NCBI GenBank assembly: GCA_022842445.1 | Contig: JALHPO010000001.1 | Span: forward strand, 144,482 to 208,481 | Source: Nitrospira sp. | Lineage (GTDB): Bacteria > Nitrospirota > Nitrospiria > Nitrospirales > Nitrospiraceae | DNA: 64,000 nt | Direction of reading: 5' to 3' | In this document: piece by piece, positions 1 to 64,000 of the stretch | Layout of the letters: each line of letters starts with the position of its first letter | Position numbering within the stretch: the stretch's first letter is position 1 | Position numbers and translations under genes: made by a program | The notes under the pieces: model-generated | Database searches by the model: none | Seen by the model: the letters and a program-made list of their open reading frames with translations, nothing else | Told to the model about the DNA's origin: nothing

Positions 1-788
1 AACACGCCGATTTCATTTGTCGAACCGAAGCGGTTCTTCACGGCGCGGAGAATGCGATAGCTGTGCCCTTTGTCTCCCTCAAAGTAGAGCACGGTATCGA
101 CGATATGCTCCAGCAATCGCGGCCCGGCGATCGCCCCTTCCTTCGTCACATGGCCGATGATGAAGACCGGCACTCCCGCGCGCTTGGCAAACCACATGAG
201 CTGGCCGGCGACTTCCTGCACCTGGCTGATGCTGCCTGGCGCGGACGTGATCTGCTCCGTGTATACCGTTTGAATGGAATCCACCACCACGGCCGCCGGT
301 TGAATCTCTTGGATGGCTTTCAAAATCTGTTCGAGAGAGGTCTCCGCAAGAATCAGCAGATTGGGATGGTCGATGCCCAACCGTTGCCCCCGCATTTTGA
401 TCTGGCGAGGCGATTCTTCTCCGGACACATAGAGGACAGGTTGCGCGGGTGAAGCCAAACGAGGCAGCGCCTGAAGCAGCAACGTCGTCTTGCCGATTCC
501 GGGATCGCCGCCGATCAAGATCACGGAGCCTGGGATCACACCGCCACCCAGCACCCGGTCGAATTCCCCGATGCGGGTCAGCCGGCGATCCTCACCCACA
601 ACCTCGATCTCGCCGATCGGCGTGGCCGGCGCTGAGGCAGTCTTTATCGCCATGGGACGGCCCTTCCCGGTGGCAGCCTGCCGCTCTTCTTTCATCGTGT
701 TCCAGCCGCCACAGTCAGGACAACGGCCGAGCCATCGTAGCGATTGATGGCCGCAGGATTGGCAAGAGAAACTGGTTTTGGCTTTCAA
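1..788 (-). CDS. radA: DNA repair protein RadA/Sms, N-terminal ~262 aa (3' end runs off the window)
   Basis: Absent from the ORF track (TTG start at 788, no stop in window). My reverse-complement translation reads LKAKTSFSCQSCGHQSLRWLGRCPDCGGWNT (RadA C4 zinc finger), GGGVIPGSVILIGGDPGIGKTTLLLQ (Walker A) and KNRFGSTNEIGV (KNRFG motif). Confidence 0.9.
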   Translation of the reverse strand, partial: MKAKTSFSCQSCGHQSLRWLGRCPDCGGWNTMKEERQAATGKGRPMAIKTASAPATPIGEIEVVGEDRRLTRIGEFDRVLGGGVIPGSVILIGGDPGIGKTTLLLQALPRLASPAQPVLYVSGEESPRQIKMRGQRLGIDHPNLLILAETSLEQILKAIQEIQPAAVVVDSIQTVYTEQITSAPGSISQVQEVAGQLMWFAKRAGVPVFIIGHVTKEGAIAGPRLLEHIVDTVLYFEGDKGHSYRILRAVKNRFGSTNEIGV

Positions 789-1000
789 CGGAAGCCCCTC
801 ATGCGAAGGAATAGAAGGGATCAGACCGGCTTATCTTAATAGATGCGCAGAAGGAATAAAAGAAGGAAGGACTGAGGACCGGGGCGTAGAGCTGATGGCA
901 TATGGCACGTAATCAGATCAGAGCCTGGGTTTGCTTTCGACTCATTCTCGGATTTCATGCCATACGCCATCGACGCTTTCGAGGACATGCGCCTCAGGTC

Positions 1001-1969
1001 CTACCAGGCATAGGCTTCCGGCGCTGTCCCGCCCGGCCCCGGAAAGATCTCGTCTAATCGCTTCAGCTGGTCGGCGCTCAATGTCAGCGCTAAGACCCGC
1101 ATGGCGCCATTCAGCTGATCTACTGTACGCGGTCCAATGATGGGCGACGTCACCGCCGGCTGATGAAGCAGCCATGCGAGCGCCACATCGGCAGGTTGCT
1201 CGCCCATGCTCTGACAGAACGTCTCATACGCTTCGAGCTTTGGGCGATACTTTTCTATTTCCTTCTTCAAATCCTCATCCGCCCGCCGTCCAACCGTCAC
1301 CGGCTTCAGCGCTCCTGCCAGCAACCCGCGCGCCAGCGGACTCCAGGGTATCACGCCGATGCCATACGCGGTGCAGGCCGGAATCACCTCCAGTTCAATC
1401 GTCCGCTCGACCAGATTATAAAGGCTCTGTTCGGAGATCAGCCCCAGAAAATGGCGGTTCCTGGCCAGCTCTTGCGCCTGGGCCAGATGCCATCCCGCGA
1501 AATTACTGCTTCCGACATAGAGAATTTTCCCCTCGCGGACCAGCTGCTCCATCGCCTGCCAGATTTCCTCCCACGGCGACTCCCGGTCAATATGATGCAT
1601 CTGATAGAGATCGATGTAGTCGGTGCCCAACCGCCGCAAACTCTCCTCACAGGCTCGCCTAATGTGCAAAGCCGAGAGCCGCGACTGATTCGGCCAGTTA
1701 CCCATGCGACCGAAGACTTTCGTCGCCAGGACAATTTTCTCACGCCGACCGCCTTGATGGAGCCAACGCCCGACGATTTGTTCCGTCCACCCTTCCCCCA
1801 CCTTCCAGCCATAGACATTTGCCGTGTCGAAAAAGTTGATGCCGAGATCCAGCGCGCGGTCCATGATCGTAAAACTGTCAGCCTCGCTTGTCTCCGGCCC
1901 GAAGTTCATCGTGCCGAGACAGAGCCGGCTGACCTTCACGCCCGAACGGCCGAGATGGATGTACTGCAT
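1001..1969 (-). CDS. aldo/keto reductase family oxidoreductase
   Basis: 322-aa ORF. The N-terminus MQYIHLGRSGVKVSRLCLGTMNFG and internal FFDTANVYG, YIDLYQMH are typical AKR motifs. The long + strand ORF 1163..1981 is its antisense shadow. Confidence 0.85.
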   Translation of the reverse strand: MQYIHLGRSGVKVSRLCLGTMNFGPETSEADSFTIMDRALDLGINFFDTANVYGWKVGEGWTEQIVGRWLHQGGRREKIVLATKVFGRMGNWPNQSRLSALHIRRACEESLRRLGTDYIDLYQMHHIDRESPWEEIWQAMEQLVREGKILYVGSSNFAGWHLAQAQELARNRHFLGLISEQSLYNLVERTIELEVIPACTAYGIGVIPWSPLARGLLAGALKPVTVGRRADEDLKKEIEKYRPKLEAYETFCQSMGEQPADVALAWLLHQPAVTSPIIGPRTVDQLNGAMRVLALTLSADQLKRLDEIFPGPGGTAPEAYAW

Positions 1970-2080
1970 GGTGCCTTATAATGCGCGCACGCTGTGAGAC
2001 AACAGCGTACAATGATGGCGGATACCACGAACCCTACTGAGTTTCAACTTTTGAATCTTCGCATAGAGTTTTCTCGACGC

Positions 2081-2365
2081 TCACGACTCCTCGCGTGATG
2101 CTTCGGCCAAGCTCTTGTGCGCCAGCGCGATCGTCTCCAGCAACGTCTTTCGTTCCTGAGTCGATTGCCTGGCTGGCGGCACCGCCGCCACAAACCGCTC
2201 CGCCGCCGCCGTCAACCTTTGCATCACCTCAGTTACACTCTCCTGCGGAACACCCTGCAGCGTTGCGGCCGCTCTTTTCAGCGCATACCTCCTCCGAGGC
2301 CCCACGTACATCTGCGGAGCGATGGGATTATCCTTTTCCAATTCCGGACGTCGAAATACTGCCAT
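2081..2365 (-). CDS. hypothetical protein
   Basis: ORF 2081..2389. I chose the internal Met (MAVFRRPEL) because GGGAGGG lies just upstream. No recognisable domain. Confidence 0.35.
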   Translation of the reverse strand: MAVFRRPELEKDNPIAPQMYVGPRRRYALKRAAATLQGVPQESVTEVMQRLTAAAERFVAAVPPARQSTQERKTLLETIALAHKSLAEASREES

Positions 2366-2721
2366 GATCCCTCCCACATCATCAGACAACGAAGAATGCG
2401 CTGTTTACTCTACCCGATCTATGGCAGGAATAGCATCTGAAGTTGTGAACAGCGGAACGACCAGCGCCTATGCAGAGGGAACCAGTGCCGGAAGGCAGTG
2501 CGCAGTAATGGAAAGCGTCTCCGGTTCAGAAAAGAAATCACGACTTATCATGGGAAAACTGCTCATACTTGTCTCGACAATACCGCGCATACTCTGAATC
2601 GTCAGTCAAAACAGACGCAGGACGGATGATCAACACTGTGACGGGGCGCTACTGAGTGACTCACGGAGAGGAAGATATTCCAGAGAGGGGTAGTCCTGTT
2701 GTAGAGGCACTGCCGGAATGA

Positions 2722-3141
2722 CTATGCCAGCCGAAATCGAGTCCGTGTATCACTGAGGGAATCACGAGAGATACTCTTCCAAATGAAAGACTGAATCCGC
2801 TTCCGGTGCTCCTGGCTCAGACGCATAAATCGAATGGATGACTGACAGCCGGACACCCAGACAACATGTGCAGAACTCAAAACGAGCGGTGGCAATTCGT
2901 CGGGAAGCGCGACCGTAAGAGTTAACAATGTCCCACGCGTCACGGGACTGTCGCTGATGATTTTGCATCCGGACACGGACAAATTCTTGGTCAGTCCTTC
3001 TCCTTGGTAAGGCTGTGTCGAGATTTCACCGGTATAACGTACTCGACACGTAACAACCACACGTTCAGCGAACCGGTTATCAATGGGTTCGTAAGATTTT
3101 CGACTGTTCATAGTGGGTTTCAGCATAGTGTTCCGCTCCAC
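2722..3141 (-). CDS. PilZ domain protein (putative c-di-GMP receptor)
   Basis: 139-aa ORF with a PilZ-like core: RVVVTCRVRY...GEGLTKNLSVSGCKIISDSPVTRGTLLTLTVALPD...VVWVSG...IRFMRLSQEHRKRIQSFI. Start codon uncertain. Confidence 0.6.
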   Translation of the reverse strand: MERNTMLKPTMNSRKSYEPIDNRFAERVVVTCRVRYTGEISTQPYQGEGLTKNLSVSGCKIISDSPVTRGTLLTLTVALPDELPPLVLSSAHVVWVSGCQSSIRFMRLSQEHRKRIQSFIWKSISRDSLSDTRTRFRLA

Positions 3142-3480
3142 TTTTTTCGAATCAATTCAACATTCTGGTTCGCTCGCAGAAGAGTACAGGAGCAACCCCA
3201 ATCACGACCATACCCCGTGTGAGGGGAACGTCACCCCACAAAGGAATAAGGACGAGATTAGTTGGATACGCCATATTCCACCTCCTGGCATGCCAGTTAC
3301 TCCCGACACTTCAATTGCATTTATAACCTCTCAATAACTCCAGAAAATTCTCAATTTCAACGGTAGCTTCCCCTAATGAGATCTGATGGCTCGCCCAATG
3401 AATGAAGATCGATCGGCTTGCGTTCTATCAGCGGGGAGAGCTACAATCGGCCACCGCTCACCCCTACATGGAGGTACCCC

Positions 3481-3972
3481 ATGCCGGCATTGGCTGTCCG
3501 ACTCATTCAGCTCATCGAGAAACACGCTGAAGACCTTTCCCGCGAGCTTAGCGAGAAAGTATGGAGCGCCCCCCAATGTAGTGATTTGCGCAAGGTCCCT
3601 TCGGACGAACTTGAAGCCCGGACCCGCGAGATCTACCGCAATCTGAGCGACTGGCTGCTGCATAAAACCGAAGACCAGTTGGCCCGGCGTTACACTGAGC
3701 TGGGAGCGACACGTGTCCAACAGGGCGTCGGCTATAGCCACTTCTTCTGGGCTATTACCGCCACCAAGGAACATGTGCGTGCTTTTATCGATCGTGAAGG
3801 TCTTGCCGATAATGCAATGGAATTAAACGGGAAGCTGGAGTTGCTCCAGATGCTCGATCACTTCTTCGATCGTGCGCTATACTACGCCGCCGTCGGCTAC
3901 GACCAAGAGCGCAACCGCGTAGGAAGCCAGAACCGCAGACGCAAGAGCGATCACCAGGCATTACCCAGGTAA
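3481..3972 (+). CDS. hypothetical protein, possibly RsbRD_N-like helical domain
   Basis: ORF 3418..3972 trimmed to MPALAVRLIQLIEKHAEDLSRELSEKVW, which is preceded by GGAGG. The resemblance to RsbRD N-terminal domains is from memory only. Confidence 0.4.
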   Translation: MPALAVRLIQLIEKHAEDLSRELSEKVWSAPQCSDLRKVPSDELEARTREIYRNLSDWLLHKTEDQLARRYTELGATRVQQGVGYSHFFWAITATKEHVRAFIDREGLADNAMELNGKLELLQMLDHFFDRALYYAAVGYDQERNRVGSQNRRRKSDHQALPR

Positions 3973-4172
3973 TGCCTGACGGTCCTCCTGTACATGATCC
4001 CGATTGGACGCCGACTGCAGCGTGTGTGGATCAGTATCGACTCCTGCCTCGGCCATTTCTCTGACTTTTGTCTTTCCCGTTTGATTGCCCATTTCATATT
4101 CACAAACAGTGGAGTACACTCGCGTCCGTTTAGCATCCCCACCCGCGCCTAGCCTATATAAGGAGGATCGAC

Positions 4173-5360
4173 ATGAGGCATGCCGTCTGTGTAAAGGCAC
4201 TCGGTGTGGTCAGTCTGCTGGTTTTATGCTTCAGCAGTTGGGCGAGCGCTTCAGAACCTACAGGCGGCATCAATGAAGCACGCCTGGTCGCACAATATAA
4301 CTACTCGATCCACATCCTGGCCATGCTGGTGGTGGGATTCGGATTTTTGATGGTATTCGTCCGGCGCTATGGCTTCGGCGCAACCACCGGCACATACCTG
4401 GTGGTTGCAACCGGGCTGCCCCTCTATATATTTTTACGCGCCAATGGAATGGTCGGCCATGCGCTGAAACCACATTCGGTGGAAACACTGATGCTGGCTG
4501 AGTTTTCCGTCGCGACGACCTTGATCGCAATGGGCGCGGTGCTTGGGCGGCTGCGGGTCTTTCAGTACGCCCTGCTCACGCTCTTGCTGGTGCCTCTGTA
4601 CGCGCTCAACGAGTGGCTGGTTCTGGACAATGGATCGGGGCTTACCAAAGGCTTCCAGGATTCTGCTGGCTCGATCGTCATTCACGCATTCGGGGCCTAT
4701 TTCGGACTTGCGGCATCCCTCGTCCTGACGACCGCGCAGCAACGCAGCCGGCCGATCGAATCCGATCCGACGTCCGACCGTTTCTCGATGCTCGGCTCGA
4801 TGGTGCTGTGGCTGTTCTGGCCGAGTTTTGCCACAGCGATTGTGCCGTTCGAAGAGATGCCGCAAACCATTGTGAATACCCTCTTGTCATTAAGCGGCGC
4901 CACGCTCGCCACCTATTTCCTGAGCACCTATCTGCATAAAGGGAAAACGTCAATGATGGATATGGCCAATGCCGCTCTGGCAGGCGGAGTCTCCATTGGC
5001 TCGACCTGTAACGTTGTGGGACCGACCGGCGCATTCACGATCGGGGTGCTCGCCGGCATCCTCTCGGTTATCGGATATGTGTTTATTCAGCCCATGCTGG
5101 AATCTAAGATCAAGCTGGTCGACACCTGCGGCGTCCACAATCTCCATGGGATGCCGGGACTATTGGGCGGCCTCAGCGCGATGGTCATTGTTCCCGGCGT
5201 TGCCGGCGCACAAATTGCGGGCATCGGCATCTCTCTGGCCATTGCGATAGTCGGTGGGTTGGTCGTCGGCACAGTGCTCAAAGCCACTGGTACTGTCGAA
5301 CATCCCTATGAAGACGCTCCGGAATTTACCCATGTCGAAGGCCCCGGAGGCGGACATTAG
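4173..5360 (+). CDS. Rh-type (Rh50-like) ammonium transporter
   Basis: 395-aa polytopic membrane ORF with AAGGAGG upstream. Rh-family signatures HAFGAYFGLA and VHNLHGMPGLLGGL are present rather than AmtB-type motifs. Confidence 0.8.
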   Translation: MRHAVCVKALGVVSLLVLCFSSWASASEPTGGINEARLVAQYNYSIHILAMLVVGFGFLMVFVRRYGFGATTGTYLVVATGLPLYIFLRANGMVGHALKPHSVETLMLAEFSVATTLIAMGAVLGRLRVFQYALLTLLLVPLYALNEWLVLDNGSGLTKGFQDSAGSIVIHAFGAYFGLAASLVLTTAQQRSRPIESDPTSDRFSMLGSMVLWLFWPSFATAIVPFEEMPQTIVNTLLSLSGATLATYFLSTYLHKGKTSMMDMANAALAGGVSIGSTCNVVGPTGAFTIGVLAGILSVIGYVFIQPMLESKIKLVDTCGVHNLHGMPGLLGGLSAMVIVPGVAGAQIAGIGISLAIAIVGGLVVGTVLKATGTVEHPYEDAPEFTHVEGPGGGH

Positions 5361-5383
5361 AACCGGGAGGTAACGCACAAAAA

Positions 5384-5423
5384 GACAGGCGACACAGGCA
5401 GTCAGCTGCCTATGTCGCCTGTC
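5384..5423. terminator. hairpin between convergent Rh50-like and CBS genes
   Basis: gacaggcgacacaggcag / tcag / ctgcctatgtcgcctgtc gives an 18-bp stem with one mismatch. It sits 24 nt after the Rh stop. No strong T-tract. Confidence 0.45.
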
Positions 5424-5483
5424 TCGACGCCTCTTCGGATGGGCTTATCCTACCCCCCGCCCAGGATACGACTGAACCAATAG

Positions 5484-6233
5484 CTATTCCGTAAGCGCCC
5501 GAAGCAGGTCCGCCACGGACAGCACGCCGATGATGGTGCCGTCGGCGGTGACAGGGAGATGCCGGATACCCAGTTTCTTCATAAGGGCCATGGCCTCTGA
5601 GACCGGCTCGTCTTCCTCAATCGTCGTCACCGCCTTGCTCATGCACGTCATGACTGTGGTGTTGTTGGGGTCCAGCCCCTTGGCCACAGCTTTCCGGCTG
5701 AGATCGGAATCGGTGACGATCCCGATGTAGCGGGAGCCATCGTCCACCATCAATGAGCCCACCTTGTATTTCAACAGCAGTCGACCGGCCTCCTTAATCG
5801 TCGCAGCCTGGTGAATGCTTCGCACGTCCCGCGACATATAGTGCTCGACCATTGCCTTGAGTCCTTGCTTACCTTCCCGGGACACGTGCACACGTCGGCG
5901 CATCTCCAGATCGGCCAGGCAACTTTCAAGCACCTGCCGGCGCTGGTGAAGGCTTTCGCGCTCGACATTGTGGGTCCCGCTCTCCTGCGCCTCTTCCGGT
6001 AATAGGGCTGACTCGCCGGTCTTCGCATACACGTACGCCTCCGCCTCGTTCGACGCCGCACCGAACACTTGTCCGATCAATTCCTCTGCAGCCTCGTCGA
6101 AGTCCTCCAGCGACACACCGCCGCGTTTGCGAGACAAAAACGGCTGAAACTTCAGCAGCATCTGCTTAAACCGCTCGATGTACCGGTCGAGGATATCGCT
6201 ACGTGTCAGTCCGGTCCGCACTCGTTTCGGCAT
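5484..6233 (-). CDS. CBS domain-containing protein
   Basis: ORF 5484..6305 trimmed to MPKRVRTG (AGGAGGG upstream). The C-terminal tandem CBS pair reads YMSRDVRSIHQAATIKEAGRLLLKYKVGSLMV...IGIVTDSDL and MSKAVTTIEEDEPVSEAMALMKKLGIRHLPV...IGVLSVADLL. Confidence 0.7.
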   Translation of the reverse strand: MPKRVRTGLTRSDILDRYIERFKQMLLKFQPFLSRKRGGVSLEDFDEAAEELIGQVFGAASNEAEAYVYAKTGESALLPEEAQESGTHNVERESLHQRRQVLESCLADLEMRRRVHVSREGKQGLKAMVEHYMSRDVRSIHQAATIKEAGRLLLKYKVGSLMVDDGSRYIGIVTDSDLSRKAVAKGLDPNNTTVMTCMSKAVTTIEEDEPVSEAMALMKKLGIRHLPVTADGTIIGVLSVADLLRALTE

Positions 6234-6371
6234 GAAGTCCCTCCTGGTGATGTCTTGGAGAATAGCCCATGCTATATCCTGTCTCAATAGCCCTGTCCAT
6301 GGCAACTATGGCATCATCAAGAAACTGTCAGAAACGCTATACTCGGAAGGATCACCGGGCTCCATTGCACC

Positions 6372-7097
6372 ATGCGTCTCTCCATCATCATTCCAGCATT
6401 CAATGAAGCACAGCTGATAGAACGCTGTCTTCGATCCGTAACCGACGCACTGGCTGCGCACTCCGCTTCCGGCGTCACAGGGGAACTTATTGTGGCCGAC
6501 AATAATTCCACCGACAGCACCGCCTGCCTGGCCGAACAAGCAGGGGCACAGGTGGTGTTTGAACCGGTCAATCAGATCGGCCGGGCGCGCAATGCCGGAG
6601 CGGCTGTGGCAACCGGTGACTGGCTGCTGTTTCTGGATGCCGATAGTGTGCTCAGTCCTGAATTACTGGGCGACATCCTACATGTCATAAAGTCCAAGAC
6701 CCATGTGGGCTGCGGCAGCACGCTCTCCATGCAAGGATTGCCCTGGTGGGCAGATGGAATCTTGCGATTCTGGACACAAACGTCAATCCTGCTCCACTGG
6801 GCCGCCGGCGCACTGTTTGTCTGCCGCCGGGATGCCTTTGTGGAGGTCGGCGGATTCAACCAAGAACTCTACGCACTGGAAGAAATCGACCTCAGTAAAC
6901 GAATACGACAATGGGGGCGCCAGCGCAATCTGGAATTCACTATTCTAACGACACACCCGCTCGACACCTCGCCACGTAAGACATCCCTCTATTCCGCGCG
7001 TGAAATCGCCGGACAAATTCTGCGGATGTTGCTCAACCGGCGCCGAACCTTGACGGATAAGAAACATCTCTCCGTCTGGTACGATGGCCGGCGTTGA
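6372..7097 (+). CDS. family 2 glycosyltransferase
   Basis: MRLSIIIPAFNEAQLIERCL and the LFLDADS (DxD) motif are typical of GT2. Confidence 0.8.
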   Translation: MRLSIIIPAFNEAQLIERCLRSVTDALAAHSASGVTGELIVADNNSTDSTACLAEQAGAQVVFEPVNQIGRARNAGAAVATGDWLLFLDADSVLSPELLGDILHVIKSKTHVGCGSTLSMQGLPWWADGILRFWTQTSILLHWAAGALFVCRRDAFVEVGGFNQELYALEEIDLSKRIRQWGRQRNLEFTILTTHPLDTSPRKTSLYSAREIAGQILRMLLNRRRTLTDKKHLSVWYDGRR

Positions 7098-7264
7098 GTT
7101 GAAAGATTCCACATCCAACCTGTCTCGAATCTCCAATCAGAACTCTCGTTTCAGTTGACGAGCTTCGGCAAGCTGTCTATTTTAGGTTGCACAGCACAGA
7201 GAACAGGATGTGGACCGGCCTTGCAGTGATATGGGCCAAGATATGTTCAAAGGAGGGCTGAATC

Positions 7265-7450
7265 ATGCGGTTTGTCAAAGTGAAGAACGAAGAACGTCCC
7301 GGTGAAATGGCGATCAACCTCGATCTGGTCCGGGAGGCTCATTTCGGCGCAGGCATGCTCCGGCTCTATTTTGAACGCAGCTCTTCAGCGCAGGACGATG
7401 TCACCTTTACAGGTGAAAACGCACAAAAGATCTGGGCTGCAATGGGATAA
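7265..7450 (+). CDS. small hypothetical protein (61 aa)
   Basis: Strong RBS AAGGAGGG 7 nt upstream of the ATG. No recognisable domain. Confidence 0.45.
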   Translation: MRFVKVKNEERPGEMAINLDLVREAHFGAGMLRLYFERSSSAQDDVTFTGENAQKIWAAMG

Positions 7451-7620
7451 GACGGCCTCCCTGCGCACTGGCACGATGCCATCGGCCTTTCCTGTATGCC
7501 GCATCATGTAACGTGGCGCTGATTCATTCCATCCTCATGGCAGATGCGCCAGCCATCGTATCTGTGTACAATCTTCCCGACACGGCACCTTGCCCGTGCG
7601 ACCTCTGAGGGTGATCCCGC

Positions 7621-8517
7621 ATGCAGAACCAGTTTCGTATCGGATTTATCGGCGTGGGGCGCATGGGTGCCAATATGGCGCGCCGCCTGAGCGAGATGGG
7701 CTTTCAGCTGACGTCGATCTTTGATCGTCATTCCTCGGCAGCCGCGGACCTGGCTGAACAACTCCACATCACACGCGCACACACCCCCGCAGCGGTCGCC
7801 CAAACCTCCTCCGTCATCATTACCGCCGTGTCGGACGATCAGGCCATGCGTGCAATCTTCGCCGAGCAAGACGAAACCTCGCTGCTCACCCATGCGCACG
7901 ACCGCTTATTCATCAATTGCGCAACGCTCTCACCGGACGTTCATTGTGACATCGAACAGCTGGTTACCGTACGCGGCGGAGCCAGCATAGAAGCCTGTAT
8001 GGCCGGCAGCATCACCCAAGCGCGTCAAGGTACGCTCTACCTCATGTGCGGCGGCACACGGAACGCCTTCGACCGGGCCAGGCCGGTCCTCGACGCCATG
8101 GGCACAACCGTCCGCTATATCGGTCCCGCAGGAAAAGCCGCGGCAGTAAAGGCCCTCGTCAACATGGTAATGAACAGCAACACCGCCGCGTTGGCCGAAG
8201 GGTTGGGACTGGGCGAGGCCTTGGAAATCGATCTGACCCTGCTGCGGGAGGTGTTCAGCCAAACAGGTGCTGCGTCCCGGGTACTGGAGACCGACGGAGA
8301 AGACATGCAGCACCGGGCGCACGAGTGTTATTTTTCGGCTGCGCACGCCGCAAAAGACTCCGCGATCGCGCTTGACCTAGCGAAGAAGACCGGACTCTCG
8401 CTCCCGGTCGCTCAAGCCACACTCAGTCAGTATCGACGCCTCATCCAAGCAGGCAAGGGTGAGCTGGATAAGTCGGCAGTGGCGGAACTGACGTTCAAAG
8501 ATCGAATGGGGCGGTAA
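7621..8517 (+). CDS. NAD(P)-dependent oxidoreductase, 3-hydroxyisobutyrate/6-phosphogluconate dehydrogenase family
   Basis: N-terminal Rossmann motif IGFIGVGRMGANMARRL, and a length of 298 aa typical for the family. Confidence 0.8.
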   Translation: MQNQFRIGFIGVGRMGANMARRLSEMGFQLTSIFDRHSSAAADLAEQLHITRAHTPAAVAQTSSVIITAVSDDQAMRAIFAEQDETSLLTHAHDRLFINCATLSPDVHCDIEQLVTVRGGASIEACMAGSITQARQGTLYLMCGGTRNAFDRARPVLDAMGTTVRYIGPAGKAAAVKALVNMVMNSNTAALAEGLGLGEALEIDLTLLREVFSQTGAASRVLETDGEDMQHRAHECYFSAAHAAKDSAIALDLAKKTGLSLPVAQATLSQYRRLIQAGKGELDKSAVAELTFKDRMGR

Positions 8518-8577
8518 TAGGGTTGTCCAATGCAGACACGTGCAGCGCGGCATGGAGCTGCACAATAGGCGAGTCAA

Positions 8578-9141
8578 TCAGGCAAAGAAGCGCCGAACCC
8601 TTTCCAGCGGCACACACCCGACAAGAAGATCGCCCTGCGGCGAGACAATCAACGGAACGCCGGCCTGGCCTGTTCCGTGCCACGCCGCCTCCCACTCTTG
8701 GGAAATCCTATGGCTAGTCTCATCCTGATCGCCGGGAAGCGTGATGCCTGACAGCCGGCCCAAGACCGACGGATCGGAAATATCCTGCCCGTCTCGCCAA
8801 AAGGCGCGATACACTGCGCGAACGAACGCCATTCCTTGCGCATGATCCGTCTGCAGTAGTTTGACAGCCTGCACAATAGCCGGCAACGTATTCGGCTTCC
8901 CGGGCGGCAATGCAATCGGCACTTCCGGCGCCAACCGCTGCACGACTGACACTTCATGCCGGAGTTCCGCGCCCAACGACCCGCTCCAGGGTTTCATGGG
9001 ACGGGGCAAATGCGGGGCATGCTGCACCCCGCGCCATTCGCAACGCTCGATCACATTCAGGTCGTGCAATCGCTCATGCAACGCATAGCAGAAAGGACAG
9101 TTGAAATCGCTGTAGAGTTGATAGCCCAGTCCACGACTCAT
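8578..9141 (-). CDS. DsbA-like thioredoxin-fold protein
   Basis: 187 aa with N-terminal YSDFNCPFCYALHERL (a CxxC redox motif in DsbA/FrnE-like context). Confidence 0.6.
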   Translation of the reverse strand: MSRGLGYQLYSDFNCPFCYALHERLHDLNVIERCEWRGVQHAPHLPRPMKPWSGSLGAELRHEVSVVQRLAPEVPIALPPGKPNTLPAIVQAVKLLQTDHAQGMAFVRAVYRAFWRDGQDISDPSVLGRLSGITLPGDQDETSHRISQEWEAAWHGTGQAGVPLIVSPQGDLLVGCVPLERVRRFFA

Positions 9142-9251
9142 AGGCCGGCACTGTACCGAAATTTTCCGTCAGAAGCCACCAATTTTGGCCAGGCCGGTCT
9201 CCATCCTTGCTCGCTGTTGCCGGTTCCTGCCGATCCTTCCCTGCCAGCGAC

Positions 9252-9266
9252 GGTAAGGCTTTTGCT
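9252..9266 (+). promoter_or_regulatory. possible sigma-54 (-24/-12) promoter upstream of the flgC-like gene
   Basis: cGGTAAGgcttTTGCT has GG and GC with the canonical spacing (GG-N10-GC) and a TTGCT -12 box. It lies about 50 nt upstream of the ATG at 9316. Confidence 0.25.
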
Positions 9267-9315
9267 ACTCTTGAAGTAAGCCTGAGCAGGCAGCCGTCAC
9301 ACATGGAGGTACGAT

Positions 9316-9669
9316 ATGGTCTCTGCAATTCATACCGCCTTATCAGGGCTGACCGCCTACGCAAAACAGATGGAAGTCTCAGCCCATAACGTGGCGAACG
9401 TCAACACAGATGAATTTAAGAAATCCAGAACCGAGTTCGTCGAAGCCGACGCAGGAGGCGTGCTCCCCGTCGTCCAGAAGGATAATTCCGCCGGGCCGGC
9501 CGTGCTGAAAGATACCGCGCAAGGACCTAGACAGGTTGAGCTCTCGAACGTCGATCTGGGAGAGGAAGCTGTGAGCCAGATTATTGCGCAACGGGGTTTT
9601 GAAGCAAACCTGAGAACGCTCAAAACGGCCGACGCCATGTTGGGGGCAATCCTGGATATTAAAAAGTAA
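9316..9669 (+). CDS. short flagellar basal-body rod (FlgB/FlgC-like) protein
   Basis: The N-terminal rod motif ALSGLTAYAKQMEVSAHNVANVNTDEFK and the C-terminal DLGEEAVSQIIAQRGFEANLRTLKTADAMLGAILDI resemble FlgC termini. It is only 117 aa and no other flagellar genes are adjacent. GGAGG RBS. Confidence 0.6.
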   Translation: MVSAIHTALSGLTAYAKQMEVSAHNVANVNTDEFKKSRTEFVEADAGGVLPVVQKDNSAGPAVLKDTAQGPRQVELSNVDLGEEAVSQIIAQRGFEANLRTLKTADAMLGAILDIKK

Positions 9670-9830
9670 CGATCCGTATCCTCTCCTTCGGCAATCCTCG
9701 TTCAAGAACGTGGCATGCCCCCTGGTCACCGCCTCAACTCTTAAGTCCGCGCACCAACATACCGATAGAAGCTCTTGAAGTCTCAACTCCGGTCTTAAAC
9801 CGTGGACCCCTGAAAGACTAGAGGACACTC

Positions 9831-11159
9831 GTGCCGAAACCATTGGCGACGCAGGCATCGCGGCAATTCACCGCTGAAACTCTTTCCATAGAACCTGCAC
9901 AACTGAAGATCGGTATGTTCGTGGATTTGGACTGTTCCTGGTTCAAACATCCATTCGCCAAGAAACGATTCAAAATTACAACGGAGCAGGAACTCTCCAT
10001 TATCCGAGGCCTGGAACTCCGCTCCGTACTCGTCGATGTCGTCTTGTCAGATCCTAATGCGCTGGAACAGAGCACGGATAGGCAGGCTCACACCGCACAG
10101 GATGAAACCGTCTCTCTCACCAATCCGCCCTCCCAGAACACCCCCGTACCGCCGACAGTCACCCGATACCAGGAAGGCCTTCAGCAGGCCGATATTGTGT
10201 ACAGGCAAACACTCGCACAGGGCTCGGACGCGCTTGCCGACATCAAGAATGGATCTGACACGGGACTCACGGTTGCAAAGGACATGATCAATGGACTGAC
10301 AGAGCTGATTATGGCTGACGACACAGCCAGCGCGATGGGGAGTCTCCTCGGCGCACAGGATGTCAACGACAAAGCGGTGCTGCATGCCATGAATGTGGCA
10401 GTACTTGCCATGCTGCTAGGCCGTCAGTTCGATCTCGGCCAGGAAGAAGTCAAGATACTGGGAATCGCCGGCCTCCTGCACGACATCGGTGAACAACTGC
10501 TCCCGCCTGACCTGATAAAAAAGCGGGGCCTGCGCATGGCTGACTACGATCGAAAGGCATTTCAACAACACGTCGAGTTAGGGCTCCACATTCTCGCGCA
10601 GTTCCCAGAGCTGCCCAATACCGTGGCCCACATCATCAAGCAACACCATGAACGGATCGATGGATCAGGCTATCCAGACGGTTTACGGGGTCATCAGCTT
10701 TCCTTGTCCTCAAAAATCCTCATGGTCGTCGAAGAATATGAAAGCCTCATCAATGCCCCGAATATCAGGGACAACAAGTCTCCGGCAGAGGCGCTCTCGC
10801 ACTTGTACCTGAACAGCAAGACGATGTATCCCGAAGAAGCGGTCGTCGCCCTCATACAGGTGCTCAGTGTCTATCCACCCGGAACGGTCGTGGAGCTCAG
10901 CGACACATCTGTCGGCCTGGTCGTGAGCATCAACCTACAGGCCCGCATGCGCCCGCTCATCATCCTCTATGATCCGACCGTTGAGCGCGAGAATCCCAAC
11001 ATCACCGATCTCAGCCTTGACCAGAGCCGCTCCATTGTGCGGAGCATCACGAGGCATGAGCTGCCGCATGAGGTATCGGAGTATCTGAATCTCGCACGCT
11101 GGACAGGGTACTTCATCAACTCCTCAATGGAACTGTTGAAGGAATCCCAGGTAACGTAA
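9831..11159 (+). CDS. HD-GYP domain c-di-GMP phosphodiesterase with DUF3391-like N-terminus
   Basis: LKIGMFVDLDCSWFKHPFAKKRFKI (DUF3391-like), then LLHDIGE and HHERIDGSGYPDGL (HD...GYP). Confidence 0.85.
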   Translation: MPKPLATQASRQFTAETLSIEPAQLKIGMFVDLDCSWFKHPFAKKRFKITTEQELSIIRGLELRSVLVDVVLSDPNALEQSTDRQAHTAQDETVSLTNPPSQNTPVPPTVTRYQEGLQQADIVYRQTLAQGSDALADIKNGSDTGLTVAKDMINGLTELIMADDTASAMGSLLGAQDVNDKAVLHAMNVAVLAMLLGRQFDLGQEEVKILGIAGLLHDIGEQLLPPDLIKKRGLRMADYDRKAFQQHVELGLHILAQFPELPNTVAHIIKQHHERIDGSGYPDGLRGHQLSLSSKILMVVEEYESLINAPNIRDNKSPAEALSHLYLNSKTMYPEEAVVALIQVLSVYPPGTVVELSDTSVGLVVSINLQARMRPLIILYDPTVERENPNITDLSLDQSRSIVRSITRHELPHEVSEYLNLARWTGYFINSSMELLKESQVT

Positions 11160-11193
11160 CACTCGATCTGGCGTTGACACGCACTCCTGTGCT

Positions 11194-13383
11194 ATGTCAA
11201 CGAACATGCAGTCTCAGCGCCTCTTGCTCCTTATCCCTCCGCTGACACAGCTGAATACACCCTATCCTTCTACCGCCTATCTCACCGGGTTCCTTCAATC
11301 CCGCAATATTGCCGCCGAACAGGCCGATCTGGGTATCGAGATGGTGCTGCGGCTCTTCAGCCGGACCGGATTGACTCGTGTCTTTGCCGACATACGGAAA
11401 CTGGGCGACGACCTGCCGCCCGAAGCGATCGCGATGCTCGCGATGGAGCAGGCCTATCTCGCTCAAATCGAATCCGTCGTCTCCTTTCTTCAAGGCAAGA
11501 ATCCCGGCGCCGCCGCACGGATGATACAAGCAGGCGTGCTGCCTCAAGGACCCCGGTTTCGAGGCAGAAACAAATTCGCGAAGTCCGTACCGCTTGAAGA
11601 CAGGGCCAAACAGTGGGCGACTTTCTATCTCGAAGATCTCGCCGACCTGGTCCAAGCAACGGTCTCGCCGCATTTTTCTCTCAGCCGCTATGCCGAACAG
11701 GTGGCGACATCCACATCGTCATTTGATGGCATGATCGATGCGCTGGACGCGGCGCCGACCATGACCGATGTCTTCATGTTGGATGCCCTCCAGGCCCATC
11801 TCGACCGGGTCAAGCCGACATTGATCTGCCTCTCCGTGCCGTTTCCCGGCAATCTGTACGGAGCGTTCCGCATCGCCCAGGCAATCAAGCGCCGGCAGCC
11901 GGACCTGCCGGTTGCACTGGGCGGCGGCTATGCCAATACCGAATTGAGACGCGTGGCCGATCCCCGCGTCTTCGACTATGTCGACTTTATCACCCTCGAT
12001 GACGGAGAGAGGCCGCTGCTCTCTCTGATCGAACATCTGTCAGGTTCGCGACCCCGAACGGCTCTGTGCCGGACATTCTATCGTGAAAGGAATCGCATTC
12101 GGTTTGCCGACGATCCCTCAGCCTCTGACTTCTCGATGAACGAGATCGGCTGCCCGACCTATCGCGGACTGAATTTGGACCGCTATCTGACGATCCTGGA
12201 CAGTATCAATCCGATGCATCGCCTCTGGTCGGAAGGCCATTGGAACAAACTGACCGTGGCGCATGGCTGCTATTGGAAGCAATGCACCTTTTGCGACGTG
12301 GGACTCAATTACATTGGCCGTTACGAAATGACGCCGACCGACCGGCTCATCGGACAGATCGAACAATTGATGACTGAGACGGGACGCAGGGGCTTTCATT
12401 TTGTGGATGAAGCGGCGCCTCCCGCTGCGCTCAAATCGCTCGCATTGGCTTTGCTGGAACGGAAGATCGAAATTTCCTGGTGGGGCAATATCCGCTTTGA
12501 GGAGGCATTTTCGCCGGACCTCTGCCGCCTGCTCGCTGCATCCGGCTGCATCGCAGTGACGGCCGGACTCGAAGCGGCGTCAGACCGTCTGCTTGAGAAG
12601 ATGAAGAAAGGCATTACCGTCGACCGCACGGCGCTGGTCGCCGCGGCATTTCGAGACGCGGGCATCCTGGTCCATGCCTATCTGATGTACGGATTCCCCT
12701 CTGAGACCGTTCAGGAAACCGTAGACTCGCTGGAGCGCGTGAGGCAATTGGTCGCGGCGGATCTGATTCAATCGGCTTTTTGGCACCGCTTCACCGCCAC
12801 CGCCCATAGTCCGGTCGGCCTCGATCCGGCCTCCCATGGTCTGCGTATCATTGGTCCGGAGTTTCAGGGCTTCGCAGAAAATGACCTCCGGCACAAGGAT
12901 CGAGCCGGTGAGACGCCCCAATGGGTCGGTGAAGGACTCAGGAGGTCGATGCTCAATTTCCTCGAACACCGTGGATTAACCATGGATGTTCGCAACTGGT
13001 TCGATCAACCCGCGCCGAAACCGCGAGTCTCGTCTCGGTGGGTCACCAGCCTTCTAAAGAACAGATATATTGAGGATAACCCACAGGCAGAACGGCGTAT
13101 TGTCTGGCTTGGTGGAGAACCAGTGCTTGAATCGGCAGGAAAGAAGACGCGCCTCGTGCTATCAGGGCCATCCGGCGACTGCGCCATCACACTCCAGAAT
13201 GAACAAGCCAAGTGGCTCGATCACTTGATCTCACAATGCACACCGCATGCGACCCCACCACATTCCTATCCCCTGCTGCGAGACGCACAATCCTCATTCC
13301 CAGGCGGCATATCGGAATTCGAAAACCTCATCGTGACTCAATCCTGGATGAAAGTACGCGCGGCTGGGTTATTACTCGTCTAA
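11194..13383 (+). CDS. B12-binding domain radical SAM protein
   Basis: 729 aa. The CYWKQCTFCD cluster motif (CxxxCxxC variant typical of B12-rSAM), N-terminal LLLIPP...PYPSTAYLTGFL and GGGYANT are typical of the cobalamin-binding domain. Confidence 0.8.
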   Translation: MSTNMQSQRLLLLIPPLTQLNTPYPSTAYLTGFLQSRNIAAEQADLGIEMVLRLFSRTGLTRVFADIRKLGDDLPPEAIAMLAMEQAYLAQIESVVSFLQGKNPGAAARMIQAGVLPQGPRFRGRNKFAKSVPLEDRAKQWATFYLEDLADLVQATVSPHFSLSRYAEQVATSTSSFDGMIDALDAAPTMTDVFMLDALQAHLDRVKPTLICLSVPFPGNLYGAFRIAQAIKRRQPDLPVALGGGYANTELRRVADPRVFDYVDFITLDDGERPLLSLIEHLSGSRPRTALCRTFYRERNRIRFADDPSASDFSMNEIGCPTYRGLNLDRYLTILDSINPMHRLWSEGHWNKLTVAHGCYWKQCTFCDVGLNYIGRYEMTPTDRLIGQIEQLMTETGRRGFHFVDEAAPPAALKSLALALLERKIEISWWGNIRFEEAFSPDLCRLLAASGCIAVTAGLEAASDRLLEKMKKGITVDRTALVAAAFRDAGILVHAYLMYGFPSETVQETVDSLERVRQLVAADLIQSAFWHRFTATAHSPVGLDPASHGLRIIGPEFQGFAENDLRHKDRAGETPQWVGEGLRRSMLNFLEHRGLTMDVRNWFDQPAPKPRVSSRWVTSLLKNRYIEDNPQAERRIVWLGGEPVLESAGKKTRLVLSGPSGDCAITLQNEQAKWLDHLISQCTPHATPPHSYPLLRDAQSSFPGGISEFENLIVTQSWMKVRAAGLLLV

Positions 13384-13438
13384 CTACCCGGAGTGAGGAT
13401 ACTTGACAGGACCTCTATCGATGATACATATGGTACAT

Positions 13439-13630
13439 ATGCGAACGACGCTCACCATTGATAATCAGCTTATCAAGCGCGCGGCTCAGCTGACGGGCGT
13501 TCAGGAAAAAACCCAGCTTGTGCGCTTGGGGCTTGAGGCTCTTATTTCCCGCGAAGCCGCCAAACGGTTGGCCCGCCTTGGGGGCAGTGAACCCCAGTTC
13601 AAGGACATCCGCCGCCGCCGCTCTGCCTAA
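13439..13630 (+). CDS. vapB: type II antitoxin, VapB-like
   Basis: MRTTLTIDNQLIKRAAQLTGVQEKTQLVRLGLEALI is typical of VapB/DUF2191-type antitoxins. It ends 2 nt before the PIN toxin gene. Confidence 0.7.
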   Translation: MRTTLTIDNQLIKRAAQLTGVQEKTQLVRLGLEALISREAAKRLARLGGSEPQFKDIRRRRSA

Positions 13631-13632
13631 TT

Positions 13633-14004
13633 ATGCCAACACTGGTCGACACCTCCGTGTGGATCGATCATTTCCGGGCTGATTCTGCCACGTTACGCCG
13701 GTTGTTGGATGAAGATTTAGTTTGGTGCCACCCGCTGGTCATCGGAGAATTAGCCTGCGGCACTTTAAAACACCGCTCGGAGGTTCTAGATTCCTTGGCC
13801 CTCCTCCCCGCCACACCAATCATCGAGTACCAGGAGGTTCTCGCCTTTCTTGAAACCCACAAACTTTTCGGTCAGGGTTTGGGATGGGTTGACGTGCATC
13901 TCCTCGCTTCGGCGCTACTTCAACATGTGACGATCTGGACACGCGACCAACCATTACGTCAGGCAGCCAGAAAATTTCGCTGCTCGTTTGAGCCGACAAT
14001 CTAG
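13633..14004 (+). CDS. vapC: PIN-domain toxin VapC
   Basis: MPTLVDTSVWIDHFR (first PIN acidic residue) and a length of 123 aa, immediately downstream of the antitoxin. Confidence 0.85.
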   Translation: MPTLVDTSVWIDHFRADSATLRRLLDEDLVWCHPLVIGELACGTLKHRSEVLDSLALLPATPIIEYQEVLAFLETHKLFGQGLGWVDVHLLASALLQHVTIWTRDQPLRQAARKFRCSFEPTI

Positions 14005-14109
14005 CTTTCCAGACTCTCCCCCGTGTGATGTTCCTCTTTGGCTACGAACCATCACTAGTGCAAGGTGGGTTTAGCCTAGAGTCCCTTCACCAACTTGAGC
14101 GACACAAAC

Positions 14110-14147
14110 AGAAAGGCCGAATCCCGTTTCGGGGATTCGGCCTTTCT
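14110..14147 (-). terminator. Rho-independent terminator downstream of the porin gene
   Basis: agaaaggccgaatccc / gtttcg / gggattcggcctttct is a perfect 16-bp stem located 35 nt after the porin stop (14182). T-rich on the minus strand after the stem. Confidence 0.6.
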
Positions 14148-14181
14148 TGAAGCTGACGGCTGTCAGCTCACACTGTCTGAA

Positions 14182-15489
14182 CTAGTACTGCATCTGCAAG
14201 GCCACGTGGAACGAATCGACCTTGTCTCCAGCAGCCGTTGGAGAATACGCACCACCACCGGCAAAACCCTTGCTGTTGATATCCCCATATCTGCCATAGG
14301 CAGAGATACGGGCATTGTGGCCGGAGATGATGTAGTTCAGACCATATTCAAATTCTTGCCGCATGGCGCTGTACCGAGGATCGATGCTGACAAATCGAAC
14401 GTATGGCTGGAACCGTCCGATACCGACCTGCTGTGGGATCAGGTACAACGCATTCACGGACCAGGAATCGCCGTTGAATACGCGGAAGGAATCGGTCGTA
14501 TTAGCGGCTGAATTAACACCGTAATTAGCAAAGAACCGCTTGAATTCTCCGTTGAACGTAAATACGCCCATGTTGTTCGGGAGAAGCTTTTCGATCAACA
14601 GATCCACGGAGACACCGGTGAAATCACTCGTCCCTGTCGTAGGAGAACCGGCGCCATCCTTCTGATGCTGCACGTTACCAGCGATCGCGACGATATCACC
14701 AGCCGTTCCATAGTAGGTACCGGAGGTATAGTAGCCGGGATTGTCTTCGTCGTTCAACAGATTCCACTGCAAACGTCCCGTGTACATCAAGCTGCTGCCC
14801 TGATTAGTAGCACCACGCAAGCCGGTGGACACCGCGGCGGCATACAGCAAGTGGGTGCCGAATGGATGGAACTTTCCGAAGAAGACCGCACCATTGTCAC
14901 GACCATAGAGACCGGCATTGCCGCCAGAGGAGCCAGCATTCCCCCCGCGTGGGAAGTTATCCGAGTAATCCGCCGAGAAAAACGGAGTCCGGAACCCATC
15001 GTAGGTCGCATGGTAGAAGGGACCATTCAACTCACCACGCTCGCTCGGCATCAACGTACGTCCAAACCAGATATTGAACTTCTCATCGAATTCGAACTTA
15101 CCGATCGCATCGAGCAGGCCCATACTGGAGTTGTTGCCAAACAAGCTTCCGGCGCTCCCGTTCCCCTGACCTCCAGGCCCTCCTCCGCAGTTAAAGCAAT
15201 CGGTATTGAAGGTGAACTTGACGTACTTATGGATCGACCCGTTGATGTAGATACGAGCGTTGTCGATCGCGAAGTCGTTGCTGTAGTGACGGGATGAGCC
15301 TCCTGCACCCTCTATCGCACTAAAGCTGCTACGAATACCCATGCCGACCGAAATCCACTTATCGTCATCGGCCTTGATCGTCCCACCGGCATAGACGCTG
15401 GTCGGCGTGGACACAGCCCCAGCCACCAGCACCACTGCGGCGCCGGCAACTAAAACTTTCTTCCACAGCCTACTTAGTTCTACCTTCAT
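14182..15489 (-). CDS. outer-membrane porin / beta-barrel protein
   Basis: ORF 14182..15573 trimmed to MKVELSRLWKKVLVAGAAVVLVAGAVSTPTSVYA (signal peptide, AAGGAGG RBS). Gly/aromatic-rich alternating sequence with a C-terminal ...HVALQMQY aromatic end. Confidence 0.6.
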   Translation of the reverse strand: MKVELSRLWKKVLVAGAAVVLVAGAVSTPTSVYAGGTIKADDDKWISVGMGIRSSFSAIEGAGGSSRHYSNDFAIDNARIYINGSIHKYVKFTFNTDCFNCGGGPGGQGNGSAGSLFGNNSSMGLLDAIGKFEFDEKFNIWFGRTLMPSERGELNGPFYHATYDGFRTPFFSADYSDNFPRGGNAGSSGGNAGLYGRDNGAVFFGKFHPFGTHLLYAAAVSTGLRGATNQGSSLMYTGRLQWNLLNDEDNPGYYTSGTYYGTAGDIVAIAGNVQHQKDGAGSPTTGTSDFTGVSVDLLIEKLLPNNMGVFTFNGEFKRFFANYGVNSAANTTDSFRVFNGDSWSVNALYLIPQQVGIGRFQPYVRFVSIDPRYSAMRQEFEYGLNYIISGHNARISAYGRYGDINSKGFAGGGAYSPTAAGDKVDSFHVALQMQY

Positions 15490-15824
15490 TGTGGCAGCCT
15501 CCTTGTGAAATGAAGTGATAGAAACAATTGCCTGACCCCCTCTGCCCGAACCTCTCGAACCCTCAGGAAACACTCAACGATCGGCTGAATAGTTATCATG
15601 AATCATTTCTAATACAGTAAAGTCGGGCGGAGTATGCCCAAAGAACAATGAGATAGCAAGAAATTTTTCTATTTTGATTTGGGTGCGGATTTCCACTAAC
15701 AATCGAGGCGCGCTATCAATGTTCATGCCAAAACCGGCGAGGGCTTATACGTACAACGGGCGGGACCGGTCATCGACCAATCCCGCCCATATTGCTACCA
15801 AACAGATTCCTACGTATCTGGTTC

Positions 15825-16460
15825 TTACTTATTCGGCTGAGGCGTATAGCGCAGATACGGCTTTACGGTCGTGAAACCTTTGGGGAACAGCGTCTTGGCC
15901 TCTGCGTCATTGACGGCCGGTGTGATAATGCAGTCCTCCCCCTCCTTCCAATTAGCCGGTGTCGCCACCTTGAACTTCGACGTGAGTTGGAGCGAATCGA
16001 CCACGCGCAGCAACTCATCGAAATTCCTGCCACAAGAAGCGGGATAGGTCAGGGTGAGTTTGACCTTCTTATCGGGCCCGATGATGAACACCGACCGCAC
16101 CGTCATGTTATCCATGGCGTTCGGATGGATCATGTCATAGAGGGTGGCCACTTTCTTATCCGGGTCGGCGATGATCGGATAGTTCATAGTGGTGTGTTGC
16201 GTCTCATTGATATCCTTGACCCAGCCCTGGTGAGAGTCGAGCGGATCGACACTGACCGCAATGACTTTGACCCCTCGCTTCTTCAACTCCGGCATAATTT
16301 TGGCTACGGTGCCCAACTCTGTCGTGCACACCGGGGTAAAGTCTTTCGGATGGGAAAAGAGGATGCCCCAGCCGTTGCCGAGCCATTCGTGAAAATTGAT
16401 CGTGCCCTCTGTCGTGTCCGCCGTAAAATTCGGCGCGTCGTCTCCCAATCTGATTGCCAT
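15825..16460 (-). CDS. 1-Cys peroxiredoxin (Prx6-type)
   Basis: MAIRLGDDAPNFTADTTEGTINFHEWLGNGWGILFSHPKDFTPVCTTELG. The PVCTTE active site and 211-aa length fit the family. Confidence 0.9.
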   Translation of the reverse strand: MAIRLGDDAPNFTADTTEGTINFHEWLGNGWGILFSHPKDFTPVCTTELGTVAKIMPELKKRGVKVIAVSVDPLDSHQGWVKDINETQHTTMNYPIIADPDKKVATLYDMIHPNAMDNMTVRSVFIIGPDKKVKLTLTYPASCGRNFDELLRVVDSLQLTSKFKVATPANWKEGEDCIITPAVNDAEAKTLFPKGFTTVKPYLRYTPQPNK

Positions 16461-16589
16461 GATGACCTCCGTATAGATTTGTTTTACAAGGAGATGGGGC
16501 GCTGCATCACCCCCCCTGTTAGTTGCTTCTTACGATACTGTGCTACCTACGACGAGCGCAAGGGGGCGGATAGGATCGGGACACGCGCG

Positions 16590-16730
16590 CGATGCGCGAC
16601 GGGCGCGAAAAGTGCGACTTAAGAAGCTGATTTTCATCCCAGTCTTGCGCGTCTCGCATGTCGCGCCAGTCTCGCTCGTCCCGCTCGTCCTGCAGTCACG
16701 CTAGTCCCGCCACTCCCGCTCATCCCGCTC
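16590..16730 (+). repeat. repeat unit R1: GC-rich palindromic head plus ~10 tandem 9-bp units (consensus GTCCCGCYN)
   Basis: Head gcgcgacgggcgcga...cttaagaa. Units then run 16642-16730: gtcttgcgc gtctcgcat gtcgcgcca gtctcgctc gtcccgctc gtcctgca gtcacgcta gtcccgcca ctcccgctc atcccgctc. Confidence 0.7.
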
Positions 16731-16774
16731 AAGATCCTTACCTGCCAAACCGATAGAGCCTCCAGGACCCCTCA

Positions 16775-17152
16775 ATGGGAGCATTCATGGACATGACAGA
16801 CGCTGCGAGAACGTCTCTCCGTATTTCGAAGGATCCTATGTACCTAATGCTCCGCGAAGGCTGCATCAAAGAATTCAACGTCAAGAAGGCCGCCGGCGAC
16901 AAATGCGACCTGCGGGGATGCGACCTGCGGGGACTGGATCTCAGGGGATTGGATGCGGCCGGGCTTGATTTCCGTGATTGCTACTTCCGGCAAAGCGACC
17001 TGCGCGGTGTGGACATGAGCAAAGCCAATTTGGACGGTGCCAGTATCAATGCCTGCAAGATCTCCGGCTGCTTGTTCCCATCCGAGCTGAGCGCGCCGGA
17101 AATCGAACTCTCCCTCCTGCATGGCACCAGAATGCGGTATGGGGTGAAGTGA
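16775..17152 (+). CDS. pentapeptide repeat protein
   Basis: CDLRGCDLRGLDLRGLDAAGLDFRDCYFRQSDLRGVDMSKANLDGASINACKISG is a classic A(D/N)LXX repeat run. Confidence 0.8.
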   Translation: MGAFMDMTDAARTSLRISKDPMYLMLREGCIKEFNVKKAAGDKCDLRGCDLRGLDLRGLDAAGLDFRDCYFRQSDLRGVDMSKANLDGASINACKISGCLFPSELSAPEIELSLLHGTRMRYGVK

Positions 17153-17166
17153 GCGGGACGTGCGGC

Positions 17167-17298
17167 GTGCGCGACAAGCGCGACTCAAGAAACGGAGGTC
17201 TCAGGCCCGTCTCACCTCTCTCGCTCGTCCCGCCAGTCTCGCTTGTCCCGCTCGTCCCGCCAGTCCCGCTCGTCCCGCCAATCTCGCTTATCCCGCCG
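17167..17298 (+). repeat. repeat unit R2: second copy of the R1-type element
   Basis: Head gcgcgacaagcgcgactcaagaa. Units then run 17209-17298: gtctcacct ctctcgctc gtcccgcca gtctcgctt gtcccgctc gtcccgcca gtcccgctc gtcccgcca atctcgctt atcccgccg. Same orientation as R1. Confidence 0.7.
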
Positions 17299-17302
17299 TG
17301 CC

Positions 17303-20251
17303 CTACGAACCGGCTCCCAGCACGAGTTGCGTGCGCACGCGCTCGTGGCCCGGATCGGCAGCGCCCGCTTCCAGGAGAAACACCCGCCCGCTCTCCAACT
17401 TCCCGCTTTCCAATAGGCGCGTACGAACTGCTTCACCGCGTTCCATGGCCAGAAATTCAAGATCGGCATCGGTGACAGAAATTTCGGCGAGCACGCGTTC
17501 CTTCATTTCTTCGGCCGTCGGAGGTTTGGACTCGGCCTGATCGGCTGTCTTCTCTGACACGCCGGCCTGTTTGGCCTGGAGTTCGGCAAAGAGTTCCTCC
17601 ACAAACCGCTGCTCCTGCTCCGCAGAAATCTCCACCGGCTCTGCCGACTTTCCACGCTCACGCCGTATCTTCGTCATCAGCCGATCTGTCAACTTGCGCC
17701 TGCGCAATGCCGCCCCATCGAGCACAGCATCGGTTGTTCCCTTGATCTCGAGCCGCAGGCCGGCCCGCTCATCGAGGGCCTGTTCCAGCAATGCAAGTTT
17801 CTTCACTTCATCGTCCGCCAACAACGCGCTGCCGGGCTGAAACTCGACGAATTGCAGATCGTCCCCGCTACCCCCACCCGGTACGAGCTTGCCCAGTAAT
17901 GAAAACGGCGAGGCAACCACTTTTCCAAGCAGATTGAGCAAGGTCGAAATCACAACCCTGCCGTATTTGAAATCCGGATCGGCAAGATTGCCCCGAATGG
18001 GCAGATCGACCTCAATCAACCCCTTGCGATCTTGCAACAGCGCCACTAACAGCGGAACAGGCAACGAGGTGGCATCCGGGCTTTCAACCTTTTGCCCGAA
18101 CGTCAGCTGATCGATCGACACCAGGTTTTCCGCCTCAAGTACCTGCTGCGAGACTTTGTATTTCAGGTCGAGGGAGAGCTTGCCTTTCGACAATCCGTAC
18201 CCGGCGTATTTACCGCTGTAGGGGCCGGCCGGGGTCACATCCATTCCTTGCAGCGTGATGACCAAATCGGTAAAGGCGTCCTCACTCAGTGGATTGATCT
18301 TTCCCGCAATTTTCAGCGGCGCGGCATGGTCGATCTTGCCGGCTAAATCCACATCCGCCTTTTTGATCTGCTTCGATGAAAGCCCCTTGATGGTTCCGCC
18401 GAAGTCCGTCACCCCGGTTTTCACCGGCGGCTCCACGGACAGGTCTCGAAAGATCGCCGCTGCCTTGACCAGCCTGACCTGATCCACGATGATTGTCGGC
18501 GGAGCAGATTTAGCCACCGATTTCCGGCTGGCGTCCTTTGCCGGTTCTCCCTGGGCGTCACCAGGCGGAGACGCCACGAGCAGCTTCGACAGATTCAATG
18601 AGCCGTCCGATTCCATAACGGCCTGGACCGCCGGTTCCTGCCACAGAATTTCGCCGATCCGTACCGTTGTCGGCTCGACATCCACCGCCACCCGATTAAA
18701 CGCCAGCGATTTCCACGAACCCACATCCTCGAATTCTTTCCGATCGGTAACCAGGAGCTGATTGACGGCGAGATTGCCTTGAAAGCGAAGCATCGGACCC
18801 GTGGGATGTTCCTTGGCATACTGGACCGATCCGTTGAGATCGATCGCGCCCTCTCTCACATCGGCATCCAGGAATCGGTCGAGGTAGGGCTGAAAGGGAT
18901 GGATGGCGATTTGTGTGATTTTTATCTCCAAGTCGGCCTTCATCGGCTCGACCGCAACCTGCCCTCGCACATCCACGTGGCCGGTCCGATTCAGTTTCAG
19001 AGACAGGCCGACGGGCATCGGTTTTGTGAACGGAATCCGCACGTCCTTTACGGTGACATCCAGCGCATCCACCTCCAGCACCCCCGGCGTCGTCAGCGTA
19101 CGATCCTCAAACGTTGCTTGATAGTTTTTAATCTCAACCACATCGACGCCTACGGTCCAAGGCTCAGACGCCGTCTTTTTGTTCGCAGATACAGGTTCCG
19201 CCGCCTTCTCCCCGCTGCTCCCTGCAGGGGCGAACAACTGTTGAAGATTGACCACGCCGCCGGCATCCATCCACGCATCGAATCGCGCATCCGCGGTATG
19301 CACCTTCTCAACCCGTATGGAACGCTTCTCCAGATCGAACTGGATTCCCTCTACATCGGCCACAGGGATGCTCACGAGCGGCTCCGGCAACCCCCGTTCC
19401 CCGATGGCCAAACCACGAATGGCAAGCTTGCCGTCTTTTACCGTGGCGCGAGGGGCCTGCCCCCGCAAATCGAAGTGATATATTGCTGACAGGGCCAGCT
19501 CACCCTGCTGCATGTCGAATTGAAAGCGATCCTGCACGGCCTGATAGAGGGTCTTGAGTTTCACCCCGGACAAACTCACCTTCCCGTCGGATTCCACCGG
19601 CTCTAACGAGACGGTTCCTTCCCAGGCCAATGCTTCCCCCTTGCCGATCTCAGCCGTGAAGGCATAGGCATTGTCGCTTCCTTGCGTGGTGCTGAAATTC
19701 CGCAGCGTGATCCGAATGGGCACGATGTCCGCCGAAATGGGCTTGGCTTTCGACTCATCCCGGAATTCCACAATGCCGTTGTTGATCTCGAATAACTCGA
19801 TTTCCAGCGGCATCATCCGCTTGGGCTCGCCTGTTGTCGTCTCAGCGGGCGCCGCCGCCTCGTCCGACGGAGGAACAAGCCCCAACAAGTTCAGCTTCCC
19901 TTCACGATTCACCCTGGCCGCCACGAACGGCATGACCAGCCGGATTTCATCGAACCCCAGTGTCTGGAAAAATAGTGTTGTCGCACGCAGATTGACGACA
20001 AATTCTTCGAATCCGAGGATCGGCGCCTGGTCCTGCTCACGCACCTCCAAGCCGTTCAAGCGAAGAGCCAGCGTGAACGGATTGAACGCGACTTCACGCA
20101 CGACGACAGGGTGCTGAAGCTGCTCTGATACGGCCGGGACCCCGTATTCTTTAATAAGATAGGGCAGCAGGACAAATCCGACCAGTGCGTAAAGACCCAC
20201 CAGTCCCACCACAAAACCAGCGAGGAGGCGAGGACGAATGAATCGACGCAT
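17303..20251 (-). CDS. DUF748 domain (AsmA-like) large membrane-anchored protein
   Basis: 982 aa. An N-terminal TM anchor is followed by LLPYLIKEYGVPAVSEQL, which I recognise as the usual DUF748 start, then a long beta-rich repeat region. Confidence 0.65.
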   Translation of the reverse strand: MRRFIRPRLLAGFVVGLVGLYALVGFVLLPYLIKEYGVPAVSEQLQHPVVVREVAFNPFTLALRLNGLEVREQDQAPILGFEEFVVNLRATTLFFQTLGFDEIRLVMPFVAARVNREGKLNLLGLVPPSDEAAAPAETTTGEPKRMMPLEIELFEINNGIVEFRDESKAKPISADIVPIRITLRNFSTTQGSDNAYAFTAEIGKGEALAWEGTVSLEPVESDGKVSLSGVKLKTLYQAVQDRFQFDMQQGELALSAIYHFDLRGQAPRATVKDGKLAIRGLAIGERGLPEPLVSIPVADVEGIQFDLEKRSIRVEKVHTADARFDAWMDAGGVVNLQQLFAPAGSSGEKAAEPVSANKKTASEPWTVGVDVVEIKNYQATFEDRTLTTPGVLEVDALDVTVKDVRIPFTKPMPVGLSLKLNRTGHVDVRGQVAVEPMKADLEIKITQIAIHPFQPYLDRFLDADVREGAIDLNGSVQYAKEHPTGPMLRFQGNLAVNQLLVTDRKEFEDVGSWKSLAFNRVAVDVEPTTVRIGEILWQEPAVQAVMESDGSLNLSKLLVASPPGDAQGEPAKDASRKSVAKSAPPTIIVDQVRLVKAAAIFRDLSVEPPVKTGVTDFGGTIKGLSSKQIKKADVDLAGKIDHAAPLKIAGKINPLSEDAFTDLVITLQGMDVTPAGPYSGKYAGYGLSKGKLSLDLKYKVSQQVLEAENLVSIDQLTFGQKVESPDATSLPVPLLVALLQDRKGLIEVDLPIRGNLADPDFKYGRVVISTLLNLLGKVVASPFSLLGKLVPGGGSGDDLQFVEFQPGSALLADDEVKKLALLEQALDERAGLRLEIKGTTDAVLDGAALRRRKLTDRLMTKIRRERGKSAEPVEISAEQEQRFVEELFAELQAKQAGVSEKTADQAESKPPTAEEMKERVLAEISVTDADLEFLAMERGEAVRTRLLESGKLESGRVFLLEAGAADPGHERVRTQLVLGAGS

Positions 20252-20580
20252 GTGCGATCACGCTCTTGGAAGACTGATGTGAGAAGAGAACTATAGGGGA
20301 CAGACCCATTCCATGTCTACGGAGTACCAGCTGCTCCTCGCAAGAAAGGAATATCGGCATATGTCTCAACAGCAGCATGCTATTGAAGACTGACGAGTAG
20401 CCAGGACAGGTACCCGGCAGAAACTCTCACCCAGTCGGCAAATCCTTCCTCACTGGCCGGTCCCAAAACTCATAACCGCTTCAATCTATTACATCTATTC
20501 AAGCCAAACTCGTTGGCACAGATGTTGAGCTAGAGCACCTCGACTCTCCTTCTTGTGACGTATCCACTGAGGGGCTGAAT

Positions 20581-21828
20581 ATGAGCGACTGGAGCTGGTT
20601 GGGCGCGAGTTGGGATCTGCTGGGCCGTGACATGGCCTTGATCGGTGGCTTTCAGAGTCCGCTGCTGAGTTGGATCGGGGCCGGCGGGATCCTCCTTTTG
20701 TGCCTATGGCACAGCGCCTTTCTCATTCACGGCACGTTGCAAATCCGGCAGGTCATTGCCCGCCTCCACCCGGCCGTCGCCCGCCTCGCCTCCGCGCGCC
20801 ACCACACGTCCCCGGAATGGATCCTGCTCGCCCATGCAAGCAAGAAGCAGCAGCAGCGCGCTCAGACGCAGGGCGCCCGGCGCGACCTGGACGATCTCCA
20901 GGAATTGGACCGTATCATGCGAACCGAACAGACCGTGGCGGACGACTGGCTCTCGTATCGCAAGACGTTTGCGGTGGAGCAGCCCGCGTGGTTCATTGAA
21001 CCGACCGTCTCGACCGAGCGCTCCGCCGCGGAGCATTTTTCGTTTGCCTCGCTCTGCGCGACCCGTCTCAACGTCCGCTTCTACCAACAGCTGCCCTCTT
21101 TTCTGACCGGCGTGGGTTTGATGTTCACGTTCCTGGCCATTTTGATCGGACTGAGCAAACTGCATGCGAACGGATCGCAGATCGAAGGAATTCAAGGGCT
21201 CATTAACGGCCTCGCCGGAAAGTTCGTCACCTCCGTCGTCGGACTCGCATGCGCCAATAGCTTTATGCTTCTGGAAAAATCGTTATGGTACCGGCTCGCC
21301 AAACATCATCGCCGACTGGTATCGCTGCTCGATGCGATGTTTCCCCGGAAGGTACAAGACCGGAACCATCCTCTGTCACAACACCCACCCGTCCCGATCA
21401 ATAGCTCCTTGCAGAACGACTCCGCACATCAGCTGGTCGAGACGGTTCACCATCGTCTGGGCTCAACTGTGTCAGCGCTCACCTCGATCTCCCAATCCCT
21501 CGCAACGCTGGGCAACACACAGAGCCAGTTGAAGCCCGAGCGCCTGGCCGCCGATATCGGGGTTGAAGTACGACGAGCGCTCAAACCATTGCTGGACCCG
21601 TTGCTGGAATCCATTCGAGACCTCACCCATTCCATCGACACACAACAACATCCTGCACCGCCCTCCCATGCGGAAACGGACAAGATGCTTGATCGACTCA
21701 TGACCCGCCTTGATGACGGCCATCTTGTTGTTGGAAACACATCGGCTTCCTGGACCGGAAAGACCGGCGGCAGATGGAGAATCCCCGGTTTCACCCGAGG
21801 GGTACACCACAAGGCAGGAGTGGAATGA
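20581..21828 (+). CDS. MotA/ExbB/ZorA-like membrane protein with C-terminal tail
   Basis: 415 aa with a 3-TM layout (TM1 about aa 30-55, a ~130-aa loop, then LPSFLTGVGLMFTFLAILIGL and GKFVTSVVGLACANSFMLLEKSLWY) resembling proton-channel stator subunits. The ~160-aa hydrophilic tail is unassigned. Its stop overlaps the next start (ATGA). Confidence 0.5.
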   Translation: MSDWSWLGASWDLLGRDMALIGGFQSPLLSWIGAGGILLLCLWHSAFLIHGTLQIRQVIARLHPAVARLASARHHTSPEWILLAHASKKQQQRAQTQGARRDLDDLQELDRIMRTEQTVADDWLSYRKTFAVEQPAWFIEPTVSTERSAAEHFSFASLCATRLNVRFYQQLPSFLTGVGLMFTFLAILIGLSKLHANGSQIEGIQGLINGLAGKFVTSVVGLACANSFMLLEKSLWYRLAKHHRRLVSLLDAMFPRKVQDRNHPLSQHPPVPINSSLQNDSAHQLVETVHHRLGSTVSALTSISQSLATLGNTQSQLKPERLAADIGVEVRRALKPLLDPLLESIRDLTHSIDTQQHPAPPSHAETDKMLDRLMTRLDDGHLVVGNTSASWTGKTGGRWRIPGFTRGVHHKAGVE

Positions 21829-22466
21829 ACTCGCCCTTTGGACAGGACACGTCCGATGGGCCATCCACATTAGCCAGTGGAATTGCCGACCTTATGACCT
21901 CACTGGCGGTGATCTTTATTCTCCTACTGGCGGCCTATATCACCAGGGTCGAAGATGGAAATGCGAAGCCGGCGAGATCCACGAATCCTGCGACGGCCGG
22001 GCGTGACGCGCCGCGACAACCGCATCAGCTGACGGTTGAACGGAACACTGTCGAGCCCAACGTCATGCGCGTCGTTATTCCAGAGGCCATCCTGAATTTC
22101 GAACTGGGCAAGAGCACGCTGTTGCCGCCGGCTGAAGCATTCCTGGCCGATACGATCCCCTACTACGCCACCATGATCTGCGGTCCGCAGGGCCATGAAG
22201 TGGAGTCCTTTGTGATCGAAGGCTATACCGACGACCAGGGGGACGATATCCGCAATCTACGATTGAGCCAGGATCGGTCGTTCGCCGTATTGGTGAAAGG
22301 ATTGGAAGTCATTCGGGCCCGTCTACCCTGGGCCTACGAATGTTTCCAGCAGAAAGCGTCAGCGAACGGACGCGGGCGCCAAGACCTCGTGCGCGATGCA
22401 ACAGGACAGCCGGATCGGGGGAAAAGCCGCCGTGTCATCTTCAAGATTCATTTGCGTCATGCCTGA
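21825..22466 (+). CDS. MotB/OmpA-like protein
   Basis: ORF 21774..22466 trimmed to the ATG overlapping the upstream stop. IADLMTSLAVIFILLL gives a MotB-type TM with a conserved Asp, and VIEGYTDDQGDDIRNLRLSQDRSFAV gives an OmpA-like peptidoglycan-binding motif. Confidence 0.7.
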   Translation: MNSPFGQDTSDGPSTLASGIADLMTSLAVIFILLLAAYITRVEDGNAKPARSTNPATAGRDAPRQPHQLTVERNTVEPNVMRVVIPEAILNFELGKSTLLPPAEAFLADTIPYYATMICGPQGHEVESFVIEGYTDDQGDDIRNLRLSQDRSFAVLVKGLEVIRARLPWAYECFQQKASANGRGRQDLVRDATGQPDRGKSRRVIFKIHLRHA

Positions 22467-22534
22467 CAAAGCGGAATGGTCGAACTGTACCAGCGGCGGG
22501 AGTGAAGAACGTTAGTTCGCTGGAGATGCACGCC

Positions 22535-23923
22535 TCATCGCATGAGCTTCTTTTTGATCACGGCAAGGTTCTCAGGGGTCGAACGCACACGTAGCGTGAG
22601 GCCCGCGGCGGTATATTCTTCGGACAGGATACGCATCCGGGCTCTGATCTCCCCGATCACCCCTTGAGCCGTGAAGGGGATCAGGAACTCCTCGTCGAGC
22701 ATATCACTCTCAAAATACGTCATGATGCGCTCACGCAACGCCTTCACATCTTCTTTGCTCCGCGTAGACAGAAATACGGCGTCGGGATATTCCGACTTCA
22801 GTGCCGCGATCGCTCCCGGTTCGAGACGGTCTTGTTTATTCATTACCAAAAGACTGGGAACACCCGACGCTCCGACTTCGGTTAACACCTTCCGCGTGAC
22901 CTCGAGCTGGGATCGAAAAGAAGGATCTGCGGCATCGACGACAAACAGCAAGAGCGAGGCGCTGGCCGCTTCATCAAGCGTGGACTTAAACGACGCCACC
23001 AAATCATGCGGCAACTTCTTGATAAAGCCGACCGTATCGGTCATGAGCACCTTCGGCCGTGTTTCAGGATACAGAGGCCGGATGGTGGTATCGAGTGTGG
23101 CGAACAGCTTGTCGGCCACGAGCACCTCGCTTCCCGTCATGGCCCGCATGAGCGAGGATTTCCCGGCATTCGTGTACCCGACGAGCGCGACGGTCAATTC
23201 GTTGTCTCGCCTTGCGCGGCGCGTATGATGTTCGTCCCCGATCGATGCCAATTCGGCCCGTAGGGCTTTCATGCGATCGCGTATTCTGCGCTTATCCAGC
23301 TCCAGACTTGTCTCTCCCGCCCCTTTCCCTCCGATTCCCCCGCTTTGCCGCTCGTTGCCGCCGCCGGTTTCACGCACACGTGGCGCAAGATAATTGAGCC
23401 TCGCCAGCTCCACCTGGAGTCGGGCCGCTCTGGTCCGCGCATGCCTGCTGAAAATCTCTATAATGACACCGGTACGATCGAGCACAGGCACTCCGGCGGC
23501 GCGTTCAAGATTTTTCAATTGTGACGGCGACAGATCGCAGTCCACGATGACGATCTGCGCCTGCTGGCGAGAATCAGGCAGGGCCTCGATCGTGTCATCC
23601 GGTTCTTCTTCCTCTGATTCCTCCGCTGCGTCCGATGCCGCCGCCTCTCGCTTCGAAGCCGCTTTGTGCGCCGGTCGTTCAAACGAAGCCGCAGCTGTTC
23701 CCGAACCACCGGTCCACAGCGCCAATTCGGTAAGTTTTCCCCTACCCAGAACCGTCGCAAATTTGTCGGAACTGCGTTTTTGTCTGACCTGGCCGACGAC
23801 GTGATACCCGAGGGTTTTCACAAGACGCGTGAGCTCTTGAAGAGAACTTTCCAATTCCTCCCCGGTTATATGAGGGGTCTGGATCGCCACAAGCACGGCA
23901 CTGGATTGTGAAACCGTCGACAT
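22535..23923 (-). CDS. hflX: GTPase HflX
   Basis: 462 aa. VALVGYTNAGKSSLMRAMTG (G1), DTVGFIKKLPHDLVASFKSTLDE (the HflX signature) and NKQD (G4). Confidence 0.9.
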   Translation of the reverse strand: MSTVSQSSAVLVAIQTPHITGEELESSLQELTRLVKTLGYHVVGQVRQKRSSDKFATVLGRGKLTELALWTGGSGTAAASFERPAHKAASKREAAASDAAEESEEEEPDDTIEALPDSRQQAQIVIVDCDLSPSQLKNLERAAGVPVLDRTGVIIEIFSRHARTRAARLQVELARLNYLAPRVRETGGGNERQSGGIGGKGAGETSLELDKRRIRDRMKALRAELASIGDEHHTRRARRDNELTVALVGYTNAGKSSLMRAMTGSEVLVADKLFATLDTTIRPLYPETRPKVLMTDTVGFIKKLPHDLVASFKSTLDEAASASLLLFVVDAADPSFRSQLEVTRKVLTEVGASGVPSLLVMNKQDRLEPGAIAALKSEYPDAVFLSTRSKEDVKALRERIMTYFESDMLDEEFLIPFTAQGVIGEIRARMRILSEEYTAAGLTLRVRSTPENLAVIKKKLMR

Positions 23924-24059
23924 CGCGTACCTCTCCTTGAGCCTATCTTAGTATAACCACTGCTCGCCAGACCACTTGAAACAGGCGATCAATCCGGGAA
24001 ATCTCTGGGAAACCATGACCAATGGAGGGAGTCAGACAGGACACCATTGAATATAATAT

Positions 24060-24077
24060 ATGGTGCGCCCGGTTGGA
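24060..24077. repeat. 18-bp direct repeat of the tRNA-Arg 3' end (putative distal att site of island A)
   Basis: atggtgcgcccggttgga at 24060-24077 is identical to 30437-30454 (T-stem 3' strand + acceptor 3' strand + CCA + 1 nt). Confidence 0.7.
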
Positions 24078-24388
24078 GAAAGCTCGAACCCATCAAGCCC
24101 ATTAGATACCGATTTTCTTTAAACCTCTAGATGAGAGGAAAGGATCGCGATGTCGATTACACACCGGATCTCTAGCGGGAATCTCTGTAGACATATCTTA
24201 AGCTCCTCCAAAAACAAACAGTTCAAAAGCAGAACATTCTGACAGAATGGGACGGCTCTGACAGATGGTACGAAATAGCCAGAAGATCCCCGCGCGGCGC
24301 GAAGCTGCGGCCGTTAGAACAATTGCTAGACGACGCAACCTTCGCAGTAGTAGAAACAGAGCGATACTTATAGCCCAAGAGGGAGCGG

Positions 24389-25435
24389 ATGCCTGGCCAT
24401 AGCACAGATCGGCGGAAGTGTGTGTATGTCATCGGTGCGGGATTCTCCGCAGGGCTTGGATACCCGCTAACTAGCGATCTATTGTTTCGCCTGTGGGAGA
24501 AGCTTGATAACGATCTGCGGCGCGATCTGTTACGCGTAGTTAAGTTTCACCATCCGGGGTTCAACGCAAAACAGTTTACATCCTATCCAAACATCGAAGA
24601 ACTTCTCTCCGAGATGCTCATTAACGAGAAGCTGTTCAAAGCGAGTCGCCAATACAATGGAAAATTCACAATCGAAAACCTGATCAATCTCCAGCGTGAT
24701 TTGTTGCTAAGCATCGGCAACTGGTTTCATGAATTGTCGGAAGACATCGATTGGAACCCAAAGAGCGATGATTGGCTGCATGACTTCAAGAGCCGCGTCG
24801 AAGACGAGAACGCCGCCGTGATTTCATTCAACTGGGATCTGATTTTGGATAAGCTGCTCTTCGGCGACGAGCTCGGGAAGAACTGCTATCGGCTAGAGTC
24901 ATCTGATGGCGGACCCGTTCTCCTGAAACCTCACGGGTCGCTCAACTGGTTCGAGCATGAGACAGGTCAACACATAAAGGACGAAAAACGCGTCAAGATA
25001 TACCACGGTGAGAACAACAACAGCGTTTACACGTTTCTGCCCTATCGTGCACCCGTTTCGAAGAACAAACGCGTGTACACACCCCTCATCGTACCCCCGG
25101 TCCATCTGAAGCAGTTCGATAAGCCGATATTCACGAAGCTCTGGCAGGACACGGTGTCAGTGATTAGTACGGCAAAAAAAGTTGTGTTCCTTGGCTATTC
25201 GATGCCTGCAACGGACTTGCACGTGCAATTCATCATGCGGTGCGCCTTTCACAATCAGATGGAAGGCGTACTGGAGGAGGGCGGAACGCGGGCACCGAGC
25301 ACGGGTGTAGCTCCGGTGATTATTGTCAATCCGGATCAGTCCGCCGCAAAGCGGATAGCCGCAGTCACGGGGCCGAAGCACAAATGCCGATGGGTGTCAT
25401 CACCGGTCAACGATTGGGTTGCGCGGAAAGCATAA
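24389..25435 (+). CDS. SIR2-like (SIR2_2 family) protein
   Basis: CVYVIGAGFSAGLGYPLTSDLL (GAGxS NAD-binding start), LLKPHGSLNWF (catalytic His context) and VVFLGYSMPATDLHV are the three landmarks I associate with defence-type SIR2_2 domains. GAGGGA RBS. Confidence 0.7.
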   Translation: MPGHSTDRRKCVYVIGAGFSAGLGYPLTSDLLFRLWEKLDNDLRRDLLRVVKFHHPGFNAKQFTSYPNIEELLSEMLINEKLFKASRQYNGKFTIENLINLQRDLLLSIGNWFHELSEDIDWNPKSDDWLHDFKSRVEDENAAVISFNWDLILDKLLFGDELGKNCYRLESSDGGPVLLKPHGSLNWFEHETGQHIKDEKRVKIYHGENNNSVYTFLPYRAPVSKNKRVYTPLIVPPVHLKQFDKPIFTKLWQDTVSVISTAKKVVFLGYSMPATDLHVQFIMRCAFHNQMEGVLEEGGTRAPSTGVAPVIIVNPDQSAAKRIAAVTGPKHKCRWVSSPVNDWVARKA

Positions 25436-25566
25436 ATTTGATTGATAAGTTCTTCCTTGCGCCCATTGTCCGCGTAACTCATTGGTCCCTCGATGGTACC
25501 AGACCAATTTATGAAACGGCGCTGCGTGGGTTCACGTGACCGCGATTTCCAGTCGAAAATCTAATA

Positions 25567-26160
25567 CTAATCGGAGCCGCTACTATTATGATCGAGTTGG
25601 CCATCCGCGCCCGTAAAGAGATTATTCACAGCTTCCATTACATTCCTGATATTCGTCAGGTCGAATGGCACATTGGGCAAATGGATCGATGCCCCTTCCT
25701 TATCTGTCGAGTAACGAAAAGAAAAAGAGCCCTTATCAAGGTCATGGAAGTCTTTGACGACTTGCTCCACGGCCATCAGCGAGTCTGTATCGCCATCTGA
25801 GCCGAGCTCAATAATTATCTTCTTACAGACTTTCCAGAGCTGCCAAAGATTATGGTTTGCGTAATCCTCTGCAGGAATGTCGGTATATCTCCCGTACTGG
25901 TCAATAATCCATTTGATAGCCAACTCTAATCCGTGCCGATAGCAGAACAGAATTGGATAGACGAGTTCATGCCGGAGTAGCTGGTCGGTTGACTGACATC
26001 TCTCGACTAACATTGCTCCAGCCTGCATGTATCCAGCCCAAATATGCACGTGCCGCGCAATTTTGTGTTCAGTGAATTTAACAGCTCGCTGCCAGTCGTT
26101 TTCAGCACGGAGTAGGCGGTCTCCTTTCTTAGGCCACTTAAACTCGCTCTCGACTTCCAT
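25567..26160 (-). CDS. hypothetical protein (197 aa), mostly helical by composition
   Basis: ORF 25567..26199 trimmed to MEVESEFKW (AAGGAG RBS 7 nt upstream). No domain recognised. Same strand as, and downstream of, the helicase gene. Confidence 0.5.
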   Translation of the reverse strand: MEVESEFKWPKKGDRLLRAENDWQRAVKFTEHKIARHVHIWAGYMQAGAMLVERCQSTDQLLRHELVYPILFCYRHGLELAIKWIIDQYGRYTDIPAEDYANHNLWQLWKVCKKIIIELGSDGDTDSLMAVEQVVKDFHDLDKGSFSFRYSTDKEGASIHLPNVPFDLTNIRNVMEAVNNLFTGADGQLDHNSSGSD

Positions 26161-26296
26161 CGTCTGACTCCTTTCTACGGCTTCCCCTTTATTATTCATC
26201 GCCCCTAAGAGCCATCAGAGCCTTTCTTCTGCGATCGTTTGGGATCGGAGCCAGAAAAGCTCCGATGGTCGGGGCCTCTATCTATCAGAGGAACCG

Positions 26297-26476
26297 ATGA
26301 AACTTATCACACGATTTAAACTAGCATCACGGAGTAGAAGCGAACTGTACGCACTTCACCGCTACACCTTTAATGCATTTTGCCAATGCAGGCCCCATAA
26401 CGCTGAGCAACGCACCTGCCTTGCCTCGCTCGCCCATCTCGAAGATAAGACTAACTCATGCTCGATTCAGCCTTGA
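26297..26476 (+). CDS. possible small ORF (59 aa)
   Basis: Below the ORF-track cutoff. GAGGA lies 6 nt upstream of the ATG. My translation is MKLITRFKLASRSRSELYALHRYTFNAFCQCRPHNAEQRTCLASLAHLEDKTNSCSIQP. The N-terminal pattern resembles small conserved hypotheticals I recall from proteobacterial mobile elements (unverified). Confidence 0.3.
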   Translation: MKLITRFKLASRSRSELYALHRYTFNAFCQCRPHNAEQRTCLASLAHLEDKTNSCSIQP

Positions 26477-26626
26477 CGCGCAAAAGCGCAGCCGCCGAAT
26501 GTCAACAGGCGAAAGGCACGCCAGCGTCGAATTAAGGAAAGCTTGGTGATAAGACCAGCCACTACTCGGTATCAAACTGACACAGAGCGCAGCTCATAAA
26601 GACCATCTTCGTCATTCCGAAATACA

Positions 26627-29600
26627 TCAGGCACTCGCAATTACACGCAAAGACGAACCCGTAATCTCGGTTATGAAGGCATTCGCAGAGCCAAACGATG
26701 TAGCCATTTCAGGATCGACTAAAGCCCTTGAAACACCTGGTTGCACCACTACTACTTCATACCGCGTTCTTAGCTTTCGAAGACGTTTTTTGAGACTTGC
26801 CAATGTACGGAGGTTGCCTTTCTCAAATCTTGTCGGTCTTCCATTCAAATAACTGTGTCCATCACGCTCAAGTAAGTGAGTTAGGAGGCGTTGAGGATCG
26901 ACCGTCCATCTTACGCTTCTCGCTGCCTGTGCGCATACCTCATAAACATCTTTGACCCTCCGCCCAGGCTCATTACCTCCTGAGAATTTACAATGATAGA
27001 ACCGGAACAAAACCTCTTGGTTCTCTGCTTCTATGATCTCCACTACGTCTGCAACTTCTCCGCTGTCATCATCGTCGAAGACAAAGTGATTGTGCTGCGT
27101 CTTTAAGTGCTCAATGATGTAAGCCTGTATTGAGTTTGGTCTCAGGACTCCAGATTTCCATTTCGATTCCACAGTAAGGTCGACCCCAATCCAATCAAGG
27201 GTGGCAATTCTGTCCTGATCAAAGGTGAATGCCAGGGAGCCTTTTGTTGACAGCATTCTTGCACCCACTATTTCTGAACCGTCAATAAAGAATAATGTTG
27301 GTGGGCTATCTCGGAAGAATTCATCCAATCGCCTAACAACGCCGGATAGTTGTATCTCGATCGTCGGTCCCGATTCTTGCAGGACCGAAAACTGTCCTTC
27401 GGCTGGCCCCCAAGACAGGAGAAATATGCATGTTGATCTGTTTTCGAATGCTAGATGCAATTCAATTTGATTGGCACTAGTTCTGGCAAAGTGAATGATT
27501 CCAAAACTATGAAAATTCTGCTCCTGCCCGGACTCAAACAGCCGCACACTGTCCATTTCTGATGAATACCACTCAGTTGGAAGAGATACGAAAAATAGCT
27601 GCTTCTCCTGAGGAAGCTCTTTTATCTCCTCAGGAATTAGCGTATGACGCAAGAACTCATTGTTTGGGATGGTGTCATCTAGAATTTTTGAAGCCATCTG
27701 GTTGCACCAATTGCGCCAGTCGGGAATCGCACTTGAACTCATCGACCAGATGCGCCCCTTATTCGAGACGCCAACAGACGTGCGTTGACCGTCCTCGTAT
27801 CCAACCGCGAATAGGTTCGACTTAGTTGATCCCGTTTGGACGAGTGGCGTAATAGCATCTCCGATGTCCAAACCCGTATACATCCTGAATCGCAGCCTAG
27901 TTCCTCTGTTGTATAAGCCAACATTGTGAAATATCAGGCGGTTTACACCGTGAAAGGCCCGAAACATTTTCTCCCCCCAAAGCAGTTCTGCAGTTGGATC
28001 ACTTACGGCCTTAGCGATGTCTTGGTGAAGGGAACCTTTTTGGGAGCTATATATGAATAATAGTTGGCGCGAGGAGTCATAGGAAAAAACAAAAAGGTCC
28101 CATATTTCGTCAGATGCTTCCTTTATTCTGGCCCACTCAATAGGAATTCTTGAGCGAGTAATAAATATGGCGAGATCTTTGTCTTGGCTATGCCACTCAC
28201 GGGCAATTTGCGCACCTTTCTTAATGACCTTGTGAAATTTTTTGCCGTTAAACGAGGACGCTCGAAAAATAACTGTACTGGTCTTCGGGTGAAGAACGTT
28301 TAGCCCGAAAAGGTCTTCGTCAGATTTTTCATCCAAGATCATTCGCTGGAGAAAATCTGAGAAATCCTGTTGGGACTGGATTGCCTTGGAGCTAAGCTCA
28401 GGAATGAGTTTATTCCAGTCAGAGTCTTCTGCATACAAGTCCTCAATTGCATCAGAAACCTTAGGGTCAGCAATGTTTGCGACGAGTGTAGCGTCACCAA
28501 GATTTGAGGCAGCACGTGTGAATCTGCCCGTGAATTGAAGTGTTATGGCGAGGCTCTTGTGTGGACTATGGAGAGCTGCAATTTTTAGGGAGGGCATATC
28601 AAAGCCTTCCCCAAACATATCAACGCACACGATTATTTTGTGAGTTCCTGCCTTAATATCATTCAGAAGCCTCCTGCGACCCGGCGTTTTGCTGTGAATG
28701 ATGATGGGTTTCAAATCTGGATACTTGAGCGCATAAATCTCTTGAAATATTTTCTCAGCTTGATCTCTTGTTTCGGCTCGAGCGAGGAGAATGTGATCAT
28801 ATCCAGTTGCTATATCGAGCCTCAGCTGTTCGACAGCTCTTTCTGCTACCGCCACATCGGCTTTCTCGTGAGCTGGTTCATAAACTTCTTTGAAATGAAT
28901 CTTCCGGAAATATCCCTGAGCTTGAGCGAGGCCAAGAGGAAAGTTATAGATGATGCGCCCTGGTATTCGCCGGCCATCGAGTCGAAATGGCGTAGCAGTA
29001 AATTGGAGAACTGTTTGTTGCTTCAATCCATTAAAAATTCTTTCCCATGATATGGCTGGTATATGGTGGGCTTCGTCAAAGAAAACGGTATCGAAGGTTG
29101 CCAGAAATTTGGCCAAGAGACTGTGCGGCATACCCTGGATACTAGCCACTGTACTAATCAGTACGTTACAAGGGGCTACATTGTGGATTTCACTTTCTGT
29201 ACTGAAAGTTTTTTTGATTACTCCAACTACAGGGTTAATTGCATCATGCTTGAGTACCCCGAGCGTGGGAAGCAGTCCCAGTCGATTAAATTTGTTTATT
29301 GTTTGCGTTCGTAAGGCATCTGATGGAATTAGGACGAGAAGGCGTTTTGGCCTTCCTACAATCATGCAAGAAAGCATCACCTCCGTTTTCCCTGTGCCGG
29401 TTGGCATGACAACCAGGGCAGGCTTGTTCGAAACAGACCAGTGAGCTGCAACAGCGTGAAGGGCTCCGATTTGAGGTGGACGGAACCCAGGCGATGTTTT
29501 TCCTTCTTCTCTATACTGCAAGGCTTCTGTCCAAGAATTCCTGGCAGCTTCAGCGATGTCTGAAAGCTTTTTCCCGAACGACGACGGATGCCTATTCCAA

Positions 29601-29917
29601 ACAGCTTTTCTTGAGAGTACTAGCGAGTCGCCTTTAATAGCGAAGGTTGGTGACTTTAAATTATGAGTGGCCGTTTTCGCGGATGATGATGTGGGTGTCT
29701 TGTTCCCAATGACTATCTTCTCTCCGGTGCCCAAGGTGGCCATGAGCTCTACGACAGAGCCCTTAACGGTTCTGAGTGCCTCAATCTTACAGGGCAGCGT
29801 TTGTTCTGTTTGAGACAGATGTCGAATTGAGAGAGTGGCAGTATCGTAGCCAACACTCCATACCTCAGGCAGAGCAATCTTCTTGATACCATCCAATAAC
29901 GACGCCTCGACTGACAT
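26627..29917 (-). CDS. SF2 (DEAD/DEAH, Res-like) helicase fused to a C-terminal Mrr/PD-(D/E)xK-like region
   Basis: 1,096 aa. Motif I is VVMPTGTGKTEV, motif II is FFDEAHHIPA, then TATPFRLDGR and the C-lobe VDMFGEGFDMP...QFTGRFTR. About 350 aa of unknown middle follows. The C-terminus has FVFDDDDSGEVADVVEI-x14-FRFYHCKFS, reminiscent of the Mrr-type D...(Q/E)xK core. GGGAGG RBS. Confidence 0.75.
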   Translation of the reverse strand: MSVEASLLDGIKKIALPEVWSVGYDTATLSIRHLSQTEQTLPCKIEALRTVKGSVVELMATLGTGEKIVIGNKTPTSSSAKTATHNLKSPTFAIKGDSLVLSRKAVWNRHPSSFGKKLSDIAEAARNSWTEALQYREEGKTSPGFRPPQIGALHAVAAHWSVSNKPALVVMPTGTGKTEVMLSCMIVGRPKRLLVLIPSDALRTQTINKFNRLGLLPTLGVLKHDAINPVVGVIKKTFSTESEIHNVAPCNVLISTVASIQGMPHSLLAKFLATFDTVFFDEAHHIPAISWERIFNGLKQQTVLQFTATPFRLDGRRIPGRIIYNFPLGLAQAQGYFRKIHFKEVYEPAHEKADVAVAERAVEQLRLDIATGYDHILLARAETRDQAEKIFQEIYALKYPDLKPIIIHSKTPGRRRLLNDIKAGTHKIIVCVDMFGEGFDMPSLKIAALHSPHKSLAITLQFTGRFTRAASNLGDATLVANIADPKVSDAIEDLYAEDSDWNKLIPELSSKAIQSQQDFSDFLQRMILDEKSDEDLFGLNVLHPKTSTVIFRASSFNGKKFHKVIKKGAQIAREWHSQDKDLAIFITRSRIPIEWARIKEASDEIWDLFVFSYDSSRQLLFIYSSQKGSLHQDIAKAVSDPTAELLWGEKMFRAFHGVNRLIFHNVGLYNRGTRLRFRMYTGLDIGDAITPLVQTGSTKSNLFAVGYEDGQRTSVGVSNKGRIWSMSSSAIPDWRNWCNQMASKILDDTIPNNEFLRHTLIPEEIKELPQEKQLFFVSLPTEWYSSEMDSVRLFESGQEQNFHSFGIIHFARTSANQIELHLAFENRSTCIFLLSWGPAEGQFSVLQESGPTIEIQLSGVVRRLDEFFRDSPPTLFFIDGSEIVGARMLSTKGSLAFTFDQDRIATLDWIGVDLTVESKWKSGVLRPNSIQAYIIEHLKTQHNHFVFDDDDSGEVADVVEIIEAENQEVLFRFYHCKFSGGNEPGRRVKDVYEVCAQAARSVRWTVDPQRLLTHLLERDGHSYLNGRPTRFEKGNLRTLASLKKRLRKLRTRYEVVVVQPGVSRALVDPEMATSFGSANAFITEITGSSLRVIASA

Positions 29918-30437
29918 GGGACCTCCCTAATCAGCAAGTTCATTAATAAGAGATACAACGAATGCACTTCGCCTACCAGACAATGGCCTCAATTCCTACG
30001 ATGAGCGCTCAAGAAAATCAATGATACTGACGGAGGACTCTAGTTGTAGGATGGGAAAAGTATGGGCTCGCTTTCGCCCAAGAAGCGATTTTGAAATAGA
30101 AACTTCAGGCCTTATTGACCTGATTGGGTTGATATAGGGATACCTGACGCATGGACAGTCATAGTGAGCCCGATATTCCTATTCAAGTTGCCGCATTCAA
30201 TCCAAGAAGGCTTGCCCTGTTTGGTGAATTTCTTTGGGTAGGTATCTGTTATGGGATATGTCCAGAGGGGAGCCAACATACCCTCGGGTCGAGCGCCCAG
30301 GGGCTATGACGCCCCTTAGACTGGTATCCGCCAATCGATTGGCCTATCACCGAAAAGATGGTTTTCGAACTCCAAAAATGAGGAACTATCTTTGCCTTTC
30401 AGAGCTTTAAATAATTTAACTACTGTCCCCTATGAAA

Positions 30438-30514
<77 letters not shown>

Positions 30515-30533
30515 AATCTATATTTTCAATCAC

Positions 30534-31682
30534 TTACGTGTGCTTATTTGCAGAGTAGGTAGCCCTGGACTCGGCTAGTGTTCCCCTAGTGTTCTCTTGG
30601 AGGTATTTGTGAACCTTTTGAGCCGCTTGCGTCAAGTCCCGCTCCTCAATCGCGTTGTATCGCTTCCACATCTTCTCTGACTTATGCCCAACAATTTTCA
30701 TCGCGGTTGCCGTGTCTACCCCTGCTCTTCGTAGGTTCGTGGAGGCACAGTGGCGAAGGTCATGGAATCGAAAATCTGAGATCCCGGCATCCTTCAGAGC
30801 GGTCTTGAAGGACCGGCTGACACGTTGAAGCGGCCTACCCTCATAGGTAAAGACATGTCGAGAGACAGCTTCGGTCGTCGCCGTCGTAAGGGTCCGAACC
30901 TTTGCCAGACGCTGCAGTGTCACTTTAACATCCGGGGTCATAGGCACCTGTCGAGCAGTCTTGGTCTTTGTATCCAGAGACCGCAGAGTGATGAAGCCTC
31001 GCTTTATATCGACCCGGTCCCAAGTGAGGCCGACAATTTCGCTGAACCGCTGCCCTAACTGGTAGGCCGTGAGAAGAACAGGACGCAAATGCGGTTTAGC
31101 TGCCTGATACAGCTTGCTCCATTCTTCGTCGCTCAATACACGATCGCGTTCGTTCTCCGGATTGGGTAAAGGAACTTTTGATGCCGGGTTGCTTTGAAGC
31201 AGGCCTCTCCGGATCGCCACGTTCAGACAATGCTTGAGTGCAATGTGATCGTGATTCACGGTCTGCACACTTGCTGGCTTGCCGTTCTTTTTCTTTCGCT
31301 GCCCCCTGAAGGCTTCCACGTCCTGCGGTCTGATCTCTGACAATATCCTCCCACCGAAAAACGGAACCAAATGACCCTCGATACTGTGCGACCGGCCCAC
31401 GAAGGACCGGAGCGACTTCACTTCCTCTAATTGCAAATACGTCTTGGCCCACTCCTTGAAGAGGATTGGCTTAGCCCGTTCACTACGTTCCTGACCGAGG
31501 AGTAGACGCGTCCTGATGGTCGATTCCATATCCCGGGCAGCGGTTTTGTTCAGGCAGCCGACCTTCCAGCGTTTCTTTCTGGCTCCCGGCACCCCGCTCG
31601 CTAAGACGAGAGATTTTCCGTCTTCGCTTTCCATGACGCGAAATTCAACATAGTAACTGTCAGGTCGTTTGGTCAGTCCCAT
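30534..31682 (-). CDS. int: tyrosine-type site-specific integrase
   Basis: 382 aa. The C-terminal catalytic region FHDLRHCASTNLRRAGVDTATAMKIVGHKSEKMWKRYNAI carries the R...HxxR...H..Y pattern. It is adjacent to the tRNA. Confidence 0.9.
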   Translation of the reverse strand: MGLTKRPDSYYVEFRVMESEDGKSLVLASGVPGARKKRWKVGCLNKTAARDMESTIRTRLLLGQERSERAKPILFKEWAKTYLQLEEVKSLRSFVGRSHSIEGHLVPFFGGRILSEIRPQDVEAFRGQRKKKNGKPASVQTVNHDHIALKHCLNVAIRRGLLQSNPASKVPLPNPENERDRVLSDEEWSKLYQAAKPHLRPVLLTAYQLGQRFSEIVGLTWDRVDIKRGFITLRSLDTKTKTARQVPMTPDVKVTLQRLAKVRTLTTATTEAVSRHVFTYEGRPLQRVSRSFKTALKDAGISDFRFHDLRHCASTNLRRAGVDTATAMKIVGHKSEKMWKRYNAIEERDLTQAAQKVHKYLQENTRGTLAESRATYSANKHT

Positions 31683-31730
31683 GTTTCTCTCCCTACTAAC
31701 CGATACGAGCTGCCCGAAGCTATGACGCCG

Positions 31731-31949
31731 CTATCCGTGCGCTGAGGAATCATCTACACGTGCTTGCACCGCTGGCCGCGCTTTGACGGTGTGTTGATCA
31801 ATCCACCGGTCGAGATGTTCTTGTTTGAACTTCACCAGCCGTCCAACCTTGATGAATCCTAGCTTCCGTTCAGAGACCCAGCCATAGAGGGTCAATTTTG
31901 ATATGCCTAGATACTCCGAGGCCTCGTTCATTGTCAAAAGTTTACGCAT
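31731..31949 (-). CDS. excisionase/AlpA-family HTH protein
   Basis: LLTMNEASEYLGISKLTLYGWVSERKLGFIKVGRLVKFKQEHLDRWI is an HTH_17/excisionase-type pattern, directly upstream of int. Confidence 0.7.
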   Translation of the reverse strand: MRKLLTMNEASEYLGISKLTLYGWVSERKLGFIKVGRLVKFKQEHLDRWIDQHTVKARPAVQARVDDSSAHG

Positions 31950-32202
31950 GGTTCTCCGGAAAATATAAAGCGGTTTGTCAGCAGACTCATATGACCCACT
32001 ATATCGGGGGAATCTTCCGACACCCCCGTACCCCCTGGATGCGCCCGCGTCGCCACCGGCGTGGATCGAAGACTGAGCCCCCAGTAGTGGCGGGCCATCG
32101 CCACGGAGCAGCGGGTCAGGCCTTCCCGGTTCCCTCCCGCTGGGCCTCCGCCCGTCCAGGCCTGCCCGCCGCGAGAGCGCTGTGCCCTCCTCCTCCTTGT
32201 CT

Positions 32203-32243
32203 GTCCCACCCCCCTGGTCTGTGCGGGGTGGGACAACAATTTT
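32203..32243 (+). terminator. intrinsic-terminator-like hairpin + T-tract upstream of radC
   Basis: gtcccacccc / cctggtctgtgc / ggggtgggac is a perfect 10-bp GC-rich stem followed by aacaattttt. No annotated + strand gene precedes it. Confidence 0.4.
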
Positions 32244-32258
32244 TCAAGGAGGATTCGG

Positions 32259-32768
32259 ATGAATCAAGACTCAGAACAGAGTTCCGTCAGGCCGACACGG
32301 CTGGTGAAGGCCCGCCGGCCAGCGTTGCCGTATCGGGTGCCCCGGTATCGTGTCGCGCTGGTCTGCGAGGAAGCCGGCACCCTGTCGTCTGTGCCGATCC
32401 AGACCTCGACCGGAGCGGAAGCCTTGCTCAGGCCCTGCTTTGACGGCCTGGATCGGGAGCAGTTCCTCGTCTGTGGGCTGGATGCGAAGCATCGCCTGAT
32501 CGGGATCAATCTCGTGTCCATTGGTTCGCTCTCGCTCTCCATCGTCCATCCCCGCGAAGTCTTCAAGGCCCTGATCCTCATGAATGCCGCCGCCTGGCTC
32601 TGCGCCCATAATCATCCCTCTGCCGATGTGACCCCAAGCCGGGAAGATCTCGTGCTGACGAAGCGACTGCGCGAAGCGGCCGACCTGCTCGGAATCACGC
32701 TTCTCGACCATCTCATCCTCGGGGAAGGCTATTACAGCTTCGCCGATCAGGGATGGCCCGGCGGATAA
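32259..32768 (+). CDS. radC: RadC-like JAB/MPN domain protein
   Basis: FLVCGLDAKHRLIGINLVSIGSLSLSIVHPREVFKALILMNAAAWLCAHNHPSADVTPSREDLVLTKRL carries the HNHPS...S..D JAMM motif. AAGGAGG RBS. Confidence 0.85.
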   Translation: MNQDSEQSSVRPTRLVKARRPALPYRVPRYRVALVCEEAGTLSSVPIQTSTGAEALLRPCFDGLDREQFLVCGLDAKHRLIGINLVSIGSLSLSIVHPREVFKALILMNAAAWLCAHNHPSADVTPSREDLVLTKRLREAADLLGITLLDHLILGEGYYSFADQGWPGG

Positions 32769-32795
32769 GCCGCAAGGCCAGATCCGGGTCTGGTC

Positions 32796-32939
32796 TTAGG
32801 CCCGGATCAACCGCAACACCCACACCACCGCTGACGCGGTGAGCGCAACCCCGATGACCGCCGCACCCCACCCGATGAGATCCGCTGAGAGCACTGTACC
32901 CAACTGCTGTAAATCCGTGGCGACTGTTGCCCAGGCCAT
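32796..32939 (-). CDS. Pf3-type (signal-less) major-coat-like protein, 47 aa
   Basis: ORF 32796..33002 trimmed to MAWATVATDLQQLGTVLSADLIGWGAAVIGVALTASAVVWVLRLIRA. It has an acidic N-terminus, one TM and a basic C-terminus, like inovirus coat proteins. Confidence 0.4.
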   Translation of the reverse strand: MAWATVATDLQQLGTVLSADLIGWGAAVIGVALTASAVVWVLRLIRA

Positions 32940-33012
32940 TGTGTCACCCCCTGCTCTTGCTTGTGGAGACGAGCAGCTCCTGCCACGCGTTGCAGGAGCC
33001 ACTCTGACGCGC

Positions 33013-33222
33013 CTACCGCACCAACGACTTCACGCGCTTGTACGCGAAAATCGTCAATGCGACACCGATGAACACCACGCCCCAGGCCACAATGTCAGCT
33101 TTCACGCTGGTAATCGTGGTCGTGGTCGCCGCATCCACTGGGAACACCTGAGCCATTGAGACTCCGGCGTTCAGCAGGACCGCACTCAGGGCCGCCAGGC
33201 CCCAGGACAGTTTCTTCAACAT
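33013..33222 (-). CDS. major coat protein-like (with signal peptide), 69 aa
   Basis: MLKKLSWGLAALSAVLLNAGVSMA | QVFPVDAATTTTITSVKADIVAWGVVFIGVALTIFAYKRVKSLVR. A signal peptide precedes an amphipathic-TM-basic mature part of ~45 aa. Confidence 0.55.
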   Translation of the reverse strand: MLKKLSWGLAALSAVLLNAGVSMAQVFPVDAATTTTITSVKADIVAWGVVFIGVALTIFAYKRVKSLVR

Positions 33223-33244
33223 TGGTCATCACCCCCTTTCTGGT

Positions 33245-33349
33245 TTAGAGTCGCCCAATCAACAATTTCACAATGAGGCCGACGGTGAAGCCACCCAGGA
33301 AGAAGGCGCCGGCAAAGTAGACGATTGTTTCGAGTGCCGCTTGATCCAT
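33245..33349 (-). CDS. tiny hydrophobic ORF (34 aa), minor-coat-like
   Basis: My translation is MDQAALETIVYFAGAFFLGGFTVGLIVKLLIGRL. Its size and position are typical of inovirus small virion or assembly proteins. It is below the ORF-track cutoff. Confidence 0.3.
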   Translation of the reverse strand: MDQAALETIVYFAGAFFLGGFTVGLIVKLLIGRL

Positions 33350-33377
33350 CGCGTCTGTCTCCCTTTCTCCGAGCTGG

Positions 33378-34511
33378 CTATCTGAGATCCGGTGGCGATA
33401 CCAGCAAATCTTTCACGTTCGGATTGACGAACGGCGGAGGCTCAGGTCCTTCGAGCGCAGGACCGCTTGGAATCGTCCGCAGCTCCGCCGGTACGGCTGA
33501 GGCGAGACCGGTAGATGCTGGAACCGCTGCCGGCGTCCCACCCCAGATCACGCCGCGACCCTTGACCTTTTTCGTGCCAGAGGCCCACACCGACTCCACC
33601 TGAAGGTTGGTCCGGACCAGCAGCTCTTCTTCCGTGAAAATCTCTCCGCTCTCTGAAATCCACCGCCACGAGTGCTCGTCGTCTTCGTCAAATTGCATCC
33701 CGCCGACGATCCGGATCGGGTCACGCACGACATCATCAGGCTCTGGGAGCTCGCGCTCGATTGAGACGTTCGCCCTGATCGGCGCACGCGGAATCTCCAC
33801 TGGAAGGATGGGAGGGTGAGGCGCAGACGCGACAGGCCCGCCCGACAACCACCGCCCCCCGGCAAACCAGACACCCGCCACACACAATCCGAGCACCCCA
33901 AGCACCACTGTCGGCGATTTCAAGATGGAGCCGGTGCGGACCTGCTCCCGGATCGCTGCATGGGAATAAGACGAATAGTAGGCATAGAGCTTCGGGTGAT
34001 ACTTGCCCGTGTACATCCGGATCACTTCAGCTTCTTCCGGATTCCCCCGGACCATGGCTTGATAGCGTCCTTTCAACCCAAACCGGTCGAGCCGTCGGAA
34101 CTTGGTGGTGACTTCGACCAAGCGCAGCACCCCCGACGTACATTGCGCAGCCGCTTGCACCATCAACACGACATCGTTCCCCCGGTGTCGATGCGTTTCG
34201 AGCCAGCGCAAGAGCTCCGGCGACAGTTTTTCTTTCGACCGGAAGATCGTTTGCGCTTCATCGATCAGCACCGCTGCGCCGGGTTCCACGGTGAGGAGGC
34301 CCTCCAGGACGTCCGCTTTCGTTACCCAACAGGTGATTTGTGTCCGCAGATCTTCCATGCTTCGATTTTCAAACGCCGCGAGTCGGTCCAGGTAGATCCC
34401 GTCGATCGCCACGTACAGACGCCGGCCAGCGCGGAGCCACGGCAGCAGTTTCTCGGCCACTGCGTGGTAAGACTTGCCTGAGCCGGGCACGCCTTCGAGC
34501 ATTTCGATCAT
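33378..34511 (-). CDS. Zot/pI-like assembly ATPase
   Basis: ORF 33378..34706 trimmed to MIEMLEGVPGSGKSYHAVAEKL (Walker A at the extreme N-terminus, as in Zot/pI). That ATG overlaps the upstream stop (ATGA). A TM segment follows mid-protein (VVLGVLGLCVAGVWFAGG). Confidence 0.8.
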   Translation of the reverse strand: MIEMLEGVPGSGKSYHAVAEKLLPWLRAGRRLYVAIDGIYLDRLAAFENRSMEDLRTQITCWVTKADVLEGLLTVEPGAAVLIDEAQTIFRSKEKLSPELLRWLETHRHRGNDVVLMVQAAAQCTSGVLRLVEVTTKFRRLDRFGLKGRYQAMVRGNPEEAEVIRMYTGKYHPKLYAYYSSYSHAAIREQVRTGSILKSPTVVLGVLGLCVAGVWFAGGRWLSGGPVASAPHPPILPVEIPRAPIRANVSIERELPEPDDVVRDPIRIVGGMQFDEDDEHSWRWISESGEIFTEEELLVRTNLQVESVWASGTKKVKGRGVIWGGTPAAVPASTGLASAVPAELRTIPSGPALEGPEPPPFVNPNVKDLLVSPPDLR

Positions 34512-34783
34512 GAGCCCCACCGCACAAACGGGACCGATTGCAGGACAAAGCGCGTCAGCATGGCCCCGGCGACAATCGCCAACGCTTGGGACATCCCCGT
34601 CGCACCCAGCAGCCAGGCATATTGATCGGGAATCAGCGGCGTGGAGAGCGAGCCGGTGCCGAGCGAGGCGAGGATGCCATCGGCGGGACTCAAGACCGAG
34701 TCCCAACTGTCCAGCACGATGTCCTTCAACGTGCCGAAGAAGTCACGCAGCCAACAGAGGATGGCATTCAGAATCGCGCTCAT
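34508..34783 (-). CDS. pVI-like minor coat protein (91 aa)
   Basis: Hydrophobic small protein between the adsorption-like gene and zot, with overlapping start and stop on both sides. The call is positional inference. Confidence 0.4.
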   Translation of the reverse strand: MSAILNAILCWLRDFFGTLKDIVLDSWDSVLSPADGILASLGTGSLSTPLIPDQYAWLLGATGMSQALAIVAGAMLTRFVLQSVPFVRWGS

Positions 34784-36060
34784 CAGTCCGATCCTCCTGA
34801 TCCACCCACAAAGATGATCCGATAGGCCGCGAACGAGGCCCCGGCAATAATCAAGGAGCGCAACGCAACCAAGATCCCGTTCCAGGCCGTGAAGTCGAAC
34901 GAGAAGGTCCCCAGCAGGCCACTATTTAAGGTGTACGTAGGCGAGGTGCTGGGCCAGGTGAGCAGCTGGAGCGTGGAGAGGGCTCCCGCCAGTCCCGATC
35001 CTCTCCACGTCTCGATATGCGTCTGGAGGATCGACCCGAACGATCGCGCATCATGCTCACCACCCGTACACGTCGACACCGCTTCGCTGTCCTCCACCTG
35101 CGTCACACTCCCATCGGGGTTCGTGGTCGTCGTCGTCGTGGTGGTTTCACTCTGTGACTCTGTGGTCGTGTGAGGACCAGCTGGAGCAGGGGCAGAGGGA
35201 TTGACGACCGTATCACTCGGCGAGACGGATGATGCCGGGACGACCGCTGTCCCTACATCCGTGGCGTTCACCGGCACAGTAGCCACAGAGGAGGCCGGAG
35301 TCGGCGACACGCCCGCCCCGACTGCCGTGGTATTCGATTCCAGACTATCGGGGTCACTCGCAGGCAGACCCCGCACATAGTCGGTCAGACCCTGTGCATC
35401 GGCAGGGGTTGCAGGCAACTGGATCAGCGGAGGCGTCGCACTCGTGCGATAGGCCAGACACATCCCAGGCGCCCCTTCGCTGAACCACCCCGCCCATCCC
35501 GTCGGAGGAGCCCCAATCGACGGGTCACACCCGACACGGTCCGGACCAGAGTACACCGTGATGTATTCCACAGCCGTGAACGGCAGCGACGCACACTTCG
35601 GAGCTCCGGGGCAGGTATGCGGTGTGACTGGAAACGGGTACGGCAACGGCGTAGACCCATCGACGCTCAACGCGCCAGGGGTGGCCGCACCCGATTTGAT
35701 GGAATCCACCTGCGAAGCGGAGAGCACCACCTGCAGAAGCGTGAGCCCCGCCAGCACGCCCAAGGCCGGCCATCCCACGCTCGACGTGACCAAGCGCACC
35801 GCCACGGACCCAGGCCCCGACGCTTGCGCAATCGCGGCCCCCACCGCGCTACTGGTCAAGGATCGCTGCGCCACCGACAACGCATTCATCGACGATTGCG
35901 ACGCGATCCGCGCATAGCCGGTGGTTGAGAGCAGCGCCTGTGCCGGGGTCACGCAGAGCATGACCCCCAGCACCGCGATGAAGCCCACATAGGCCGAGAG
36001 GCTTAGTGCCGCCCGACCCAGAGGCCAATCAGAAATGTCGAGACGAAGAACAGCGCCCAC
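34783..36060 (-). CDS. pIII-like adsorption/minor coat protein
   Basis: 425 aa. N-terminal signal/TM (VGFIAVLGVMLCVTPAQA), Thr/Pro/Ser-rich linkers (SETTTTTTTTNPDGS) and a C-terminal TM anchor (ALRSLIIAGASFAAYRIIFVGG). Start uncertain (GTG at 36060). Confidence 0.5.
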   Translation of the reverse strand: MGAVLRLDISDWPLGRAALSLSAYVGFIAVLGVMLCVTPAQALLSTTGYARIASQSSMNALSVAQRSLTSSAVGAAIAQASGPGSVAVRLVTSSVGWPALGVLAGLTLLQVVLSASQVDSIKSGAATPGALSVDGSTPLPYPFPVTPHTCPGAPKCASLPFTAVEYITVYSGPDRVGCDPSIGAPPTGWAGWFSEGAPGMCLAYRTSATPPLIQLPATPADAQGLTDYVRGLPASDPDSLESNTTAVGAGVSPTPASSVATVPVNATDVGTAVVPASSVSPSDTVVNPSAPAPAGPHTTTESQSETTTTTTTTNPDGSVTQVEDSEAVSTCTGGEHDARSFGSILQTHIETWRGSGLAGALSTLQLLTWPSTSPTYTLNSGLLGTFSFDFTAWNGILVALRSLIIAGASFAAYRIIFVGGSGGSD

Positions 36061-36098
36061 GTGAGTTGCTCCGAGACAGTTAAGTCAGTCCAGACCAT
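36003..36098 (-). CDS. tiny hydrophobic ORF (31 aa), pVII/pIX-like
   Basis: My translation is MVWTDLTVSEQLTWALFFVSTFLIGLWVGRH. It lies between the ssDNA-binding-sized gene and the adsorption-like gene and overlaps the latter's annotated start. Confidence 0.25.
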   Translation of the reverse strand: MVWTDLTVSEQLTWALFFVSTFLIGLWVGRH

Positions 36099-36113
36099 CG
36101 CGTTATCCTCGCC

Positions 36114-36413
36114 TTACGACTTGGCCTGGTCCTTGCCGGACGCGGCCATCGCACCGGTGACAGGTTGATAGCCGGTCACATCCAGAAACCGTTGCCCCTT
36201 GTACTCCCGAAGATTGATGGTCACGTGCGCGAGCTTCATCTTGTTGGCCTCCATGAGCTTGTAGAGCGATTCATGCTCATCGGAGACGCTCGCTTCGAGG
36301 GTGGTGGTGTCTTCCTCGAAATAGAGCACGGCATTGCGGAAGATGCGTTTCCCGTCCTGACTCGGTCTCGACTTGACGCCCATCACCACACAATTCGCGA
36401 CGAACTTCGACAT
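36114..36413 (-). CDS. putative ssDNA-binding protein (gVp-like by size and position)
   Basis: ORF 36114..36515 trimmed to MSKFVANCVVMGVK..., which has a perfect AAGGAGG RBS. It is 99 aa and sits immediately downstream of rep. No sequence motif recognised. Confidence 0.4.
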   Translation of the reverse strand: MSKFVANCVVMGVKSRPSQDGKRIFRNAVLYFEEDTTTLEASVSDEHESLYKLMEANKMKLAHVTINLREYKGQRFLDVTGYQPVTGAMAASGKDQAKS

Positions 36414-36542
36414 GATCGACCCCTCCTTGTAATTAGTTGGACCACTGAAACCAGCCCCGCTTAAAGCAGGACCACAAAAACACCCAGACCGTCCGACAGC
36501 TCCGACACCGGCCACGCAATCGCGGCCCGCACATGTAGAGCT

Positions 36543-37580
36543 TCAGGTACCCGGTGCGGCATATCCGGCAGAGAATCCGTCTCTGGGATTCCACCACCGG
36601 ATCTTCCGCTTGGCTGTCTGGGCGTCCCGGCCACTCGCTAAGAGGGCCAGATGTTTGCTTCGCCATCGTTCCACTCCATCGACAATTGTTTTGACGAGCC
36701 ACCGTTCACCCGCTTCCGGATGGGCACACAACAGTCCCAACATGGGGGAGAGACTCTTTTCTGCCCACCGCTTGACCTCTTCGATCTTCTTCACGGACTT
36801 GGCAATGTCGAGACGTGCCCGCTGCATGCCCTCCGTCAGGACCTTCCACCAGTCCAAAAGAGGCGCGTAGTACCGATCTTTCGGATCATCGGCTCTGGTG
36901 CAGTCGCGGAAATCGACGGCACTGCGAAACACCCCGACGATGTATTTCTGAAACGAGTCCTGATCCAAGCCGGACAAGGCCATGCCCACAGCCTGGGCCC
37001 GTTCCGCTTTCCATTCCATTTCCCAACGAATCCATGGCCCTTCGACCGGTTTGTCCTTGGAGCGTTGTTCGGCGGCTTTGTCGTAGATGCGGAGATACGT
37101 ATCCGACTGGCGGGAACCCAGGCAGATGGTTTTGCCGGTATCTGAGCCGGAGCCCAGATCAAGCCCTGAGATCATGCGTGATTGGCGGAAATGCGACACG
37201 CAGTTCCCTTTGACCACCGAGGCATAGATGCGATCGATATCAATCAGGCCGCTGCGATCATCCAAAGCCACATCAATCCGTCCGAAATGGCCTTTCTTCT
37301 CAATCACCCAACTGGCCACTTGTTTGAACTGGTCGTAGGTCCAGCCACTGATGAGTTCTTGTGAGAGATCGACATGCACTTCACGGGGATTGCGTTTCGC
37401 TCCCGTGCCGATCCGGCCAAGGCCACCCGTGTTCCCACGGGACAACCAGGCTTGGGCATAGCCCTGAAAGCCTTTGTGATCCTTGATCCAGTCGGACCCG
37501 ACGAGAGACATGATCTCCTCGACGGTGGCCTCAGGAACGGTGAACCGAAACCAGCCGATGACACAGGTCCAGAGACTCAT
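36543..37580 (-). CDS. rolling-circle replication initiator (Rep_trans / RstA-like)
   Basis: MSLWTCVIGWFRFTVPE..., GRIDVALDD and TICLGSRQSDTYLRIYDKAAEQ match the Rep_trans pattern (idWl.fT, R.DiA.D, G.T.Y.Gsr.S....RiYdK) that I associate with CTX/Pf-type phage initiators. Confidence 0.8.
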   Translation of the reverse strand: MSLWTCVIGWFRFTVPEATVEEIMSLVGSDWIKDHKGFQGYAQAWLSRGNTGGLGRIGTGAKRNPREVHVDLSQELISGWTYDQFKQVASWVIEKKGHFGRIDVALDDRSGLIDIDRIYASVVKGNCVSHFRQSRMISGLDLGSGSDTGKTICLGSRQSDTYLRIYDKAAEQRSKDKPVEGPWIRWEMEWKAERAQAVGMALSGLDQDSFQKYIVGVFRSAVDFRDCTRADDPKDRYYAPLLDWWKVLTEGMQRARLDIAKSVKKIEEVKRWAEKSLSPMLGLLCAHPEAGERWLVKTIVDGVERWRSKHLALLASGRDAQTAKRKIRWWNPRDGFSAGYAAPGT

Positions 37581-37885
37581 GGCTTCCTCCTAAGGGCACC
37601 TTGGAAATTCCGCCCCCGTTTTACTAATCGGGGGCTGTCGGGCTGAGCGCGCCGCCGGCTCTCGCCGCCGGGCGCGCGGCTCTCCCCCTGCTGTGATGTG
37701 GTCTCTCCGAAGTGACCCTGTCCGTTCCGCCTCATCGCCTCCTTGACCTGCTCCACGTCGAAGCGGACAGACCGGAAGAGGCGCTCGACAGGGATCTCGC
37801 CACTGAGATAGGCCCGGCGGATGGTCTTAATGCTCACTTTGAGGGCCGAGGCCAGTTCGTGAATGGTCAGCCACGATGCTTTCAT
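37577..37885 (-). CDS. excisionase-family HTH DNA-binding protein (phage regulator)
   Basis: ORF 37577..37927 trimmed to MKASWLTIHELASALKVSIKTIRRAYLSGEIPVERLFRSVRFDVEQV. Its stop overlaps the rep start. Confidence 0.6.
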   Translation of the reverse strand: MKASWLTIHELASALKVSIKTIRRAYLSGEIPVERLFRSVRFDVEQVKEAMRRNGQGHFGETTSQQGESRAPGGESRRRAQPDSPRLVKRGRNFQGALRRKP

Positions 37886-38585
37886 TCGTCTCCTCGTTTC
37901 GCTGTGGCTCAACATGGTCCCGACCATACTGATGCCGACGGAGCTGAGGAAAGTACCCGTGAGGGGTCAGGAAAGGTCAGCAGAGGACACGAAGGGACTG
38001 TAGTGCTGAGCAGTGATGGTGATGAGTTATGCGGTCACTCCCCGCTCCTTCGTCTCCGGTGATTCGTGAGACGAAGTGTCTTGAATCACGAACCCCTCGC
38101 CAGATGCAACGACTAGCGTATCGGAACACTGTGGAGTTTTCGGGCCGAGGGAAACGAATGAGAACGATTGAGCAGGAAATGTCAGCAACGAACTGGATGT
38201 TTGTGAGGTCAGGCCAAGAATAATTTGGACCTAGGCCGAATGGATCTAGTTCGGTCTCGTTTCCTGTCAGGGGAGACGACGCTTTTGTCCAGCTTTCGAT
38301 ACGGTGGTCATCCGCCTCAACCCTGGTGATTTCTCAAGGGAAAAGGGGTATTCTGCGGCGGCAAAGCCTTTAACTGACGGATGTATTTATAAATGCCCAG
38401 ACTCGATAGGAAGTCACTCAGCGAACGTTGCATCTGTACCAAGTTCACCACACCCGCCGTCGAGCAGGCAGGGGACAGGTTTTATACGGGCCAGATAATG
38501 TACGCTTAGATGACACGTCACGATCGCTGGAGGTATCCAGCCCTTGTTTATGGCCAAGGATGCTTAGCGGAGGTTTCAATCGCTC

Positions 38586-40583
38586 ATGATCGACTACGCG
38601 CAAGGTAATATTTCTGAAGCATTTAACTCAATGCTCCGTGCGGACTACATTTCGCTCAATGATATTGAGAAGTTGAATCTTCTCTCTCGATACTACGTCG
38701 ACTATTTCGGCGTGCTTCCTGAAGTATTGTCCGACACTGATCAGCTGATTGTCGGTAGGCGTGGAACCGGAAAGACCACACTGGTGTATCGCGCCTTCGT
38801 TGGATGTATGGAATCCTGGAATGACGAACACCCCGACAATATTGCCCCGAAGGCCCGGACTCTCGGGATATATGTCGATCTTAGCAAGTGCCAGTACATC
38901 GACGATGTTCCCGATGGTGATTTTGCAGCGTTTGAACACGCATTCGTGAGCGAGGTTTGTGATGCGATCGGGGACCAACTGACTCGATTCTGGCCTGCCT
39001 TGGCGCAGGAACCGGGATTCTTCGCTAAGCTGTTTAGGGCAGCGGAAAGCAATCGAGTTGCGGAAGTGCGTGGTGTGCTTGATCGGATTGGGCAACTGCT
39101 CAGGGAGGGTTTGCCTCGCGTTGTCGACCAGTCTGCACCCATTCAAGCGAAGGATGTGATGTCCTCAACTCAAACACGATCTGCGGAGCTGGGAGGAAGT
39201 ATCAACCCAACGGAGGCTTCGGTTGCCACCAAGCTTAATGAGGGGAAGAGTGACTCCCAGAGCACTGAGCGTAGCTACAGTACGCGGACGAGCTACAGGC
39301 TCACGGTGTCGGACGTTCTGCGTATTCTTGGCGATCTACGAGAGAAAGCACAATTGTCGGGGACATATCTGTTCATCGACGAATTCTCAGCCCTCTCGAC
39401 AGATCTCCAAAGGCGCTTCTCGACGCTGCTCAAGAAGCTCCTGGGGTCACATGCCGGCGTCTTCGTTAAGCTCTGTGCCATCACCGACAAATACACGCTC
39501 GGCAGTTCGATTATCCTTCAGCGAGACCTGTTTGAGTTGTCGCTCGATCTTGACGCTTTCGTGGAGCGCTCACATTCCCTCAACGACGCAATGGACGGAT
39601 TGCGCGACTACTCCGAGAAAATTGTCCGTTCACGATTACAAGCCTACAGCTGTCCACCGCCAGAGGAAGTCTTTGATGAGCTGGACGAGACCTACAAATT
39701 GCTCAGCAAGTCAGCGATGGGGGTGCCGCGTACATTGGGCATTGTACTCAAGCAGGCATGGAGCCGTTCTCGTCAGGGCCAAGAGCGCAAGATCCGAAAG
39801 TCTGACATCTCCTCCGGGGTGCGATATGCCTCAACTGCCTACCTCAACCAATTGATAGGGGCAGCACGCGATGGCGTAGCGATCCCAGCATTCCATGCGG
39901 ACATGTGGAACGCTCTATTAACTCGCGCACAGCAAGAAAAAGCCAAAGTGCCTGAGGCAGCCGCAAGCCATTTCCTGATTCTTACACGCAATGAACAAAT
40001 GTTGAGCATGCTCAACATGTTCTTTCTGGTACATTTGCTTACGAAGGGCAGAACCACGAAGAAGGAGCGGTCCACCCGCAGTCTCTACTGCTTTGACTTC
40101 GGCGTCTGCGAAGAAAACAATCTAGGGTTTACCACTGACAAAAATGTCATAAGGCAACAGCGTTTTGCGTACGACGACGCTCTTGTCCGTTTCGAAAAGT
40201 ACTTCGGCGTAACAGCTGAGGCGACGTTCCGTTGTCCCCAGTGCGGAACGGTATATAGCGAGAGCGAGCTAGTGGTTGCCGGAACGCAACTCTCATTCTG
40301 CCCACGCGACAAGGCCGATCTCGTGAGCCAGGCCGGCGCCGTTACTGGAGCGCAATATACTGAAGAGGAAACGAAGATCATTGGGACGATCCGGTCAGCG
40401 GGTCGAGGTGATCGCGTGTTTGCCCGGCAAATCGCTGACGATGTCGGCTGCTACGTCCAGAAGGTTTCAAAGTTTGGAGAAAAACTTGACAGGAGTGGGC
40501 TCGCGAAGCGTGAGCCCGACCCAACTGAGAACAAGCTATTCTACTACAGCGGAGGCTCTAGCAAGGAGAGCAGCACGCCCTAG
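38586..40583 (+). CDS. P-loop ATPase (ORC/Cdc6-like by eye) with C-terminal zinc ribbon and wHTH; function unknown
   Basis: 665 aa. Walker A is VGRRGTGKTTLVYRAF, Walker B is YLFIDEFSAL, the Zn ribbon is FRCPQCGTVYSE...LSFCPRDKADL, and the C-terminal wHTH-like stretch is EEETKIIGTIRSAGRGDRVFARQIADDVGCYVQKVSKFGEKLDRSGLAKRE. Confidence 0.6.
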   Translation: MIDYAQGNISEAFNSMLRADYISLNDIEKLNLLSRYYVDYFGVLPEVLSDTDQLIVGRRGTGKTTLVYRAFVGCMESWNDEHPDNIAPKARTLGIYVDLSKCQYIDDVPDGDFAAFEHAFVSEVCDAIGDQLTRFWPALAQEPGFFAKLFRAAESNRVAEVRGVLDRIGQLLREGLPRVVDQSAPIQAKDVMSSTQTRSAELGGSINPTEASVATKLNEGKSDSQSTERSYSTRTSYRLTVSDVLRILGDLREKAQLSGTYLFIDEFSALSTDLQRRFSTLLKKLLGSHAGVFVKLCAITDKYTLGSSIILQRDLFELSLDLDAFVERSHSLNDAMDGLRDYSEKIVRSRLQAYSCPPPEEVFDELDETYKLLSKSAMGVPRTLGIVLKQAWSRSRQGQERKIRKSDISSGVRYASTAYLNQLIGAARDGVAIPAFHADMWNALLTRAQQEKAKVPEAAASHFLILTRNEQMLSMLNMFFLVHLLTKGRTTKKERSTRSLYCFDFGVCEENNLGFTTDKNVIRQQRFAYDDALVRFEKYFGVTAEATFRCPQCGTVYSESELVVAGTQLSFCPRDKADLVSQAGAVTGAQYTEEETKIIGTIRSAGRGDRVFARQIADDVGCYVQKVSKFGEKLDRSGLAKREPDPTENKLFYYSGGSSKESSTP

Positions 40584-40756
40584 AGTTTGTGCTTTGTGCT
40601 CGACCATCTAATTAGCATATCGAGACCGACGCGCAATGCAAAAGGACGCGCCCGACTCATGCTCAAAGTGTTAGCCCTGGGAATCACCGGCGTGGCTGAA
40701 AGTGTTGTCGGTTGCTGCGGTTGAATTTCTTTACGGGCAATCACCTGCCTGAACTG

Positions 40757-43084
40757 ATGAATGAGAGAAACGAGGAGATAGTGGATCAAGCAACTCATAA
40801 CAAAATCGTCTCCTTCATCTGGGGGATCGCCGACGATGTGCTGCGCGATTTGTTCAAGCGCGGTAAGTACCCGGATGTGATCCTGCCGATGTGCGTGATC
40901 CGTCGCATGGACGCGGTGCTCGAGCCGACCAAGCAGAAGGTGCTGGATACCAAGAAGATGCTCGACAAGGCGCACATTACCGAGCAGCGTGCGGCGCTCT
41001 GTGAAGCTTCGGGTCAGGCATTTTACAACACCTCGAACTTCACTCTGCGCGATCTCAGGTCTCGCGGAAGTCAGCAGCAGCTACTCGCCGACTTCGAGGA
41101 CTACCTCAACGGCTTCTCACCCAATGTTCAGGAAATCATTGAGAATTTCAAGTTCCGGAATCAGCTGCACACGCTCTCTAAGGCCGATGCAATCGGGACG
41201 CTGATCAACAAGTTCCTAGACCCGGAGATCGACCTCTCGCCAGCTAACATCGATAACCATGCGATGGGCACAATTTTTGAGCACCTAGTCCTCAAGTTCA
41301 ACGAGGAGAACAACGAGGAGGCGGGCGAACACTGGACGCCGCGCGACGCCGTTCGCCTGATGGCGAACCTCGTGTTCCTGCCGATTGAGGCCGAGATCAG
41401 GTCGGGCACCTACCTGCTGTACGACTGCGCTTGCGGCACGGGCGGCATGCTCACGGTCGCAGAGGAGACACTGACGGCTATTGGCGCGAAGCGCGGTCAG
41501 CAGGTCAAGTGCCTGCTCTATGGTCAGGAGATCAACCCCGAGACCTACGCCGTCTGCAAGGCGGATATGCTGCTGAAGGGCGAAGGCGAAAGCGCCGACC
41601 ACATTGTTGGTGGCGCGGAATGGTCCACGCTCGCGCACGATGCCTTCCCTGCGCAAGGGTTCGACTTCATGCTCGCCAATCCGCCCTACGGGAAGAGCTG
41701 GAAGAAGGATCTCGAAGCGATGGGCGGCAAGGACGGGATGCGCGACCCGCGCTTCAAAGTGATGCACCAGGGCGAAGAGCTGTCGCTCGTCACCCGCTCC
41801 AGCGACGGCCAGATGCTCTTCCTCGCCAACATGGCGTCGAAGATGAACGAGAAGTCGGCGCTCGGCAGCCGCATCGCCGAGGTGCACAACGGCTCGTCGC
41901 TCTTCACCGGCGACGCCGGCCAGGGCGAGAGCAACATCCGACGCTGGCTGATCGAGAACGACTGGCTTGAGGCCATTGTCGCGCTGCCGCTCAACCTCTT
42001 TTACAACACCGGTATCGCCACCTACGTCTGGGTGCTGTCCAATAAGAAGCCCTCACACCGCAAGGGCCACGTGCAGCTCATCGACGCTAGCCAGTGGTTC
42101 AAGCCATTGCGGAAGAATCTTGGCAAGAAGAACTGTGAGCTTTCCCCTGGGGATATTGAACGCATCAGCCGCACCTTCCTCGATTTCAAGGAGGCGCCCG
42201 AGTCGAAGATCTTCCCCAACGCCGCCTTTGGCTACTGGAAGGTCACGGTCGAGCGCCCGCTTCGCCTGCACAGCCAGCTCACGCTCAAGGCTATCGAAAC
42301 GCTGCGCTTCACCTCAGGCGACGAGGACATTCGGGCGTCCCTGTACGAGGAGTTCGGCGATGACCTCTTCAATAACTTCGCCAAGGTCTCATCTCAGCTC
42401 GAAAAGCGCCTGGCCGACTGGGGGAACGACGAAGACGAAGGCGATGATGAAGAAGGTGCTAGTGCGAAGAAGGGCTTGCCTGAGAAGAAGAAAAAGAAAC
42501 TGCTCGATCCCAAAACCTGGGAGCGCGATGGCCGCTTGGTCGAAGTCGCCACGAAGCTGCGCGAGGCCTTGGGCGATCAGCTCTTCGAAGACCACAACAT
42601 CTTCCGCGACCGCGTTGAGGCCGCGCTCAAGAAGGCGGACATCAAGCTCGCTGCCGCCGACCTCAAGCAGATCCTCAAGGCCGTGAGTTGGCGCGTCGAG
42701 ACCGCTCCACCCGTCATTGCCAAGGTCCACAAGCCGGGCAAGGCCAAGGCCGATCCGCTTCGCGGCCTGTTAGAGGCGACGGTGGAAGGCAAGCCCGCGA
42801 TTGTCGAGTACGAGCCTGATTCCGACCTGCGAGATACCGAGCAAGTGCCGCTCTTGGAAGAAGGCGGCATCGAAGCCTTCATCCGCCGCGAGGTGCTGCC
42901 CTATACGCCCGATGCGTGGATCAAGGAAGACGCCACCAAGATCGGCTACGAGGTGAGCTTCACGCGGCACTTCTACAAGCCGCAGCCGCTGCGCACGCTG
43001 GAGGAGATCACCGCCGATATCCTGGCCATCGAGAGAGAGGCCGAGGGGCTGCTGGGTGAGATTATCGGGGAGAAATCACGATGA
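40757..43084 (+). CDS. hsdM: type I restriction-modification methyltransferase subunit HsdM
   Basis: ORF 40712..43084 trimmed to the ATG at 40757. N-terminal HsdM_N pattern IVSFIWGIADDVLRD, motif I YDCACGTGGML and motif IV FMLANPPYGKSW. Confidence 0.9.
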   Translation: MNERNEEIVDQATHNKIVSFIWGIADDVLRDLFKRGKYPDVILPMCVIRRMDAVLEPTKQKVLDTKKMLDKAHITEQRAALCEASGQAFYNTSNFTLRDLRSRGSQQQLLADFEDYLNGFSPNVQEIIENFKFRNQLHTLSKADAIGTLINKFLDPEIDLSPANIDNHAMGTIFEHLVLKFNEENNEEAGEHWTPRDAVRLMANLVFLPIEAEIRSGTYLLYDCACGTGGMLTVAEETLTAIGAKRGQQVKCLLYGQEINPETYAVCKADMLLKGEGESADHIVGGAEWSTLAHDAFPAQGFDFMLANPPYGKSWKKDLEAMGGKDGMRDPRFKVMHQGEELSLVTRSSDGQMLFLANMASKMNEKSALGSRIAEVHNGSSLFTGDAGQGESNIRRWLIENDWLEAIVALPLNLFYNTGIATYVWVLSNKKPSHRKGHVQLIDASQWFKPLRKNLGKKNCELSPGDIERISRTFLDFKEAPESKIFPNAAFGYWKVTVERPLRLHSQLTLKAIETLRFTSGDEDIRASLYEEFGDDLFNNFAKVSSQLEKRLADWGNDEDEGDDEEGASAKKGLPEKKKKKLLDPKTWERDGRLVEVATKLREALGDQLFEDHNIFRDRVEAALKKADIKLAAADLKQILKAVSWRVETAPPVIAKVHKPGKAKADPLRGLLEATVEGKPAIVEYEPDSDLRDTEQVPLLEEGGIEAFIRREVLPYTPDAWIKEDATKIGYEVSFTRHFYKPQPLRTLEEITADILAIEREAEGLLGEIIGEKSR

Positions 43085-43884
43085 ATGCCGTGCCATCCTT
43101 CCCGGAAGGACAGATTGAAGCATTGGCACGCTTGCTAGGCGAATGTGGGTCCGGGACGGACATCTCCCGTGTATTGAACGATCGTGGGCTGGCGGACGCA
43201 TCCGGTGAGTCCACCAAGTGGCGTCGCCTCTATTGGGTATTTCTCGAATCGCAAAAGCAGCATCAATGCGCAAATCGCGTGCTCGACTTCATTCAATCCT
43301 TCTTGATTCCTGCCCGCTTTGTTGGACGGAGTACAGAGTTTGAGGCGAATCGACAAGAACTCAATATGATCCTGGCCTTTTCCGGTCTCGAATACGGCCA
43401 GGATGGAAAATTCAGACAACGTGAGGCCGCACGAACACTCGATGAGGCCGAGAGACGTGTCCGAACCATTCGGGCCAAATTCCAGGGGCGCCGCATACAT
43501 CCCGAAGTATTGAAGTACTGCCGAACCGAGCTGCTCCAAGACAACTACTTTCACGCCGTTTTCGAATCCAGCAAAGGGCTTGCCCAGAGAATACGCGATC
43601 TATCTGGAATCTCGGCTGATGGCGCTGCACTAGTCGATCATGCCTTTTCGATCGAGTGCCCGCTTCTTGCCATCAATACGCTACGGACCGATACAGAGAA
43701 GACTGAGCACAAAGGCTTTGCCGCTCTTCTGAAAGGATGCTTCGGGGCTGTCCGGAATCCTCTTGCGCACGAACCGAAGATTCTCTGGGACGGCGAAGAC
43801 GATGCTGCCGATTATCTATCCCTAATTTCACTGCTGCATCGCAAGCTGGATAATGCTACGACGACAGGATTCAGAACAGAATGA
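43081..43884 (+). CDS. TIGR02391 (Ymh)-family protein, HEPN-like
   Basis: NYFHAVFESSKGLAQRIRDLSG...HKGFAALLKGCFGAVRNPLAHE...AADYLSLISLLHRKLD includes an RNPLAH (Rx4H) motif. It has 4-nt overlaps with hsdM and hsdS. Confidence 0.65.
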   Translation: MNAVPSFPEGQIEALARLLGECGSGTDISRVLNDRGLADASGESTKWRRLYWVFLESQKQHQCANRVLDFIQSFLIPARFVGRSTEFEANRQELNMILAFSGLEYGQDGKFRQREAARTLDEAERRVRTIRAKFQGRRIHPEVLKYCRTELLQDNYFHAVFESSKGLAQRIRDLSGISADGAALVDHAFSIECPLLAINTLRTDTEKTEHKGFAALLKGCFGAVRNPLAHEPKILWDGEDDAADYLSLISLLHRKLDNATTTGFRTE

Positions 43885-45311
43885 TTGCCAACCTCAAACC
43901 GTACTCGGAATACAAGGAGACAGGGTCAAAGTGGCTTGGCGCTGTCCCGGCGAAGTGGGAAGTACGAAACCTCCGTACGCTCATCTCGAAGCGGGCAGAA
44001 CGCAATCGAGCCGACTTGCCGCTGTTGTCAGTTGCTCGTGAGAAAGGCGTGTTCGTCCGTTCCCTCACCGATGCAGATGAGAATCACAACGTCATTCCGG
44101 AAGATCTGAGCAACTACAAGATGGCTCGTGCCGGCAATCTCGTGATCAACAAGATGAAGGCGTGGCAGGGCTCAATGGGAATCGCGCCATGCGATGGAAT
44201 TGTCAGCCCAGCCTACTATGTCTTCGACTTTCGTATTGGCAACAAGGCTTTCGGCCTAAAGTTGCTTCGCAGCAAACCCTACATCGCGCACTTTGGGCGG
44301 GCATCCGATGGGGTGCGAGTCGGTCAGTGGGATTTATCTATCCCTGGAATGCGACAGATTCCCGTGCTCCTCCCGCCGCCCGACGAGCAGGCGGCGATTG
44401 TGCGGTTTCTGGACTGGGCGAACGGGCGGCTGGAGCGGGCGATCCGGGCGAAGCGCAAGGTGATCGCGCTGCTCAACGAGCAGAAGCAGGCCATCATCCA
44501 CCGCGCCGTCACCCGCGGCCTCGACCCCTCCGTCCTCCTCAAACCCTCCGGCATCCCCTGGCTCGGCGACATTCCGGAGCATTGGGAAGCCGCACGACTG
44601 AAGTTTATGGTTCGCAGGATCACGGATGGAGAGCACATCTCCCCGGTGGTGGCGGATCAGGGCATTCCTCTGCTTTCCGCAAAAGATGTCAGAGACCGAA
44701 TGATCCTCATGGGAGTAGATAAGTTCGTTACCCCGGAGCAAGCAAGACAGTTTTGGCGTCGCTGTCGGCCTCAACAAGGCGATGTTCTGATTGTTAGCCG
44801 TGGCGCCACGATTGGTCGAGTAGCTATCGTCGAAAGCAGTGAGCCATTCTGCCTGATGGGAAGCGTGATTCTCTGCAACTGCCGTGAGGGTTACAGCCAC
44901 GGGTTTCTCTACTACGCACTCAATGCGCATCATGCACAGACATCTTTGTGGTTCACCTCCGCTTCAAGCGCGCAACAAGCGATTTATATCAAGGACGTTG
45001 CGGAATTGCGTTTACCTCTACCACCTGGTGATGAACGCACTGTGATCGAGAAGCATTTGGATGATTCTCTTACCCCACTGCACGCCGCTATCTCCCGCCT
45101 CGACCGCGAGATCGATCTCCTTCGCGAATACCGCACCCGCCTCGTTGCCGATGTCGTCACCGGCAAGCTTGATGTGCGAGCGGCGGTGGCCAAGCTGCCG
45201 GAAGAAACCGATGAGGCAGAGAAGCTCGATGACGCAGACGCCCTTACCGAGGGCGATGAGGAAACGGGAGACGTGGACCTCGACGCAGTGACCCAGGAGG
45301 CTGAGGCGTGA
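43881..45311 (+). CDS. hsdS: type I R-M specificity subunit HsdS
   Basis: 476 aa. It has two target-recognition halves separated by conserved helices (PPPDEQAAIVRFLD ... and PLPPGDERTVIEKHLD ... IDLLREYRTRLVADVVTGKLDV). Confidence 0.85.
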   Translation: MIANLKPYSEYKETGSKWLGAVPAKWEVRNLRTLISKRAERNRADLPLLSVAREKGVFVRSLTDADENHNVIPEDLSNYKMARAGNLVINKMKAWQGSMGIAPCDGIVSPAYYVFDFRIGNKAFGLKLLRSKPYIAHFGRASDGVRVGQWDLSIPGMRQIPVLLPPPDEQAAIVRFLDWANGRLERAIRAKRKVIALLNEQKQAIIHRAVTRGLDPSVLLKPSGIPWLGDIPEHWEAARLKFMVRRITDGEHISPVVADQGIPLLSAKDVRDRMILMGVDKFVTPEQARQFWRRCRPQQGDVLIVSRGATIGRVAIVESSEPFCLMGSVILCNCREGYSHGFLYYALNAHHAQTSLWFTSASSAQQAIYIKDVAELRLPLPPGDERTVIEKHLDDSLTPLHAAISRLDREIDLLREYRTRLVADVVTGKLDVRAAVAKLPEETDEAEKLDDADALTEGDEETGDVDLDAVTQEAEA

Positions 45312-46804
45312 GTCCGGACCGTTCCACAGAGTACTTTGCCAGCTTGGTCCGCGAGCTACGCACGCTGCCTCGTGAAACTGAGTGGGTCGAATTTAAGGCG
45401 AACAATTCAAACCCCCTTGAGATCGGTGAGTACATCTCTGCGCTGGCGAACGCGGCCGCACTGCTCGATAAGCCACGGGCTTACGTCTTATGGGGTGTCG
45501 AGGATGGTACGAGGAACGTGGTTGGCACTATCTTTGAGCCCACGACAGTAAAGCAGGGCAACGAGAATCTGGAGAACTGGCTTACGCGACTGCTGCAACC
45601 GCAGATTCCCTTCCGTTTCCACGCGTGTGAGGTCGATGGCGCACGTGTCGTGCTCCTAGAAATCGACCGTGCGCTGCATCAACCTGTTCGGTTCAGCGGT
45701 GAGGAATATATCCGTGTCGGCTCGTACAAGAAAAAGCTCAAGGACCATCCTGAGAAGGAGCGCGCGCTCTGGCAGTGCTTCACGGTGACAGCCTTTGAGG
45801 ATGGCATGGCCGCGCAGCGATTGAGCGGTGACGAGGTCCTTCAGCTGCTGGCGTTTCCGTCGTATTTTGACCTTCTCCATACTCCGCTTCCGTCTGATCA
45901 AACGGGTATTCTCGCCGCATTTGCAGCCGATGGGCTTGTTCAGCGGGCCGAGGGCGGTTCGTGGAGCATTACCAACCTCGGAGCCATCCTGTTCGCCAAG
46001 GATCTGTCAAAGTTCGATGGCCTTCGGCGAAAGATTGTGCGCATTGTTCAATACGCCGGGAAGGGCCGCATCCTGACGACGAAGGAGCAATCGGTTGTAT
46101 CTGGCTATGCTGTAGGCTTTGAGGCTCTTATCCAAAGCGTGATCGCGGTGCTTCCGACGAATGAGGTGATCGAGCAAGCGCTGCGCAAGTCTGTACCGAT
46201 GTTTCCGCCGCTTGTCGTGCGTGAAGTTGTCGCGAATGCTCTTATCCACCAAGACTTCTCTATCTCGGGTGCGGGGCCGATGGCCGAAGTGTTTGATGAT
46301 CGAATGGAGGTCACGAACCCTGGCCGGCCATTGGTTCCCACCGATCGCTTGCTCGATCAGCCGCCGCGTTCACGGAATGAGAAGCTTGCCTCGCTCATGC
46401 GAAGGTTCGGCATCTGCGAAGAACGCGGGAGCGGTATTGACAAGGTTGTTTTCCAGATCGAGCTCTTTCAACTTCCTGCACCCCTGTTCGAGGTGCCGGG
46501 CGAGTCCATGCGCGTCGTACTGTTCGGCCATCGCGTACTGAAGGACATGGAGAAGGCGGATCGAGTACGCGCGTGCTACCTCCACGCGTGCTTGCGGTAT
46601 GTGACTCGCCAGCCCATGACCAATACCTCCCTCCGGGAGCGCTTCGGGATCGACGAGAAGAACGCCGCACTGGCGTCTCGTCTACTCAACGAGGCCATCG
46701 AGGCAGGGGCGATTCTGGTGCGGGATCCAGAGGCAGGCACGCGGAATCGAACCTATCTCCCGTTCTGGGCGGGAGCTTCCACAGCGAAAGAAGGAATTGC
46801 TTGA
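45308..46804 (+). CDS. AlbA_2 (Schlafen-like) + HATPase_c_4 + wHTH protein
   Basis: ETEWVEFKANNSNPLEIGEYISALANAAALLDKPRAYVLWGVED (AlbA_2 pattern) and REVVANALIHQDFSISGAGPMAEVFDDRMEVTNPG (HATPase_c_4 pattern). It overlaps the hsdS stop by 4 nt. Confidence 0.65.
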   Translation: MSPDRSTEYFASLVRELRTLPRETEWVEFKANNSNPLEIGEYISALANAAALLDKPRAYVLWGVEDGTRNVVGTIFEPTTVKQGNENLENWLTRLLQPQIPFRFHACEVDGARVVLLEIDRALHQPVRFSGEEYIRVGSYKKKLKDHPEKERALWQCFTVTAFEDGMAAQRLSGDEVLQLLAFPSYFDLLHTPLPSDQTGILAAFAADGLVQRAEGGSWSITNLGAILFAKDLSKFDGLRRKIVRIVQYAGKGRILTTKEQSVVSGYAVGFEALIQSVIAVLPTNEVIEQALRKSVPMFPPLVVREVVANALIHQDFSISGAGPMAEVFDDRMEVTNPGRPLVPTDRLLDQPPRSRNEKLASLMRRFGICEERGSGIDKVVFQIELFQLPAPLFEVPGESMRVVLFGHRVLKDMEKADRVRACYLHACLRYVTRQPMTNTSLRERFGIDEKNAALASRLLNEAIEAGAILVRDPEAGTRNRTYLPFWAGASTAKEGIA

Positions 46805-47004
46805 TGGTTTGCTTTCCGGCAACCCTTTCGCAACAATCTGCTCCTCGTAACGCATTGAAAGGGTACAGCTTAAAGATTTTTGCGTTGCTTGATGGTTGCT
46901 TGATTAGAACGGGGATTGGCAAGTGAAACGGAAGGTCAGCTCCTTTGAAATCAACAGGTAAGAGAATCCGTGGTACTTGATGGCTACTTGATGAGAGGTT
47001 CCTC

Positions 47005-50000
47005 GTGAGCACCGACACCAGCGAGAAGGGCCTCGAAACGCTCATCATGCGGCACATGACCGGCACGGATGGTCTCGCCATCGTGCCGAACATGACTGCT
47101 GAACGGCTCGCGCCTTATGGCGGGACTGGCTATATCGCAGGGGGCGCGCAGGACTATGACCGCGCCCACGCGCTCGATGTGTCGCAGCTCTTCGCCTTCT
47201 TGCCTGACACCCAGCCCGAGGCGTTCAAGAAATTGGCAATGGCCGACGCCAGCGACCCCACGGACATCAACCGCCTCAAGTTCCTTGCCCGGCTCTCCGC
47301 CGAGATCGGCAAGCGCGGTGTTATTGACGTGCTGCGCAAGGGTGTGGAGCACGGGCCGATGCACTTCGATCTCTTCTATGGTACGCCCTCACCGGGTAAT
47401 GCCAAGGCCGAGGCGCTTCACGCGCAGAACCGTTTCTCGGTTACACGCCAGCTTGCTTATAGCATGGACGAGACGCGCCGTTCACTCGACTTGTGTCTGT
47501 TCATCAACGGCTTGCCCATCGCCACCTTCGAGCTGAAGAATAGCCTCACCAAGCAGACCGTCGCGGATGCCATCGAACAGTACAAGCGTGACCGCAACCC
47601 GCGCGAGCGGCTTTTTGAGTTTGGCCGCTGCGTGGTGCACTTTGCCGTGGACGATAGCGAGGTGCAGATGTGCACGGAACTTCGAGGCAAGAGTTCGTGG
47701 TTCTTGCCCTTCAACAAGGGCTATCTCGACGGCGCTGGCAACCCACCCAATCCGCATGGCCTCAAGACCGACTATCTCTGGAAAGAGGTCCTTACCCCAA
47801 CAGGCCTGACCAACATTCTTGAGAACTATGCGCAGATCGTCGAGGAGAAGGACCCACGCACCAGCAGAAAGAAGCGCAAGCAGGTGTGGCCGCGTTATCA
47901 CCAGCTCGGCGTGGTGCGACAGGCGCTGGCCGATGTGCGCGCCCACGGGGCTGGTAAGCGTTACCTGATCCAGCATTCGGCGGGTAGCGGCAAGTCCAAC
48001 TCCATCGCCTGGCTCTCGCATCAGCTTATCGGACTGAAGCGCGAGGATAAGGACATCTTCGACTCGGTCGTCGTCGTTACCGACCGGCGTCTGCTTGACC
48101 ATCAGATCCAGACAACCATCAAGCAGTTCATGCAGGTTGGGGCGACGGTCGGTCATGCCAAGGATTCTGGTGACCTGCGAAAATTCATTCAGGAGGGGAA
48201 GAAGATCATCGTCTCGACGGTGCAGAAGTTTCCCCATATCCTTGATGAAATCGCCACCGAGGGCGGCAAGTGCTTCGCCATCGTCATTGACGAGGCCCAC
48301 TCAAGCCAGGGCGGAAGGACTTCTGCTGCGATGAGCCAGGCGCTCGGCGACGCCAAGGGTGATGAAGAGGAGGGGACCGACCCCGAAGACACGGTGAACG
48401 AGGCGCTCGAGAAGCGCATGGCAGCGCGCAAGATGCTGACCAATGCCAGCTACTTCGCTTTCACCGCCACACCCAAGAACAAGACGCTCGAGATGTTCGG
48501 GGAGCCGCTGCCGCCCGATGCCGAGGGCAAGGTCAAGCACCGGCCCTTCCACAGCTACACGTTGAAGCAAGCGGTCGAGGAGGGCTTCATTCTCGACGTG
48601 CTCAAGGCCTACACGCCGGTGGACAGCTACTACAAGCTGGTCAAGAAGACCGAGGACGACCCTGAATTCGACACCAAGAAGGCCAAGAAGAAGCTGCGCC
48701 GGTATGTGGAGAGCCATGACTACGCGATCGGGCTCAAGGCCGAGATCATGGTGGACCACTTCCATGAGCAGGTGCTGGCGGCCGGGAAGATCGGCGGCCA
48801 GGCCCGCGCGATGGTGGTGACGAGCGGTGTCGACCGGGCCATCCAGTACTTCCACGCCTTCAAGACGTACTTGGTGGAGCGCAAGAGCCCGTACCAGGCG
48901 ATCGTTGCCTTCTCGGGCGAGCACGATTACGGCGGCGCGCGGGTCAGCGAGGTGTCGCTCAACGGCTTCTCGAGCGGCGAGATCGCCGCCAAGATCCAGA
49001 CCGACCCGTACCGCTTCCTGATTTGCGCAGACAAGTTCCAGACTGGCTACGACGAGCCGCTGCTGCACACAATGTACGTGGACAAGCCGCTCTCGGGCAT
49101 CAAGGCGGTGCAGACCTTGTCGCGCCTCAACCGCGCGCACCCGCAAAAGTACGACTGCTTCGTGCTCGACTTCCAGAACAACGTCGAGGCGATCACCTTC
49201 GCCTTCCAGGACTACTACCGTACCACGCTGCTCGCCGAGGAGACCGACCCCAACAAGCTGCACGACCTCAAGGCGGCGCTCGATGCGGTCCAGGTATATT
49301 CGCCGGAGCAGGTTCGGCAGGTGGTGGCGTTGTTTCTCGACGGCGCGGATCGCGACGCCCTCGACCCGATCCTTGATGCGTGTGTGGCCGTTTATATGGA
49401 CAGGCTCGACGAAGACGGCCAGGTAGATTTTAAGAGCAAGGCCAAGGTCTTCTGCCGCACCTATGCCTTCTTGTCATCAGTGATCTCGTACAGCAACGCA
49501 CAGTGGGAGAAGCTGTCCATCTTCCTCGACCTGCTGACGCCGAAGCTACCTGCGCCGAAGGAGGAGGACCTCGCGAAAGGCATTCTCCAGGCTATCGATA
49601 TGGACAGCTACCGCGTTGAGAAAAAGACAACGATGAAGATCGCCCTGGCTGACCAGGATGCGGAGATTGAGCCCGTGCCAACGGACGCTCACGGGCACAA
49701 AGCCGAGCCCGAGATGGATCGCTTGAGCCAAATCATCAAGACCTTCAACGAGCAGTTCGGCACCTTGTTCACCGACACCGACCGGGTGGCGAAGCGTATC
49801 CGCGACGACATCGCACCCAAGGTCGCCGCCGACACGGCCTACCAGAACGCGAAGGAGAACACCCCGCACACTGCGCGCATGGCGCACGATCAGGCGCTGG
49901 GCAAGGTGATGCAGCACCTACTGAAGGACGATACGCAGGTTTACAAGCAGTTCGTCGAAAATGAGTCGTTCCGGCGGTTTGTCGGCGATATGGTGTACGC

Positions 50001-50019
50001 GATCACCACTCAGAGATGA
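47005..50019 (+). CDS. hsdR: type I restriction endonuclease subunit HsdR
   Basis: 1,004 aa. IQHSAGSGKSNSIAWL (motif I), FAIVIDEAHSSQGG (DEAH), FAFTATPKNKT and QTLSRLNR (motif VI). GTG start. Confidence 0.9.
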   Translation: MSTDTSEKGLETLIMRHMTGTDGLAIVPNMTAERLAPYGGTGYIAGGAQDYDRAHALDVSQLFAFLPDTQPEAFKKLAMADASDPTDINRLKFLARLSAEIGKRGVIDVLRKGVEHGPMHFDLFYGTPSPGNAKAEALHAQNRFSVTRQLAYSMDETRRSLDLCLFINGLPIATFELKNSLTKQTVADAIEQYKRDRNPRERLFEFGRCVVHFAVDDSEVQMCTELRGKSSWFLPFNKGYLDGAGNPPNPHGLKTDYLWKEVLTPTGLTNILENYAQIVEEKDPRTSRKKRKQVWPRYHQLGVVRQALADVRAHGAGKRYLIQHSAGSGKSNSIAWLSHQLIGLKREDKDIFDSVVVVTDRRLLDHQIQTTIKQFMQVGATVGHAKDSGDLRKFIQEGKKIIVSTVQKFPHILDEIATEGGKCFAIVIDEAHSSQGGRTSAAMSQALGDAKGDEEEGTDPEDTVNEALEKRMAARKMLTNASYFAFTATPKNKTLEMFGEPLPPDAEGKVKHRPFHSYTLKQAVEEGFILDVLKAYTPVDSYYKLVKKTEDDPEFDTKKAKKKLRRYVESHDYAIGLKAEIMVDHFHEQVLAAGKIGGQARAMVVTSGVDRAIQYFHAFKTYLVERKSPYQAIVAFSGEHDYGGARVSEVSLNGFSSGEIAAKIQTDPYRFLICADKFQTGYDEPLLHTMYVDKPLSGIKAVQTLSRLNRAHPQKYDCFVLDFQNNVEAITFAFQDYYRTTLLAEETDPNKLHDLKAALDAVQVYSPEQVRQVVALFLDGADRDALDPILDACVAVYMDRLDEDGQVDFKSKAKVFCRTYAFLSSVISYSNAQWEKLSIFLDLLTPKLPAPKEEDLAKGILQAIDMDSYRVEKKTTMKIALADQDAEIEPVPTDAHGHKAEPEMDRLSQIIKTFNEQFGTLFTDTDRVAKRIRDDIAPKVAADTAYQNAKENTPHTARMAHDQALGKVMQHLLKDDTQVYKQFVENESFRRFVGDMVYAITTQR

Positions 50020-50330
50020 AACTAAGGTTTTGCGGCATGGAGGAAGAAGGGTGCCTGCGAGGAGAAAGTGTACCGGGAGTCTTTTCTGGAGGCATCAGAA
50101 TATTCGGCATCAAACTGTGTTCCCATGTTTTTGGTCGCATGCGGCTTAGGCCGACCGGCTAGCACCTGCGAGGCGCACCGCTCGCGCCAGTAAGACTGTC
50201 ACTCCCGCCGCTTCTTCCTCTCCGGCACGCCGGCAACGGCCTCTGCCTCACGTTTCCTCCGTGAACTGTGCGTTGGCTCTCCTCTCTCTGTGCGAGAGCC
50301 AACTTCAGTTCAACATAAGGAGGAAACAAG

Positions 50331-50567
50331 ATGGCGACCAACAAGAAACCCGCGAACCAGCTGCGATGTGGAAACATCAAGGCGACGATCTGGGAGAACA
50401 CCAGCGAGAAAGGTCCGTTCTTCGCGACGACGTTCTCTCGGCCGTTCAAGGATCAGTCCGGGATGTGGCGCAATAGCACCTCATTCGGTCTGAATGACCT
50501 TGAGGCGCTGATGAATGTGGCGTTTGAGGCGAAAGAGTGGATTGCCGCTCATGTCTTGAAGCGCTGA
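50331..50567 (+). CDS. small conserved hypothetical (78 aa)
   Basis: AAGGAGG RBS. MATNKKPANQLRCGNIKATIWENTSEKGPFFATTFSRPFKDQSGMWRNSTSFGLNDLEALMNVAFEAKEWI. The pattern recalls small mobile-element proteins, possibly PC4/YdbC-like ssDNA binders (speculative). Confidence 0.5.
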   Translation: MATNKKPANQLRCGNIKATIWENTSEKGPFFATTFSRPFKDQSGMWRNSTSFGLNDLEALMNVAFEAKEWIAAHVLKR

Positions 50568-50577
50568 GTGTTTTCCT

Positions 50578-50606
50578 GGGACGCCTCCGGCCGTCCGGAG
50601 GCGTCC
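50578..50606. terminator. hairpin between convergent genes
   Basis: gggacgcctccgg / ccgt / ccggaggcgtcc is a perfect 12-bp stem 11 nt after the stop at 50567. Confidence 0.5.
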
Positions 50607-50733
50607 TTACTTCACAAGTGGTTTGTAAATAGCCATGACGGGCATTGCCTCAGCACGAAAACACAGGGTTTCCTGTGGGCACTTTCTGAGAGGATTTGTA
50701 AATAAAGGGTACTGAGTCACTTCCCGCCGAGCG

Positions 50734-51075
50734 TCAGCGAGAGCTTCCGCAGAGAGACCCGCTGCAATACGGGTTGAGCCGGGAGGAGTACTGCCCGGCA
50801 TCCAAAGGAGGGAGAGGGCTGTCCCGTTCCCGCTGGTACTCGCGGCTTCTGGCATCGGGCTGGTACTCGGACGGCGGGAGGTCTGCTCCGAGATATCCGG
50901 CGTTGCTGTTCTGGTAGCCTGGCTTGTGCCGGTCGTCATAGTACGGGCTGTCTGCTCTTGAGGAGGACCAGTCCAGGGAATTGGAAGAGTACGGGTACGA
51001 TGGTGAGGAAGATTGAGCGGAGGCCGAAGACGCTACGCCTAAGAGCAGCAAGGCCAGCACATGCGAGATTGTCAT
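50734..51075 (-). CDS. small secreted low-complexity protein (113 aa)
   Basis: ORF 50734..51261 trimmed to MTISHVLALLLLGVASSASA (signal peptide, GAGGAG RBS). The mature part is Ser/Tyr/Pro/Asp-rich. Confidence 0.4.
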   Translation of the reverse strand: MTISHVLALLLLGVASSASAQSSSPSYPYSSNSLDWSSSRADSPYYDDRHKPGYQNSNAGYLGADLPPSEYQPDARSREYQRERDSPLPPLDAGQYSSRLNPYCSGSLCGSSR

Positions 51076-51339
51076 GGCGCGTGTCTCCTCTCTTGCGCAG
51101 TAGTGTAGTCCCGTGATGTTCTCGCGGGCAACCCATACTCCTTCGCCGGGTTTGGCACTTGCTTGAGCGTCATTCAGTGTAGGCACATTGGCGCGGTGGA
51201 GGCTTTCGAGGGTGGCACGGGGGATAATGAAATGCCAGTATAAGCGGATACCGTCTGACATTTTTCACCCAAATTATTTGACGCTATTGTGTATTCCACA
51301 GTTTCCGGCATAGACTGCGCCCACCGTATATTCTGACGA

Positions 51340-52512
51340 ATGTCTATGTCGCATTGGGTAAGGCAACAGAGCTTTCCTCAAGGGTTTGATGTGTGGTGTC
51401 GCCCCCACAACCCTTCCCCGCCTTCCGCATTTGAGCCTCACGCAAGCTTCCGTGATTACGCGTACTCCAGAGGCATGGGCCAGTCACCTGATCTCGTCTC
51501 TGCATACATCAGCTTAGTGACGAGGGAAGAGAAGCATTGGTCCGATCTACGATTCGATTCTCCGAACGAAGCCATGGGAGAATGGAGCCTTCAGTTCCAC
51601 CCACAAGCGACTACTGTTCACTACAATCAAGTAACAATAGAGTCAACCGATGCCTGGCAACTCTCTATCAGCGGGACCTTCAAAGCACTAGAAATCGCCG
51701 GTCTCACTGCATGGAACATTCACTTCAATCCGGATAGCTGCAATCAACCCATCCGATTCGTAAATTGTGTGATTGGGAAGCTGATCCTAATAAATAAGAC
51801 CAACAATGCCTACCGACCGAGTCTGGAACTGCAACACTGTTGGATTGGCACACTAGTTCTTCCCACAGAGTGCACGAAGAATCTGACAATCGAAGGCGGA
51901 GGCATTGCGAACATTGACTGCCCGCCCGCTGACAGTCCCAACCCATTCAAAGGGGCCGTGATCTTCAAGGACGTGTTTTTCCCCACCACAGTGAAACAGA
52001 CCGGCCTGTTCGAAGGATCACAGGCATACCGTAGTTTGCATTCGCATCTCAAGAAACACGACAACATTCCTGCGGCCAACCTGATGAGAGCCTTGCAGCT
52101 ACGTTCTGAGCGCACAGACGATCAGGGCTTTACAAGGCTGACGAATTGGACTTACGGAACATTCGCCGAATACGGGACCAGTCCAGGGAGGCCACTGTTG
52201 TGGCTACTTGGTCTCTACCTATTTACTTGTGCGCTTCTCTATTTTTTTGATCAAGGCATGGTGAATCCAGAATTGAAGTATGTCGGAGCAAACGCAATAT
52301 TACTCGATGAGAATGGCGGGCGCATGACCCGCTCGGCGCTTCTTCCGCTTCACTCACTTGTGAATCCGTTCGGCATCTTCTTTGATTCGCGAAAACTGAT
52401 TATTCCTGCCACTCCTCCAGGCAGTATTCTCTTGACGATTCAGGGGCTGTGCTCTGACCTGTTGGTGCTAATGACTGTGCTCAGTATCCGGCGGAGGTTC
52501 AAGGCTGAATGA
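51340..52512 (+). CDS. hypothetical membrane protein (repeat-like N-domain + 2 C-terminal TM segments)
   Basis: 390 aa. The central region has short beta-solenoid-like periodicity (LEIAGLTAWNIHFNPD..IRFVNCVIGKLILIN..LELQHCWIGTLVLP..LTIEGGGIANIDCP). The C-terminus has PLLWLLGLYLFTCALLYFF and ILLTIQGLCSDLLVLMTVLSI. Confidence 0.5.
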   Translation: MSMSHWVRQQSFPQGFDVWCRPHNPSPPSAFEPHASFRDYAYSRGMGQSPDLVSAYISLVTREEKHWSDLRFDSPNEAMGEWSLQFHPQATTVHYNQVTIESTDAWQLSISGTFKALEIAGLTAWNIHFNPDSCNQPIRFVNCVIGKLILINKTNNAYRPSLELQHCWIGTLVLPTECTKNLTIEGGGIANIDCPPADSPNPFKGAVIFKDVFFPTTVKQTGLFEGSQAYRSLHSHLKKHDNIPAANLMRALQLRSERTDDQGFTRLTNWTYGTFAEYGTSPGRPLLWLLGLYLFTCALLYFFDQGMVNPELKYVGANAILLDENGGRMTRSALLPLHSLVNPFGIFFDSRKLIIPATPPGSILLTIQGLCSDLLVLMTVLSIRRRFKAE

Positions 52513-52601
52513 GGCTGAAACATCTCCAAATCCATAGAGTTCCCGTATGGGCAGGCCGCGCCTTTGTACTTTGAGCGCGGCCCGAGAACTCGGGATAATT
52601 T

Positions 52602-53954
52602 ATGTCGAAGAATGAAGCGCTAAGAGAATTCGTTCGACGTACTGTTCCGAAGCTTAGGGAATTTGGCGTACAGTATGTGAGCCCACTTCGTGCTTTCCTG
52701 CGTCTCCAAGATACGCCTGATCAAGTTGCTAAGGTCATTGGAAGGGGAATGACCCAGCAATCATTAGAGCAGGAGCTTGGATTGCTTCTTCAAAATGACA
52801 AAATGTTGGCACGTTGTTGCGGTGATGTAACAACGTTGGCCCACGCGTTGGACACTCTATTGTTTGGACCGCTACCGGACGCTATCTATTATGGAAATAC
52901 CTTGTTGGGTTTTGGAGTACCAACCAATGAATTGGAAGAGCAACTTGATTTATTAGAAACAAAACTATATGAGCAAGGTGATTTTCACAAGACTGCTTAC
53001 TTTCACCTCTTCAATGTGCATATACATCCGCCCTTCAATCATCCTGACCTGGATTGGAAAATCCAAGTTCTCTCTTACGACCAGATAAAAACCATACTCT
53101 CCCCTAGCGCATACAGAGAATTTTTAAATTGCCAACCCGGGCATAGCTTCGCAAGCATCGAAGACAATGAAGGCTTTGACACGGAAACCGTTACTAGTTG
53201 GTTAACGAGACGCTGGAAGGAGGTTTCCGACTTTCGCAGAACCTTACAGTTGGCAAGCGACGGGAGCATAGATATTGACTATGTAGTTCCTCACTTTAAT
53301 CCCCAATGGTTAAACCAAATTCATGGGGGCGGCAGCTTTCATATGGGCAACCCGAGAAAAGGATCTAATATTCCTGAACTGAAAGGGTTCTTACATACTT
53401 CAGAATCTGAAGATATTAGATCAGTCTGGGAGCTCTCAAAGCGATATAGAGACCACTCGCAACACGACCTATCAAAGACTAAAGAAAGGGTGAAACGCGC
53501 GATAGGAATAGCGGTTGAATTTTTTGAAGAATCACACCGCAAAGACACACCTATTGAGAAGTTCGCGAATTTAATGATTGCGCTTGAAGCTCTTTATACC
53601 CCCTCGGACAAATCAGAGCTCACCTATCGTGTGTCGCAAACTTGTGCCGTCCTAGTTGGCACGTCGTACATTGATACCTCACCCGACGAGGTTTATAGAT
53701 TTCTGAAAGGTATGTTCAATAAGCGCGGCAGTTTGTTTCACGGGAACTATGATGCCACATCCGAAACACCAGAACAGTTCATCAGCGGAGAGGACCTTGC
53801 GAGGCTCTATTCCTTGGTGCGAAAATCACTCATTGCGTATATGTGCCTTTACATAAAAGGAAATGAGAACCTAAAGGAGTTAAGGCAGAGGCTGGAAGAT
53901 TCGGTGCTAGATCAAGGGAAACGCGAAAGCCTTCAAAAGGATAGCAATCCCTGA
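52602..53954 (+). CDS. hypothetical protein with C-terminal HEPN-like domain
   Basis: 450 aa, AT-richer by eye. The C-terminal four-helix pattern AIGIAVEFFEES / FANLMIALEALY / RVSQTCAVLVG / FLKGMFNKRGSLFHG (Rx4H) / LARLYSLVRKSLIAY is present. The N-terminal ~300 aa are unassigned. Confidence 0.5.
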   Translation: MSKNEALREFVRRTVPKLREFGVQYVSPLRAFLRLQDTPDQVAKVIGRGMTQQSLEQELGLLLQNDKMLARCCGDVTTLAHALDTLLFGPLPDAIYYGNTLLGFGVPTNELEEQLDLLETKLYEQGDFHKTAYFHLFNVHIHPPFNHPDLDWKIQVLSYDQIKTILSPSAYREFLNCQPGHSFASIEDNEGFDTETVTSWLTRRWKEVSDFRRTLQLASDGSIDIDYVVPHFNPQWLNQIHGGGSFHMGNPRKGSNIPELKGFLHTSESEDIRSVWELSKRYRDHSQHDLSKTKERVKRAIGIAVEFFEESHRKDTPIEKFANLMIALEALYTPSDKSELTYRVSQTCAVLVGTSYIDTSPDEVYRFLKGMFNKRGSLFHGNYDATSETPEQFISGEDLARLYSLVRKSLIAYMCLYIKGNENLKELRQRLEDSVLDQGKRESLQKDSNP

Positions 53955-53963
53955 ACTAAGTAC

Positions 53964-53990
53964 AAACCCTACTTATTCCCGGCGTGTTCC
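53964..53990. repeat. 27-bp direct repeat, copy 1
   Basis: aaaccctacttattcccggcgtgttcc, against aaaccctacgtgttcccggcgtgttcc at 54809-54835 (2 mismatches). Confidence 0.6.
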
Positions 53991-54105
53991 CTCCACAGCA
54001 CAAACCCGCCGACATCCGCTGAATTCTTGCAGTGCATGCGCGCTGTGTTATCTTGCGTCGAATCGCGGACAGTGACTCAATTGGCAACGGGAGACTGAGA
54101 GGGCT

Positions 54106-54672
54106 ATGGGAAAACAGGCCGAGTACAAAGGCTACACGATTGAATCCTCCCCACGTCCTGAAACGAACTGGGAGAAGTGGCGACTTCACATCTTCATTTC
54201 GGTCCAGCATCCACGAGGCATTCAGACCCGTGAATTTGACTCAGACGTTTTATACGCTACCGAACAAGAAGCTGATGTCCATGGGATTACCTTCGGGCAG
54301 CGGGTCATTGACGGGAAGGTAGTCGGGCTGACCGTCTGGGATATGAAATCGCAAGACCGTCGGACTACACCGCGATTCAAGGTCCAATTTCGCACGACGT
54401 TTTCTGCTTCTCCGAAATTAGATGCAACGGGAGCGATCCTTGATCTTTCGGCAGGTGGTTGTCGGGTTGAAAGTTCTGCGCCCCTGACACCTGGCATGCC
54501 GCTAGAGCTCCGCATCTTTGCCCCGGGCTTAGAATGGCCGCTGATGGTTGAGGCGGCAACGGTGCAGTGGGTGAGTGGTGGAACGTTCGGGCTGGCGTTC
54601 TTTCGGATCGCGGAGGCTGAGCGCGAACGGTTAGAGCGAGTCATCGAGGGGTTAACCGACAATACCGCCTGA
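54106..54672 (+). CDS. PilZ domain protein
   Basis: 188 aa. The C-terminal half reads RRTTPRFKVQFRTTF...GAILDLSAGGCRVESSAPLTPGMPLELRIF...VQWVSGGTFGLAFFRIAEAERERLERVI (RxxxR ... DxSxxG PilZ pattern). Confidence 0.65.
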   Translation: MGKQAEYKGYTIESSPRPETNWEKWRLHIFISVQHPRGIQTREFDSDVLYATEQEADVHGITFGQRVIDGKVVGLTVWDMKSQDRRTTPRFKVQFRTTFSASPKLDATGAILDLSAGGCRVESSAPLTPGMPLELRIFAPGLEWPLMVEAATVQWVSGGTFGLAFFRIAEAERERLERVIEGLTDNTA

Positions 54673-54808
54673 AGGACACGCGCTACACATTTCCTGCTCG
54701 TTGTGAAACATCTTTCCCCGTTCATCCCCACATAACTGCTTGAAGTTTCGTCGGTGGGCCTTTCATCGTGCCGTCTGTCCCTCGGCACCGATCCTCAAAC
54801 ATAGATAT

Positions 54809-54835
54809 AAACCCTACGTGTTCCCGGCGTGTTCC
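54809..54835. repeat. 27-bp direct repeat, copy 2
   Basis: See copy 1. The two copies bracket only the PilZ gene. Confidence 0.6.
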
Positions 54836-54968
54836 TTTTTCGACAAAAATCGACTGAAACGACCTCATTCCACCTGAATAAAACTGAACACCAAAACACG
54901 ATAAACACCGCTCTGGGAGAGGCGCTTTGCTATTCTATCAAGGGGTTACGTGGAAGGGCCTGAAAAGA

Positions 54969-55007
54969 TTAGAAGGCTGATGCTCTATCCGACTGAGCTA
55001 CGGGCGC
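54969..55007. repeat. 39-bp copy of the tRNA-Arg 5' half (putative distal att site of island B)
   Basis: ttagaaggctgatgctctatccgactgagctacgggcgc is identical to 30476-30514, which is tRNA positions 1-39 (5' end through the anticodon loop). Confidence 0.85.
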
Positions 55008-55374
55008 ACGCTTTTACTTTCAAGTACTTGCGGGGACTGCACCTCCGATTCGGATTCGGATTTTACACTATGTGCCTGTTTGTGTGTCCAACTTTCTTGT
55101 CCCCAGGGCCCGAGAGATACGCACATGGTTGTACGCCCCAGCAAGGACCTGTACAGCTCTGATCCAGAGCAGAACGCGATCAGATCACTACGGCGTGCTG
55201 AACACGTATATTTTCGACCCATTGCAGTGTTGATGCTTTCTCACGGCCACTCGGAGGGGCGACATTGGTTAATCCCGTCGCCTAGGGTTCGTTCCAGGTT
55301 CGGCCCTATCAAATCTATCTTAAGCTGCGGGGGGTTACGTATGGCGAGGAAGGCAATCAGTCGAGGTAAGCAAT

Positions 55375-55650
55375 ATGAGCAAATTAGATGTCGCAACAAG
55401 AGAAAGATCGGCGGCTTCTTTGCCGGTCAAAAGCGCAATCAGGCTGAAAGCCGGGATACGAAGGAAGGGAATCTTACGAGATACGCTTCACGACGGCCGC
55501 GTCATGATTTTTGCGGGCGGCATTCCCCTGAAACGAGACGGCAAAGTGGTGGGCGCCATTGGCGTGAGCGGCGGATCGGGCGAGCATGATCAGGCCGTTG
55601 AGGAGCCGGTGCCGCCGCTTTTAAATAAAGAGTGGTCGTTGAAACCGTAG
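55375..55650 (+). pseudogene. GlcG/HbpS (DUF336)-like fragment, N-terminus missing
   Basis: Only the distal part of the family is recognisable (LDVATRERSAAS..., FAGGIPLKRDGKVVGAIGVSGGSGEHDQAV). Full-length members are about 140 aa with ~55 more N-terminal residues. Confidence 0.4.
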
Positions 55651-55676
55651 CATAAGCATAAAAGGAGAACGCAATT

Positions 55677-56876
55677 GTGGCAAGCAATCGCGCACTCGCG
55701 TATATGGGACCTCGGAAGGTAGAAGTCACGACTCTTGATTATCCTAAACTCGTCGGCCCGGGCGGCAGAAAGTGTGATCATGGGGCCATTCTCAAACTGA
55801 TTGTCACGAATATTTGCGGCAGCGACCAGCACATTTACCGGGGACGTTTTCCGGCTCCAAAGGGCATGGTGATGGGTCATGAGATGACCGGAGAAGTCGT
55901 CGAGGTGGGCCGGGACGTGGAGTTCATCCACACCGGAGACATCTGCTCAGTCCCGTTCAATGTTTCTTGCGGGCGTTGCCGCAACTGCATGGAGCGTCAC
56001 ACCGACGTATGCATGAACGTCAATGACCAAGGCATTGATTGCGGCGCCTACGGTTTCAACCTCGGCGGCTGGCAAGGCGGGCAAGCCGACTACCTCATGG
56101 TCCCCTACGCCGATTGGAATCTTCTGCGGTTCCCCGACAGGGATCAGGCTATGGCAAAGATCAAAGATCTGACCTTTCTCTCGGATATCTTGCCGACCGG
56201 TTTCCACGGGTGCGTCGTGGCGGGAGTCTCGACGGGATCGACAGTATATATTGCCGGGGCCGGACCGGTGGGTCGGGCCGCCGCTGCCGGAGCCCGCTTG
56301 TTAGGGGCGTCATGCATCATCGTCGGGGACACAGATCAGGGCCGACTCGAAGTCGTGAAGAAGGCCGGCTATGAAATCGTAGATCTCTCCAAGAGCACTC
56401 CCCTCCCTGACCAGATCGAAGAAATCCTGGGGCATCGGGAGGTGGATTGCGGAGTCGACTGCGTGGGTTTCGAGGCCCATGGCCACGGCCCGGGCGCGGA
56501 GGATGATCCCGTGGCGGTACTCAACGGGCTACTCGAGATTGTTCGCGCCGGCGGCGGAATGGGTATTCCAGGCATCTATACGGCAGGCGATGCCGAGGCT
56601 AAGACTGAAGCAGTCAAAAAAGGAACCTATGGCCTCGATTTCGGAAAGGCATGGATCAAATCGCCGTCGCTGACCGCGGGCCAATGCCCGGTCAAGAAAT
56701 ACAACAGGAACCTGATGATGGCGATCCTGTGGGACCGAATGCCTTATTTGAGCGAGGTGATGAACGTCGAGGTGGTTTCACTTGATCAGGCGCCGGAGGC
56801 ATACCGGCTCTTCGATGAGGGCTCGCCTAAAAAGTACCTCATTGACCCGCATGGCAGCCTGAAGAAAGCCGCATGA
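55677..56876 (+). CDS. fdhA: glutathione-independent formaldehyde dehydrogenase-like Zn-dependent dehydrogenase
   Basis: 399 aa. ASNRALAYMGPRKVEV...ILKLIVTNICGSDQHIYRGRF, GHEMTGEVVEVG and AGAGPVGRAAAAGA are typical of FdhA-type MDR enzymes. AAGGAG RBS, GTG start. Confidence 0.8.
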   Translation: MASNRALAYMGPRKVEVTTLDYPKLVGPGGRKCDHGAILKLIVTNICGSDQHIYRGRFPAPKGMVMGHEMTGEVVEVGRDVEFIHTGDICSVPFNVSCGRCRNCMERHTDVCMNVNDQGIDCGAYGFNLGGWQGGQADYLMVPYADWNLLRFPDRDQAMAKIKDLTFLSDILPTGFHGCVVAGVSTGSTVYIAGAGPVGRAAAAGARLLGASCIIVGDTDQGRLEVVKKAGYEIVDLSKSTPLPDQIEEILGHREVDCGVDCVGFEAHGHGPGAEDDPVAVLNGLLEIVRAGGGMGIPGIYTAGDAEAKTEAVKKGTYGLDFGKAWIKSPSLTAGQCPVKKYNRNLMMAILWDRMPYLSEVMNVEVVSLDQAPEAYRLFDEGSPKKYLIDPHGSLKKAA

Positions 56877-56941
56877 GGAAAAGAGCCCGTGGACCAGATT
56901 CATAAGCGACGAAAAGTCCGCCGGGCAATGCCTGATCGAGC

Positions 56942-57190
56942 GTGGTGGTCTTACTTTCCCAACATATTGTTGGAGGAGGAACCGTGATGATTCAGACTCA
57001 GGAACTGCCGGCGGTCAAGCCGCAGGGCGTGTTAGAGCCGGTCGCCTACTTTGACGGCGCCATGCTGACCGGCGTGACGGTGTCTCACGAAGGACGAATC
57101 TTCGTCAATTCTCCGAGATGGGCCGACAAGGTCTTCTATATGGAGGCTGAAATCAAAAATGGGCAACCGGTTAGTACCACCGGCAGCTGA
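56942..57190 (+). pseudogene. N-terminal fragment of an MRJP/yellow-like (SMP-30-like beta-propeller) gene
   Basis: LEPVAYFDGAMLTGVTVSHEGRIFVNSPRWAD resembles the first blade of bacterial major-royal-jelly-family proteins. The ORF stops after 82 aa. Confidence 0.35.
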
Positions 57191-57346
57191 TGCAAGCCAT
57201 TCTCTACGGCAAGATTCAGCCGGCCAAGGCGATGGATGTGGCGATGATTACGCTGGACCAGGCGCCTCAGGCCTATAAAGAGTTCGACACGGTGTTGCCG
57301 AATGTTTGTCCTTGATCCCCACAATAGCCTGAAGAAAGTTGCCTAG
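57184..57346 (+). pseudogene. C-terminal remnant of a second fdhA-like gene (frameshifted)
   Basis: QLMQAILYGKIQPAKAMDVAMITLDQAPQAYKEFD then, out of frame, LDPHNSLKKVA*. This parallels the intact FdhA tail NLMMAILWDRMPYLSEVMNVEVVSLDQAPEAYRLFDEGSPKKYLIDPHGSLKKAA. Confidence 0.5.
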
Positions 57347-57364
57347 AAGAGGAGAGGACTTATT

Positions 57365-57886
57365 ATGAGTACTGATAAACACAAGCAAGAAATTTTTAAT
57401 CAGACTTCTGTGCTCAAACCCGGCGATCCGGCGCCCGATTTCGCGCTGCGAAGTACGCCCGATCAACTCGTCTCGTTGCGGGAATTCCACGGCGCTCCCG
57501 TGATCCTTGCGTTCTACCCGGCAGATTGGAGTCCGGTCTGTGGGGACCAGATGGCGTTGTACAACGAACTCCTGCCGGAGTTTCGCCGCTTGAACGCGGC
57601 ACTGATCGGTATTTCGGTTGATGGCATCTGGTGCCACCTCGCCTTCGCGAAGGATCGCAAGTTGCGGTTTCCATTGCTGGCGGACTTCGAGCCCAAAGGC
57701 GCGGTCGCTCGCGCATACGGTGCCTATCGCCAACAAGACGGCGTTTCCGAGCGCGCACTCTTTGTGATCGATGCCGAGGGGACGATTCGCTGGAGCTATG
57801 TGTCCCCAGTCGGCGTCAATCCCGGCGCCGATGGGATACTCGCGGCCCTTGAAGCACTTCCGTCAAAGCAAGAGGTGCCGGCATGA
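57365..57886 (+). CDS. peroxiredoxin (AhpC/TSA family, AhpE/Bcp-like)
   Basis: PAPDFALRSTPDQLVSLREFHGAPVILAFYPADWSPVCGDQM carries the PxxxSxxC peroxidatic site context. Confidence 0.85.
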   Translation: MSTDKHKQEIFNQTSVLKPGDPAPDFALRSTPDQLVSLREFHGAPVILAFYPADWSPVCGDQMALYNELLPEFRRLNAALIGISVDGIWCHLAFAKDRKLRFPLLADFEPKGAVARAYGAYRQQDGVSERALFVIDAEGTIRWSYVSPVGVNPGADGILAALEALPSKQEVPA

Positions 57887-57977
57887 CACCAAGAGCTGCC
57901 ACCAATAGGCCTGAGATCCTGCTTACTGCGCGTCAGGTCGGTCAAGATCAAACGGTTCTGGTAGCGGTGGTCTAAGA

Positions 57978-58937
57978 GTGAACAAACCGGCCCACGTAGC
58001 TGACAGCTACAGCTTTCAAAAGATGTTCGAGCGGGGCCGTTTGACCCTCGGCGTCTTTTTTCCGATCGAGGCGTTCCAACGAGACGAGCCGACGATGCGC
58101 AACCAGGAACATCTGGCTCGCCGGGCCGAAGAGTTGGGTTTCGCTGCGCTCTGGTTTCGTGACGTGCCATTGCGCGACCCGAACTTCGGCGACATCGGGC
58201 AGGTCTATGATCCGTGGGTGTATCTCGGTTGGATCGCGGCCCAGACGCGCAGGATCGCACTCGCCACCGGTTCGATCATTCTCCCCGTGCGCCACCCGTT
58301 ACATACTGCCAAGGCAGCGGCCTCAGTCGACCAGCTTTCGGGCGGCCGGCTTGTGCTCGGCGTCGCGTCCGGCGACCGGCCGATCGAGTTTCCGGCATTC
58401 GGCATCGACTTCGATACCCGCGATGCCCTCTTCCGCGAGAACCTCCGCGTCATTCGCGAAGTGCTCGCCGAAGAATTCCCGACGGTTCAATCGCTCTATG
58501 GCTCATTGCTCGGGACGGCCGACCTCGTGCCCAAGCCGGTCGGTCGGATGCCGATCCTGGTCACCGGCAGCAGCCGACAGACCCTAGAATGGATCGCCGA
58601 GCATTCGGACGGCTGGATCACCTACCCGCGTCCCCTCGAACAGCAGGCGGAACTCGTCGCGCGCTGGCGCGCCGCCGTGGCAACTGTGGCGCAGGAGGAA
58701 TTCAAACCATTCACCCAGTCGTTCTACCTCGATCTGGCTGACGCCCCGGACGAACCGCCGACGCCGATCCATCTAGGCTTTCGCGGCGGACGGAACTTCA
58801 TCTTTCGTTTCTTCGACGCATTGCGCAAGGCCGGCGTCAACCACGTCATTCTGAACCTCAAGTACGGCAGACGCGAGGCGAAAGATGTTCTCGAAGAAGT
58901 CGGACAGGAAATCCTGCCGCAACTTGAGGCCAGCTAA
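57978..58937 (+). CDS. LLM-class (luciferase-like) flavin-dependent oxidoreductase
   Basis: GVFFPIEAF...LARRAEELGFAALWFRDVPL...LATGSIILPVRHPLHTAKAAASVDQLSGGRLVLGVASGDRPIEFPAFG is the typical LLM pattern. Confidence 0.8.
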   Translation: MNKPAHVADSYSFQKMFERGRLTLGVFFPIEAFQRDEPTMRNQEHLARRAEELGFAALWFRDVPLRDPNFGDIGQVYDPWVYLGWIAAQTRRIALATGSIILPVRHPLHTAKAAASVDQLSGGRLVLGVASGDRPIEFPAFGIDFDTRDALFRENLRVIREVLAEEFPTVQSLYGSLLGTADLVPKPVGRMPILVTGSSRQTLEWIAEHSDGWITYPRPLEQQAELVARWRAAVATVAQEEFKPFTQSFYLDLADAPDEPPTPIHLGFRGGRNFIFRFFDALRKAGVNHVILNLKYGRREAKDVLEEVGQEILPQLEAS

Positions 58938-59073
58938 CCGCCTGCGGTGCCGCATCTCGCGTGGTGTAAACGCGAGGCGGTGACACAGAGGTATTGAAAG
59001 GGGTCCACGGTGAGCAGCACACCAACCATGAGAAACACAGTCGAGCAGGAGCGACGCATCAGGAGGTGCCGGT

Positions 59074-59619
59074 ATGACCAGAAGAGCCGAGGCCAAGCTG
59101 ACTGTCCCAGTGGGCGAGCGCGATCACATTCAGGGACCGACAGAGGCGCCCGTCACCCTCGTGGAATACGGCGATTATGAATGTCCCTATTGCGGTCAAG
59201 CCTATTTCGTAGTGAAAGAGCTCCAGCGGCTGCTGGGAAATCGCCTGCGTTTCGTGTTTCGCAACTTCCCACTGACGACGGTGCACCCCTACGCCCAACA
59301 TGCCGCGGAAGCGGCAGAGGCGGCTGGAGCGCAGGGCAAGTTCTGGGAGATGCACGATCATCTGTTCGAACATCAACAGGAGCTGGACGACAAACATCTG
59401 AAAAAATATGCCGCCCAACTCGGTCTGGATCTATCTCGCTTCAATCGGGACATGAGCGAACACCGCTATGCGGCGCGGATACGCGAAGACCTGCTCAGCG
59501 GAGTGCGCTGCGGCGTCAACGGCACGCCGACGTTTTGCATCAACGGAGTGCGCTACGATGGCGCTCCCGACCTCGATTCCATGGTGGCTGCTATCAAAGA
59601 AGCAGTCGCCTCGGTGTGA
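59074..59619 (+). CDS. DsbA-family thiol:disulfide oxidoreductase
   Basis: APVTLVEYGDYECPYCGQAY (CPYC active site) ... GVNGTPTFCINGVRYDG. Confidence 0.8.
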   Translation: MTRRAEAKLTVPVGERDHIQGPTEAPVTLVEYGDYECPYCGQAYFVVKELQRLLGNRLRFVFRNFPLTTVHPYAQHAAEAAEAAGAQGKFWEMHDHLFEHQQELDDKHLKKYAAQLGLDLSRFNRDMSEHRYAARIREDLLSGVRCGVNGTPTFCINGVRYDGAPDLDSMVAAIKEAVASV

Positions 59620-59681
59620 GGCCGCATGACGAAAGCAGATAGTGCAGACTGAGGTACAAGCCGATTTGAAAGGAGATAGAC

Positions 59682-60095
59682 ATGGTTAAAGAGGATGGAA
59701 ACATGGTGAAGGTCGCGTTATTCGTGAGACTGGAAGCCAAGACGGGAAAAGAAGCGGACGTCGAGAAATTCCTTCGTGGAGGCCTGGAGATTGTTCAAGA
59801 GGAACCAGCGACGACGACCTGGTACGGTATCAAACTGGGTCCCTCGACGTTCGGCATCTTTGACACGTTTCCAACTGTTCTGGACGACAACGAGTCCTTG
59901 GCGATCACAGCATGGTGCTGTCCGAATTGTGGAAGTGAAATGGAGGAGATTCAAGCCCTGTCAGGGCATGAAAACAGGCAGCCACGCCGGATTCGGTATG
60001 CCATCAAACCACACGCTCGTGGGGCAGATGGAGACGCCGCCGAGGATTGGTTCCAGGTGGAGCAGGAACTCCAAGCAAGACAACCAGAGCTGTAA
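59682..60095 (+). pseudogene. chimeric ORF: duplicated ABM-monooxygenase N-terminus fused to unrelated sequence with a DUF2934-like tail
   Basis: The first 64 aa parallel the intact gene at 60743. Similarity stops at nt 59874. The tail contains GDAAEDWFQVEQEL (a DUF2934-like motif). Confidence 0.4.
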
Positions 60096-60225
60096 TGTGG
60101 ATCGAAAGAAAATCCCAAACGGACGTGTCCGTACGCTGAGCACGTATGCCGCAGTGCTCGGTAGATCGGCCACTATCATGAGAGCGGTGGGGCAACTAAC
60201 TTTCAACATACAAGGAGAGGTCACC

Positions 60226-60525
60226 ATGATACAGAGGATAAAATTGGGATTTATTATTGCAGTCGTTCCTTTTTTAATGGCCACGGTTATTTTCGCAGTT
60301 AGTACCAATGCAGTAAGTGAAGGAGGAAACGATCCTTCTGAGATGCAAAGAGAAAAAGACGGTAGTGTCAGTAAAGCAGAATTCATGAAACACCACCAGT
60401 GGATGTTTGAGCAAAACGACACAAACAACAATGGTTACCTTGATATCAATGAAATGAAAAGCCTACACATAATGGTGAAAAAAATGCACGAGCGCTTTGA
60501 TGAGCGCTATGGACAAAAAAACTAG
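60226..60525 (+). CDS. small secreted EF-hand protein
   Basis: ORF 59776..60525 trimmed to MIQRIKLGFIIAVVPFLMATVIFAVS (AAGGAGAGG RBS). It has a canonical EF-hand loop DTNNNGYLDINE. AT-richer by eye. Confidence 0.6.
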   Translation: MIQRIKLGFIIAVVPFLMATVIFAVSTNAVSEGGNDPSEMQREKDGSVSKAEFMKHHQWMFEQNDTNNNGYLDINEMKSLHIMVKKMHERFDERYGQKN

Positions 60526-60742
60526 CTAGCGTATCGGTATTTACTCGAAGCCTTAGCCGACAGCATTTTTTACACTGTCGACTAGACAGTGTCGTCACAA
60601 GACAGCCGCCCAAAGGGCGATGCACCTGATGTGCACGGCGGCATGGACTTAAGAGAGTTTAGTCTCTACAACTGGCGCGGCGGCGGGTGAGGAGAACCGC
60701 AAGGGCAAACTGACGCACAAGCGGGCAGGAAAGGAGATCGAC

Positions 60743-61066
60743 ATGGTTAAAGGAGATGGAAGCATGGTGAAGCTCGGGTTGTTCGTAAGACTGGAAGCCA
60801 AGCCGGGGAAGGAAGCGGACGTAGAAAAGTTCCTTTTGGGCGGCCTGCCAATCGTTCAAGAAGAACTGGCGACGACGACCTGGTACGGTATCAAACTGGG
60901 TCCCTCGACGTTCGGCATCTTTGACACGTTTCCAAACGAGGCGGGCCGGCAAGCCCATCTCTCCGGCAAAGTCGCTGCGGCGCTCATGGCGAAAGCGCCC
61001 GAGTTGTTCGCAAAGCCGCCCGTTATCGAAAAAGTCGATGTCCTTGCGGCCAAGCTGCCGGGGTAG
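60743..61066 (+). CDS. antibiotic-biosynthesis-monooxygenase (ABM/Dabb) family protein
   Basis: 107 aa. VKLGLFVRLEAKPGKEADVEKFL...TTTWYGIKLGPSTFGIFDTFPNEAGRQAHLSGKVAAAL is the typical ABM ferredoxin-like fold pattern. Confidence 0.75.
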   Translation: MVKGDGSMVKLGLFVRLEAKPGKEADVEKFLLGGLPIVQEELATTTWYGIKLGPSTFGIFDTFPNEAGRQAHLSGKVAAALMAKAPELFAKPPVIEKVDVLAAKLPG

Positions 61067-61175
61067 AGCAGAGCGTATGACAAATGGGCTATTGCGTATG
61101 GCACAAGCAAGGAAACCTCTTTGATCGTGCTATCAGCTATATGCTCCTCTTTCATTAGGTAGAGACAGGTGAAAC

Positions 61176-61361
61176 ATGAAGACGCGGAAGCTGGGCAACC
61201 AGGGCCTGACCGTTTCTGTGATGGGCCTGGGTTGTATGGGCATGTTGGAGTTCTACGGTGGGGGCGATGAGCAGGAGTCGATCGCCACGATTCACCGCGC
61301 CCTCGAACTGGGCAACAAGCTCCTCGAAGGATACGAGGAGGCCGATCCGGCTTCATTCTGA
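61176..61361 (+). pseudogene. N-terminal fragment of an aldo/keto reductase
   Basis: [46 protein letters not shown] is a canonical AKR start, but the ORF ends after 61 aa. Confidence 0.5.
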
Positions 61362-61385
61362 TCACGGGCTGAAAGGAGAATCTCG

Positions 61386-62378
61386 ATGGCGATCTCGAAA
61401 ACAGCAAGACCCCGAACCGCGACCATTCCTGCCACCATGAAGGCCGCCGCAATCGACCGGTTCGGTCCGCCCTCAGCCCTTAAACTCCACACTCTACCGA
61501 CGCCGAAGCCAGGGCGTGGCCAGGTGCTGGTCGCGCTCCATACGGCCGGGGTCGGCATATGGGACGCGTCGATACGGGATGGATCCTGGCGGCCCAACGG
61601 ACGTCCCAAGTTTCCGCTCGTACCAGGCACCGACGGCGCCGGGACGGTTGCGGCAAAAGGGCCTGGCGTACGCCGATTCCGCATTGGTGAGCGGGTCCTC
61701 GCGAATGACTCCGGCTGTTATGCCGAGTACGTAGCGTTGGATGCCGACGGCGTCGGGCGCGTACCGCAACGCCTTGATTTCAAGCAGGCCGGCGCCGTGG
61801 CCACGACAGGATTGACGGCGCTCCAGGGAATCGACGCGCTGCGCCTGCGTCGGAGCCAGACGGTCTTGATCTATGGGGCCTCGGGCGCCGTAGGAACGCT
61901 CGCGGTCCAGTTCGCCAAGGCGAAACGGGCACGCGTACTGGCGACCGCATCAGGCCGGGAGGCCGCGACCCTCGTTCGCCGGCTCGGCGCGGACGCCGTG
62001 ATCGACGCACGAAGCAAGAGCGCCGTCGAACAGCTCCGGAAGCTGGCGCCGGACGGGATCGACGCCGCGCTGGTACTGACCGGAGGCGACTCGCTTGAGG
62101 GATGCCTCGATCTCGTCCGTGCCGGTGGACGGATCGCTTATCCCAACGGCGTCGAGCCTGAGCCTCGCCGCCGTCCGAAGATACGGCTGTTCGCCTACGA
62201 CGGCGAGGCAGGGCCACGGGAGTTCGCACAACTTGCGCGCGCCATAGACGGGGCCCGGCTCCGCGTACCGATTGCGGCGGTCTATCCGCTCGCGCAGGCG
62301 GCCAAGGCCCATGCACGACTCGAGCGCGGGCACGTCGTCGGGAGAATCGAGTTACAAATCCGCCGAGGACAAGGATGA
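61386..62378 (+). CDS. NADPH:quinone oxidoreductase / zinc-type alcohol dehydrogenase-like (MDR) protein
   Basis: MKAAAIDRFGPPSALKLHTLPTPKPGRGQVLVALHTAGVGIWD...IYGASGAVGTLAVQFAKA shows the quinone-oxidoreductase-type MDR pattern. Confidence 0.85.
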   Translation: MAISKTARPRTATIPATMKAAAIDRFGPPSALKLHTLPTPKPGRGQVLVALHTAGVGIWDASIRDGSWRPNGRPKFPLVPGTDGAGTVAAKGPGVRRFRIGERVLANDSGCYAEYVALDADGVGRVPQRLDFKQAGAVATTGLTALQGIDALRLRRSQTVLIYGASGAVGTLAVQFAKAKRARVLATASGREAATLVRRLGADAVIDARSKSAVEQLRKLAPDGIDAALVLTGGDSLEGCLDLVRAGGRIAYPNGVEPEPRRRPKIRLFAYDGEAGPREFAQLARAIDGARLRVPIAAVYPLAQAAKAHARLERGHVVGRIELQIRRGQG

Positions 62379-63226
62379 AGACAGCCGCCCACATAAAGAC
62401 AGTCATGCTGCCGGCGGGTGAGCGCGTGCCGGTGTTCGGTCAGGGGACGTGGTACATGGGGGAGGACCGGGCAAAACGCGCGGAGGAGATCGCCACTCTT
62501 CGGCTCGGTCTCGACCTCGGCCTCACCCTCATTGATACGGCGGAAATGTATGGCGAGGGCCAGGCAGAGGAACTGATCGCCGAGGCGATCGGTGACAGAC
62601 GCAACGAAGTGTTTCTGGTGAGTAAGGTCTATCCGCATAACGCCTCCCGCCAGGGAGCCGTAGCCGCCTGCGAGCGCAGCCTGCGTCGCATGAGGACCGA
62701 CAGGATCGATTTGTATCTCCTGCATTGGCGCGGCGATGTCCCGCTTGCCGAGACGATGGAGGCATTCATGGCGCTCCAACAGGCCGGCAAGATCCGCCAT
62801 TACGGGGTCAGCAACCTGGACCTTGCCGACATGGAAGAACTATGGACGGCTCCCGGCGGCCCGGCGGTAGTTACCGACCAGGTCCTCTACAACCTCGCGC
62901 GGCGCGGCATTGAATGGGACTTGTTGCCCTGGTTGCGCGAGCGGCGCCTCCCGGTCATGGCCTACTCCCCGACCGAGCGGGCAAAACTGCTCGACAATCC
63001 GAGGCTCGCCAAATTCGCGAAGGTCCACAGCATGACGTCGGCACAGGTTGTGCTAGCTTGGCTGCTCGCCCATGACGATGTCATCGTTATTTCGAAAACC
63101 AGCCGCCGCGAGCGGCTGAAGGAAAATGCAGGCGCGCTCGACCATCAGCTCACAAAGGAGCAGGTTGCCGAGCTTGATCGTCTATTTCCGGCGCCGAGGG
63201 GTCCAGTTCCTTTAGAGATGCTCTGA
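62375..63226 (+). CDS. aldo/keto reductase
   Basis: LPAGERVPVFGQGTWYMGE...LIDTAEMYGEGQAEELI...RIDLYLLHW. It overlaps the upstream stop by 4 nt. Confidence 0.85.
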   Translation: MKTAAHIKTVMLPAGERVPVFGQGTWYMGEDRAKRAEEIATLRLGLDLGLTLIDTAEMYGEGQAEELIAEAIGDRRNEVFLVSKVYPHNASRQGAVAACERSLRRMRTDRIDLYLLHWRGDVPLAETMEAFMALQQAGKIRHYGVSNLDLADMEELWTAPGGPAVVTDQVLYNLARRGIEWDLLPWLRERRLPVMAYSPTERAKLLDNPRLAKFAKVHSMTSAQVVLAWLLAHDDVIVISKTSRRERLKENAGALDHQLTKEQVAELDRLFPAPRGPVPLEML

Positions 63227-63328
63227 CCATGCCGACCTTTCCCATTGACTGAAAAAGAGAACGCAAGCTGGTTCACGAAAATTTTCAAAGGACTGAAATG
63301 ATTCATGCTCAAACAAAAGGAGTGTCCT

Positions 63329-64000
63329 ATGAAGGTTCTCATTGTGCTCACGTCTCATGACCAACTCGGCGATACCGGAAAGAAAACCGGCTTTTGGCTC
63401 GAAGAGTTCGCCGCTCCCTACTACGTTTTTAAGGATGCCGGAGCGTCGATCACGCTTGCTTCTCCAAAGGGCGGACAGCCGCCGCTCGATCCGAAAAGCG
63501 ACCTGCCCGAAAACCAAACCGATTTGACGAAGCGCTTCCGCACGGACCGCGCTGCGCAGGCTGAACTCGCCGGCACGAAGAGGCTTGCCGACATGTCCGC
63601 CGACGACTTCGACGCAGTCTTCTATCCCGGCGGCCATGGCCCGATGTGGGACATGCCCGACAACAAGACATCCATCGCGTTGATCGAAGCCTTTGTGAAA
63701 GCCGACAAGCCGGTCGGCGCGGTATGTCACGCGCCGGCTGCGTTCATCAACGTGCGCGGAAAGGACGGCGACTATCTGGTCAAGGGCAAGCGCGTAACGG
63801 GGTTCACCAATACGGAAGAGGCCGCCGTGGGTTTAGACCATGTCGTGCCCTTTCTGTTGGAGGACCGGCTCAAAGATAGAGGCGGCCGTTACAGTAAGGC
63901 CGCCGACTGGGCCCCCTATGTGGTGATTGATGGCCTGTTGGTGACCGGTCAGAACCCGGCCTCTTCGGGCCCCGGAGCCAAAGCGTTGCTGAAGTTGCTC
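63329..64000 (+). CDS. DJ-1/PfpI (type 1 glutamine amidotransferase-like) protein, 3' end outside the window
   Basis: Not in the ORF track (no stop in window). My translation is MKVLIVLTSHDQLGDTGKKTGFWLEEFAAPYYVFKDAGASITLASPKGGQPPLDP...FYPGGHGPMWD...PVGAVCHAPAAF (nucleophile-elbow Cys-His). AAGGAG RBS. Confidence 0.8.
   Translation, partial: MKVLIVLTSHDQLGDTGKKTGFWLEEFAAPYYVFKDAGASITLASPKGGQPPLDPKSDLPENQTDLTKRFRTDRAAQAELAGTKRLADMSADDFDAVFYPGGHGPMWDMPDNKTSIALIEAFVKADKPVGAVCHAPAAFINVRGKDGDYLVKGKRVTGFTNTEEAAVGLDHVVPFLLEDRLKDRGGRYSKAADWAPYVVIDGLLVTGQNPASSGPGAKALLKLL

Follow-up and report, generated by a model that had tools for sequence, protein, structure and literature searches.

Upstream of a type I R-M operon, in a window of 64,000 nucleotides of Nitrospira sp. 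DNA (the whole stretch that was analysed), lies a complete gene for a 665-aa protein, running from ATG to stop at 38586..40583 on the + strand by open reading frame and translation. The question raised by this locus is whether the protein serves the restriction system beside it, the mobile island that carries it, or a purpose of its own. An earlier note on this DNA had described it as an orphan ATPase heading the R-M locus and as a candidate single-gene defence system or sensor. Here, we find that the gene represents a widespread and uncharacterised family of ORC/Cdc6-like ATPases, autonomous, horizontally mobile and effector-less, and we propose from its genomic context, at a probability of about 0.5, that defence against mobile elements is its likeliest role.

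Domain architecture and predicted fold

The reading frame and all of the motifs listed in the earlier note are present exactly as described there. The Walker A motif or P-loop, GRRGTGKTT, occupies residues 57-65 (38754..38780, + strand), and the Walker B motif, YLFIDEFS, which includes D265 and E266 and lies on a strand (260-265) in the AF2 model, occupies residues 261-268 (39366..39389, + strand). The separation of ~200 aa reported for them amounts to 196 residues, and both have the intact form expected of the ORC/Cdc6 clade (GxxGxGKT and hhhhDE, the latter as LFIDE at 262-266). The zinc-ribbon motifs FRCPQCG and FCPRDKADL fall at residues 548-554 and 571-579. In an alignment of 43 sequences, G57-L66, D265, E266, C550, C553 and C572 are invariant; in a set of 44 reaching down to ~30% identity, so are Walker A, Walker B, T300, R313, D314, R382 and the three cysteines, and D301 is kept in 43. 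Because these residues are invariant across the alignments, the Walker and zinc-ribbon motifs are not chance matches. Position 575 is aspartic acid (41 sequences) or cysteine (3) in the set of 44 and histidine in some members of set A1; the side chains of all three residues are able to bind zinc.

The AF2 model of the 665-aa protein (pLDDT 77, pTM 0.73) places these motifs in a succession of folded modules. By DSSP, a strand at residues 93-98 leads into a helical insertion after strand 2 (residues ~99-177; 38880..39116, + strand; helices 99-107, 113-135, 137-140, 145-154 and 158-174), followed between Walker A and Walker B by a variable, Ser/Thr-rich insert that is predicted to be disordered (residues 178-237; 39117..39296, + strand). 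In this insert pLDDT is below 50 for residues 178-207 and 209-235, and mean column conservation is 0.37 versus 0.57-0.78 in the folded domains. From conservation, and from their position relative to strands 292-298 and 316-319, T300/D301 are candidates for sensor 1, and R313, in the sequence ILQRD just before strand 5, is a candidate arginine finger (39483..39527, + strand). The helical lid (residues ~321-400; 39546..39785, + strand; helices over 322-397) contains a GVPR motif, in which G379 and R382 are invariant and R382 is a candidate sensor 2. Directly after the lid, at the position of the WH domain in Orc1/Cdc6, comes a first winged-helix-like domain (residues ~401-515; 39786..40130, + strand) with helices 405-430, 436-454 and 467-478, strands 462-466, 482-489 and 498-503, and a beta-hairpin wing. 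The zinc-ribbon-like element that follows (residues 546-582; 40221..40331, + strand) offers two pairs of putative ligands, C550-x2-C553 and C572-x2-D575, on predicted short beta-hairpins (strands 547-549, 556-558 and 580-582).

The protein ends in a MarR/ArsR-like wHTH (residues 592-656; 40359..40553, + strand; pLDDT ~90-97), modelled as helices 593-604, 613-620 and 624-636 and strands 640-644 and 651-655 (pLDDT ~90), with C622, Q625 and K626 invariant in its putative recognition helix. No Pfam MarR match was obtained in this region, and the MarR-like tail of the earlier note is backed instead by the AF2 models and by local Foldseek matches to MepR, MexR and SlyA (MarR type), SmtB and CadC (ArsR type), Fur and the RPC39 WH domain. 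Its three-helix bundle and beta-hairpin wing superpose on the known regulators, residues 592-656 aligning to MepR, MexR, SlyA, SmtB and CadC with an rmsd of 1-3 Å over 46-76 residues at a probability of 1.00 and E-values of only 0.02-0.3. When the C-terminal half was modelled (pLDDT 88), winged-helix proteins were its only Foldseek matches.

On the predicted model, the gene product is an ORC/Cdc6-like AAA+ ATPase with a WH domain and a zinc-ribbon and wHTH tail. The domain reading of the earlier note, an ORC/Cdc6-type P-loop ATPase with these two C-terminal elements, thus holds on Pfam, AlphaFold and Foldseek evidence. The best PDB matches by Foldseek are Orc1/Cdc6 (2qby_A, E 8.8e-5, aligned over 560 columns), Cdc6, ORC4 and TnsC, those to Orc1/Cdc6 and ORC having E-values of 8.8e-5 to 5e-4. 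With the archaeal Orc1/Cdc6 and eukaryotic ORC/Cdc6 proteins (2qby, 7tjh, 7jpo) the model appears to share the three-tier layout of AAA+ base, helical lid and winged helix, together with the insertion after strand 2, the arginine before strand 5 and the lid arginine. The BREX paper gives a helical insertion after strand 2 as a hallmark of the ORC/Cdc6 clade, and the hallmarks described there are seen in the AF2 model as helices 99-174 after strand 93-98, R313 before strand 316-319, and lid helices 322-397 with R382; to judge from their placement, these features probably have the corresponding functional roles. The AAA+ region resembles Orc1/Cdc6 only distantly, at 10-12% identity, with a query-normalised TM-score no higher than 0.26 and Foldseek E-values of 1e-4 to 1e-3. 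In contrast to Orc1/Cdc6, the protein has ~50 extra N-terminal residues, the 60-residue disordered insert, the zinc ribbon and a second wHTH, and it comes from bacteria, where it is non-essential, has a patchy distribution and is carried on islands. Searching PDB sequences with a profile gave no true match, only a spurious C2H2 zinc-finger, and Foldseek against BFVD returned generic AAA+ and HTH matches only.

Two other classes of P-loop ATPase were considered. The earlier note had left the choice between an ORC/Cdc6-like and a STAND-like ATPase; the first part stands, and the second does not. The protein has no TPR, WD40 or LRR repeats as in a STAND NTPase (NACHT, NB-ARC or MalT-like), its C-terminus being WH, zinc ribbon and wHTH; no STAND protein was among the top 50 Foldseek matches, and the AAA_16 match was weak (E 0.0087). 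The KAP family of P-loop NTPases was rejected for lack of a membrane insert: the segment between Walker A and Walker B is helical and then disordered and Ser/Thr-rich, and the maximal 19-residue Kyte-Doolittle hydropathy is 0.64 in residues 75-250 and 1.28 in the whole protein.

A widespread family on mobile and defence islands

Is the gene an orphan? If the word means that it stands without relatives, it is not: homologues were found by the hundred, and Pfam has a family for it. They number at least 234, the 120 listed being mostly full-length, and a profile search gave 650 clusters (50% identity) that represent at least 8 phyla, with the same end-to-end architecture and a patchy phyletic distribution. 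A dN/dS of ~0.045 likewise speaks for a well-conserved gene. This architecture is a fixed property of the family: N-terminal helices, an AAA+ core with helical and disordered inserts, a lid, a WH domain, a Cys3-Asp zinc ribbon and a MarR-like wHTH. The protein matches Pfam PF24389 (‘ORC-CDC6-like’) at 41.3 bits versus a gathering threshold of 27, in its N-terminal half only (residues 35-296 to profile positions 18-251 of 571), and all of the close homologues carry a precomputed match to the same family. The model covers neither the lid, WH, zinc ribbon nor wHTH, that is, the C-terminal two thirds of the protein. Pfam assigns no function to PF24389, for which UniRef uses the name ‘ORC-CDC6 family AAA ATPase’. 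The NCBIfam family NF047389 (‘P-loop ATPase, Sll1717 family’) aligns over residues 31-426 (profile positions 11-360 of 454, E 3.2e-9) with a score of 36.4 bits; since this is far below the cutoff of 75 bits, the protein is a distant relative rather than a member, and the Sll1717 family is itself uncharacterised in the literature that was searched. No characterisation of the present family was found in literature on the family names, on ORC/Cdc6 in defence, on DefensePredictor or on metagenomic selection.

In the sense of lacking a partner, ‘orphan’ remains apt. All-against-all clustering of 966 neighbouring ORFs revealed no conserved partner gene, the largest cluster being present at 6 of 59 loci. 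Adjacent genes point in either direction almost at random, at median distances of 182-288 nt; on this orientation and spacing, a layout as operon head or regulator was rejected. Similarity to the closest loci by blastn is confined to the coding sequence, starting at 38578-38586 and ending at 40547-40555, and no conserved repeats were seen flanking the gene across loci. The gene alone thus appears, from these comparisons, to be the mobile unit, and the single-gene reading of the earlier note is supported.

The island that holds the gene in the window is real. A repeat search located two copies, 98% identical, of a 43-nt direct repeat, the first within tRNA-Arg (30473..30515; tRNA-Arg at 30438-30514 on the minus strand) and the second at 54966..55008; they bracket a segment of ~24.5 kb bearing a tyrosine integrase (30534..31682, minus strand; Pfam Phage_integrase, E 2.6e-28). 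Elsewhere, phage integrases are the commonest family (6) among the 149 nearest neighbours of 44 homologues, followed by the R-M families Eco57I (4), N6_Mtase (3), ResIII (3) and HSDR_N (2). Defence, toxin-antitoxin (TA) or mobile-element genes lie within 10 kb in 10 of 11 Pfam-annotated contexts (the query and homologues at 53-100% identity), as a raw count over these contexts. One close homologue adjoins CBASS and PIN/Phd genes and another lies at the end of a P2-like prophage beside an Old-family ATPase; further neighbours of close homologues include Cas1, an NmeDI-like REase and a TIR protein (PDC-S66, 1e-69), Schlafen, GmrSD and integrases, and HipA and ParE. At one locus (L079), a second PF24389 ATPase of 840 aa with a different C-terminus occurs with a CARF protein. 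Recurrence near defence and mobile genes, in line with the earlier note, is seen at loci with integrases, R-M, CBASS, TIR, Cas1 and toxin-antitoxin genes, and the gene, as judged from these neighbourhoods, tends to land in defence islands, in integrative islands and at the ends of prophages.

Possible functions

From its genomic context, the gene is a reasonable candidate for a one-gene anti-phage system, and defence against mobile elements is the reading that we prefer. No enzymatic effector domain was found in the 665-aa protein by domain and structure searches, and a search of distant relatives for effector fusions gave none apart from two possibly artefactual proteins whose N-terminus is BNR/Sortilin-like. 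In the mechanism that we propose, ATP binding may lead to oligomerisation via the trans-acting arginine finger; the oligomer could then load onto DNA, in the manner of Orc1/Cdc6 at origins, via the WH, zinc-ribbon and wHTH modules, and by occupying or remodelling invading or replicating DNA might block replication or transcription, or arrest the infected cell. Across phyla, the surfaces predicted to bind DNA hardly vary, which makes a phage-specific sequence a less likely ligand than a conserved factor or a generic nucleic-acid structure. Known systems do not name the protein, in agreement with the earlier note: PADLOC v2.0.0 has no model for it, giving only a 16-bit, Walker-A-only match to the RtcR/PspF model, and among the antiphage models of NCBIfam 20.0, DS41_1 scores 15 bits versus a cutoff of 370. 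As described in the BREX paper, BrxC/PglY and DUF499-type ATPases of BREX and BREX-related systems share an ORC/Cdc6-clade AAA+ domain followed by a wHTH, and a defence context. BrxC, however, has 1,200-1,300 aa and is obligate in a multi-gene system with PglX and PglZ, whereas the present protein has no Brx match in PADLOC and no conserved partners.

Several observations speak against a defence role. The lack of a recognisable effector is unusual in single-gene defence, and a near-invariant sequence with very low dN/dS (~0.045, with dS 1.5-2.0) is unlike typical fast-evolving phage sensors. In addition, housekeeping genes flank some of the homologues (P0003, for example), and glycoside hydrolases and transporters adjoin others.

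If the defence role is true, the gene would be a compact (2 kb) single-gene system spread across many phyla without a nuclease, NADase, protease or membrane effector, and its mechanism would then have to consist in ATP-driven binding to DNA and nothing else. Part of the uncharacterised PF24389 family would gain a function, and the ORC/Cdc6 fold would be seen at work in bacteria outside replication. A more specific form of immunity by a single effector-less protein, which may be called ‘origin squatting’, can be imagined: the invariant WH/zinc-ribbon/wHTH array would sense a generic DNA feature, and ATP-dependent assembly would block replication with neither cleavage nor killing. Such speculation, which we consider rather doubtful, would if correct define a new mechanistic class of defence, with a bacterial ORC fold that does not initiate replication.

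The best of the alternatives to a defence role, possible though not favoured, is an ATP-dependent transcription regulator or signal transducer whose wHTH controls island, prophage or stress-response genes. STAND-type regulators with a C-terminal HTH exert a similar mode of control, and this reading would suit an ATPase that ends in wHTH domains and lacks an effector, just as the invariant recognition helix would suit a conserved operator or partner. The gene is also often found on integrative elements beside integrase and excisionase genes, and in the window it is divergent from the Rep_trans/HTH_17 module of an inovirus-like element. Precedent is provided by Orf8 of SNJ2, an Orc1/Cdc6 homologue of an archaeal virus that is activated by DNA damage and controls the lysogeny switch (PMC10123103); by description, it resembles the present protein as an Orc1/Cdc6-like ATPase on an integrated mobile element, in SNJ2 with a non-replication role (PMC10123103). 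However, Orf8 belongs to a three-gene module that is conserved among pleolipovirus proviruses (PMC10123103), unlike the ATPase gene here, whose family has no conserved module. Neither a conserved neighbour nor flanking DNA offers a target operon or operator, similarity ending at the coding sequence; no neighbour cluster recurs, and none of the other homologue loci has Zot or Rep_trans. Finally, the same protein, at 50-55% identity, is found in phyla with unrelated regulons.

A role as replication initiator or maintenance protein of an integrative element, either binding origins in the way of ORC/Cdc6 or serving as a AAA+ adaptor like TnsC/IstB, is in our judgement improbable. It would agree with the best structural matches, namely Orc1/Cdc6 and ORC subunits, which bind origins, and TnsC, a regulator of transposition. 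Several homologues adjoin integrase genes, and one (P0079) lies between genes for ParA and an RHH protein and genes for a resolvase and a transposase, a context that resembles a maintenance module and counts against defence. Partition or replication contexts had been named in the earlier note as grounds for refuting a defence role; this single instance is outweighed by the absence of the family from the plasmid and phage collections that were searched. By tblastn, no match was found in 72,556 plasmids or in 50,697 phage genomes, no PHROG family exists for the ATPase, and only 2 near-full-length relatives occur among the 2.9 million contigs of IMG/VR. With these searches essentially empty, a plasmid or phage core function was rejected; the lack of plasmid and phage matches, the patchy distribution and the non-conserved flanks likewise speak against a functional replication initiator. 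Blastn of the Kluyvera-type copy against E. coli genomes also gave no match. Moreover, the family has no conserved transposase or recombinase partner, some copies stand alone between housekeeping genes, and a Rep_trans initiator is already present on the island in the window.

The neighbouring type I R-M operon

Does the ATPase belong to the operon that follows it? The operon comprises hsdM, Ymh, hsdS, Schlafen-AlbA_2 and hsdR (40712..50019, + strand; Pfam, PADLOC and NCBIfam matches). The ATPase gene lies upstream of hsdM on the same strand, reported before as a distance of 170 nt; the gap is ~130-200 nt, depending on whether hsdM starts at 40757 or 40781 (gene callers) or at 40712 (longest ORF). 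A simple scan of the + strand between the two genes detected no terminator-like site. This layout, together with the relatively frequent presence of other types of R-M gene beside homologues, would suit a sensor, regulator or accessory subunit of the operon, a reading that is nevertheless very improbable, as not one of 56 homologue loci has, within 10 kb, a relative of HsdM, HsdS, HsdR, Ymh or Schlafen from the window, 82 non-self loci yield one weak HsdM-like match (22% identity), and homologues at 85-89% identity have entirely different flanks.

Because no homologue locus has relatives of the R-M genes of the window, a functional link to the operon is rejected, and with it the idea that the gene heads the R-M locus as partner or sensor; conserved co-occurrence with hsdM, hsdS and hsdR, as expected of an accessory or sensor subunit, is absent. 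These comparative data largely refute the subunit reading, and the R-M operon appears, on gene content across loci, to be an incidental neighbour and not a conserved partner. For annotation, the lesson is that the ATPase gene should not be counted with the neighbouring type I R-M system. The ATPase was also considered as component A of PD-Lambda-3 and rejected on the lack of a match to any PADLOC model of that component; the Ymh gene embedded in the operon, for its part, matches PD-Lambda-3 component B in PADLOC.

Results

The ATPase gene (38586-40583, plus strand) is the longest ORF of its region, and its uninterrupted translation of 665 residues contains every motif quoted in the earlier note: Walker A (GRRGTGKTT, residues 57-65), Walker B (YLFIDEFS, residues 261-268), the cysteine motif of a zinc ribbon (FRCPQCG, residues 548-554) and its second half (FCPRDKADL, residues 571-579). 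Walker B lies 196 residues past Walker A, close to the 200 or so first estimated. In a full-length AlphaFold2 model (43-sequence alignment; mean pLDDT 77, pTM 0.73), conserved helices (residues 1-50) precede an AAA+ alpha/beta core (residues 53-320), with Walker A after strand 53-56 and Walker B on strand 260-265. The core carries a helical insertion (residues 99-174) after strand 2 (93-98) and a Ser/Thr-rich disordered insert (residues 178-237), and is followed by a helical lid (residues 322-397), a winged-helix-like domain (residues about 401-515), the zinc ribbon (residues 546-582) and a canonical wHTH (residues 592-656). The C-terminal tail is helical; residues 400-665, modelled separately, reached a pLDDT of 88. 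Nothing in the protein could be recognised as a nuclease, NADase, protease, kinase or membrane domain, and no informative effector fusion was found among its distant relatives.

Conservation was scored over 44 sequences, down to about 30% identity. Invariant in all of them are G57, G60, G62, K63 and T64 of Walker A, D265 and E266 of Walker B, T300, R313 and D314 at the arginine-finger position immediately ahead of strand 5, G379 and R382 at the sensor 2 position of the lid, C550, C553 and C572 of the ribbon, and E593, E595, C622 and K626 of the last wHTH, where Q625 is kept by all sequences but one (43 of 44). Most sequences have Asp at position 575 and the others Cys or His, all of them zinc-capable, which argues for the predicted ribbon being a real metal site. 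Mean column conservation is 0.57-0.78 in the folded domains, and only the 178-237 insert (0.37) and the short 583-591 linker (0.28) are poorly conserved. A KAP-type membrane insertion was ruled out for the insert, whose maximum 19-residue hydropathy is 0.64 and which has no hydrophobic stretch. Compared with its three closest loci, the gene shows 85-89% protein identity and only 77-80% DNA identity (dN 0.07-0.09, dS 1.5-2.0, dN/dS about 0.045). Judged by these substitution rates, it is under strong purifying selection and clearly functional.

Foldseek placed archaeal Orc1/Cdc6 on origin DNA first among PDB structures (2qby_A, E 8.8e-5), then yeast Cdc6, human ORC4 and the transposition AAA+ protein TnsC and, lower, proteasomal Rpt subunits, FtsH, RuvBL and the RADAR ATPase RdrA. 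With identities of 10-12% and low global TM-scores, the kinship to Orc1/Cdc6 is remote; a profile search gave no match among PDB sequences. All three hallmarks of the ORC/Cdc6 clade (the strand-2 helical insertion, the arginine before strand 5 and the lid arginine) are present in the AlphaFold2 model. The C-terminal half matched winged-helix proteins only (local rmsd 1-3 A): the MarR-family regulators MepR, MexR and SlyA, ArsR/SmtB/CadC, Fur, the Pol III RPC39 WH domain, and tandem WH chains of TFIIIC and the Pol II pre-initiation complex. Pfam PF24389 "ORC-CDC6-like" matched at 41.3 bits against a gathering threshold of 27, limited to residues 35-296 (profile positions 18-251 of 571). The first reading of a P-loop ATPase with a zinc ribbon and a MarR-like wHTH is upheld, and the ATPase module is most like those of the ORC/Cdc6 type. 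Among NCBIfam models, "Sll1717 family" P-loop ATPases scored below threshold (36 bits versus 75) and nothing else was meaningful. PHROGs has no family for the protein and PADLOC v2.0.0 no model, in agreement with the earlier failure to assign a named system. Some homologues are called "ORC-CDC6 family AAA ATPase" in UniRef, and no characterisation of the family was found in the literature searched.

The protein is not the orphan it was taken to be. Word-indexed searching gave 234 relatives or more, whose sources are Burkholderia, an Alcaligenaceae bacterium, Gemmatimonadetes, Micromonospora, Ktedonobacteraceae, Deltaproteobacteria and a large number of metagenomes; nearly all of the 120 listed are 640-690 aa long and colinear across 95-100% of the query. 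An exhaustive profile search gave 650 clusters (50% identity) at E <= 1e-3 and 233 at <= 1e-10, with full-length members of 640-720 aa. A scan of one genome per species yielded 60 loci in Proteobacteria, Thermodesulfobacteriota, Acidobacteriota, Actinomycetota, Chloroflexota, Gemmatimonadota, Bacteroidota and Bacillota, and identity between phyla is 50-55%. From these counts, the family is rare per genome, very broad and patchy in distribution, and strikingly conserved in sequence. One further locus of the 60, a 54%-identical copy (L007, 338-2263), comes from a 3-kb contig that binning placed in a Methanobacterium MAG, reflecting either inter-domain transfer or misbinning. Two proteins of the representative library, P0158 and P0164, have a BNR/Sortilin-like N-terminal region ahead of the family-profile match; in P0158, a weak match to PF24389 (residues 323-414) suggests that it also has the N-terminal ATPase part. 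Both may be real fusions, or artefacts of assembly or gene calling.

In the window, the ATPase gene lies in a mobile island, as first proposed, about 24.5 kb long and bounded by 43-nt direct repeats of tRNA-Arg sequence (30473-30515 and 54966-55008, 98% identical). Its order is integrase, HTH_17 protein, RadC, inovirus-like module, ATPase, R-M operon, three unknown ORFs and a PilZ-domain protein (54106-54672) just inside the right-hand repeat. hsdM does follow co-directionally, starting at 40757 or 40781 according to gene callers, or at 40712 in the longest ORF. The inovirus-like module (33013-37927, minus strand), transcribed divergently from the ATPase gene, comprises Zot (33378-34706), an ORF of 425 aa that matches neither Pfam nor PHROG families (34783-36060), Rep_trans (36543-37580), HTH_17 (37577-37927) and several small ORFs; its genes do not recur beside homologues of the ATPase.

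That the gene heads an R-M locus does not extend beyond this island. With HsdM, Ymh, HsdS, Schlafen-AlbA_2, HsdR, Zot, Rep_trans and HTH_17 of the window as tblastn queries, none of 56 homologue loci had a relative within 10 kb of the ATPase gene, and all 82 non-self loci gave one weak HsdM-like match (22% identity), two RadC matches and generic integrases. All-against-all clustering of 966 neighbour ORFs revealed no conserved partner, the biggest cluster covering 6 of 59 loci at variable positions. Neighbours share the strand in 25 of 39 cases downstream and 22 of 37 upstream, which is near random, and the gaps have medians of 182-288 nt. In blastn comparisons with its closest loci, the window is similar from 38578-38586 to 40547-40555, ending inside the coding sequence. 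The lack of shared neighbours, the near-random orientation and the similarity confined to the coding sequence indicate that the ATPase gene alone is the mobile unit, its place ahead of hsdM being specific to this island.

Homologues have varied surroundings: the end of a P2-like prophage, with tail, lysis and Dam genes, and after it an Old-family TOPRIM ATPase in B. gladioli (P0025, 70% identity); CBASS genes and a PIN/Phd pair in Alcaligenaceae (P0029, 69%); integrase, excisionase and transposase in Micromonospora (P0104, 52%); two differing arrangements with integrase, one also with Schlafen-AlbA_2 and GmrSD (P0012, 79%); two copies of HipA, and ParE (P0009, 80%); Cas1, an NmeDI-like endonuclease and a TIR protein (PADLOC PDC-S66, 1e-69; P0005, 85%); a second PF24389 ATPase, a CARF-like protein and a deaminase (P0004, 87%); ParA, an RHH protein, resolvase and transposase (P0079, 54%); and housekeeping genes on a short contig (P0003, 89%). 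The 149 nearest neighbours of 44 homologues span 112 Pfam families, ordinary metabolic genes included, the commonest being Phage_integrase (6), Eco57I (4), ResIII, DEAD and N6_Mtase (3 each), and RadC and HSDR_N (2 each).

Discussion

The ATPase belongs with the ORC/Cdc6-like AAA+ ATPases of conflict systems as an uncharacterised variant, and combines a distinctive tail of WH domain, Cys3-Asp zinc ribbon and wHTH with the lack of an effector. The data fit an accessory gene that stands alone, moves horizontally and is of a type gathering in islands of defence and mobile-element genes. Genomic context is the basis of the best-supported reading, a role in defence or against mobile elements; what stands of the original interpretation is the single-gene, island-borne defence candidate, without its "orphan" and "heading the R-M locus" elements. 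The complete AAA+ catalytic module, with an arginine predicted to act in trans, implies nucleotide-dependent oligomerisation. Because three predicted nucleic-acid-binding modules are present and an effector is not, the protein would most likely act by ATP-dependent assembly on DNA in the manner of Orc1/Cdc6, and once assembled could block replication or transcription of an invader, or arrest the infected cell. That the DNA-binding surfaces hardly vary from phylum to phylum, and that dN/dS is so low, speaks for a generic ligand, perhaps a DNA structure or a conserved factor, rather than a phage-specific sequence or protein. Typical sensors evolve fast, and this difference is the main ground for caution about a defence role.

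A regulator or signal transducer would suit the architecture, and has a real precedent in the archaeal virus SNJ2, whose lysogeny switch is controlled by an Orc1/Cdc6 homologue (PMC10123103); however, homologue loci have neither a conserved target operon nor an operator-bearing flank. A replication or maintenance protein is suggested by the fold matches (Orc1/Cdc6, ORC, TnsC) and the one ParA/resolvase context (P0079), but speaking against it, tblastn found no match to the family in 72,556 plasmids or 50,697 phage genomes; in IMG/VR the family is very rare. The comparative data on homologue loci essentially exclude that the ATPase serves the neighbouring R-M system as its sensor or as one of its subunits.

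Directly upstream of the 87%-identical homologue, L079 1578-7146 encodes a 591-aa deaminase-domain protein, another PF24389 ATPase that differs from the first and is 840 aa long, and a protein of 333 aa matching PADLOC CARF6 models (2.9e-26), and may be a separate multi-gene system around a paralogous ORC/Cdc6-like ATPase. At L080 (11937-14105), an ORF of 382 aa that matches neither Pfam nor PADLOC models overlaps the 3' end of the 85%-identical homologue by 44 nt and is followed by a DUF1883-TIR protein (PDC-S66, 1e-69; ThsB-like, 4e-43). RadC-like JAB-domain genes lie a few kb from the ATPase gene in the window (32259-32768) and at two homologue loci unrelated to each other (L016, 13099-13431; L048, 12296-12415). 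Within the R-M operon, a Ymh/TIGR02391 gene (43081-43884) between hsdM and hsdS matches PADLOC PD-Lambda-3_B (2.5e-80), with no PD-Lambda-3_A among the matches listed for the scanned window proteins (for HsdM and HsdS, the best 25 PADLOC families), and a Schlafen AlbA_2 plus HATPase_c_4 gene (45308-46804) lies between hsdS and hsdR. The three ORFs farther on (50734-51261, minus strand; 51340-52512; 52602-53954) match no Pfam or PHROG family and fall in a GC dip (0.469 at 52-54 kb). Finally, a second islet of low GC (24060-30454; 0.46-0.50) carries at its two ends an exact 18-nt direct repeat that corresponds to the 3' end of tRNA-Arg (24060-24077 and 30437-30454), so that the tRNA has islands on either side; besides a 1096-aa ResIII/DEAD helicase (26627-29917), the islet contains two ORFs (24389-25435 and 25567-26199) that match no Pfam family.
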